A DNA stretch of 53,496 bases, counting the filler, from Jimgerdemannia flammicorona (Eukaryota), in the NCBI GenBank assembly GCA_003990765.1. It is 3 parts of 3 records of this genome, joined end to end, with 100 filler letters (N's around TTAATTAATTAA, not from the genome) between each part and the next. Parts side by side here need not be neighbours in the genome. Positions count along the whole stretch, not along the records: positions 1 to 17,768 come from RBNJ01002416.1; 2 more parts are not named here. The stretch is one strand, 5' to 3'. The position numbers and the translations under genes are program-made. Below are positions 1 to 53,496 of the stretch, piece by piece. The notes under the pieces were generated by a model that did no database searches, was not told the origin of the DNA, and saw nothing but the letters and a program-made list of their open reading frames with translations. Positions within the stretch are counted from its first letter, which is position 1. Every line of letters starts with the position of its first letter.

Positions 1-51
<51 letters not shown>

Positions 52-1496
52 GTTACTTAGACTTTGCTATTTATTACCAATCTATTCTATAAAATTACAT
101 TATCCCCTCCTACTACCCAATACCCCTAGAGAGCCCTCTCCCTATATCCTCATACTTAAAAACCACCCTGCCACCCACTACTCCAACTTTTCCCTCACTC
201 TGTCTACAAATTTTCTCTACCAAATAGTACCACTGACCTTTCTGCAGATCCCATCTCAGCCACCAGTCTGTCAAGATGTCCTCCATCAACTCTTCCCACC
301 TCGCCAACTACTCTTCCAAATGTAAATACTTTTCTTTCTCAAAAACAAATAGCCAGTGACCTGCTAGTCCCACTCATACTACTAAAACCCAACCCAAAGT
401 CAGCTACTCCTTCCCCACCCCCCCCACCAATCATCCCTCAGATCCTCCCATTGACCCAACTCACCATCCCCTCTATGTACAGTATCCAATCTATTCCCAA
501 CCACTAACCAGAATTCACCAAGTACCTTACACTCCCCTAGCTAATGTTCTGGTGTCTGCACAAACCCCCTTCCTGTCCCACATTATAGCACTCCTCACAG
601 TTGAAATGCCCCCCCTCCACAAGGTGGTCTGAGTGAAAGTTGAGCATAACATTCCTCCATAGCATGTGCTATCAAACCATCTAGTACTTGGGTGGCAACC
701 ATTGCCTTATCTCTGTACTTTAGGCCCAGACTCCATTCTAGTCCCACTCCTCTCCAATTTCTGCCATCTGCCAGCTGTTAGGCCATATATCCTGTCTCAT
801 CTCTCTCTGGCACTATACTCTATCAACAATATTAAAGTCCATAAGAGGGGCACCCCTTAGTAATACTCAATTCCATCTCTACATTATTAGGCCCCAAGAC
901 ACCTCTCCTTCATCCCTCTGCTAGCAAATTCTGATACAGTGAGCCCCATTTACTACTCTTTACCAGAAGCCCTTAAATCTCATATGCTCATTATTTGGAA
1001 GCCCAACCAAGGACAGTAAATCTCCAGTAGTTCCTCTTAGTGAGCACCTCATCTCTCAGCCTTCTTTATTGGAGAAACCTAGCTACCACCTCTCAGTTTC
1101 ACCACTCTCTTCAACCACTAAGCTCATAGATGAAGCAATCTCTTCAGGAAGTCAACCAGCCCAAGGTCTCCTCTAGCCACAGGTAGTGACAAGATTTCCC
1201 AGCTAATCTGACTCCTTTGTCCAGCTCAGATCCAATCTTTGACCAGCTTCAATAGCCTCTTTATTACTCAGGCTGGAAAGTCCAGATGGTATGACAAATA
1301 CCACATCTTCAGTAGCCAGTAGACATTCAAAATTGTAATGCACCCTACTAAAGAAAGGTGGCAGCCTCTCTAATCTTGCAGGACCTCCCCCCAGATAGCC
1401 ACTTATCACTCCTATCAAGATCATGACAGGACTGACCCATATATAGAGAGATAGATGTCTAACTCATAACCTCTCTAGCAGAGACAATTGTTCCAA
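1..1496 (-). mobile_element. LINE-A (L1/Tx1 clade) 3' fragment with polyA tail, degenerate
   Basis: T-run at 1-48, then the family 3' end (minus strand AATAAA...AGTCTAAGTAACTAT-polyA). Minus-strand remnants match the ORF2 C-terminus (...GRVVFKYEDIGRGLSRGIG). Confidence 0.9.
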
Positions 1497-4400
1497 CACC
1501 TTTCTCCTGTATAATTCACATTACACCAACTTCAAGGAATGGTTTTCAACACAACTCAGAGAAAAGGTACTATAAAAATATCATTGAACAAGAGTTCCTA
1601 TAGGTGTACTGGGTCAGGGGAACCTGGAGCATTCAGCTGGCAGAATGTGGGAAGAGGTTATGGCCTGGAGATGGAGGCCTTTGGAGGGTCGAAGGGTGGG
1701 GAAGGCTCTGGAGATGGACTGATAGCAGGTGGAACTGGGGGAAGGCCTGGTCCCTCTAGCTTTGCAGACAAGGTGAAGGCAAGTGGATGGCTGGCTGTAA
1801 CTAGAGCTGGTGCTGCTGAGGGGAAGGGTAAGACAAGTGTCAGGAGGGGGAGTGGCACTCAGGTGGGGGATGCAAGCATAGGTGCTGGAGGTGCTGTGGC
1901 TGGAGAAGTGACTATTGATAGGAGTGTGACAGAGAATCAGAAAAAAAAAAGAGATGTGATGACTGATGGCAAGGTAGGGCAGGGGTTCCCGATGTAGAAG
2001 GGGGATCTGGTAGATGGTGTGATAGAACTTGTGGTGGCACCATTGCTCAAGAAATTGATTTCAGAGTTTGCAGCTACTATGTGCTTCTGGGGCTTAGTGG
2101 TGACAGTGAGAATGGTCCCGGGGCTTATCTTGAAGCAGGTAGCTAGGGCTGCCTTAGTGAAGTTCCTGAAGGGTCTGGAGGGGGTTGAGGTGGGCTTTAA
2201 GGAGGTGGGCCCACTGGAAGAGGCTCTGAAGTCTAGAGTGGTAGTTGGAAGTAGTGGTCCCCATAGTATGCTATCTGAGGTGGGACCCCAGGGTGGTGTA
2301 GTTGCTGGTAAAGGGGGTGCCTACAGTGATGAAAGAGAAGACTAGGAGGAGGGTGGAGGAGGTGATGGTGGAGTATGGCAATGTGGTGGATGTCAGTTTC
2401 CAGGTATGGGAGGGGACCTCCATCAGGACAGGTGATGTAGATGTCAGAATTAGACTGACTGGCAGTGAGGCCATAGGGAAGATGAGTGACTGGTCATCAG
2501 TGTTGATGTGGAGGGCTTTTGTCTGTAAGGTATTGAGGGTGAGAGGGAGTAAAGAGGAGGAGGAGGACTTGTTGGAGGCTCTAGAGAAGTTGAGTAGTGC
2601 TGTTGAGCAGAGGGCGAAGGCCTGGAAATTGTATGTAGAGTTGATGCATCTGGAGATTGTTGATGAGAAGTATATTCATACTAACAAGAGACAGTAAGAG
2701 AGGGCTCAAGGATGCAGGAGGCAGAGGGAGTTGCCGGTGAGCATGGAAGGAGGGGCAAAGATAAAGGCTGGGGGCCCTGAGAAGTCTGAGGGAGTGGAGG
2801 CAAGTGTCTGGACTAGCAAGAGAGGAGGAGATCAGGAGGAGGGCCTGGAAGGAGCTGTGAAGGCACCACTCAAGGACCCATTTGCTGATGGTACATTCGA
2901 GGTCTGGGACCCAGTTATGGATGACACTCCCCCTCTGATTAGACAGGGTCCAGCTGTGAGGGGATGGGTAACAGAGGATGAGCTGATGCAGAGTACTCAG
3001 CAGATACACTTTGGGGTTCCTGATGTTGCAAAAGGAGGCCAGGTAGTGGCCATTGATGAGGATGAGCTGGTGGATGTCCCTGAGGAGAGATGGGATGAGA
3101 CTACCAGTATAGGGGCAGATACTACAATACTGGATACAGGAAGGCCAGGGACACCTGGAGAGAAGAAGGTGGGGAACCTGCTGTGGATGAGCAAGGTGAT
3201 GGATAACCTCATAGCTGAGGAGTTGGGGGAAGTGGACCTGTGAGTGATAAGTGAGAAGCATTGGGCAGGGATTCTGTGTGGAGAGGGGGTGGTGGGGGCA
3301 GTGAAGGTAGAGATTCTCATGATTTTTCTGGAGGAGGAGGGATATGAGGTTGATAAGGTGAGGGAGGCAGAGCTGGCAGTTGTTGCTGGTGAGCAGACTG
3401 CCTACTATTGGGCAGAGTACTATAGTTTGCAACTATGGCAGGAGGCATGCCTAAAGTATCATAAGGACTTTGAGAAAAAGGAGGATGGGGTGATGGCTGA
3501 ACTTCTGGAAGGGTTGGAGGCACAGGCAGCTAAAGAGATGGGGCTGGCTGCAGAATATGACTTAGACTTAGCACAGGAGGAGTTGAATGCAGATTTGTAG
3601 AGAATGTGATTGATAATCAACATTTTTCCTAATGAACAGTATAACTAACATTTTCTCTCTGAATGTGAATGGATTATGGGGTTCTGGGCAGCAGAAAAAC
3701 ATTTTTACTTGACTTAAGGAATTGAAGCTGATCTCTTTTTACTGCAGGATGTACAGTGTGAGAGAGGAACATCAGGAGGAGTGGACTAGAGAATGGGGAG
3801 GAGCTACTGCTTGAATTGGCAAGGTGGCGATTCTGATATAGAAGGGTAGAGGAGATTTGGGTGAAATCAGGAGCTAGGGTGACCACTTGGTCTGAGGAGA
3901 ATGGCATTAATCTGGATGGGAATCTGTAAAGGTTGGCTCCTACTACTGCCCTACAGTTAGGAGTGAGCAGATTGAGTGGATTAGAGATTTTTTGGAGGAG
4001 GGCATTCTTTTGAAGGAAGGTGTCAATGTTCTGGAGGTGACTTTAATATGGTGTAGGATCTACAGTTAGATAGAACTGATGGAGGGTAGGGTGCAGGTAG
4101 GAGGAGTGGTGGACTGGATAAGTGGGAGGAGGCAGAGAATCTTAGCTCCTTAGGAGATATGGGTAGAACATATTGGGGCAACAGGAGGGTCTATACACAC
4201 TGGGTGAATGGGCTGGGTATGAGAATTGACTGGATTCTGACAGCTGAATGTTGGGGTGTTGATGTTTGGAGGACTCTGGAGGTGGAGTAGTGCCCATGGT
4301 CCAATCACTGGGGGCTATTGAGGCAGGGGCAGTTTGGGGAGAGTGGAGATGGACCTAGACATTGGTATCTGAACTCCTCCCTGCTGGCTGAGAAGGGGTT

Positions 4401-5730
4401 GTGGGACCCATGGGTGGAGGGCATTCAAGTGAAGATCACTCACTGGATATGAGGGTTCATCTGTAGGTACTTGCTGGATGAAGTTGAAGGAGGCTGCAAG
4501 GGTATATTAGGGAGAAGCTGATAGGGAGGCTGGGAGACAGAGAAGGAAGCAAGTGAGGTGTGCTTCTAATAGGTTGATTAGATTGCAGACAGAATGGGCT
4601 GATTTGCTGTCTTCAGATGAGGTGGAGAATTGGAGGTTGGAGAGGGCAAAACTGGAGGTAGTGGAGTTGCAACAGATATTGAGAGAGGAGAAGGAGATTC
4701 ATATGAAAGGAATGGCTGCCAGGCTATAGTGGCAGGGGCTTGAGGAGAGTGAGTGGCCTACTAAGTACTTGTCTAGGCTTCTCCAAGCTAGGAGGGTATG
4801 GTATTGATGAGATGGGATCTTTGATACCAAGGGGGAAATGGTACATAGGATGCAACAGATCTTAGGGGAACTGAAGGAGAGATGGAGGGGTCTGTGGAGT
4901 GAGGAGGAAGGGAGTGCAGAAGAACAGGCAATTGGAGACATGCTGGAGGAGTGGGATCTGCTGCAAGTAGAAGGACTTGGTGACTTGATTGTACTGGTCC
5001 AAGAGGAGGAGATCCAGAGGGTCCTTGTAGCAACCAAGCTTGGGACAGCACCAGGAGAAGATGGGTTACCTTGGGACTTCTAGAAGAAGATGGCAAAGGT
5101 CCCTGGAGTGTTGGGAGAGATGGCAGCTCTCTGTGACCATATTCTTCTGAATGGCAAGTGGGTTGGAGAGCAGGACTTAGGACTGGTGGCCTTATTGTAC
5201 AAAGACAAGAGGAGGAGGGAGGACTGGAAGAACTGGAGACCAATCATGCTTCTGGATATGGACAGGAAGATGGTGACTAAGGTGATTGTTGCAAGGCTAC
5301 AGAAAGTTGCCCAACAGGTGCTGGGTGAGGAGCAGCAGAGCTTTGTAGGAGGCAGGCTTATAAGAGATGGGACTGCCTGGGTACATGGTGTCATTGAAGG
5401 GGTCCAGGCTTGTGGACTGAATGATAGACTGGTCTTTTTGGACCAGGAGAAGACCTATAACTGTGTTTAATAGATTTGGCTGGGCAAGGTGCTGGATAGA
5501 ATTAGTGTTCCCCCACAATTTCAGACTTCTATATTGAATCTATTGGAGGGCAGTAGGGCTATACTGATGTGTAATAGTGTAAGCGCACAACCTCCAAGCC
5601 ACCGAAATGATACGTCACCCTCTGAACAAGCCACTGAAATCACACGTGACCTCCGAACAAATCTGGAAATCACCTGCTTGATCACGAAGCATAGTCAAAT
5701 GGAAGTCACAGCACACAAAGCTGAGTCAAT

Positions 5731-6963
5731 ATGAAGTCACAGAACACAAGATCTACACAAACGGAACCTTACCAATCAGGACCAAATGCATATATACTGA
5801 GCACCAAGACGCGTCGAATCAGAGAACCAAAACAAACAACAACCACAACTTCCAAACACACAAACATGACCACTGAGATCTACAACTGCATCCACGCTGA
5901 CATTTGGAATGCCATTGTCAACCGAGCCACACCCCCTCTGCCCCTCATGAATATCCATAGCCTAGCACCTCTCTACTTCGTAGAAGCCCGATGGAATGCC
6001 CTGAACATGCTTAGCGAGGCCCACCGAATTGGACAAATCTCAAGCTACTACCAGATCGGCCGCCTCTTAGAAGACATAGTCGAACACCACCACGATACAG
6101 ACATGACCCAGATGTCTCAACACCAGAAGCTCATCGCCCGCAAACATCGAGAACTCTTCTATGAGTACAACACCATTATTTCCCGCCTCCGAGTTACTAC
6201 CAGTGAAATGGTTGCTACCCTGTCCTACGGCCAAATCGATGACATGATACAAGAAATCAACCACAAGTACCTCGAGTATATCGAAACCACAGACAGAACC
6301 TTCCCGCACCCCGATGACCATATCCTGCAAATGCCTCAAGTCGGATACGCCATGAAGGACGTTTACGATATAATCCACTTCGACGAAGACAAAGCAGAAG
6401 ACAATGATCCCTCTGATGCCGACATGACCTCTAGCCAAGGATCTCTGCCAACCCTGATCACTCCGCCAACCTTGCCAATGAACTTACAACAGTTCATAAC
6501 TACATACGAGACTTATTGGGACAATGACCACTGGCACGAATACCAACTCGCGTTCACTCCCGATTACTTCAATTACAATGAAGAGACCGGAGAACACAAC
6601 CTGTACCTTCAGACAACCCTTGAGATCGAACCAACCACTCCACCACCTGAGTACGAGCAACATGAACCACAGCCGCCAGCATACTATAACCCTGCAACTC
6701 ATAGTGCTGTAATCTATAGAAGGTATGCAGACAGCGAATCTGATGAAAGCGAAGACAGTACACCCATCCTTCGCCCACCAATACCTTATCTAGCATATAA
6801 AACAGACAATGCTATCCTGTGGGACGGAGATAAAGTTCCAATATATTACTACCTCAGCCAACAAGGAGAAGTAATCCACGAACTATTATTCCTAAACAAC
6901 TACTTCATCAGAGATGATGCAATCGATGGTGATGTCATCGAGGACTACCCAGATAGTGCCTAA
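5731..6963 (+). CDS. Intact 410-aa LTR-encoded accessory protein of unknown function (alternative start 5866)
   Basis: Uninterrupted, CpG-retaining ORF inside LTR-1. The N-terminal domain aligns with degenerate ORFs at ~11880-12747 and 46441-46887. Acidic/Pro-rich C-terminus with PPEY and PPAY. Confidence 0.8.
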   Translation: MKSQNTRSTQTEPYQSGPNAYILSTKTRRIREPKQTTTTTSKHTNMTTEIYNCIHADIWNAIVNRATPPLPLMNIHSLAPLYFVEARWNALNMLSEAHRIGQISSYYQIGRLLEDIVEHHHDTDMTQMSQHQKLIARKHRELFYEYNTIISRLRVTTSEMVATLSYGQIDDMIQEINHKYLEYIETTDRTFPHPDDHILQMPQVGYAMKDVYDIIHFDEDKAEDNDPSDADMTSSQGSLPTLITPPTLPMNLQQFITTYETYWDNDHWHEYQLAFTPDYFNYNEETGEHNLYLQTTLEIEPTTPPPEYEQHEPQPPAYYNPATHSAVIYRRYADSESDESEDSTPILRPPIPYLAYKTDNAILWDGDKVPIYYYLSQQGEVIHELLFLNNYFIRDDAIDGDVIEDYPDSA

Positions 6964-7007
6964 ACCTGTAAATAGTCTAGCAGTCATAGTATAGTTAGAT
7001 TAGCCTT

Positions 7008-7283
7008 GTACGACGTGACTGTGAACTGACTCAGCAATCAGACGATCTCTTGACATGTCAGATCACACTCGTACTACGTGACTGCATTCTGACTCAGCAA
7101 AGCACTTAGTGCTACATCCATATCTAGCCTAGTCCAGATAGCCCCTTACTAGTATAAATACCCCCTCCCCCAGACCTCAGAATCTCAGACTTGAACAATC
7201 TGAACACAACTTCTGAGCACTTCCCCACAATATCCCTTCACACAAATACTCCTAGTATAGCAATATCATGAATAGCAAATAAA
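7008..7283 (+). promoter_or_regulatory. LTR-1 enhancer repeats, TATA box and polyA signal
   Basis: Two 30-bp direct repeats (7008-7037, 7071-7100), each with ACGTGAC and TGACTCA. TATAAATA at 7153-7160; AATAAA at 7278-7283. Confidence 0.6.
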
Positions 7284-9418
7284 CCTATTCCATAACCCAC
7301 AAATCACTCTTAAGTAAATCCGCTCTCTGTTAGGTCCTACTCCTAACCCTGTCACGAAATTTCCTAATTGGGTATTGTCTGCAGCGATACGCCAATTCAA
7401 CTAAGCTGGTCTTAGTTTCTTGAACTTCCTGAAATATGGAAAACCCTGAACATCTAGAACTAGTCCGAAAAAGAACTTTGGTTGAGACATCAACCCAATC
7501 TTGAAATCGATAAGCGTAGAGGACATACTCCATATGAAATTGATCTTGACCATAAGAAAATGGTCTCCCAGAACATCCAGAATATCCAGAAAACCCTTTC
7601 AGAACTACGTAACGATTACCCTAAAAAGTAACCCTCTTACAAATGGTCACCAGGGTCTGGCATTTCTCTTGGGAAGAGGAGTTCCACAGGGAGATCCACT
7701 GTCACCTATTCTCTATACTCTTTCATTAGAACCTTTGATGGATAGGATTTGCCAGAAGGTGACAGAGTTCTTTATATATGGTATTGTGTGGAAAGTGGGG
7801 GCTTTTGCAGATGACATGGTAGTTAGACTTGGCTCTATGGCAGATATTGAGGTACTTAAGGAGACAGTGGAATGGTATGAGCCACACTCTGGGGTAAAGC
7901 TTAACTAGCATAAGTGTGAGATAATAGTGCTAGGAAATGGGCTAGTGGGTGGGGATGTCATTGGAACAATTGTCCCTACAGAAGTGGTAGTGCAGTATCT
8001 GGGCATCTTCCTTTCTATATATGGATCTGTCTTGCCACAAGAGTGGTGGGAGAGGAGGGTGACCATTTGGGGGGAGGCCCTTAGATGTTGGGGGGGTTGT
8101 CATATCTCTCTGGCAGAGCAGGTGTTGATTCTGAATGTCTACTGGTTCCCCAAGCTATGGTACATGACCTATCACTTAGACTTCCCAGCTTGGGTGGTAA
8201 AGAGGCTGACAAAGATGGCTAGAGATTGGATTTGGGCAGGAAGAAGATCACAGATCAGTTGGGATACCCTTATAACACTGGTGGTTAGGGGAGGTCTAGA
8301 CCTTGTGGATTTCCCTAAGAGGTTGTACTGCCTGCAAGCCTGGTGGTTGAAAAGGGCTATTGAACTGCAGGGAGGGAGTTGGGTGCCATTGATGCAGAAG
8401 GTGTGGGAGATGAGATCCTCCCCTCAAGGGTTCTTAGGAGATTTGCTCTCTCTGGTGGGGCTGAATAGAAGTCGATGGCTGCAGTTTAAGGGCTTCTGAT
8501 GGGGGGTGGTGGATGGAGTACACTGAATAGGTCTGCACTAGCATGGTAATGAGGGGGAGGTGCTGTGGGGTCCAGCTAGTGGTGATGGGACAGACTGCTT
8601 CTGGGGGGTGCTCTGCTTGCTAAGTTTGATATTGGGGATAGAGTGGAGTGTCAGTGGGGTCTTGGCCAGGATCTTTGCCAAGTGGCTGGTAGGCAGTGAG
8701 GATTGGTAAGGAGTGGGACTGGGCAGGAGTCTGGTCATGGAGTGCTGAGGTGCAGCGGTGGCTTTCTCCCAAGTTCTGGATAGTATATGGCAGAAGCTGT
8801 GGAGGAACATTATGTTGAATTTCTGTGCTGGGCATCTGGTGGAGGGTGGTTGATTAGATTGTAAGGAGTGTTATAATGTGAGGCAAGTTGGGGGATTTGT
8901 GCAGATGCCAGAACATTGGCTGGGAGAGTGTGAGGTTCTGGGAGACTTTTGGATAGCAGTAGAGAATCAGCTGGGTATAGTGAAGAGGCTGGATGGAGAG
9001 AGAGGTTACTGGGAGGATTTTAAATCTCAGCTAGTGGGTGGTGTGGGCAATAGTTGGCTCACTATAGGGTGGGTTTTAGTGGTATGGATTGGACTGGCTG
9101 GACATTGGCTCTTTGTTTTTGAGGAGAGGTAACAGATAGATTTACAGAAGAAGTTGTTAAGGTGGGAGGGGTTGATGGGGGATCTGCTGACTGGGTGGTA
9201 GGTGGGTTGGGGTCCCCAAGGTGGGCAACATTGCCACCTGGTGGAAGGGATCTGTGAACAGAGTGGTGGGCAGGTGGAGATGGTATTAGACAAGGTGGTC
9301 TTTCATCGAGTGGAGATAGGGAGAGGGGGCCCCCCCTAGGGGGATTGGATAGGGTTGGGTGTTGTATATTATTTAGAAGATAGATAGGTGTATTAATAAA
9401 GGAAGAAGTCCAAGTGAC

Positions 9419-9452
<34 letters not shown>

Positions 9453-10087
9453 GCCTATCCTCCTAAGCGACGAGGTTCGCCCAGGTAATGGTCATGCCCG
9501 CAAGTGAGCCGAGCAAGCCTATAATCGTCGCCTCGTCGCCTCAAAGACCATGGCGGTGGTGGCGAAGTACGACGCGTGCCCGACCCACTCCAGGATCGGG
9601 CGAATGAAGATGGTCAGAAACTAGGCGACGACAACCTTATGTCATGTATCTTTGGTAAGACAGGGTGGATGTCTCTACCATTGGCAATAGTGCAAAGAGT
9701 GAACAAGTTGACCGTGGAAAACTAAGGGAAGATAAAGGGCGTGAACACGACGCTAGACTCGTATTCAGCAACCTCACTAAGTGATTCAGTAGCAAAAACG
9801 TCGAATTTTTTTTAGGCTACAGACCATAGAAGTCGATCGTTGTTCTGAAATGGTTCTACGTGTGCTTTCGAGAAGTATATACGTGTGCTGGGCTTTTGCG
9901 GCACCCATACGAATTTTCATACATAGTATTTCAGCTGACTTCCTATTTCAACATGCCACAATTTTCTCGTCGTCATCTCTGCTCTCATAATTACGTCATT
10001 CATTGTTAATGGCCGAAACAAAATGACGTCTCGCAAATTCCGACTGGGGTAACTCGTATGTTCGCTGCACGGGCATGGTTTTGTAGT

Positions 10088-10175
10088 GTGACGCGGGTTT
10101 GTAGTGTGACGCGAGTTTGCGAGACGCGATTTCAGGTGACGCGTTTTGCTGGATGACGCGTCTCAGGTGACGCGT
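10088..10175. promoter_or_regulatory. Cluster of six GACGCG motifs (three perfect MCB, ACGCGT)
   Basis: ACGCG at 10091, 10109, 10124, 10139, 10156 and 10170, in a CpG-retaining island within an otherwise CpG-depleted window. Confidence 0.5.
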
Positions 10176-11078
10176 GGGGTCTGCGTCGAGATTTTGGGTA
10201 TGTCAGCAGTGGAATCCAAGCGGATATTAATCTATTATTAATACCTTTAAATATCTTTATAGAACTTTATTAAAGAAAGGAAAGTAGATATGTGTAAATG
10301 CCCTTAAATTAACATATCTCAAAAATGGGCCTAAGAGAGACATTTTAGACTATAAGATAAAAAAGAATTAAACCTTTGAAAAGAAATATTTATAAGACTT
10401 ACAGACCTATAATATTAGAAAATTTTAGCAAAGATTTAGTATAAATTAAATTTTAATATAATCAGTATTTTTGAAATCTATAAATAAACAGTATATAACA
10501 AGAGATTTCTTTTTAAGCTCTTCAGATGGCCTCTTTATTATCAATTTCTTATAGTTAATTTTCTCATGAAATTGTTACAAGAGAAATGGATGAGTCTAAA
10601 AGCTGGATTTCTTAGATACCTCCTTCCTTGTCCAAATGCATGCAGATTCCAATGAGTCAAGTCTCCCGAATTTGAATATGTCACCCGAAACACGTCAGAT
10701 CTCCAGAACGCCATAAATAAGGTTTATTGCCAGGAAAACACTCAAGTTCGTTGCCCGCACGCGTTCTCAGCCAAATCAGACAATATTCAGTACTCAGAGC
10801 CAACCTTGGTACAGAAATAACTTGCTGAGTAGCACATTGAGTTCATACAAACTCATCACTATACTATATAACTACAGATAAATATAAAATAAAACATTAA
10901 CAATATTTTATTATTTTTAAGAACTGATAAACTATTTTAAGATAAATTTATAGATCTTATATAAATTAAATTTTTATTAATTATATCTCTCTTAGATTAT
11001 AAATACAATTTTTGAAAATAATAATAATAATATTATTATTATTAGAATTTTAAATTCAAATTTATCTATAATATAATC

Positions 11079-11241
11079 TAGTATTTGGAATAAATTGAAT
11101 TAAATTGAATTTGCCTCCAATTTAATTCAATTTAAAATATTCAAATTGAATTGAGGTCTAATTCAATTTGAATTTGATTTTATTGAATTAAATCAGGCCT
11201 CAATTTGATTTAAATTTAATTTGATTCATTTGAAAGCACTA
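11079..11241. mobile_element. hAT-type MITE
   Basis: Ends TAGTATT...AGCACTA; perfect 8-bp TSD atataatc (11071-11078 / 11242-11249); internal AATTG/AATTC repeats. Confidence 0.7.
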
Positions 11242-11664
11242 ATATAATCTAAGAGATAATATAAATATATAATTTTTTTTTATATAAAATATTTTTTATA
11301 ATTTATAATATGTTTTAATATTTAATAAAGTATATATCTTAATATATCTTTTTATCGAAAAATAATTATTAAAAGCTCTTTAACTATTAAATTATACTAA
11401 AGTTATTAGTTTATTTATTATATATATATATATACTTTTCTTTTTTAAAACTAAGTCTAGTACTTCCAAATAAATTGAATCAATTTGAATTAAATTAAAT
11501 TGAGAGTTATTTAAATTGAATTGAATTGGGGATTTTTTTAATTTAAATCAAATTTAAATTGAATCAAGGGTCTAATTCAAACTCTATTTTTAAAAATATA
11601 ATAATTCAATAAAAACATATCTAAATTTAACAATTCTTAACTTATTAGATTTATCTTATATATG

Positions 11665-13441
11665 TATTATAATGATGACTTCAGAATGATGACATCAGCA
11701 CAGGAGATAGTTTTTCCTTACAAGCCACTAGATTGGAGCATAAGAAGATCATATGGCATATGAGATGAGCAATGATAACCAACTGTGAGTCATTATACAA
11801 GTATTCTGAGGAATATAAAAAAAAGGATCAAGGAACTACAGTAATAGCAACCAACAAGACCCACTAATCCCAAAATAGCTCAAAGACTCACTACAAATGA
11901 AATACCTACTGCCTGCCAAACCTTAAGATTAAGAAACCACCAAGGTATCTCAGTTGAAGAAAGAATGTTCTAAGACATCAGAAGAGCTATAAAAACCTGC
12001 TCAAGAAGGACTCCTAGTATCAATCTGGATACTGGTGATTCTTATCACTATATCCTCTATCACTGTGAAATGGAAACAAGAATCACCATTGCTACCAAAT
12101 GCCTCTGAATATAGCAGGAGTATGAAATAGGAAACCTCCTCTGCCAGGAGTTCCTACAGGTCAGCACTCAAGAGCTATAAGATGCCACCCCCATAGATAT
12201 ATATAAAACAAGGATAGCCAAGAAGATCCATCAGATCTTCAGGCATGCACCATGATCAATCTCCAACTTGGAGTATGTTAGAGTCTCAGATTTCAGAGAC
12301 CTGTTATCCTGCCATATCAATGTACTAGAAGCCAGGATGGCTACAGAAGCCCAGTCCACTATCACTCTCAATAGTGATGAAGTAGAAGACTTCTGGTATC
12401 CTATTCTTCAGGACAACCTAGACCAATTCCTACAAGGATTGATCTTAGTATTCCAAGGCCCAAGTATCTAGGTTAGACCTCCTCAAAACTCTATATTTAT
12501 CTCCTATTTTGTGGAAGAGAACCTCATAGACTGGAGAGCTCCAGATCTCCTTATTCCCACTGCTACCACTGAATGTGATGATATCATTGGTGATGATATC
12601 ATCCTACATGATATCGAAGTATGTGAAACATATGACTTATATGATGACAATGATGAGACAGACAAGATGTTTGCAGACCTCATCTCCTTCAAAGACATCC
12701 TGACCTCTAATGATGAAGCCCCTATGGTCTTGAATATTCTGCTCTAATTTTTAGGTGATGCAGAATTGTTTCAGCACTGGCATTTTGATGTAATACTGAA
12801 TAATACCAGCACTGGTATTCTGATGTAACACCAGATTATACCAGCATTCTGAATCTGTACAACCATTAGTGCCAACCCTAGAACTTAGCAGTTTTTTCTG
12901 TCCTGACATTTTATTTTAGTTATTGGAATTTATATTTAGCTTTTATATCTTAGGAACCATTGAATTATATTTTGTATAAATACTCCTCTTATTTCCTCTG
13001 AAATAAAGTCAATTCTGGTTCACTTATACACACTTCCTTGCAAGCAATCTAAGAGATAACAAGACAGTTTAAAGATAAGAAGTTTGAGGACTATAAGATC
13101 TTGAGAAGGCACTCCAATAAGAACTTACTTATAACAAACTTATAGTTAGTCTAAGAGATATACCTTGAAGAGAATCTGATATATTTGAAGAACTCAATAC
13201 CTACTATATATATGATAATATATATAATATAGTCCTCTCAGTTCTGGTTCACTTACATATACTTTCTTATAAGTAATCTAAGAGATAACAAGACAGTTTA
13301 AAGATAAGAAGTTTGAAGACTATAAGACCTTGGGAAGGTACTCCAATAAGAACTTGCTTATAACAAACTTGAGTTAGTCTAAGAGATATATCTTGAAGAG
13401 AATCTGGTGTATTTGAAGGACTTAGTAACTACTATATGACA
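11665..13441 (+). mobile_element. Solo LTR-2, degenerate, with ORF remnant and duplicated 3' end
   Basis: Ends tattata (inferred decayed TGTCATA)...TATGACA; TSD atatg/atata. TATAAATA at 12975, AATAAA at 13002. ~35-bp repeats at 12772-12850. ~13010-13217 is repeated at ~13240-13441. Confidence 0.72.
11881..12747 (+). pseudogene. Degenerate homolog of the LTR-1 accessory ORF
   Basis: One frame reads DIRRAI...EYEIGNLL...RIAKKIHQIFRHAP*SISNL, versus DIWNAI...YYQIGRLL...LIARKHRELFYEYNTIISRL in the 410-aa ORF. Acidic tail; stops are of the C>T/G>A type. Confidence 0.7.
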
Positions 13442-13760
13442 ATATATAGAGAGATCTAATAAGCTAAAGACTATTAAATTTGGACATATATTTGTTGAGT
13501 TATTATATTTTAAAAAATAAAGTTCAAATTAAATTTTGAATTAAATTAAATTTGGATCAAATTTGATTTAATTTAATTCATTGAGAGTACTAACTGAGTC
13601 TATATATTTTTTCTTAAATAAAAATAATATTATTAGCATATAACTTAAATAATAAGATATATAAGTTATTAAGATAATAACATTATTCTTATATTATTAG
13701 AAAATCTAAAATCATATAACTAGAGATTAATAAAAACAAAGTTAATAGTGAATATTTTTA

Positions 13761-13762
<2 letters not shown>

Positions 13763-13795
<33 letters not shown>

Positions 13796-16432
13796 TTTTT
13801 TTTTTTTTTTTTTTAGTTACTTGGACTTTGCTATTTATTACCATTCTATCATATAAATTACATTCCCCTCTTACTACTCAATACTCCTAGAGAGCCTCCC
13901 TCCTACTCTCTTATACTTAAAAACTACCTTATCACTAACTACTTCAACTTTTCTCCTACTCTATCCATATACATATTTTCTCTATCAAATAGTATTGCTG
14001 ATCTCTCTGCAGACCCCATTCCAGTCACCAGTCTGTTAAGATATTCTCCATCAATCCTTCTCATCTTGCCAACCACTCTTCCAAACTCAAACTCTTTCTT
14101 TCCTTAAATACAAACAGTCAGTGACTCACCAATCTTATCTATACTACTAATATCTAACCCAAAGTCAGCCACTCCTTCTCCACTCCCCTTACCCTATCTC
14201 TCAGATCCTCTCATTGACCCTACTCACCATCCCCCCTATACATAGTACTTAATCTATTCCTAACCACTAACTAGAAATTACTAAGTACCTTATACTCTCT
14301 AGCTAATATTCTAATATCTGTATAAATTCTCTATTCTGACTCACATTATAGCACTCCTCATAGTCAAAGTCCCTCCCCTCTACAAGATGGCTTGAGTGAA
14401 AGTTAAGCATAATATTTCTCTGCAGCATGTACTACTAAACTACTCAGTACTTGAGTGGCAACCATTACCTCACCTCTATACTCTAGGCCCAGACTCCATT
14501 CCAGTCCTACTCCTCACCAATATTTACCATCTATTAGCTATTTGACCATATATCCTGTCCCATCTCCCTCTAGTACTCTATCTCATCATTAATATCAAAG
14601 TCTATAAGGGGAGTACTCCCCAGTAGCACTCAATCTCATCTCTACATTGCTGGGCCCCAAGGTATTTCTCTCTTATCTCTCTGCCAGCAAATTTCAATAC
14701 AGTGAGCTCCATCCACTACTCCTCACCAGAAGTTCTTAAATCTCATATATCTACTATTTGGAAGCCCAACCAAGGACAATAAATCCCTGGTAGTTCCTCT
14801 CAGTAAGCACCTCATATTTCAGACCTTCTTCATCAGAGAAGCCCAGCTACCACCTCTCAGTTCTATCACTCCTTTCAACCACCAAGCTCTCAGACAATAC
14901 AATCTCTTTAGGAAGTCAACCAGCCTAAGGCCTCCTCTAGCTACTGGTAATAATAAGATTTCCCAGCTAATCTGACTCCTCTGCCTAGCCCAGATCTAAT
15001 CTCTTGCCAGCTTCAATAGTCTCTTCACCACCCAGGCCAGAAAGTCCAGATGATATGCCAAATACTATATTTCAGTAGCCAGTAGATATTCAAAATCATA
15101 ATGTATTCCATCAAGGAAAGGTGGCAGCCTTCTCAATCTCACAGGATCTCTCTCCAGATGGCCACTTATTACTCTCACCAAGATTATGGCAGAACTGATC
15201 TATATATAGAGAGATAGATACCTAAGTATCTCACAGCCTCTCTAGTAGAGACAATTGTTCTATATGCCCCTTTCTCTGCTATCTTACCAGTTACAATAGT
15301 TTGGTAAGCAACCTTTTGAGTCCACTTACTACAATTATTACTCTCTCTACCTTGGGTTGGTTTGCTATACCTATTGTAGAGTAGTGGAAGGAAGGCAATA
15401 GTGATGAGTTGCTCCTTTATTGGTATCAGATCAGTGTCTTCTCTACTTTTTCATAGTTTCTGGTGCCTTTGGCTGCATCTAGAGTATATTTATTTTGGTG
15501 TAGTACCTTCTTTTTTTTGCCATTGCCAATAAGATATTGTTTTGATATATCATGGGCTACATAGGGAGTTGGCCAACCTTGAGTATCAAGTGCTCAGTGT
15601 AGGTTACCTGTAGGTCCTCAGTGTCTGTGGTGGAGCCCTCTGGCTTTGGTGAGCTTTCCAACAAGTGCAGTTCTAACATAGGTGACTGCTTTTCAGGTGT
15701 TATCAGGATGAAAGGGGAGATGACCATTATATATAGGAGGAAGGGCGATAATGGTGAACCAGTAGAGTACCAGACTGGGGGCAGTTGTCAGAGCTGGGGT
15801 AAGTATTACTTTGGTGGAGCCTTTTAATTGGTATGGAGCAGTTAGGCAGTAGGTGTCACTCTCAGCTTCTTTTGGTAATTCAGCAGATTGGACCCCAGTC
15901 ATTGAAGGGGATTGGGGGGCTCAAAGCTACCTATTTCAGATATCTTGGCTACACTTAACTGGAACTGGGAGCTGACACAGCAATGTGATCAAGGCCCACA
16001 GGCTTGAGTAGTGGGGTATTGGAAGTCTCCTCCTACCTCACATGTAAGTTCTTTACTTACCTCAACTAGGAGAACCAGACCCTACCCACCATGATATACT
16101 TTGATGAGAGTTTTTTCTTTGCCTGTTATTCTCTTTAAAGTGATAGAGGCTATTCTATTTAGCTTGAGTATAGTTTTGTATATATATTGGGGTCTTGGGT
16201 ATGTGCTTTCAGTTATTGGTATATGGCTGAGTTCTCCCTGGTAGTAGAGAGAGCATGGTATGCAGAATGAGGTACAGGCCAATATAGGCCCTACTGTATC
16301 TAATATAGTTGAGCTGCTGGACAATAGCTAGTCTAGATTAATGAGGAGGTAGTGCTTGATGGGTGTGGAGGAGGGTTTTGGCCTATATAGTCTAGGTTCT
16401 CTTCCAATAAAAATCTGCAGAACATTGAGTCC

Positions 16433-16520
<88 letters not shown>

Positions 16521-17723
16521 ACAATTATTCCAATGATATCTCCTTCCACCAGGCCATTATCTAACACTATTATTTCATACTTATATTGGTTAGGTTTAGC
16601 CCCAGAGTGTGCCTCATACTACTCCACTATTTCTCTGAGTTTCTCAATATCAGCAATCAACCCCAGATCAACCACTATATCATTTGCAAAGGCTCCAACA
16701 TTTTACACAATGTTGAATATAGAGAGTCCTACAATATTCTGCCTAATTCTATCTATCAATAGCTCTAAGAACAGAGCATATAAGATAGAGAACAGTGGGT
16801 CCCCCTGGGGAACACCCCTCTCTAGAGGGAATATCACCCCTCTATGCCCATTATATATAAGCATCACTCTACTTCCTTCTAGTAGGCTGATCATTACTAC
16901 TTGGAATTGCTGAGGGACACCAATCCTATCCAGAACCTTTGCTAGCCAGACTTGCCACACACAGTCATATGCTTTTTTCTGATCCAAGAAAACCAATCTC
17001 CCATCTAGTCCACAGGCTTGAGCCCCTTCAATAATACTATATACCCAGGCTATACTATCCCTAATGAGCTGGTCTCTTATAAAATCTTGCTGCTCCTCAT
17101 CTAAGACTTACTGGGCCACCTTCTGCAGCCACACCACTACTACCTTAGTGACCAACTTCCTGTCTATGTCGGGCCACCAGTTCCTCCAGTTCTCTCTCCT
17201 ACTCTTGTTCTTAAAGAGCAGAGCCACCAGCACCAGATCCTGCTCTCCCACCCACCTCCCAGACTATAGTACTAAGTTACAAAGTGCCATCAACTCCTTC
17301 ATCACTCCACAGACATCCACCATCTTCTTCCAAAAGTCTCAGGGCAGACCATCCTCTCTTAGTGCCATGCCCAGCATAGTCACAGCAAGAATCTGGCAAA
17401 TTTCCTCCTTTTGAACTAGTATCACTAAGCCATCCAGCCCATCAACCTGCAGTAGGTGCCATTCCTCCAAAGTACATTCAATGGTAGCAGCATCAGCCCC
17501 ACTCTCCTCCTCACTCTACAAACCACTTCACCTCTCCTTCAATGAGCCCTGAATGTCTTGTAAACTATGAACTAGTAGATTACCAGAATTAAGAACCCCT
17601 TCCCATTGCTGCTTCACTCTCCTCATCTGAAGAGTTCTTGAAAGATACCTTGAGAGCCTCTCTTCCTCCTTCAATCCCTGCCAGCATAGTCATACAGCCA
17701 AACTCTATACTCTCATCTCCTCC

Positions 17724-17728
<5 letters not shown>
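13763..17728 (-). mobile_element. LINE-A degenerate ORF2 fragment with polyA, interrupted by element C
   Basis: T-run from 13763. Minus-strand VFLDQKKAYD and GVPQGDPL. Ends at a further T-run and an assembly gap. Confidence 0.9.
15263..16516 (+). mobile_element. Element C copy 1: ~1.2 kb RT-less polyA retroposon
   Basis: 16-bp TSD agagacaattgttcta (15247-15262) / agagacaattattcca (16517-16532). AATAAA plus long polyA. Homologous to 41057-42707. Confidence 0.85.
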
Positions 17729-17768
<40 letters not shown>

Positions 17769-17868
17769 NNNNNNNNNNNNNNNNNNNNNNNNNNNNNNNN
17801 NNNNNNNNNNNNTTAATTAATTAANNNNNNNNNNNNNNNNNNNNNNNNNNNNNNNNNNNNNNNNNNNN
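17769..17868. other. Assembly gap with TTAATTAATTAA linker
   Basis: N-run containing the same 12-mer as the gap at 35634-35733. Confidence 0.95.
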
Positions 17869-18073
17869 ATAATTAAATATTAAAGATATATATTTAATAT
17901 TTTATTTAAAAAAAATTATATCTTTTAAACTAAAATTAAATTAAAATAATTTTAAATTTAATAGTTATAATCAATTCATAATATTTATAACTTATAATTT
18001 ATAATTTATTACATTTAAATTTACCTGCTATTTTACTAAACATTTTGAAGCTTTCAACTTGCGGCCTTCGACT

Positions 18074-18195
18074 TTGTGACATGTGACATGTGACAGGTAA
18101 CATACGATTGTGACATGTAACATGCGATTGTGACATGTAACATGCGGTTGTGACATATAACGTGTGATCGATTCGTGACATAGCTTGTAACATTA
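18074..18195. repeat. Short tandem array of TGTGACATG-containing ~20-bp units
   Basis: ttgtgacatgtaacatgcga-like units (4-5 copies) plus (tgtgaca)x3, in very AT-rich flanks. Confidence 0.75.
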
Positions 18196-20107
18196 TAATA
18201 AATATTATTGATAATTTACAACATATAAACAATAATTTATAACTATGATTTGTAAATTAAAATTAAATAAATTTTGTTAATATTTATATGTAAAAAGTAA
18301 TAAATAAGTTAATTTTGAGTTAAAATTTAAAATTAATAACTATATTATTAATTTTATAAATTAAATAATATATAAAGTATATAATAAATTATATTATTAT
18401 ATTAAATTTTTTAATTAAGTATATAATATTATGACTCAAATATTTTTGCAGCCAAATTTGGCTGCAAAACCATCTAAGGGATAGTTATTTTGTTATTAAT
18501 GATATATTGTCTAAGTTAATGTCACATGGAGTTAAATGAAATAAAGGGTTTATCAGAGTAAAATGAGCTCAATCAGTATATGGAAAATTATACTAAAGTC
18601 AGTGAAAAAGAATACAAATTGAGAGAGAGAAAAAAAAATACCAATGATACAAAAAACATATTTCACCCCCCATAATAGTGTTCATGCTAAACCTACCTAT
18701 ATACCAAAACACTCTACATCACTCTAATTATTTGTTTTGCAATAAGCATGGGCTATAAATATAGCCAGATCCTCCACCATCTACTTAAAGATTATATATA
18801 ATCTTGAGAATTAGCCATGATGATAGTAATATCATGGTTAGTTGAAAGGTTTCTTGATACTGAGTGTTAGTATAAGGAGTATATATTAAATATGCATATA
18901 CATGTAACCTCCATTCTTCTATTATTCTGAAAACACATACCAAATAAGTCTGAATTATATATGCAGCCTCAGCCAGTATACATATGCCCATCCTGACCCC
19001 CATACTACATTAACAACAATCATCATCTGATTAGATCTGCCACCCAGCAATACTGCCATTTTGACAGGCTCATAAAATCTCATCATAAATTGTTACTTGA
19101 AGAGCTATGAAAAATTTGACTGACCTGCCATCTGCTTGAACCATAATCAGTACTAATTGTAATTCAGAATTACTTAGTCTAATATCAATGTCACATCTTG
19201 CTTATGGAAGGTACCCCAGATAAAATTACCCAATAGTTAGCTTGATACCCACACAGGTGAGATAGAGGAAGAGAATAGGGTATGCTTCTAATAATATAAA
19301 TAGCACTGAGTCTAATAGAATAACAAGAGGAATTCCATTACTGTTGCAAAAATAACTATAATTATAATCACTTTGCCTACTTTACTATTATTCAGAATGA
19401 AGTTATTTTCAGAAACAAGGGCAGGTATGTAGTAAGGTAAGAGTTTGATAGTCATGAGATAGGAATAGAAATGTAGGTAGAAATCTGCATTACTGCTGAA
19501 ATTTTTTTATTAGTATGATTGCTGTTGCTAGTGTAAGAGAAGAATAAAAACAATATGGAGATATAGACTGGAACAGGATTATTGTCACTAGGTATTGATC
19601 TCTCTTTAATTTTTAATTTTTATTTGATTTTAATTAATATAGTGGTGATACTTTATTATATATCAAAGTAATAAAGAGTTATACTGAATTATATTTAGAT
19701 ACTAGTTTAAGTATATTAAAGTATTGGTTTCAATTATTACTGTCCAACCCTTTTAACCATCATTGCCAAACTCAATATTGGCCATGAATGCAGTGAGCTA
19801 AAAACTACCATTCTCACATAAGTACCCTATACATGGGTTGGTAAGTATATGTGATGAGTAAGCCTAATAATACTAAATTGTATAAAAAATAAAATAAACC
19901 AAATTAAGCAAAATAAAACACTTACCTGATATGGCACATGGAGTGATGTAAGCTGATAGCATGGCATGGCCCTTTGTAGAAAATAAGTCACTGGACAAAA
20001 AGGTGAGTATGAACAAAGTCGAAATATATATATATATAGTTATATAGAAGCTAGAGATTATAGTATAACTGTATTTATTTAGTGACTTATGGCCATAATT
20101 ATATAGG

Positions 20108-20250
20108 CAGGTTTAGAATAGTACTTCAAGTTGACTCAGCTTTATGATCTGTGACTTTAGTTTGACTTAGCTTTGTGATCTTGCATATGATTCCTAAATT
20201 TGTTCTTAGATAATATGTAATTTAAGTGGCTTGGAGGTTGTGTGCTTACA
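20108..20250 (-). mobile_element. LTR-1 family 5' fragment, apparently without the ORF
   Basis: Minus strand tgtaagcacacaacctccaagccac...aagctgagtcaacttgaagt matches 5578-5737. Confidence 0.75.
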
Positions 20251-21306
20251 CTTTCTCAGTTATTTATATAAGTTGGTATTGTTGGGCAGTTCTAGTTATC
20301 TAGTATACTTAATATGATATATTGCTAAATTATAGTGACTAATTTGGATAATAATTTAGTATATTTCTCTGCTAGCTTATTATAATAGTAACTATATATA
20401 GTAATTATAATAATTATTCTTTATACATAATCTAACTCTACTATTATTTACTTATCACATCATTCTTTATTAAGGAATAGTCTGTCTCAGACTATTTTTT
20501 AGTCATTATTATGATAACTATAGATATCTTCTTCATCTCTATCTATACTATAATCTTCTTCTTCCTTAGAGAACAGAACTTCTATCTAATTGATGATACT
20601 CAGATAGATAACTATGTTGATTTATCAAATATTATCTAGAGAGAACTGAGTCTGCATTAGTACTGAGATATTTTATTGTATATTATATAAAATCTATCTA
20701 TAGTTATAGTATTCTTTTAGAATAATTCAGTAGAATTTCTTATATAGATTTATTCTGGGACTAAAAGGTGTGATAGTTGAATACTAAATATATAATAAGC
20801 TAATAGTTAGTAGATCTACAGTAGATATTAGGTCAAGGAGAGGTTTTTTTTAGTATATTTAGATTGGTTAGTGGTTTTTATAACTTCATAAAACTGAGAT
20901 AAGATAACTAATAGAGTTTAATAGGAGCTAAGAATAAGGATCTAAAGATACTGATTATTTCTCTAAGTTATTATATAAGTACTAAATATATCTTAAGTTA
21001 ATTGATGTAAACTAGAGTTCTTAGAGTATATCTATTTATATTTTTTATATAGATACTCTATAGTTTCTCTAATATATTATATAAGACCTTTTTCATTTGG
21101 ATTCTAGTTTAGTGATAAATTAGTTTTGATCATACTTTGCCAAATTATGAACTTGATCACTAATCTTAATATTTTAATTCTTTTATTTTTTATTATAATA
21201 CTTCTTTTACTTTTCTTGAGTTCAGTTATCTGGGCTTAGGTCTGACTCTATAATTGTTCTGTCTTATCTAGAAGTTCTCCAAGATTCTCATAATCAGTAT
21301 TTCTGA
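20251..21306 (-). mobile_element. Ty3/Gypsy 3' remnant: integrase tail, ORF3, PPT and start of 3' LTR
   Basis: Homologous to ~36600-37560 and to 46441-46940 plus 48611-49000. The LTR start tgtgataag is at 20459. Confidence 0.7.
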
Positions 21307-22865
21307 TTTTTTTTATTTTTTTTTTTATTTTTATAATCATATAGACTTCCAATTTATTACCAACTATCTAGATTATACAAATATAAATGAATCCCTCATC
21401 CAATCCTACAAGAAAATGCCTCCCCTCTCTCACCATTTTTCTGAAATACTACCATCTCTCCTATCACCCAAATCTTCTTCCCACTCTTTACAGATTTCCT
21501 CTACTAGCTTCCTTAGAAGATTTCCACTAGTACCTAATCCCCTCCACCACCCATTCAACAAATCTATCATCAGTTACTCCTATCTAGCAATCTGCACCCC
21601 TAGCATTAGCCATTGATCCTCCTCAAATAGATATAACCAATGTCTGGTAAGCCTGATCCAAATAGACAGTACCTATCCTAATATCAGTCACTCAACCTCC
21701 AACCTTCCCACCAGCCTCCTCCAGAGGTCATCCCCCCTCTCTTCCACCATGAGCCCAGGTGGATGCACTCTCAGCTGCTTCTCAATTACTCTCCAGAAGT
21801 CACTCATTATCTTACACTCCCCTAGCCAATGTTCAGAAGTCTGTATCACTCTCTTCTCTTGTATAATGTTCAGACACTCCTTATACTCTTGGATACTCTC
21901 TTCTACCAAATGATCTGACCAGAAGTTCAACATTATATTATTTCACAGAAGTCTCTACTATACTACTCAAAACTTAGAGGAAATCTATCTTACTGTCTGC
22001 TTACTCTACAATCAAATACTATTCCAATTCCACTCTTCTCCAATTCCCACCCCATATCATGCCTCAGACAACAGATCTCTCCCATACTCTCAAAGACACT
22101 CTATGACATCCTCTAAGCAGAAGTCATCCACTAGAGCTCTACCTAACAGAAGGCAGTCCCACCTCTACATCTAAGGTCCCCAGTTCTCCTCCCTCTAATC
22201 TCTCTACCAACAGAGGCCAATTTGGTGAGCCCCATTAACTACTCCTCACCAGAATCTCCAAAAGCATATCCTCTGGCTCTCCTCCAATACCACCAGAGAT
22301 AGCAGGTCCCCAGTTATACTAAAGAGAAGAACTGGGTCCCCCACATCCTCTATATGAGAGGAACCCACTCTCTGCCTCTCAACTCACTAGCTTACTTCAG
22401 CCACCATACTCTCAAGCAATGAAGATACTTGAAAAGATCTACCAAACCCTGTCCTCCTTAATTTACTAGCAAGGTCAATACCTTTCAGCCAATCTGACTC
22501 TGTTGCTCTGCTCATATTTAGGTCCTGGCCATCATAAATAATCTCTTAACCACCTATGCTGAAAAGTCCAAGTAGTACCCCAGATACTATAGCTTAGGCA
22601 ATTAGTATGTATTCAGCACCATCACTCTCCCTGCCAGAGATATACAATGGCTGCTACACTCCAAGAGAGTACTCTCTTACTCAGTCATCTGCTACTCTTA
22701 CTATTTGTGGAGTAATAAGGAGCCATACCCCAAGAAGTAGATTCTCAGATAGTGAACAGCCTCTTCTGCTAGAACAATTATTCCAATTACATCCCCCCCT
22801 ACTATCTCTCCTCTTAACACCAAAGTCTCACACTTATGTCAGTTGAGCTTAGTACCTAAGTACTC
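21307..22865 (-). mobile_element. LINE-A-related divergent 3' fragment
   Basis: T-rich tail. Minus-strand MLNFWSDHL...QTSEHWLGEC matches the ORF2 zinc-finger region. Confidence 0.8.
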
Positions 22866-25800
22866 TTTTTTTTTTTTTTTTTTTTATAGTTACTTGGACT
22901 TCATCATTTATTACCAGTATGTTATAGTTACAGTTATAGGATTTCCTCCCACTACCCAATCCCCATAAGAGAGTCCCCCCCCACACCTTTATATTTGAAG
23001 ACTATCTTTCTACTTATAACCCCAATCCTCTCTCCACTCTGCCCACAGATTTTCTCTACCAAGCAATGCCTCTGACCATCCTACAGACCCCAGCCAAGCC
23101 ACTAGCCCATCATAACATCCTCCATTAACCCTTGTCATCTCAACAGCCTCATCCCCAAACCTAAGCTCCTCTCTTCTTTAAAAATAAACAACCAGTCACC
23201 CACTAACCCCACCCAAACTACCAATAGCTAACCTAAAGTAAGCTACTTCTTTCCCATCCCCCTCCACCAGTCTATCTCTCAAATCCTCCCACCAACCCTG
23301 CTTGCCATCTCTCCTTCACATGATAAACAATCAATCTCCAACTACTAACCTAAAGTCACCAAGTACCTTACACTCTTTTAGCCAATGTTCTGGCATCTGC
23401 ACAAATCCCCCCTCCTGTCCTACATTGTGATACTCCTCACAGTCAAAGCTTCTTCCCTCAATAAGGTGTTCTAAGCAGAAGTTGAGTATAACATTCCTCT
23501 GCAGTATACACCACCAGACCACCCAGTACTTCAGTGGCATCCACCATTATACCTCAGCACTCTAGGCCCAAACCCCATTCCAATCTCACTCCTCTCCAAT
23601 ACCTATCAACTGCCATCCTCTGAGCTATAGATCCTGCCCTGGTCCCCTCTGACACTCAATCCCATTACTAATATCGAAATCAACCAGGGGAATGGCCCTC
23701 ATGAATACTCTGTTCTATCTCCACATTGTCAGATCCCAAGATACCTCCTCTTCATTTCCCCACCAGCAGATTCCAATATAGTGTACCCCATCTGCTACTC
23801 CCTACCAAAAGCTCTTATACTACATAAGTTCATTATTCCAAAGCCCAACCAAGGACAGTAGATCTCCTATAGAACCTCTTGGTAAGGACCTCATCTCCCA
23901 GACCTTCTGCATCAGGGGAACCCAGCTACCCCCTCTCAACTCCACCACTCTCTTCAGCTACCATGCTCTCAGACAGTATAGCCTCTTTGGAAAATCAACC
24001 AGCCCAAGGCCCCCTCTAGTTACTGGTAAAGACAAGACCTCTCAGCTGATCTGACTCCTTCTCACAGCCCAGATCCACCCCTTGGCCAGTTTCATCAGTC
24101 TCTTCACCACCTAGGCTGGGAAGTCCAGGTGATAGGCCAAATACTACATCTTCAGCATCCAGTAGATATTCAAAATTGAAACATGCCCTGCCAGAGACAA
24201 GTGGGGTCCTCCCCAACTCTGCAGGGCCTCTCTCCAGATTGCAACTCACTGCTCCCACCAATGTCTTGATAGGACTGACCCATATGCTGACAGATAGATA
24301 TCCAAGTAGTGCACTGCCTCTTCTGTAGGGACTATTGTTCCAATGACATCTCCTCCCACCAGGCCATTACCCAACACTATCATTTCACACTTGTGCCAAT
24401 TGAGTTTAGCCCCAGAGTATATGTACCTCATACCACTCCACTGTCTCTCTGAGCTCCTCAACATCAGCGATCAATCCCAAGTTGACCACTATATCATCCA
24501 CAAAGCCTCCAACTTTCCACCCAATTCCATAAACCAAGAGCCTGACTATCCCCCTTCTAATCCTATCTATCAAAGGCTCTAGGGAAAAAGTATACAGAAT
24601 GGGAGACAGTGGATCCCCCTGGGGCATGTCTCTCTCTAGGGGGAATGCCACTCTTCTGTGTCTATTGCATATGAGCACAGCCCTACTCCTTTTCAGTAGG
24701 CTAACTATTACTAATCAGAACTGGTGAGGTACACCAATCTTATTCAATACCTTCACCAATCAGACCTGCTGAATTCAGTCATATGCCTTCTTCTGATCCA
24801 GGAAGACCAGTTGTCCATCTAGTCCACAGACTCATGTCCCTTCAATAACTCTATGCACCCAAGCCATGTCATCTCTAATGAGCTGACCTCCTACAAAGCC
24901 CTGCTGCTCTGCACCCAATACTTGCTGGGCCACCTTCTGCAGCCTTGCAACCACTACCTTAGTAATCAACTTTCTGTCCATGTCCAGCAGCATGATCAGC
25001 CACCAGTTCTTCCAATCCTCCCTCCTTCTTTTATTCTTATATAGCAGCACCACCAGTCCTAAATCCTGCTCCCCCACCCATCTCCCTGACTATTACACAG
25101 TGCCATCAGCTCTCTCAGTACTCTGGAGACTCCCATCATCTTCTTCCAGAAGTCCCAGGGCAGACTGTCCTTCCCTGGTACCATGCCCAGCATAGTCATG
25201 GCAAGGACCTGGTGGATCTTCTCTTCCTGCACTGGCTCTGCAAAGCCACCCAGCCCTTCTGCTTGTAGTGAGTGCCAATCCTCCAAAGTATCCTCCTCCT
25301 CACTCCATATACCACTCTATCTCTCCTTTAACAAACCAAGAAAGTCTTATATACTATGCACCAGCAGACTATTAGAATCTAATACTCCCTCCCACCTCTG
25401 CTTTACTCTCCTCACCCAAAGGGTTCTCATGAGATACTTAGAAGGCCTATCCCCTTCCTCCAGCCCCTGCCAATGTAACCATGCTGTCAAACCCTATACC
25501 CATACCTCCTCTTCTTTCTGCAACACCTATTGTAGTTCCCCAACCTCTATTTTTGCCTGCAGTAATCTTCAGTCCTCCCCCCCTCCAGTGCCACCAGACC
25601 AGCCCAATCTTCCAAGAGCCCAGCCAGTCTAGCAGAAGCCCATCTCACCCTCCTCCTCCACCATCTTCTGACCACTATGCCAGTCTTGCTCCAGTAGACC
25701 CTTGCAGTCTCTTTCATCCTCATCCATCAGATACCAACTGGGGCACCTTCCTGTATCCAGTCCTTTATCTTCCACTAAACATTCTCAGCCCACTTGTCCC

Positions 25801-26101
25801 ATATTACCATATCATTAACAAAGAGAAATTGAGATACAAATGTCCAGGCCCATCCTCACTTCCACCTAAATGACCCTGCCCCAGCAGCCCCCAATGATCT
25901 GACCATAGACACTACTCTGTCTCTAGCAACTTCCAAACATCCAAACCCCAGTAGCTTACTATCAAAATCCAGTCTATTCTCATCTCCAGGCCACCTGCCC
26001 AATACATGTACACCCTCCTATCACCCCAGAACCCCCTGCCAGTATCCACCAGAGTACTTAGTCTTTTCACTTCCTCTCATGCCTCCAGCCCTCTACTCCT
26101 A
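22866..26101 (-). mobile_element. LINE-A 5'-truncated degenerate copy (part of APE through 3' end)
   Basis: T-run at 22866. PQGDPLSP, WKNW.LIMLLDMDRK and WSDHW remnants on the minus strand. Confidence 0.9.
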
Positions 26102-28490
26102 ATGATGTGGTTTCTCATTTTATCACTATTTTCAGTTAGCCGAAGACTGCCTTACACCTCAATGACTCTGAGGTCATCTTCTCCATATGGGGACCCTTGA
26201 ACTGCAGTCTTGATTTGACCAGCCTATAGTTTGGAGGACTATCTATAGCTATCCCCTCATGAAGACCTGTGGTGCTAACTCCTTATATGTCCAGATCCTT
26301 TGGGTAATGGCAGGTGAGAAGGATGTTCCCTACAGTCTATCAAAAGCTATATCCTTCTTCCAGCTGTATGTGGTCTGGGGGCTCACTCTCTACTGCTGGA
26401 ACTCTGCCATCATCTCTCCAATTCCCAAAAAGGAGAAATCCTGGATGATTGATGGTTTTCACTCTATTCCTCTTACTGAGATGTTTTGCTGACCCTTTGA
26501 GCAGTATTTGGAAGGCTATGTCAAGAGCGACAGAAATATTATATTGATATAACTTCTAAACTCACTTCTCATCTCTCTCCCATATCTTGCTTTTATATGA
26601 GATATGGACTAAGGGGTGGGACCACTGTGTCTTTCTTGACCTCTAGCAGGCATATAATCAAGTTCCTCTCAAGCTCATTCTCTTCTAACTTGTGGCACAA
26701 GGGGCTGATGCAGCCTCCTTAGTATGATCCATAGCCTATTCAACCACTGTTCTTATTAAGTAGTTATTAATAGTCTTGTCACCCCCCTAGTTCCCACCAA
26801 ACATAGCCTTTTCCAGGGCTCTCTTCTCTCTTCTTGGCTTTTTGATATATTTATTGACCCTCTTGCTGCCTTCTTAGATGAGCAGTTTAAGGAGTACAAC
26901 TTCCCCCTCAGACTCTTCTTTGCTGATGATATTACTCTTATTTTTTGCACTGCTGCTAAGGGTCAAAGGATGGTTAACTTTTATAATAATTGGCTCACAG
27001 TAAATGGTATAGAGCTCAAACTCAAGAAGTGTGGTTATGTTGGCCCTGCTGACTATACTGTACTGATCAGAGGAGAGTCATGCTTGTAACCCCCCTCCTA
27101 TATATACCTTGGTGTATCATATACTAATAAAGGATTTGACTTTATCTATCTTATATTATAGAATATAGCTAAAACAGAATACACTCTTGGGTTCTACTGT
27201 ATCCATGGTCCCCTCTGATCACTAATGGTCAAGCTGGTCATTATATATTCATTAGACCTCAGCTAGAGTACAGCCTTCCCCTTCTACAAGCTTTCTGCCT
27301 GGCTATCTATGGGGCTTTATATATATATTAAAGCATCCTAAACAGGTCTTCAATGATGCTATCACTTGGGTAGTTGGATTCTCTAACTGGCCCCTGCTTG
27401 GCAGTTTAATTCTCAGCCTCTCCTCCTTTCTTTATCATACATCTGACCTCTGCTGCATATTTCAGATCTATTTGGATTGATGTAGCAAGTCTGGCAATAA
27501 CTCTATTGGTCTCCTTAGTGAGCACTTTGATACATGTCCCACAGGTTCTATCTTTGATATATTCTGGTGTTAGACCTCATGGCTTGACTTCCTCAACTGG
27601 TACTGGGACCTCCATCTCTAAGTCTACAAGACTCACTCACTCTGCTCCTTCCTCCAGTCCTTCTTTTGAAATCAGCTACTACAGAAATAGGCCTCCTTCT
27701 TACAGGCTCTTATTCAGTACATTATGTTCTATAGCTACTTACAATTGCAAGGGGCAGACCATACCCCCTCTGGTTTGTACATTCTGCTCTCACCTGGCAT
27801 TATGGCTACTTTGGCCAAACCCTGCCCCTGTCCTTTAGGAGATAAGTTTCATCATAGCTATCTCCATGGGTGAAGTCTTCTTGATAGTTTATATTCAGTC
27901 TTTTGAGCTGATTCTAGTCATGAGTAACTCAACTGGTTTACTATTGATGAATGGCATAAGGAGCTTTGTACTTACTCTCTTCACATTCTTTATATAGTCT
28001 ACCACACTATTGATACCATATACAATTCTGGTGGCCATCTTGTGGTCAGGTTCTGCCTGACTGAAATTACAAAGATACTTAGGTAATCAAGCAATTATAC
28101 ATTTTCTTTATTTCTTCTTCTCCCTCATTTGTCTCAGTTAGTTTCTTGCTATTGAGAGTATATTGAGTTATAAATCTCATGTTAGCTCCTTGGTGTTTTG
28201 TTGTCAATATTGTTCCTGTAGTTGGCCCCAGGCTTATGTGTATTTTATTTAGCTTCTCTCTTCTTACTACTTGCATTTTGTTATCTTTACAGTTATAACA
28301 AAATGATTTATCCAGCCCATCAATAGGGTGGTCACCTTTCTGACCTTTGTTTTGTTCTTCTTAGCTAGTTGTTTACTTCACTGGCCTCTTTTTACTTTTC
28401 TCATCTTAGAAGTCTTTGCTATTTATTACTCTGATATATCTTTTCTTCTCTATAATGAATGAATTCTTACTTAAAGCCTAACTCTAATCT
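26102..28490 (+). mobile_element. Family B non-LTR retrotransposon, degenerate RT plus 3' region
   Basis: WNSAIISPIPKK, CVFLDL*QAYNQV, LFQGSLLS.WLFDIFIDPL, FFADDI, KKCG, YIYLG, FIRPQLEY, then a C-terminal CPC...FH..(H)LHG(C) knuckle. Distinct from LINE-A. Confidence 0.82.
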
Positions 28491-28549
28491 CTTGGTTTGA
28501 CTTCCTCAACTGGTACTGGGACCTCTATCCCCAGGTCTGCAAGACTTGC

Positions 28550-28600
<51 letters not shown>

Positions 28601-28659
28601 GTCCCTTGGACTCCGTCTTTATTACCAGTCTATGAATAAGTATACAATATCCCCACCCA

Positions 28660-31600
28660 CTAACCGATCCCCATCGGGGGGCCCCACCCCACCTCTTTAC
28701 GTATAAAGACCACCCTCTCACCAACAACTCCAAATCTCCCACCACTCTGACCACAGATTTTCATCACCAAGCGGTGCCTCTGACCCCCCTGCAGCCCCCA
28801 ACCACGCCACCAGCCTGTCAAGGTATCCTCCATAAGGAACTGCCATCTTGCTAACCAGCTCCCCAAGCTCTGTCGCTCCCCCTCCTCAAATACAAATAGC
28901 CAGTGGCCGGCCAGTCCAACCCAAATAGCCAACACCCAGCCTAGCATAATCCACTCCTCCCCTACCCCTCCTATCAATCGATCCCTCAGGTCCTCCCACC
29001 TCCCCCGTACATCATCACCCCTACACCTTACCCCTAAGCGGACCCCAATAGCCTGCCAAAAGTCTCCCAATACCTCACACTCCCCTAGCCAATGTTCTGG
29101 CGTCTGTACCAACCCCCCTTCCTGTCCTACATTATGGCACTCCTCGCAGTCAAAGCAGCCCCTGACAACAAGGTGACCTGAGCGGAAGTTAAGCATCACA
29201 TTCCTCCTCAGCATGCGCCACCAGACTATCCAGTACTTCGGCGGCATCCAATTTTTCACTGCAGCACTCCAGGTCCAAACTCCATGCCAGTCCCACTCCT
29301 CACCAATTCCAACTCCTTGCCAACCACTAGGCCACAGATCCTGGCCTGGTCCCCTTTGGCATTCGATGCCATCACGAATGTTGAACTCCAGTAAAGACAT
29401 GCCTCTCAGAAGAATGCTATCCCATCTCCACATCGCCGGGCCCCAAGCCCTCTCCCCCTCATCTCCTCGCCAGCAAATACCAATACAGTGTACCCCCTCG
29501 GCTATACCCCACCAAAAGCCTTTATATCTCAGTTGCACAGTGTTCTGAAGCCCAACTAATGAAAGAAGATCACCAGTCAAGCCTCTAGGTGATGTCCTTC
29601 TCTCCCATATCCTCTGCAGCAAGGGGACCCAGCCCCCTCTATGCAATTCCACCGCCCTTCTCAGCCACCAAGCCCGCAAGCAGTGTAGTCTCTTGGGGAA
29701 GTCCACCAGCCCAAGACCCCCTCTTGCCACCGGTAGGGACAGAGTCTCCCAACCAATCTGACTCCGTCTGCCAGCCCAAATCCATCCTTTGGCCACCTTC
29801 ACCAATCTCTTCACCACTCAGGCTGGGAAGTCCAGATGATAGGCCAAATACCACAGCTTCGGCAGCCAGTAAACATTCAAAATCGAGATCCTTCCTGCCA
29901 GAGAGAAGTGTCTACCCCCCCAACCCCATAGGTCCTCCTCCCAAATTCCAATCCTCTGCTCCCACTACAGCCTGGGCAAAACAGACCCATAGACCAACAA
30001 ATAGATGCCCAAGTACCACACTGCCTCTCTGGTGGGGACAATTGTTCCAATAACTTCTCCGCCCACCAAGCCATTGCCCAGCACCATTGTTTCGCACTTG
30101 TGCCAATTCAGCTTTGTCCCAGAGTTCGCCTCATACCACTCCACTATCTTCTGGAGCTCCTCAACATCCACAGTCACTCCCAAACCAACCACCATGTCGT
30201 CCGCAAAGGCTCCAACCTTCCAGCCAACTCCATAGATAGAGAGCCCCACGATTTTCTGCCGAATCCTGTCCATGAGAGGTTCCAAGGAGAGAGCATACAA
30301 AATGGGGGATAGTGGGTCCCCCTGGGGCACTCCCCTACCTAGAGGGAAAGCCACCCCGCGATGCCCATTGCACACGAGCGCAGCCCTACTCCTTTCCAGT
30401 AGGCTGACCATCACTGACCGAAATGGGGCCAGAACTCCAATTCTATCTAATACTTTTGCCAGCCAGACTCGCCGCACCCAGTCATAAGCCTTCTCCTGAT
30501 CCAAGAAGACAAGACGCCCATCCAGTCCACAGGCTCGAGCACCTTCAATAACTCCATGTACCCAGGCCATGCCATCTCTAATGAGCCTACCCCCTATGAA
30601 GCCCCTCTGTTCAACACCCACAATTTGCTGGGCCACCTTCTGTAACCTTGCGACCACCACCTTAGTCACCAACTTCCTGTCCATATCTAGCAACATTATC
30701 GGCCGCCAGTTCTTCCAATCCTCTCGCCTTCCCTTGTTCTTAAAGAGCAGCATCACCAGCCCAAGGTCTTGCTCCCCCACCCATCTCCCTGACTGCAATA
30801 TAGAGTCACACAGTGCTGTCAGCTCTCCCAATATGCCCGGGACTCCAACCATTCACTTCCAGAAATCCCAGGGGAGGCCATCCTCCCCAGGCGCCATGCC
30901 TGAGGCTGTCGCGGCAAGAACCTGGTGGATCTCATCCTCCTTTACAGGCATCACCAGGTCACTTAGTCCCTCAGCTCGTGGTGGGTGCCAATCTTCTAAT
31001 GTTTGGTCAATGGCTGTAGCATCCGCCCCACCCTCCTCCTTGCTCCACAGTCCACTCCATCATGCCTTCAGCATTCCAAGGATGTCCTGTACACCATGCA
31101 CTAGTACATCATCCGAGTCAAGTACCCCTTCCCACCACTGCTGTATCCTTCTCGCTCGAAGTGTCCTTGTGAGAAACTTGGAAGGCCTTTCCCCTTCCTC
31201 CACCCCCTGCCAACAAAGCCGTGCCACCAGGCCTTGCACTCTTGCCTCTTCCTCTTCCCGCAGCATCTGTTGCAGTTCCCCAACCTCCATCCTCACCCTC
31301 GTCATTCTCCAATCATCTTCTCCCTCCACTGTAGCCAGTCTTGCCCACTCCTCCAGGAGCCTAGCCAATCTAGTAGAAGCCCAACGCACTTTCTGCCTTC
31401 GCTGCCTCCCAGCCACTCTGCCAACCTCACTCCAATACATCCTGGCCATCTCTTTCATCCTCATCTACCAAACCCCAATTGCGGCCCCTTCCTGCCACCA
31501 ATTCGCCACCTTCAGCTGAATGTCTTTTGCCCACTCCTCCCACTGGACCTCATCATCCAACAAGGAGGAATTCAGGTGCCAATGTCCAGGCCCATCTCTA

Positions 31601-32315
31601 CTTCCCCCAAAACACCCCTGTCCCAAGAGGCCCCAGTGATCTGACCACGGACACCATTCTACCTCTATCACCTTCCAGACATCGTGGCCCCAACAGTCGG
31701 CCATCAGAATCCAGTCAATCCTTGTCCCCAGACCTCCAGCCCAATGCGTATATACTCTCCTGTCCCCCCAGTGCTCCCTACCAGCATCCACCAGTGCTCC
31801 TAGCCTTTCAACTGCCTCCCACATCACTAACCCTCCACTCCTGCTCTCCACACCCCATCCTCCGTCAGTTCTATCCAGCCGCACATCTTGAACCATATTG
31901 AAATCTCCTCCAAGCATATTCAGCCCAGCTTCAGCAAGGATCCCACTCTCCAGGAGCCCTTTCACCCAATCCACACACTCCCCCCGCACCGCAGAGCAGT
32001 AACAGGAGCCAACTGTGATCGGCTCCCAACCTGCTCGAATCCACTCACCCCAGACCAGTCTCTCCCCCCAGCTCCTCACATCCTTTATCTCCCCTCTGCC
32101 TTTCCGAACCAGAATCCCAACCTTGCTGTTCCAAATCGCTATACCACCCCATTCCTTAGTCCATTCCATCCTATCGCGTCATCCTTGCACCTGACATCCT
32201 GCAAGAGGAAGAGATTGGCCTCCAATCCCTTCAACCAAAGAAAAATGTTCCTGCATCTAACTGCACCCCTTAGCCCATTCACATTCAAAGAAAAAATGTT
32301 GGTTGTACTGTTCAT
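28660..32315 (-). pseudogene. LINE-A ORF2 (APE endonuclease, RT, C-terminal Zn motif), disrupted by several stops/frameshifts
   Basis: IFSLNVNGL, LLQD, GGDFN, RIDWIL, WSDHW; FLDQEKAYD, GVPQGDPLSP, AFADD, YLGI, GGLGL; CEEC...TPEHWLGEC. Split over several ORF-track pieces. Confidence 0.92.
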
Positions 32316-32345
32316 AATAAAATACGGTTGGTTCTCAATCAATCC

Positions 32346-34376
32346 CTACTGCTCCATGCCCCTCTCCTCCTGTGCCATGTCCAGATTATGTTCAGCCATC
32401 ACCTCCTCCTCTTCAGCCCTCTGAGCCTCCAGTCCAGCCAACAGCTCATTCATCTCCTCATCAGCCTTCTCCTCAAACTCCTCTCGGTACTCGATGCAAG
32501 CCTCCTGCCAAAGCTGCAACCCATGACACCTGTTCCAACAGTACTCAGCCTTCTCCCCAGCAACCACCGCCAACTCCGCCTCCCTCTCCTTATCCACCTC
32601 ATACCCTTCCTCCTCCAGATACACTGCGAGAATTTCCGCCTTCAGTGCCATCGCCACTCCTTCCCCCTGCAAAATTCTCATCCAGTGCTCATCACCCATC
32701 CCACGCAAGTCCACCTCCCCCAGCTCTTCTGCTGCCAGGTTATTCATCATCCGGCACATCCACAGTAGGTTCCCCACCTCCTTCCCACCAGGGGTCGCCG
32801 GCCTCCCACCATCCAGCATCATGGTGTCCACTCCCACACTTTCGTCCTCATCCCACACCTCCAGGACATCCACCAGTTCCTCCTCCCCTGCCGCCACTGC
32901 TTGGTCCCCATCCAACACCTCCGGAACGCTGAATTTCACCTGCTGGGTTCCCAGCATCGTTACATCCTCCCCAGGCTTATTCCTGGAAGCCGGGCCCTGC
33001 CTGATTAGAGGGGAAGGGGTGGGGGAGTTCTCCCAGCCATCATCCCAAATCTCCAAGGTGCCGTCAGCATATAGGTCTCTAATCTGCACCTCCTTAGCCT
33101 GCCCTGACCCTGCCCCTTCATTCCCACTCCTCTCACCAGCCCAGACACTCGCTCTGGCCCCTTCTGTACCCATCTCCATGCTCACATCCTTCTGTGGTCC
33201 ACCCCCCAGCTTAGCCAGCAAATCCTTCTGCCTCTTCCACCCCTGAGCCCTTTCCCACTGCACCTTGTCCACTCGAATCCTCTTTCCATCCACCACCTCC
33301 AGGAGCGTCGACTCCTTTAAAGTCTTCCAGGCCTTAGCTCGCCGTTCCACAGCCCCATCCAGCTCCTCCAGCGCTTCCAATAAATCTTCCTCCTCTTCTT
33401 CACTTCCTTTCACCTGCGTTACCTTGCACAGGAAAGCCCCCCAGACCAACACCAAAGGCCAGTCCCTCATCTTCCCAGTAGCCTCTTTCCCAGCCAGCCG
33501 AATCCTCACATCCACATCTCCAGTCCTGAGCGTGGTCCCTTTCCAGACCCTGAATCCGATATCCACCACCTCTCCATACTCCGCCATAACATCCTCCACT
33601 CTCTTCCTTGTCTCCATCACCATCACCATGGGTACTCCTTTCACCAGCAGTTGGACCACCCTCGGATCCCATTTCAAACATCTCGCCATCGGAACATACA
33701 CCTCCCCAACTACTAACCCAACCTTCAGCACCTCCTCCAGTGGTTCTACCTCCTCAAATCCCACCTCCACCCCCTCCAGTCCCTTCAGAAACTTCACCGA
33801 AGCCGCTCTCACAACCTGCTTAGCGATAAGCCCCAACACCATTTTTGCCATCACTACCAAGCCCCGGAAGCACAGCATGACTGCGCACACCGAGATCGAC
33901 TTCTTGAGTAATGGGGCCACTGCCAGTCCCATTACACCATCTGCCAGGTCCCCAGGCCTCGTGCCCTTCTCACAGCTCAGCTCACCATCAGCAGTCCCAT
34001 CTAGATTTTTTTGCAGATCACCCGTCACGCCCCCATCAGCAGTCCCCGCCCCAGCCGCTACCCCCCCAGCTCTACTCCTATGGCCCTCCAGAGAGGCACC
34101 CCCAAGAGGTTGCTGCCTGGAAGCTGTCACTGGTACCTTCCCCCCTCTCAGCCAGCTCTCCAGTCCTGCTCCCTGCCGACCCCCCTTCACCTTCTCCACA
34201 AAGCTCACCCTGCCAGACCCTTGACCTCCAGCTCTGCCCCCTCTTCCACCATGGCCCCCTGCCAGCAGGCCCCTCATACTTCCCCCCAAGCTGGGGCCTC
34301 TCCCCACTTGCTGCCATTCAAATGCTCCAGGGCCACCCTGCCCAGTACGCACCTCTGGATGCTCGTTGGTCGCCAT
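32346..34376 (-). CDS. LINE-A ORF1p (676 aa), RRM-like region and acidic helical C-terminus
   Basis: Open frame upstream of ORF2. LLVKGVP...AEYGEVVDI...RTGDVDVRI resembles the L1/Tx1 ORF1 RRM. No CCHC knuckle seen. Confidence 0.85.
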   Translation of the reverse strand: MATNEHPEVRTGQGGPGAFEWQQVGRGPSLGGSMRGLLAGGHGGRGGRAGGQGSGRVSFVEKVKGGRQGAGLESWLRGGKVPVTASRQQPLGGASLEGHRSRAGGVAAGAGTADGGVTGDLQKNLDGTADGELSCEKGTRPGDLADGVMGLAVAPLLKKSISVCAVMLCFRGLVVMAKMVLGLIAKQVVRAASVKFLKGLEGVEVGFEEVEPLEEVLKVGLVVGEVYVPMARCLKWDPRVVQLLVKGVPMVMVMETRKRVEDVMAEYGEVVDIGFRVWKGTTLRTGDVDVRIRLAGKEATGKMRDWPLVLVWGAFLCKVTQVKGSEEEEEDLLEALEELDGAVERRAKAWKTLKESTLLEVVDGKRIRVDKVQWERAQGWKRQKDLLAKLGGGPQKDVSMEMGTEGARASVWAGERSGNEGAGSGQAKEVQIRDLYADGTLEIWDDGWENSPTPSPLIRQGPASRNKPGEDVTMLGTQQVKFSVPEVLDGDQAVAAGEEELVDVLEVWDEDESVGVDTMMLDGGRPATPGGKEVGNLLWMCRMMNNLAAEELGEVDLRGMGDEHWMRILQGEGVAMALKAEILAVYLEEEGYEVDKEREAELAVVAGEKAEYCWNRCHGLQLWQEACIEYREEFEEKADEEMNELLAGLEAQRAEEEEVMAEHNLDMAQEERGMEQ

Positions 34377-35633
34377 GATACTAGTAGCTTTTCTCCAGAA
34401 ACTGTGTTGGAAGTGTTGCCAAAGGGTTGTGTAACCTGAATGTTACCGGAGAAAGATGGCAAGACTTGCTTGCTCTGCTCCTTCCTCTAGTCCTTTCTTT
34501 GGAATCAGATACTGCAGGAATGGGCCTCCTCCTCTTAGGCTCTCATTTGGTACATCACACTCTATGACTATCTGTAATCATAGAGACTGATCATGTCCTT
34601 TCCTTCCCTCTCCAGCTTGTATATTTACCCTTACCTGGTATTATGGCTACTTTGGCCAGCCCTATCCCTTCTTTAGTAGAGATAAGTTTCATCATGACCA
34701 TATCCATGGGTGCAGTCTTCTTGATAGTTTATACTCAGCCTACCAAGGTAATTCTAGTCATGAACAACTTAACTAGTTTACCATTGATGAATGGCAGGAA
34801 GAACTTTATGCCTACTCTTTTCATACTCTTTCCAAGACAGCCTATCATACTATTGATACTATGTATAATTCTGGTGGCCATCTTGCAGTTAGGTTCTGCC
34901 TGACTAAAATCACAAAGATACTTAGGTGATTGAGCAATTATATATTTTCTTTATTTCTCTTTCTTTCCCTCACTTACCTTGGCTGGTTCTCTGGTTGTTA
35001 AGAGTATATTGAGTTATATATCTCATATTAGTTGCTCAATGTTTAGTTGTCAATATTGTTTCTATAGTTGGTACCAGACTTGTGTATATTTTATTTAGCT
35101 TCTCTCTTTGCTTTTTATACTTATCATCTTTATAGCTATGACAAAATAGTTTACCCAGTCTATCTATAGAGTAGTCACCTCTCTGGCCTTTGTTTTGCTT
35201 TTCTTAGCTAGTTGTTTAATTCACTGGTCTCTTTTTACTTCTCTCATCTTAGGAGCAATTACTATTTGTTGCTCTAATGTATCTTTTTTTTTTTATAATA
35301 AATAAATTCCTCACTTGAAGTCTAACCCTAATCTAAGCCACTCATATAATTTCCCATTTAGCTAAACTCAGCTTTATGGCCCAAAGCAATTCCAAATTAA
35401 GAAGCAGTCACATTGATTAGCTAAGCCTCTCATTGGATATAAATATCTCCATTCTCCATTATTTTTTCATTATATAAACAAAGGTCATGTGACCTGTATT
35501 TCATAATTTCAACAAAACAAACAAATATACCTCTGCCTATTTTGGCTATGTTGGCCTCCTCCTCTATCATTAGTGATAATGCAAATATAATATATCTCTT
35601 TGTATACTTTGGTGCCACTCTTTACTGTTTTTT

Positions 35634-35733
35634 NNNNNNNNNNNNNNNNNNNNNNNNNNNNNNNNNNNNNNNNNNNNTTAATTAATTAANNNNNNNNNNN
35701 NNNNNNNNNNNNNNNNNNNNNNNNNNNNNNNNN
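35634..35733. other. Assembly gap with TTAATTAATTAA linker
   Basis: N-run with the linker, followed by a polyA run. Confidence 0.95.
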
Positions 35734-35764
<31 letters not shown>

Positions 35765-35766
<2 letters not shown>

Positions 35767-38471
35767 GATAGACAATTTATATTATTTCCTAATTAGGACA
35801 GTTCTTTGGTATATAGACAATTTGTATAATATAAGCAGATTTCTTATGCAATTTCTGTATAATGATCTTGTATTCTAAATATATATAATTTCTATATAAT
35901 AATATCTATAAGTCAATTTTTTTAGATATATAATTTCTGTATAATAATCATGATTTGGCATTGTGTGGGTGATTTGATAGACTTCCTTATTAGGTAGTAA
36001 ATTACTTAAAAATGGCAGATAATATAGATTCTTAAACAAGGTTATTTCAAAGAATATTTTATTTATATAAATGAGTATTCACTATAAAGATATTTTTTAT
36101 ACTAGACTGACTTTATAGCAAGAGAACAGATCTCTTGAAAATAACTAAGATAATGTAGATTTTTTCTAATTTGATAGACTTTTTGAATATCCATAAAATT
36201 CTTTACTTAAACTTGGTAGCAAATCTCAGACCTTATATCAGAAAGTAGACTAGAGTAGAAAATGACTCACAACTCTTTATAGTAGCTCATTGTCAGGTTT
36301 CTCCTTCTAAGTATATCAGATAATTGGCTTTTACTTTAATTTTTAGACTGAGGTTTATTCTCTCTTATCTCTGGGAAATTTTATATAGTTGTAGTTACTA
36401 TCTGATTACTATTTAGCTAACTATAGAATGTATAGTAATGTTATTGAGAAAAAAGAGTGACTGGATATATCTACTGAGCACAGATATATCTGATAGATAT
36501 AGATATGTCTAATGAGCATATATTTATCCTTAGAATATAGATCAATAAATCTGATTTATATATGTAGTATCTTTGGCTAATTATATATAAGTAGTAGTAT
36601 ATATGAGTAACCAGATATAGATAACTATACTATACTGAGTATTTATATCATCCATCTATACTATATTATTTACTTATTATATTAGCTCTAACTAAAGAGT
36701 AATCTATACCCAGACTATTCTTTAGTTATAATAATAGTATTTATAAGTATTTTCAGTATTTATATCTGTACTATATCTTCTCAAGTATCTGAATTACTTC
36801 ATTCTAGTAGCTCTTCTTCTTTTGCAGAGAACAGGACTTCAATGTAATTGATAATACTCAGATAGGTGAGCATGATTATACTCTGAAAGTTATTTAGAGA
36901 GAACTGGGCTTGGGTCAGTATTGTATATTTTGTTTATAGATTTGTATAGAGTCTGTCTGCAGCAATAGTGTTCCTTTAGGACAGACTAGTAGTATTATGA
37001 AAATAGATCTGCTCTAAGGCTAGAAGGTTTTACAGTAGTTGATTGATTGTATAGTAGATCTGTAGTTGGTGAATCTGCAGTAGGTATTCTGCTAGAGTAA
37101 GATTTTCTTAGTATATCTGAATCTGTTAAAGATAGGTCTTATTGATTTTTTGAAACTAGAGTAAGTAAATTGGTAAAGCTTAGAAGCAATTGAGAATAAG
37201 GGTATAGAGGCACTGGTAAATTCTCTGATTTATTATATAGATAGTAAATATATATATCTTGAGATAATTGATATAGACAAGAGTCCTTAGAGTTTATTTT
37301 TCTATTTTTCTTAAATAGATTCTATATTCTCTGATATTGTATATAAGATAAGGTTCTTTCTATTTGGGCCCCAATTTGGCAGCAAAGTTTGTTTTGATCA
37401 TACTTCTCCAAACTAATACTAGATCTTCAATCTTGATCCTATGATTCTTCTACTTTTAGTTATAGTAATTCTTTTGTCTTTTCTAGATCTTGATTATCTG
37501 AGCTCAGGCTTGATTATATAATTGTTCAGTCTTTTTGAAGATTCTTATGATCAGTAGTTCAAGACTTCTTGATAAATATCATCTCAATTGGCTTTTATTT
37601 GATAGAGATAATAGAGGTATTCTGAATTTTCCATAGGATCTCAATTAAGCAGAGATTTTTAATTAGTAAGATTAACTCAGACAAGTCCTTTCTTGATGGT
37701 CTGGTTCATTTATTCTATCATAATATTGGTTTGAAGGTGGTATAATATAGTCTGTTTTAGGTGGATCTTATAAATTTAAGTATAACTTATAATTATATTA
37801 TTGACAAATTCTGTGCTATGGTCAGAGATAAGTTATACTGGGGGTCTATGTATATCTGAGTGTGAGACTATGGAAGAGACCAACAATGATCAAGGTATTA
37901 GTAATTTCTATTGTGAAAGCTTCAGACTATTTAAGATATATTTATTTCTTCTTAGTATAGCTGGCAGAGGTCTAATAATATCTACTCTCTATTTCTGAAA
38001 GATATTATCCAATAGTATAATTGGTTGTCATGTGCTTGGTAGTTGTTCTTTCCTTAGTACTTCTGGTAGATATCAAATTTCTTCAGTATTGTAATGTTCC
38101 TGGCTCAATAGAAACAAATTACAAGGTTGGGGGTTGACATAGTTTGGCTTAAGCCCCCAGTTACTTTATTAAAAGCAACAAAATGTTCTTGGTATTTAAT
38201 GGCATAATAGTCAAAGCTGGATATCTGTGAATGATTTCCTTATTGGGATGGTTCTCTGGATATAGTGGTAATTTTATATAGTATGAGTGTTCCTTATACA
38301 TAATGGTCTGACAATTTGGCAGTTTGCCTTATGCAATTTCTGTGTGATGATTTCTGTATAGTATGATGATCTCCAAAAATATGCAATTTCTGTATGACAA
38401 TCTTGGTGGACTTCTTCTTAATTTGACACAGATTCTCCTAAATCAGCAACTTACTGAGAATAGAGGATGGT
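35765..38471 (-). mobile_element. Ty3/Gypsy tandem remnant: leader of next unit, shared LTR (~36234-36681), ORF3, partial integrase, internal deletion, leader
   Basis: ~37330-38090 matches the integrase region at 48760-49540. 38090-38470 matches 51836-51873 plus 52923-53230. The LTR matches 46928-47315 at both ends. Confidence 0.78.
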
Positions 38472-39195
38472 CCACACCAATACTTTTCTCTGCTAACATT
38501 CATATTATACAAACTTCAAAACACACTTTTGGATCAATTATTAGAGAAAGCTACTAAGGACATGGTAACAAACAAGTGAGCTGACATATAAACTGAGTCA
38601 GGTAGACCTGGGGCCATTAACTGGCAATACATTAGAAGAGAGTATAGATTGGAGATGAGATCTTTCAGAGGTCTGAGTGGGTAGGACAGTTTAGGCAATA
38701 GTGGTGTCACTGACAGAGGAGCAGGAGGGCAGGAGGGGAGAAGTTTTGCAGATATGCTGAAGGCTGAGAGATGGCCTACAGGATCTCATGGTGGTCAGGC
38801 AGGGGGGAAGAGAAAGCAAAGAGAAGTAGAGGTAAGCAGTTCAGCTTCTCAACTGATAGATGAAAGAACTGGTGGTGAAGTTGCTGGGGGTAGAAGGGAG
38901 ACTGCTGATAGGGGTATGACTGTAGATTAGAAAAAAATCCAGATGTGATAGTTGATAGAGGGCCAGACCATTGGGCCTAAAGCAGATGGAGGACCTGGCT
39001 GATGGTGTAATAGGGCTGGTGGTGGCACTATTAATCAAGAAGTCAATTTTGGAGTTTGCTATAACCTTGTGCTTCTAAGGCTTGGCAGTGATAGCAAGGA
39101 TGGTTCTGGGGCTTATCTCTAAACAGATGGCTGAAGCTGCCTCAGTGAGATTTCTGAAGGGGCTGGAGGGGGTTGAGGTGGGATTTGAGGAGGCA

Positions 39196-40677
39196 TAGTC
39201 CAGATAGTCTTCCACAGCAAGCCTTTTACGTGGACCAAATGTGTCTAAGCCACCAGGAGGATGAGTATTTCAAGTTTTGGAGGTTACAAGTATAGACTTT
39301 AAGGAGCACCAACAGGTGTACCTCATCCCTTAGGTATAGGAGTCACAACCAGTCTTTTTGGTATGGCTATAGCATTTGGTTTCAGTAAGTTATAAGAATT
39401 TCAAGAATTTTGGGCAAAATGGGCAAAACAGGTGATATGGACAAGATAGGCAAAATGGGCAAAATGAGTAATAGCAATATGGACAACACAGGCAACATAG
39501 GCAATATGGGCAACATGGGCAAGGTGGGCAAGATAGCAAGATAGCAAAATGGGCAAGATGGGTAAGACAGCAAGACAGCAAGACAGCAAGATGGGCAAGA
39601 TGATAAGATGGGCAAAATGGGCAAAATGGGATAAACAAGATGAGTAACATAGGCAATATGGGCAATATGGGCAACATGGGAAATATGGACAAGACAGGCA
39701 AGACAGTAAGATGGCAAGATAGGCAAGATGAGCAAGATGGCAAGATGACAATACAGCAAGACAGGCAAGACAACAAGATGGGAAGGCAGCAAGATGGGCA
39801 AGATGGCAAGATGGACAATATGGGTAAGATGGACAAGATGGCAAGCTGGCATGATGGGCGAGATGGCAAGATGGGTAACAGGGGCAAGATGGGTAAAATG
39901 GGCAAAACAGAATAGGTAAGATGGGCAACATGGGCAATATGGGCATCATAGACAATATGGCAAGATAGCAAGACAGGCAAAATGGGCAAGACAGCAAGAT
40001 GGCAAGATGGCTGGATGGGCAAGAAGATGGGCAAGATAGATAAGATAGCAAGACAGGCAAAATGGACAAGATAGCAAGATGGCAAGATGGCTGGATGGGC
40101 AAGAAGATGAGCAAGATAGATAAGATGGCAAGACAGACAACATGGGTAAGATGGACAAAATGGGCAAGATTGGCAACATGGGTAATACAGGCAATACAGA
40201 CAATACAAGCAAGATGACAAGATGGCAAGACAGATAAAATAGAAAGATGGGCAAGATGGGGAAGATGGGTAAGACAGGCAGGATGGGCAAGACAGGCAAG
40301 ATAGTAAGACAGGCAAGATGGGCAAGATGGGGAAGATGGGTAAGACAGGCTACATGGGTAAGACAGACAAGATAGCAAGACAGGCAAGATAGACAAGATG
40401 GAGAGGCACTAATAGGGGTAGGCCAGATATACTAGATGCTGAGTACTTGAGGTGGTTGGGGCTTACAACCCATACCCACTCTTGGGTGGAGCAGGCCAGA
40501 TAGGAGGATTTAGTTACTCAGGCAGTAAGGTTACAACTCATACTCTAAAGGTGCTAAGATTATTATTGGTTTAGAGAGCAAATGAGTATAGGGGTACCAG
40601 TGCAGTATGAGGATACTATGGATGTTATAGATAGTTAATAAATGTGGCTTTGGCCTATAGAAAAAAAAAAAAAAAAA
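39196..40677 (+). mobile_element. Element D: polyA retroposon with ~1 kb minisatellite
   Basis: 16-bp TSD gggatttgaggaggca (39180-39195) / gagatttgaggagaca (40678-40693). AATAAA and polyA at the 3' end. Confidence 0.82.
39411..40401 (+). repeat. Degenerate 8-9 bp minisatellite (ATGGGCAAG / ATGGCAAG)n
   Basis: Directly visible tandem units with higher-order blocks. Confidence 0.95.
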
Positions 40678-41056
40678 GAGATTTGAGGAGACAGGACCAG
40701 TGGAGGATGCATTGAAGACAGGAGTGACTGTAGAGGAGGTGGTGGTCCCTATGGTGTGCTGCTTAAGGTGGGACCTCAGGGTGGTTTAGCTTTTGGTGAA
40801 GGGGGTGCCTACAGTGATGATGGCTGAGACCAGGAGGAGGGTTGAGGAGCCTTCAGTCATATTGTGGAGAGCCTTCATTTGTAAGGTATCAAGGATGAAG
40901 GGGAGGGAGGAGGAGATGGAGGATCTGCTGAAGACATTGGAGGAGCAGAGTGGAGTAGTGGAGAGAAGGACAAAGGCCTGGAAGGCATATATAGAGATAA
41001 TATACTTAGAGATGATTGAAGAGAAGCATATTTAAGTGGACAAGAAAATATAGGAG

Positions 41057-41734
41057 TGCCCCTTTCTCCACTACCTTACCAGTTACAATGGTTTGGTAGG
41101 CAATCTTCTGAGTTCACTTTCCACAATTGTTACCCCCTCTACCTCGGGTTGGTTTGCTATACCTGTTGCAGGGCAGTGAGAGGGAGGCAATGGTGACAAG
41201 TTACCCCTTTATCGGTATCAGATCAGTGTCTTCTCCACTTTTTCGTGGTTTCTGATGTCTTTGGCTGCATCTGGAGTGCATCCATTTTGGTGCAGCACTT
41301 TCTTCCTTTTGCTGTCACCAACAAGATGCTGTCTCAGTGTATCTCGAGCTATGTAGGAAGTCAGCTGACCTTGGGCATCAAGTGCTCAGTGTAGGTTACC
41401 TGCAGATCCTTGGTACCTGTGGTGGGGCCCTCTGGCTTTGGCAAGCTTCCTGGCAAGCATAGTTCTGGTATAGGTGACTGTTTTTCAGGTGTTGTTGGAA
41501 TGGGAGGAGAGATGGCTGTAACAGATAGAAGGAAGGGTGATAACAGTGAACCAGTAAGGTATCAGGCTGGGGATAGTCATCAGGGCTGGGGTGGGTGCTG
41601 CTTTGGTGGGGCCTTTTGATTGGTACAGCATGGTTAAGTAGTAGGTGTCACTCTTGGCTTCTTTTGGCAGGTTGGCAGATTAGGCTCCAGTCATCAGGGG
41701 GGGTCAGGGGGCCTGAGGCTACCCATTTCAGGTA

Positions 41735-41773
<39 letters not shown>

Positions 41774-42707
41774 GTCACTTGGACTCCATCTTTATTACCA
41801 GTCTATGAATAAGTATACAATATCCCCACCCACTATCCGATCCCCATAGGGGGGCCCCTCCCCACCTCTTCACATATAAAGACCACTCTCTCACCAATGA
41901 CTCCAACTCTCCCACCACTCTGACCACAAATTTTCACCACCAAGCAGTACCTCTGACCCCTCTGCAGCCCCCAACCAAGCCACCAGCCTGTCAAGGTGTC
42001 CTCCATAAGGCACTGCCACCATGATAACCGGCTCCCCAAGCTCTGTCGCCTCTCCTCCTCAAATACAAATAGCCAGTGACTGGCCAGCCCAACCCAAATA
42101 GCCAATGCCCAGCCTAAGGTAATCTACTCCACCCCTACCCCTCCTACCAATCGATCCCTCAGGTTCTCCCACCTCTCTCATACCCCATTTCAGGTATCTT
42201 GTCTGCACTTAACTGGAACCGGGAGCTGACATAACAATGTGATCAAGGCCCACAGACTTGAGTAGTGGGATATTGGGGGTCTCCTCCCACCTCATGTATA
42301 AGTCCTTTACTTACCTCAACTGGGAGAACCAGGCCCTACCCACCATGTTGTACTTTGATGAGGGTTTTTCTTTGTCTGTCATTCTCTTTGAGGTAGCAGG
42401 GGCTATTTTATTCGGCTCGGATATGGCCTTATATATACATTGGGTTCTTGGGCATGAGATTTCAGTCATTGGTATATGGTTGGATTTCCCCTGGTGGTAG
42501 GGAGAGCATGGTGTGCAGAATGAGGTATAGGCCACCATAGGCCCTACTGCACCTGTCATGGTTGAGCTGCTGGACAATAGCTAGCCTCAGTTAATGGGGG
42601 GGCAGAACTTGATGGGTGGTGGGGGAGGGTTTTGACCTATATAGTCTAGGTTCCCTTCCAATAAAAATCCGTGGGACATTGAGTCTGTTAAAAAAAAAAA
42701 AAAAAAA
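41057..42707 (+). mobile_element. Element C copy 2, with nested LINE-A 3' fragment
   Basis: TSD aaaatataggag (41045-41056 / 42708-42719). Same 5' start (tgcccctttctc) and 3' end as copy 1. Confidence 0.85.
41737..42183 (-). mobile_element. Short 5'-truncated LINE-A, closely similar to the 28554 copy
   Basis: PolyT; TSD cccatttcaggtatc (41722-41736 / 42184-42198); ends ...GRGPPMGIG. Confidence 0.92.
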
Positions 42708-45700
42708 AAAATATAGGAGAGGTCCCAGGGCCACAAGTTGCAGAGAGAGCTGCTAGTGAAGCTAGGGAGAGAGGCATCAATATCTGCTGGGGGTAGCATA
42801 GATACCAGGGGAGCCAAGGCTAGTGTCTGGGCTAGTGGAAATAGTGAGGTAGAAGGGGGGGGTCAAGAGGAGGCCAGGAAGATGCCTAGTGGAGATCTAT
42901 ATAAGGATGGTATGTTTGAAGTGAGGAAGTCTGGGAGGATTCTCCTAACCCTCTTGTTAGGAGAGGACCTGCAGCAAAGAGACAAGGGGTAGTGGATGTG
43001 CCCATGTATGGGGCCCAGTGAGCATGATTTGGAGTTCCTGAGGTGGAGAAGGGGGGTCAGGTGGTGGCTATAGGTGAGGAGAAATTGGTAGATATCCCTG
43101 AGCAGGGGTGGGATGAGACTATGAGCAAGGGTGCTGATATGACAATGCTGGATGGGGTTCAACCAGCAATGCCTTGGGGGAAGGAGGTGGGAAACTTACT
43201 CTGGATATATTGGATGATAAATAACTTTACAGCTCAGGAGTTGGGGGAGGTGGACTTGAGAGTGATAAGTGATGAGCATTGGGCAAGGGTCCTGTATGGT
43301 GATGGAGTAGTGGAGGCATTGAAGGCAGAAGTACTTGTAGTTTTCCTGGAGAAGGAGGGGTATGAGGTTGATGAGGAGAGGAAGGCTGAGTTGGCTGTGG
43401 TGGCAGGTGAGCAGGTGGCCTCCTGTTGGATGGAGCATCATGGTCTGCAGCTCTGGCAGGATGCCTGTCAGGAGTATCATGAGGATTTTGAGGAGGAGGA
43501 GGGGGAACTGAATGAGCTTCTGGAGAGATTGGAGACAAGAAGAATTGAGGAGGAGGAGTGGGAAGCAGAACATATCTTGAACTTGGCACAGGAGCAGATG
43601 AAGGTAGAGTAGTAAAGAGAGTGTGGGGACTTTTCATCTAAACATTATTCCCAATGAACAGTACAACCAACATTTTCTCTCTTAACATGAATGGGCTACA
43701 GAGTTCAGGGTGGTGTAAGAACATTTTCACTTGGCTTAAGAGATTAGAGGCTGATCTCTTCCTGCTGTAAGATGTATAGTGTGAGGATGATGTGGATCAA
43801 GTGGAGTGGACTAGAGAATGAGGAGGAGCTGTAGCATGGGTTGGTAAAGTGGCAATATTGGTGTAGAGTAGCAAGGGGGATCTAGGGGGAATCAGGAACT
43901 GGGAGACTATTGGTATAGGGGGAGTGGTGTCAACCTGAGTAGGAGCCAGTGAGAGTTGGCTCTTACTACTGCCTAGCAGCCAGAGGTGAGAGGATTGTAT
44001 AGATTAAGGGGCTCTTAGAGGAGGGCACTTTCTTGGAGGATGGGGTAGATATTCTGGGTGGGGATTTAATATGGTACAAAACCCTCAGTTAGATAGAACT
44101 GATAGAGGGAGAAGTGCTGGTAGAATAAGTGGTGGCCTAGATGCATGGAAGGAGGTAGAGAACCTTAGCTCCTTAGGGGATATAGACAGAACAAAGTGGG
44201 GAGAAAAGAGGATCTACACATACTGGGTAAATAGCTTAGGTATAAGAATTGACTGAATTCTGTTAGCAGAATGCTGGGGCTTAGATATCTGGAGGTCTCT
44301 GGAGGTAGAGTGGTACCCATGGTCTGATCATTGGGACCTATTAGAGCAGAGGCAGTTTGGGGGGAGTGGAGATAGACCTGGACATTGGTGCCTTAACTCC
44401 TTCCTGCTGGCTGAGAAATATTGTGGGACCCATGGGTAGAGGACATCCAGGGGAGGATTGTAAGCTGGAGACAGGAAGGCATGGCAGTAGGTATTTGGTG
44501 GATAAGGTTGAAAGAAACTGTGAGAGTATACTGGGGGGGAGCTGGAAGGAATACTGGGAGGCAGAGAAGGAAAAGAGTGAGGTATACTTCGAATCAGTTG
44601 ATTAGACTGCAGATAGAATGGGCAGACATGATAAATTCTGGTGAAATGGATGATTGGAGGTTGGTGAGAGCTAAGATGGAGGTGGTGGAATTACAACAGG
44701 TGCTGAGAGAGGAGGAGGAGTTGTATATGAAAGAAATAGCAGCTAGACTGAGGTGGTAGGGGCTTGAGGAGGGTGGAAGGCCTACTAGATACTTATCAAG
44801 GCTCCTTCAGAAAAGAAGGGTAAGACATCAATGGGATGGAATTCTTGATGCAGAGGGAGAAATGGTTCATAGTACATAACAGATCTTGGGGGTATTAAAG
44901 GAGAGGTGAAGGGGGATGTGGAGTAAGGAGGAAGGGGGTGCTGATGCCAAAACAATTGGCAATACTCTGGAGGATTGGGTGCTACTGCAGGTAGAGGGCC
45001 TGGGGGATTTGATCCTACCAGTCCAGCAGGAGGAGATTCAGAGAGTCCTTGTAGCAACTAAGCTTAGAACAGCACCAGGAGAGAATGGATTATCTTGCAA
45101 CTTTTGGAAGAAGATAATGAGAGCCCCTGGGGTATTAGAAGAAATGGTGGCTCTATGTGACCTTATTCTCCTAAATGGTGAGTGGGTTGGAGAGCAGGAC
45201 TTAGGACTGGTGGCCCTTCTGTATAAGGACAAGAGAGAGAGGGAGGACTGGAAGAACTGGTGACTGATCATGCTCCTAGATATGGACAGAAAGATAGTTA
45301 CTAAGGTAATCATGGCAAGGTTGCAGAAGGTCACCCAACAGATACTGGGAGAAGAGCAGCAGGCTTTATTGGAGGTAGACTTATCAGAGATGGGACAGCC
45401 TGAGTCCATGGTATCATTGAAGGGGCACAGGCTTATGGATTGGATGAGAGGCTGATCTTTCTGGACCAGGAAAAGGGCTATGATCATGTTCAGAGGGTGT
45501 GGCTGGGCAAGGTTCTGGACAGAATTAGTGTTCCCTCATGATTTTGAGCTTCTATATTGAATCTGTTGAAGGGGAGTCAGATAGCATTAATGTATAATGG
45601 TCACTAAGGTCTGATATTTCCCTTGGGGAGAGGAGTTCCTCAGGGGGCTCCACTGTCTCCTATATTATATGCCCTTTCATTAGAGTCTCTGATGGATAGG

Positions 45701-46440
45701 ATTCATAGCAAGGTGGCAGAGCTCTCTATTTATGGTATGGTGTGAAAAGTGGGGGCCTTTGCAGATGATATGGTGGTTAGACTGAGATCAGTGACAGATG
45801 TTGAGGTACTTAAAGAGACAGTGGAATGGTACAAGGCACACTCTGGAGCAAAACTCAACTGGCATAAGTGTGAGACAATGGTGTTGGAGAATAGACTAGT
45901 GGGAGGGGATGTCATAGGTACAATTGTCTCTACAAGAGAGACAGTATGATACCTGGGCATCTTCTTTTCAGTATATGGATCTGTCCTCCCATAGATATAG
46001 TTGGTGAGGAGGGTGGCCATTTGGGGTGAGGCTCTTCGAAGTTGGAGAGGTTGCTATATCTTGCTAACAGGTCAGGTATTGATTCTGAATGTCTAATGGT
46101 TCCCTAAGCTGTGGTATATTGCTTAAACTTAGACTTCCCAGGTGGTGAAGAGACTAATGAAGCTAGCTAGGGCTTGGATTTGGGCTGGGAGGCAGTCCCA
46201 GATCAGTTGGGATACCTATCATTACCAGTAGTAAGAGGAGGGCTAGGACTGGTGGATCTTCCTAAGAGGCTCCACAGCCTGAGAGCTTGGTAGCTGAAGT
46301 GGGCTGCTGAACTATAGGGAGCAGGATGGGTGCCACTGATGCAGAAGGTGTGGGAAATGAGGTTCTCCCCAAGAGGGTCCTCAGGGAACTTGCTATCATT
46401 GGTGGGTCTGGGTGAGAGCCATCAGTTAAGGTATAAAGGC

Positions 46441-46887
46441 TCACTCCCAGTTCCCCTTCCCCAATTTCAATAAGTCAATAGAAACCCTCTTCAGCAAATC
46501 CAGATCCATCAGAAGAACCTCACCCTGGCCAGATATTTACTATAAGTCCACCAGCTACAGACCTACTATGTAATTAGAGAGCAATTGTAGAACCTTCCAG
46601 CAGCAGACCTAATCTACATCAGGAACTCTACTGGCCTCATCCAAAAAAACACCACTGCTGCAGACAGGCTGTACATAATCTATAAATGAAATGTCCCAGC
46701 ATTGATACAGTTATAATTCTCCCTGAATGATATATAAACTATGAATCCTGCCACCTACTGGAATGTCATGATCTTGTCTCCAGAGAAAGAAGAAGAACCT
46801 GTTGAATAGAGTGACTCTGATTCAAATGAAGATACTGGTTCAGATATTGATACTGAAGATGCTTATACATGTTGGAATGATGACTAA
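46441..46887 (+). pseudogene. Gypsy ORF3 remnant (accessory ORF between integrase and PPT)
   Basis: Single frame PVPLPQFQ*VNRNPL...HQLQTYYVIREQL...AADRLYIIYK...acidic tail. Gapless alignment to the 410-aa ORF N-domain. Confidence 0.72.
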
Positions 46888-46927
46888 AGGATTGTCTGAG
46901 GGCAGACTATTCTTTAGTGGGGGCTAA

Positions 46928-47315
46928 TGTGACAAGCAGCAGAATTGTACTGCCAAAATTATAAATTAGTCACATACTATATCTAGTACACTAAGCAACC
47001 AAGACTGCTTTACTGTATCAACCTATATAATTAGTCCGAGATACCAGAAACATATGTTTACCTATACTGAGTAGGTATACTATACCAAGTAGGTATACTG
47101 TACCAAGTGGGTACACTGTATCATCCAGAAATATATATCATAGATAGCAATCTATAGTTAACAACATAGTAACCAGATAGCAACTGCAACTATATAAAAT
47201 ACCCCAGAGATAAGAGTGAATAAACCTCATTCCAAAAAGTTGAAGTAAACTAAAGAAGCTGCTCAAGATTGAGCATTGGTCCCCTTTTCCCTTCTCTGGT
47301 TCACTTTCTGATACA
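46928..47315 (+). mobile_element. Gypsy LTR (~390 bp), preceded by a PPT and followed by a PBS-like TGGT and leader
   Basis: agtgggggctaa|TGTGACAA...GATACA|attgat TGGTATG. Internal 18-bp repeats, TATAAAA and AATAAA. Confidence 0.78.
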
Positions 47316-47665
47316 ATTGATTGGTATGTTTACCAGATAAGCCTGAAGATTTACTACCAAAGTTTGAGTGAAGAACTTTGCTGCCTTTTGAAGAGAAACC
47401 CACTGCTTAAGGAATAAGCTGCTGTTTTCAAGTTACCCACATTCCCAGAGAGCTCTTAAGAAACCTTACCATAAGCCAGTCTTTTAGAAACAACTTTACA
47501 GTAATTCATTTGTACAACCAAAGTCAGTCTTTGATGTACCTTACCAAGAATCTGAGTTATCCAAGTTATCTATATCATCTAAGTTATCCAAGTTATCTGC
47601 ACCATCTGAGTTATTCATCCATCCCAGTGAGCCTGATTCAGAGAATCTGCACCATTCTATATTTC

Positions 47666-48610
47666 TTTTTTTTTTTTTTTTTTTTTTTTTTGGTATAGTC
47701 TCTTGGACTCCATCCTTTATTAATATACCCATCTATCCAATATAAATACATTGAGCCCACCCCTATCTGATCCCCCTAGGGGGCCCTCCTCTCTCCACCC
47801 TATCATGATTAAAGATCATCAAGTCATTAACCTTCACAACCTATCCACTACTCTGTTTGCAGATTCCTTCTACCAGACAGTGATGGCACTCACCCTGGAG
47901 ACCCCAACCCACCCACCACCCTGTCAATAAATCCCCCAACAACTCCTCCCATCTTAACAACTTCTCTTATAGATCCATCTGTCACCCCTTCTCAAAAACA
48001 AAGAGCCAATGTCCAGCCAGTCCTACTCATATAGCTAAAACCCACCCTACAGTGAGCCATTCATTGCCCACACCTTCCACCAACCTAGTTCTCAAATCTT
48101 CCCTTTGACCCCTCTCCCCATCTGATCTACTCTTAACCTCTAACTATATATCTACTGCTAACCAAAAGTCCCCCAGAACCTTGCACTCTTCTAGCCAATG
48201 TTCTGGTATCTGTACAAATTCCCCAATTTGTCCAACATTGTAATACTTCTTGTAGTCCAGTTGTCCCCCATCCACCAGATGCCCAGCACAGAAATTCAAC
48301 ATGATATTCCTCTAAAGCATCCTCCACCATACTACCCAGAACTTGAGAGAAAGCCACCTCTTCACCTCAGCACTCCATGACCAGACTCTAGCCCAGTCCT
48401 ACTCCTCACCAATCCCCACTGCTTGCCAACCACCAGGTCAGATATCCTGACCCAATCCCACTCTATCACCAATGTTGAACTCAATTAGTGGAGCACCCTC
48501 CAATAGCAGTCTGTTCCCATCACCATATCTCTGGACCCCACAGCATCTTCCTTATTGCTATACTAGTGCAAACCAATATAGTGAGCTCCATCCACTACCT
48601 CTCACCAAAA
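47666..48610 (-). mobile_element. Inverted 3' end of the LINE-A copy starting at 38472
   Basis: Minus strand starts TTTTGG (FW), continuing ...KG at 46440. PolyT starts at 47666. Confidence 0.85.
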
Positions 48611-51600
48611 TTGGAATGAACTCTGGACAAGGGTCTGGAGATGGTGGTCAATTGTCTGGTTCATTGTGAGAGAGGTATATCTTGAGGCAGTTGATGTAAA
48701 CTAGTGTTCTGAGGATTCATTTATCTATGTTTCTTAAATATATACTGGTTTCTCTGATATTATATATAAGATAAGATTCTTCTTATTTGGGCTCCAGTTT
48801 GGCAGCAAAGTTGGTTTCAATCATACTTCTCCAAACTAGTACTTGATCACCAATCTAGATCTTCTGATACCTCTGCTTCAGATTATATATAGTACTTCTT
48901 TTGTCTTTTTTAGGGTTTGATAATCTGAGCTTGAGTTTAATTATATCACTATCCTGCCTTCTTGAGGAGGTCTCTGAGATTCTCATGGTCAGCAGTTCTG
49001 GCTTTCTTGGCAAACATCATTTCAAATAGCTTTTGCTTGGTAGAGGCAGCAGGGGTGTTTCAGATTTCTCATAAGATCTCAGATAAGCAGAGGTCTCAGT
49101 TGGTAGGATTGACTTGGGCAAGTTCTTTCTTAATGGTCTGGTTCATTCTTTCTATTATACTATTGATCTGACAGTGATATGATGTGGTGTATTTGAGATA
49201 GATCCTGTGAATTCAGATATAACTTATAATTATATTGTTGATGAATTCTGTGCCTCAGTCAGAGATAAGTTCTTCTGAGAGTCTATATCTGAGTGTGAGT
49301 CTATGGAGAAGACCTACAATGGTCAAGACATCAGTAATTTCTATTGGAAAAGCCTTGGGTTACTTGGTTAGGTATTCTTCAAATACAAGGATATACTTGT
49401 TTCTTCTTGATATAACTAGTAGAAGTCTAATTACATCTACTCTCGATCTCTGAAGAATGTTGTCTGGTGGTATGATTGGTTGCAGTGGTACTTAGTAGTT
49501 CTTTTTTCCTTGATACTTCTGGCAGATATTATATTTCTTAAGTATATTTCAGACTTATATTATGAGATTGGACCAATGTTGGTATATTATTTGCAGCTTT
49601 TCTTCTATATTTATCTGTCCTTGGTAGGCTTTCTGATGTTCTTTTCAGATGAGGTCTTTTTGTGCCTTGATGGTTTGAGGAGCTTTCTTTAGGGTGTAGT
49701 TCCTCAGGATACTATTCTTTTAGTTCATTGGGATTGGTGGGAAAGTATATCAATATTGTTGTAAGCTTTTTCTGCTTTGTAGATAATAGTGATTTTGTAA
49801 TCCTAAAGGATAAGAATCCAATGGGCTAGGATTTCAGTAGGTTTTTTATGGTTAAATAGTCATTTGAGAACTATATGGTCAGTTATCAGAGTGAACCTAT
49901 TTCTGATGAGATAATACTTGAACAGAGTGACCACCTATATGACTGCAAGACATTCTAATTTAGTACTACCATAGTTCATCTGCTATTGATTGATAGCTCA
50001 GATTGTATAAACTATTATATAGTATTGTTGATCAGGTCCTTCTTGGGCTAGAACTGCTCCCAGGCCATCTTTAGAAGTATCTATATACAAGATGAATGGC
50101 TTCTGTATATTGGGGCAGACAAGGATTGGTGCTGTGGTCATGCAGTACTTGAGTTCTTTGAAGGCTAGTTCTTATGATTCTATCTATTTGTAAGATATCT
50201 CTTTCTTAAGAAGGGTTCAGATTAGAGTAGCAATTTGGGCAAAGTCCTTGATAAACCTTCTGTAGAATACTAGCATCAGGAATGATAATATTTCCTTTGA
50301 AGTCTTGAGTACTGACCAATTGTTGATCATCTTAGTTTTCTTTGGATCTCTATGGATTTCTTCTTTTGAAACTATAAATCTAAGAAATAAGAGTTTCTGT
50401 TTTCCAAAGTAGTATTTCTTAGCATTGAGTCTCAGATGGTTCTTACAGATAAGCTTGAAGAATTCTTCTAGGTGGTGCAGGTGATCCTCGAAATTTGCTG
50501 AATAGATATTTGAATTATCTATGTATACTATCAGACATTGGTGAATTAGAGGGGCATAGACTGAATTCATTATCCTCAGAAAGTTAGGGGGTGTATTACA
50601 AAGTCTAAAGGGCATTTGGAGGTATTTAAACAGTTTTCCTAAAGCAAGAAAGGCTGCATTCTGAATATCCTTGGGGGTCTATGGAGATTTTGTAGATTCC
50701 AGTAAAAAGGTCTATACTACTGAAGTATCTGGTATCTTGTAACTGGTCTAAGAGGTCATCAATTCTGGGCAAAGGATAGGTATCTTTTTCAGTGACTGAG
50801 TTGAGTTTCCTGTAGTCTATGCAGGTCTCCATCTTTCTTTCTTTAGTATAATAAGTATAGAGCTGGCCCAAGGGCTGGTTGAGCCTCAGATAACTCTATT
50901 GTCTAAGAGTTCTTAAATGTATTCCTTTTTAAATAACTTTAAGTGATGGGGTATTCTATAGGGTTTCTGCTGGATGGGTGTTATATTTCCTGTATTTATA
51001 CTGTGGTAATATAATGAGTTATATAGTAGGTTGCCATAATCAGTATTGAAGATATCTTGATATTTATTAAGGAGTTCTACTAGTTGTTACCATTGCTGGA
51101 GTGTCAATTCTTCTCCAATATTGGTAGAAGGCTTCACTGTCTCCTGGGAACAGAGGGGCCTTTCCTTTCTTCTGGCATCTTTTGCCATTTTCCAATAAGT
51201 TTAGTTCATAAACCTCTCTATGAGTTCAGTTGAGAAAAGGCACCAGATGTCCTATGATGGTTTGTTTTGGCAAGATGATGGTCTCTCAACTTTGTTTGGT
51301 TGCTCAGGAGTACACTGGATTTATTTTGTCAGGAAATGTGTATCCTTCAATATCAAGATTCAGGGTATCTTCATTGAGTTCAAAGAAGAGGTTTCTGGGG
51401 TCAGGTGGTGCAAAGATTTCGAAGGTGGTTTGCTCTCCAGGTTCCAGAATGAGATTCTTGTACAGTTTGACTGGTTGGCAGTATACTTACTAGAGAACAT
51501 TCCTCTTGAGGTGATTGATCTAATGAAGATATACTTCCTTTTTATCTGAGCTCCCAAATCCTTTGGCTTGTCTTGTCCAACAGGGCTGCCTGTATAGTTA

Positions 51601-53468
51601 GGTTGATCTGATTGAGGATTTTGGACTGTGCTGGCTCTTAGTTGAGATCCTTCTGATACTGTATAGTTGGTAAGTCTTGAAGTGATTACTTCTCTTTCTT
51701 TCAGATACTAGTGATAACTGGTTCTTCTGTAGTAGTAGAGATTGGTATTGTATCAAATGTATCCAGTTTGACTGTCAGTTCTTATAAGTGGAAAAGTCAT
51801 GTTGATTTTGAAATCTTCTCAGTTGAGCCTCCAAATGTAATGTACCTAGCTCAATAGAGGTAAATTACAAGGTGGTGTGGGAGATGAGAACCTCCCCCTG
51901 AGGGTCCTCAGGAGATCTACTCTCTTTGGTAGGGCTCAATGGAATTTGGCAGCTGCAATTTAAGGGCTTTTGGTGGGGAGTGGTCGATGGAGCACACAGA
52001 ATTAGTCTGTACTGGTAGGGCAATGAGGGGGAGATGTTGTGGGGTCCTCATATGTGGTGATAGGATAGACTGCTTCTGGGGAGTGCTCCACTTGTTACTT
52101 TTGATATTGGGGATAGAGTAGAGTGTCAGCAGGGGCTTGGCCAGGACCTTTGGCCAAGCAGTTGGCAGGTAGTCAGGATTGGCGAGGAGTGAGACTGGGC
52201 AGGTATCTGGTCTTGGAGTGCTGAGGTACAGTGGTGGCTTTCCCCTAAGTTCTGGGTGGTGTGGTGGTGAATGCTGTGGAGGAATGTCATGTGGAATTTC
52301 CACACTGGGCATCTGGTAGATGGTGGCTGTTTCGACTGTTAGGAGTGTTATAATGTAGGGCAAGTTGGGGGTTTGGTGCAGACACCGGAACATTGGCTGG
52401 GGGAGTGTGAGGTTTTGGGGGACTTTTGGATTGAAATTGGGAATAGACTGGGTGTGGGGCGCAGACCAGTGGGTGATGGGGACTGCTGGGAGGACTTGAG
52501 ATCTCAGCTGGTGGGGGGGGTGGGCGATAGTTGGCTCACTATCGGGTGGGTGTTAGCAGTTTGGGTGGGTCTGGCAGCACATTGGCTATTTGTGTTTGAG
52601 GAAGGGTGGCAGATGAGCCTGCAGGAGAAGGTTGTGAGGTGGGAGGAGCTGTTGGGGGATCTGTTGACTGGATGGTGGATTGGTTGGGGTCCTTCAGGGG
52701 GGCAGTGGCATGGTTTGGTGGCAAGGATATGTGAACAGAGCGGTGAGAGGATTGGTATTGTATTTGATAGAGTGGTGTTTCATCAAGAAGAGATAGGGGG
52801 GAGGGGCCCCCCTAGGGAGATTGGATAGGGGGTGGGTTAATTGTATTTATATAGGATAGATGGGTGTAATAAAGGATGAGTCTAAGTGACTACAAAAAAA
52901 AAAAAAAGATAAATTACAAGGTTGAGAGTTGATGTAGTTTGGCTTGAGCCCCCAGTTCTTTGTTAAAAGCAATAAAATGTTCTTGATATTTAGTAGTATA
53001 ATAGTCAAAGCCAGATATCTGCAAGTGATTTCCTTATTGGGACAGTTCTCTGGGTATAGCAGTAATTTTGTATAGTATGAGCATTCCTTATATATAATGG
53101 TCTGACAATTTGATAGTTCTCCTTATATGATTTCTGCATGATGATCTCTGTACAGCATGATGATCTTGGTAGACTTCTTCTTGATTTGGCATGGATTCTC
53201 TTGAATTGACAACTTACTAGAAATGGAAAATAGTGTAGATTCTTGGAATCAGGCTCACTGGGAATGGATGAATAACTCAGATAGCATAGATAACTTGGAT
53301 AACTTGGATGATATAGATTCTTTCTGAATTGGCAGAGTTCTTCTGGGAATATGAGTAACTTAAAAATAGTGGCTTATTCCTTAAGCAGTGGATTTCTCTT
53401 CAAAAGGTAGTGAAGTTCTTTACTTGAACTTTAGCAGTAAATCTTCAGGCTTATCTGGCAAGCATACC
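48611..53468 (-). mobile_element. Ty3/Gypsy internal region, degenerate (leader, RT ~50200-50900, RNase H ~49730-50160, integrase ~48780-49620)
   Basis: CIDYRKLN, YPLPRIDDLL, MPFRLCNTP, VYIDN; FILYIDTSKDGLGAVLAQ; VDVI...NKYILVFEEYLTK...LISD*GTEF...ERMNQTIK. The order RT-RH-IN indicates Ty3/Gypsy. PBS-like ggtatgcttgccag at the right end. Confidence 0.9.
51874..52906 (+). mobile_element. 5'-truncated LINE-A inserted in the Gypsy element
   Basis: 16-bp TSD aggtaaattacaaggt (51858-51873) / agataaattacaaggt (52907-52922); QTPEHWLGEC; polyA. Confidence 0.92.
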
Positions 53469-53496
53469 TTTTTTTTTTTTTTTTTTTTTTTTTTTT

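Follow-up and report, generated by a model that had tools for sequence, protein, structure and literature searches.

Protein genes embedded in the U3 region of a long terminal repeat (LTR) are textbook knowledge for a few retroviruses. The betaretrovirus MMTV carries the LTR ORF sag in U3, and HIV/SIV nef and foamy-virus bel/bet are accessory ORFs that lie in, or overlap, the U3 of the 3′ LTR in the sense direction. Known U3 ORFs of this kind (MMTV sag, HIV nef) are expressed retrovirus-style, from full-length elements only, by way of the 3′ LTR or of a subgenomic RNA made by splicing. According to the cited part of one account, LTR ORFs of endogenous MMTV proviruses are expressed and have effects on the host (PMC2118998). 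The LTRs of the Cassandra and Helenus/Ajax elements are described, in the sections cited here, as carrying 5S-like or small-RNA-like units with their own promoter (10.1101/2023.07.14.548913, PMC10886601), and those of retrozymes as carrying hammerhead sequences (PMC4918200). Bdelloid Juno/Vesta ORF3 and the extra ORFs of plant Ty3/gypsy elements are presented in the cited excerpt as family-specific additions beyond gag-pol, often without known homology (PMC5408684). Podospora crapaud LTRs are modular, in that the 3′ half is conserved and the 5′ half of U3, before the TATA box, varies, in the cited portion of that report (PMC10787394). The LTR-embedded units that we found in the literature were RNA genes (Cassandra, Helenus/Ajax, retrozymes), the extra protein ORFs that we found lay in internal regions, and a full-text literature search found no description of a U3-embedded protein gene in an LTR retrotransposon.

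We analysed a window, by which we mean the whole stretch of 53,496 nucleotides of Jimgerdemannia flammicorona DNA, in which positions 5578–7641 (plus strand) are a 2,064-bp clean insertion in the reverse-transcriptase gene of a LINE. We read this insertion, with a probability of about 0.7, as a solo LTR of a high-copy LTR retrotransposon whose ~1.6-kb U3 holds a complete sense gene for a 365-aa orphan protein. The preliminary description had reported TGTAAG...CTTACA ends and a 5-bp target-site duplication. Both termini were found (5578–5583 and 7636–7641), and they form a terminal inverted repeat of 6 bp of the TG..CA type. The duplication is real and its copies are imperfect: AATAG on the left (5573–5577) and AATGG on the right (7642–7646) agree at 4/5 positions. 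The joined flanks of the element (500 + 500 nt) are collinear across the junction with four sister copies of the LINE elsewhere in the window that span the empty site, at 45107–46095 (79% identity to the joined flanks), 25080–24163 (72%), 30843–29870 (71%) and 17330–16517 (69%), and in the alignment AATGG is single in the sister LINE at 45.6 kb. Given that AATGG occurs once there and that the copies are collinear, we reasoned that a clean insertion generated a 5-bp duplication, one copy of which later underwent one substitution. One X3 contig joins 5576 to 7658, as a LINE relative without the insertion. Reverse-transcriptase ORF fragments of the host LINE lie on the plus strand to the left (5084–5467; RVT_1, E = 1.2e-6, profile 6–80) and to the right (7486–7905; RVT_1, E = 5.6e-8, profile 102–182). 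The CpG observed/expected ratio is 0.73 in the element versus 0.03 in the host LINE flank, which argues for a recent insertion; the best explanation is that the element arrived fairly recently in a LINE that is itself old and depleted of CpG. Repeats of the host organism are strongly CpG-depleted.

The element had been described as solo, and this agrees with what the window holds. No second copy was found in it; the window has no gag, rve or RNase H ORF, and Pfam searches with 54 of its 56 other ORFs of at least 120 aa returned only LINE RVT_1. A fragment at 20250–20123 matches only the first ~172 nt of the LTR. Scans of metagenome, viral and prokaryote contigs for pairs of ORF-bearing LTRs around gag-pol returned nothing. 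At a likeness of at least 80%, we counted 3,625 + 442 + 409 + 394 = 4,870 contig pieces of the family in four public runs from four studies, the runs with the family being soil metagenomes and two organisms.

A single copy in the window, gag-pol not seen directly, and 6-bp terminal inverted repeats with a 5-bp target-site duplication would also fit a non-LTR origin, namely a non-autonomous TIR DNA transposon or another one-gene insertion. We consider this very unlikely. The inverted termini extend for only 6 bp and are of the TG..CA type, a TATA motif is followed directionally by AATAAA, and no transposase domain was found with Pfam. Moreover, the flanks in other copies of the family differ by side, being PBS-like on one and polypurine-like on the other, and it is these flanks, together with the TG..CA ends, the duplication and the TATA and poly(A) motifs, that uphold the original assignment to an LTR-type insertion.

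Behind 7642, three X1 contigs have CTTGGTAGTAGCAG... in common (agreement 0.93), and two X2 contigs continue behind the 3′ end (at 7639 and 7642) with CTTGGTAGCAGC... The 3′ neighbour common to these five contigs in two runs is CT+TGGTAG..., in which TGG starts two bases past the CA end, the place expected of a primer-binding site. Ahead of 5578, four X2 contigs have ...AAAGAAGGAGAGAGT in common (agreement 0.78), and one X3 contig has AGAAGGGGAGAGT immediately ahead of TGTAAGCGCAC, i.e. a polypurine tract, so that a purine tract precedes the 5′ end in five contigs from two runs. Read from 30-nt consensus ends of short contigs in metagenome-type runs (the best-supported loose ends, with 140 more beyond them), a PBS-like neighbour on the 3′ side and a purine tract on the 5′ side are the pattern expected beside an LTR that adjoins an internal region. 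One insertion site common to the copies was rejected as the source of these flanks, since they differ (AGAGT versus CTTGG) and so do not represent one target in duplicate. Other sequences stand before 5578 in two X3 contigs and behind 7641 in one X17 contig, as expected for solo copies and without supporting the pattern. A 9,601-nt X17 contig begins within an ORF-like stretch and continues beyond it. Contig depth in DNA-type runs is higher over 7226–7605 than over the ORF region; together with the fragment at 20250–20123, this suggests that ORF-less LTR variants may exist, and the flank sequences common to copies could belong to such variants. Gag-pol was not observed beside any copy; we infer that ORF-bearing LTRs would pair around it.

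The preliminary description reported one unbroken ORF of 410 aa. The open frame stands as described, from an ATG at 5731 to the stop at 6963 (stop-to-stop 5725–6963, 412 codons), and it is not a product of chance: in mononucleotide shuffles of the element, open frames had a mean of 109 and a maximum of 236 codons, and 0 of 2,000 reached 412. What changes is the start, which is probably the second ATG, Met46 at 5866, because a relative from the sequence search, P0003 (91% identical), begins exactly at Met46 and because a 4-nt deletion in one contig, at 5830, falls between the two ATGs. The likely coding sequence, 5866–6963 on the plus strand, would specify 365 aa plus stop and an acidic protein (pI 4.46); it lies in the sense direction between the LTR start at 5578 and TATAAA at 7153, and hence wholly within the U3 position. 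Two structure models of the protein are of low confidence (pLDDT 31.6 and 46.8); the N-terminal half is predicted to be helical. The C-terminal half is rich in Pro, Tyr and Asp. P0002, the second relative, does not keep the two PPxY motifs that the 365-aa form has at aa 260 and 270. The predicted 365-aa protein has one cysteine, whereas a CCHC zinc knuckle requires three and is therefore impossible in this form.

Searches with the ORF protein returned 0 Pfam families at E <= 10, a best PDB sequence match of E = 0.19, and only two matching fragments, P0002 and P0003, among 1.84 billion representatives. By these comparisons the protein belongs to no described family and is not gag, pol or transposase, in keeping with the earlier statement that no gag or pol is present; neither Pfam, the 1.84 billion representatives nor PDB gave a known capsid, zinc-knuckle, protease, RT, integrase or transposase domain. 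Gag proteins diverge fast and often escape Pfam, and the N-terminal half is predicted, with low confidence, to be helical, as might be expected if the ORF encoded a gag that has diverged far, in which case the 2-kb unit would be a whole non-autonomous retroelement instead of an LTR. This we find barely credible, given that the 2-kb unit has no terminal direct repeats within it, that the single cysteine of the 365-aa form does not allow a zinc knuckle, that the PBS-like sequence lies outside and not within it, and that no gag family was found with Pfam at E <= 10.

Since the copy at 5578–7641 is young, its intact frame alone is uninformative on selection at this locus. P0002 is only 66–67% identical over aa 160–409, with two 2-residue gaps only, holds 250 codons in frame and ends one residue off the ORF stop. 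Between copies, 13 of 20 substitutions in 5866–6963 are synonymous and 7 are not, compared with a synonymous share of 33% expected for transitions (binomial p = 0.003, 20 substitutions), and by codon position 1/2/3 they are distributed 7/1/12 (chi-square p = 0.011); these 20 are the best-supported substitutions, taken from the best 40 of 466 differences, and the pieces may span several species. Of the six indels listed, four lie outside the coding sequence (5830; 7198–7201); the two within it, a −1 and a +1, occur together in one contig at a distance of three bases. The orphan protein thus appears, by this comparison of copies, to be under purifying selection.

We also weighed whether a true LTR might carry the ORF as a passenger, captured or newly arisen, useless to element and host, and intact merely through youth. 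An orphan protein that fits no Pfam family and has 2 matches in 1.84 billion representatives would be consistent with this, as would the recent insertion indicated by CpG (0.73 versus 0.03) and the low pLDDT of both models. However, a relative as distant as P0002 has its 250 codons still in frame and retains the stop, 13/20 listed substitutions are synonymous with 1/20 at codon position 2, and no uncompensated indel in the coding sequence is among those listed. We conclude that a passenger ORF is unlikely.

As the preliminary description had it, the ORF stands upstream of repeats, a TATA box and AATAAA, that is, in the U3 position. Two 44-nt repeats (family D1; 6994–7037 and 7057–7100, plus strand, spaced 63 nt, with TGACTCA at 7027 and 7090) may be enhancer-like repeats of the candidate main LTR promoter, for which TATAAA at 7153–7158, at the end of U3, is the candidate TATA box. 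AATAAA at 7278–7283 is the candidate poly(A) signal, inside R. Both are motif matches, on the same strand as the ORF. We infer the limits of R and U5, with U5 running from ~7300 to 7641. A second set of signals, absent from the preliminary description, lies upstream of the ORF (5595–5796, plus strand) and comprises a 32-bp tandem repeat (5595–5660; ×2.1, TRF score 88, family D4) with CACGTG at 5643, two 31-nt direct repeats (5683–5744; family D2) with TGAGTCA at 5722, and TATATA at 5791–5796, 75 nt before ATG 5866, a candidate ORF-specific TATA box by motif only. Repeated AP-1/Gcn4-type motifs and CACGTG thus precede the ORF. Inverted complements of the 31-nt unit recur in the repeats that follow the ORF (I1, 86% complementary; I2, 76%). 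We looked for a Cassandra-type own promoter, and TATATA 5791 with the two repeat pairs upstream of ATG 5866 are what was found, as motifs only.

These signals suggest how the gene would most likely work. A U3-internal promoter would transcribe the ORF, the transcript would receive its poly(A) tail at the signal in R of the same LTR, and every LTR, be it 5′, 3′ or solo, would form an expression unit complete in itself. Acting in trans for the element family, the protein might serve an accessory role, for example in the trafficking of particles, against host silencing, or as a regulator of copy number; a trans-acting accessory role would explain why transposing copies keep the ORF intact. That each LTR, solo ones included, is a working pol II gene whose U3-internal promoter yields a 365-aa trans-acting orphan protein is a tentative proposal, which we hold well short of even odds. 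A true LTR with a real gene might instead be expressed retrovirus-style, in which case solo LTRs would be silent and there would be no dispersal cassette. This is the mode of the known U3 ORFs; the U3-internal promoter amounts to a TATATA motif and repeats, and a CAG at ~5779–5781 is a possible, weak splice acceptor. On the other hand, repeats and a TATA-like box 75 nt upstream, with a poly(A) motif downstream, occur in the same LTR, as motifs, and the leader before ATG 5866 reads as A/C-rich and without a pyrimidine tract. We regard retrovirus-style expression as possible, though doubtful.

Returning to the reading of a solo LTR with a gene in its U3, the copy at 5578–7641 is, in structure, the gene-dispersal cassette that had been proposed, with an intact ORF and flanking signals. 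Placed within the LTR, a gene occurs twice in each element and outlives solo-LTR formation, which would alter how dosage scales with element history. Solo LTRs, usually taken as regulatory debris, would be a reservoir of coding capacity, and, if each were a working gene, solo LTRs dispersed in their hundreds to thousands would go on supplying the factor after the elements are gone. An orphan protein under apparent purifying selection would also give a way into a step, so far unknown, in the biology of retrotransposons or in host–element conflict.

Among comparable systems, MMTV sag is likewise a complete sense ORF inside U3 and in every LTR. It differs in that the host here is apparently not that of a mouse retrovirus, the element belongs to a retrotransposon family, and the ORF comes with a TATA-like box and repeats of its own. 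An accessory-type sense ORF in or overlapping U3 is also found in HIV/SIV nef and foamy-virus bel/bet, but these begin upstream of the LTR and would be truncated in a solo LTR, whereas the ORF here is whole inside it. The protein has no sequence relation to sag (0 Pfam families at E <= 10; PDB best E = 0.19), to nef by the same searches, or to nef and bel/bet among the 1.84 billion representatives. Variable U3 in crapaud is, in the cited portion, under 200 bp and non-coding, unlike the ORF-bearing U3 here, although such modularity would fit the higher depth over 7226–7605 and the fragment at 20250 with only the first 172 nt. Extra ORFs of Juno/Vesta and Ty3/gypsy elements resemble this one in being family-specific additions, but in the cited excerpt they lie between pol and the 3′ LTR, occur once per element and are lost in solo LTRs; a polypurine tract moved upstream of such an internal ORF would yield the arrangement seen here. 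Cassandra, Helenus/Ajax and retrozymes, as the cited sections describe them, also have a genetic unit inside the LTR that is copied with each LTR, but theirs are pol III-type RNA genes or ribozymes in small non-autonomous plant elements, whereas the unit here is a protein-coding ORF of 1.1 kb whose signals are of pol II type. If each LTR, solo ones included, is a working pol II gene, this would stand beside Cassandra's LTR-borne 5S unit as its counterpart for a protein gene, and beside MMTV sag as its counterpart in a retrotransposon.

The element at 5578-7641 is 2,064 bp long and, as the preliminary description stated, begins with TGTAAG and ends with CTTACA. It splits the reverse-transcriptase gene of a LINE: ORF fragments on both flanks match Pfam RVT_1, the left one (5084-5467) at profile positions 6-80 and the right one (7486-7905) at positions 102-182. 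We fused the 500 nt on either side of the element and aligned the product to the window. Each of four other LINE copies matched the fused flanks in one collinear run, at 45107-46095 (79%), 25080-24163 (72%), 30843-29870 (71%) and 17330-16517 (69%). AATGG is present once at the junction in the sister LINE at 45.6 kb, and the element has AATAG on its left and AATGG on its right; we read this pair as a 5-bp target-site duplication that has since acquired one substitution. The duplication previously claimed for the element is present, although its two copies agree at four of five positions. One contig from X3, one of four public sequencing runs (X1, X2, X3 and X17) with contigs of this family, connects 5576 directly to 7658, and we take it to be a LINE relative without the insertion. 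The ratio of observed to expected CpG was 0.73 in the element and 0.79 in the CDS, and was 0.03 in the host LINE flank (2000-5577); the best-preserved LINE copy (28.6-34.4 kb) had 0.36. Transitions make up most of the differences between family copies: of 276 places in X1, for instance, C>T accounts for 93, T>C for 59, G>A for 56 and A>G for 35. Given these transitions and a CpG ratio of 0.73 in the element versus 0.03 in the flank, we conclude that the insertion is much younger than its host LINE. The values point to strong methylation-type CpG decay in the old repeats of this genome.

The most intact LINE copy in the window, at 28549-34500 (-), carries a 295-aa RVT_1 ORF (E = 6e-29). Upstream of this lies a 698-aa ORF (32349-34442) that matched no Pfam family and scored no higher than 0.79 in the Atlas, giving no lead; it is probably an unusual ORF1. 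Homologues of the LINE reverse transcriptase reach no more than 45% identity; those with names are plant LINEs, at ~30%. Poly(A)/poly(T) tails of ~30 to >90 nt accompany LINE copies at 1-50, 13765-13815, 16425-16520, 28555-28600 and 41740-41770.

The ORF of the element runs from a first ATG at 5731 to a stop at 6963, giving 410 aa (412 codons from stop to stop). Shuffling the element 2,000 times gave longest open frames of 109 codons on average and 236 at most. The true start is likely the second ATG, at 5866, since the protein relative P0003 begins there and the segment between the two ATGs has lost 4 nt at 5830 in one X2 contig. The 410-aa frame of the preliminary description is open throughout 5731-6963, but the likely CDS is shorter, at 365 aa. 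Its product has an acidic pI of 4.46; the C-terminal half is rich in Asp, Tyr and Pro, and helices are predicted for the N-terminal 160 aa.

A HMMER search of 1.84 billion representative proteins found only two relatives of the ORF protein, P0002 and P0003, and word-indexed protein searches ('near' and 'shorter') yielded the same pair. P0003 (128 aa) is 91% identical to the ORF protein. P0002 (247 aa) is 66-67% identical across aa 160-409, with two 2-residue gaps, and its C-terminus lies one residue beyond the last residue of the ORF protein. PPxY motifs were considered as conserved late domains and ruled out, being missing from P0002. No Pfam family matched the ORF protein at E ≤ 10, and it has no recognisable gag or transposase domain by sequence. 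The best PDB match by sequence had E = 0.19 over 27 residues, and the best ESM Atlas score, 0.86 with 95 shared features, fell short of lead level. AlphaFold2 models (pLDDT 31.6 for the 365-aa form and 46.8 for aa 1-160) were too poor for fold comparison. We conclude that the ORF protein, as judged by these searches, is an orphan with no detectable family.

Because the insertion is young, the intact frame at 5578-7641 carries no weight as evidence of selection; the evidence is the comparison within the family. P0002, despite its divergence, keeps 250 codons open and retains the stop. Among the best 40 of 466 differences, 20 substitutions lie inside 5866-6963, and 13 of these are synonymous and seven are not, in a small sample that the tool picked for support and that comes from short contigs which may derive from several species. 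Random transitions in the ORF would be synonymous in 33% of cases (binomial p = 0.003), and the same 20 substitutions fall 7/1/12 on codon positions 1/2/3 (chi-square p = 0.011). Six indel rows were listed, from short alignments that under-report indels: within the CDS there is only a -1/+1 pair, which one contig carries at a spacing of three bases, and the other four lie outside it, at 5830 and 7198-7201. These comparisons suggest that the ORF is a real gene, apparently under selection.

Repeats carrying potential control signals lie on both sides of the ORF. Upstream are a 32-bp tandem repeat present 2.1 times (5595-5660), with CACGTG at 5643, and two 31-nt repeats (5683-5744), with TGAGTCA at 5722. 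TATATA occurs at 5791, 75 nt before the ATG at 5866. Downstream are two 44-nt repeats (6994-7037 and 7057-7100) with TGACTCA in each, then TATAAA at 7153 and AATAAA at 7278; TATATA, TATAAA and AATAAA are recognised as motifs only. The 21-nt core of the upstream repeats corresponds to the downstream core in inverted, complementary form (pairs 86% and 76% complementary), and therefore one composite motif brackets the ORF in opposite orientations. Judging from the motifs, there would be two promoters with one common type of factor site, and the LTR itself would supply the poly(A) signal at which transcripts of the ORF end. Contigs of X17, which we guess to be RNA, leave 5478-5781 bare, cover the ORF thinly and 7226-7530 heavily, a depth that is uninformative on starts, ends and levels.

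We aligned Logan contigs of the four public runs to 5478-7741 at a likeness of at least 80%. The numbers of aligned pieces (3,625, 442, 409 and 394) indicate that the element family is high-copy. The following junctions are among the best-supported loose ends, with 140 more beyond those. At the 3' boundary, three X1 contigs run on into a common CTTGGTAGTAGCAG... (agreement 0.93) and two X2 contigs into CTTGGTAGCAGC.... The contigs have TGG two bases past the terminal CA, the expected place of a primer-binding site, and the first bases of this putative site may be complementary to initiator tRNA-Met at its 3' end. At the 5' boundary, ...AAAGAAGGAGAGAGT is common to four X2 contigs (agreement 0.78), and in one X3 contig AGAAGGGGAGAGT abuts TGTAAGCGCAC; we interpret the purine-rich AGAAGGGGAGAGT before TGTAAGCGCAC as a polypurine tract. 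The common neighbours at the two junctions differ (AGAGT versus CTTGG), so they are not one duplicated target; rather, they resemble the opposite borders of an internal region. Two X3 contigs have a different sequence ahead of 5578, as has one X17 contig beyond 7641; these would count against the primer-binding site and polypurine tract, although solo copies would give such neighbours too. The TG..CA ends, the 5-bp duplication and the order of TATAAA and AATAAA also fit an LTR, and we put the probability that the element is an LTR at about 0.85-0.9.

An X17 contig of 9,601 nt starts within an ORF-like stretch, matches 6565-6749 at its positions 155-339, with 38 differences, and continues for >9 kb; a contig of this length could hold one LTR and an internal region. 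One X2 contig joins LTR position 7271 directly to an LTR start at 5587, which suggests a nested or tandem arrangement elsewhere. JGI metagenome contigs, searched with the protein and with a 21-nt pattern of the LTR start, gave no relatives with DNA context, nor did viral contigs or prokaryote genome contigs.

Within the window, we scanned 54 of 56 stop-to-stop ORFs of at least 120 aa against Pfam, leaving out the ORF itself, which was scanned separately, and its antisense overlap at 6070-6483. RVT_1 was found in six of the 54 and other families in none. No gag, integrase or RNase H ORF was detected among them, and thus the copy at 5578-7641 stands alone in the window; the earlier claim that gag and pol are lacking holds there, the only Pfam match being the RVT_1 of LINEs. 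PBS- and PPT-like motifs in the window were chance matches only, and the one at 12560 lies away from any LTR end. A search of the window against Rfam gave no match. The sole other match to the element is a ~172-nt stretch at 20250-20123 (-), whose first 25 bases are 96% identical to the LTR start. It has the upstream repeat region in common (77%), then diverges into AT-rich sequence, with no ORF remnant detectable. We rejected a full second copy, as low-stringency BLAST and transition-tolerant local alignment both stop at ~172 nt (score 147; ten shuffles scored 98-133 and a reversed control 123), and we consider this fragment older than the LTR at 5578-7641. A tblastn search with the ORF found no second copy in the window (best E = 2.7).

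Three further features were observed in the window. At 39400-40430, ~1 kb of degenerate 9-nt tandem units resembles GGCAAGATG, and frames of 161-335 codons with no Pfam match are open on its minus strand. Inverted repeats of ~135 nt, up to 99% complementary, lie 17.8 kb apart at 17734-17872 and 35629-35775, adjoining N runs at about 17810-17870. At 12256-12747 (+), two adjacent acidic ORFs of 71 and 91 aa, with one stop between them, lie in a GC bump amid AT-rich DNA; they may represent a small gene or the remains of one, and show no similarity to the LTR ORF by tblastn.

The preliminary description interpreted the element as a solo LTR that disperses a complete gene of its own. This is supported only in part: on the sequence evidence, we read 5578-7641 as a solo LTR with a real orphan gene in U3, apparently under selection. 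HIV nef is a retroviral U3 ORF, and the element ORF has the same U3 arrangement as nef and MMTV sag, with no sequence relation to either. For sag, the ORF in the retroviral LTR is described in PMC2118998. The extra protein ORFs of LTR retrotransposons described in PMC5408684 sit in the internal region. Phrase searching of open-access full texts found no description of an LTR retrotransposon whose LTR encloses a complete protein gene, although this leaves absence unproven. In Podospora, crapaud has modular LTRs with a variable 5' half of U3 (PMC10787394), and this modularity agrees with hints of LTR variants here that share ends or R-U5, perhaps without the ORF. Cassandra (5S-like), Helenus/Ajax and retrozymes have LTRs with an independently transcribed unit, as we propose here; however, their embedded units are RNA genes, whereas here the unit would be a protein-coding ORF.
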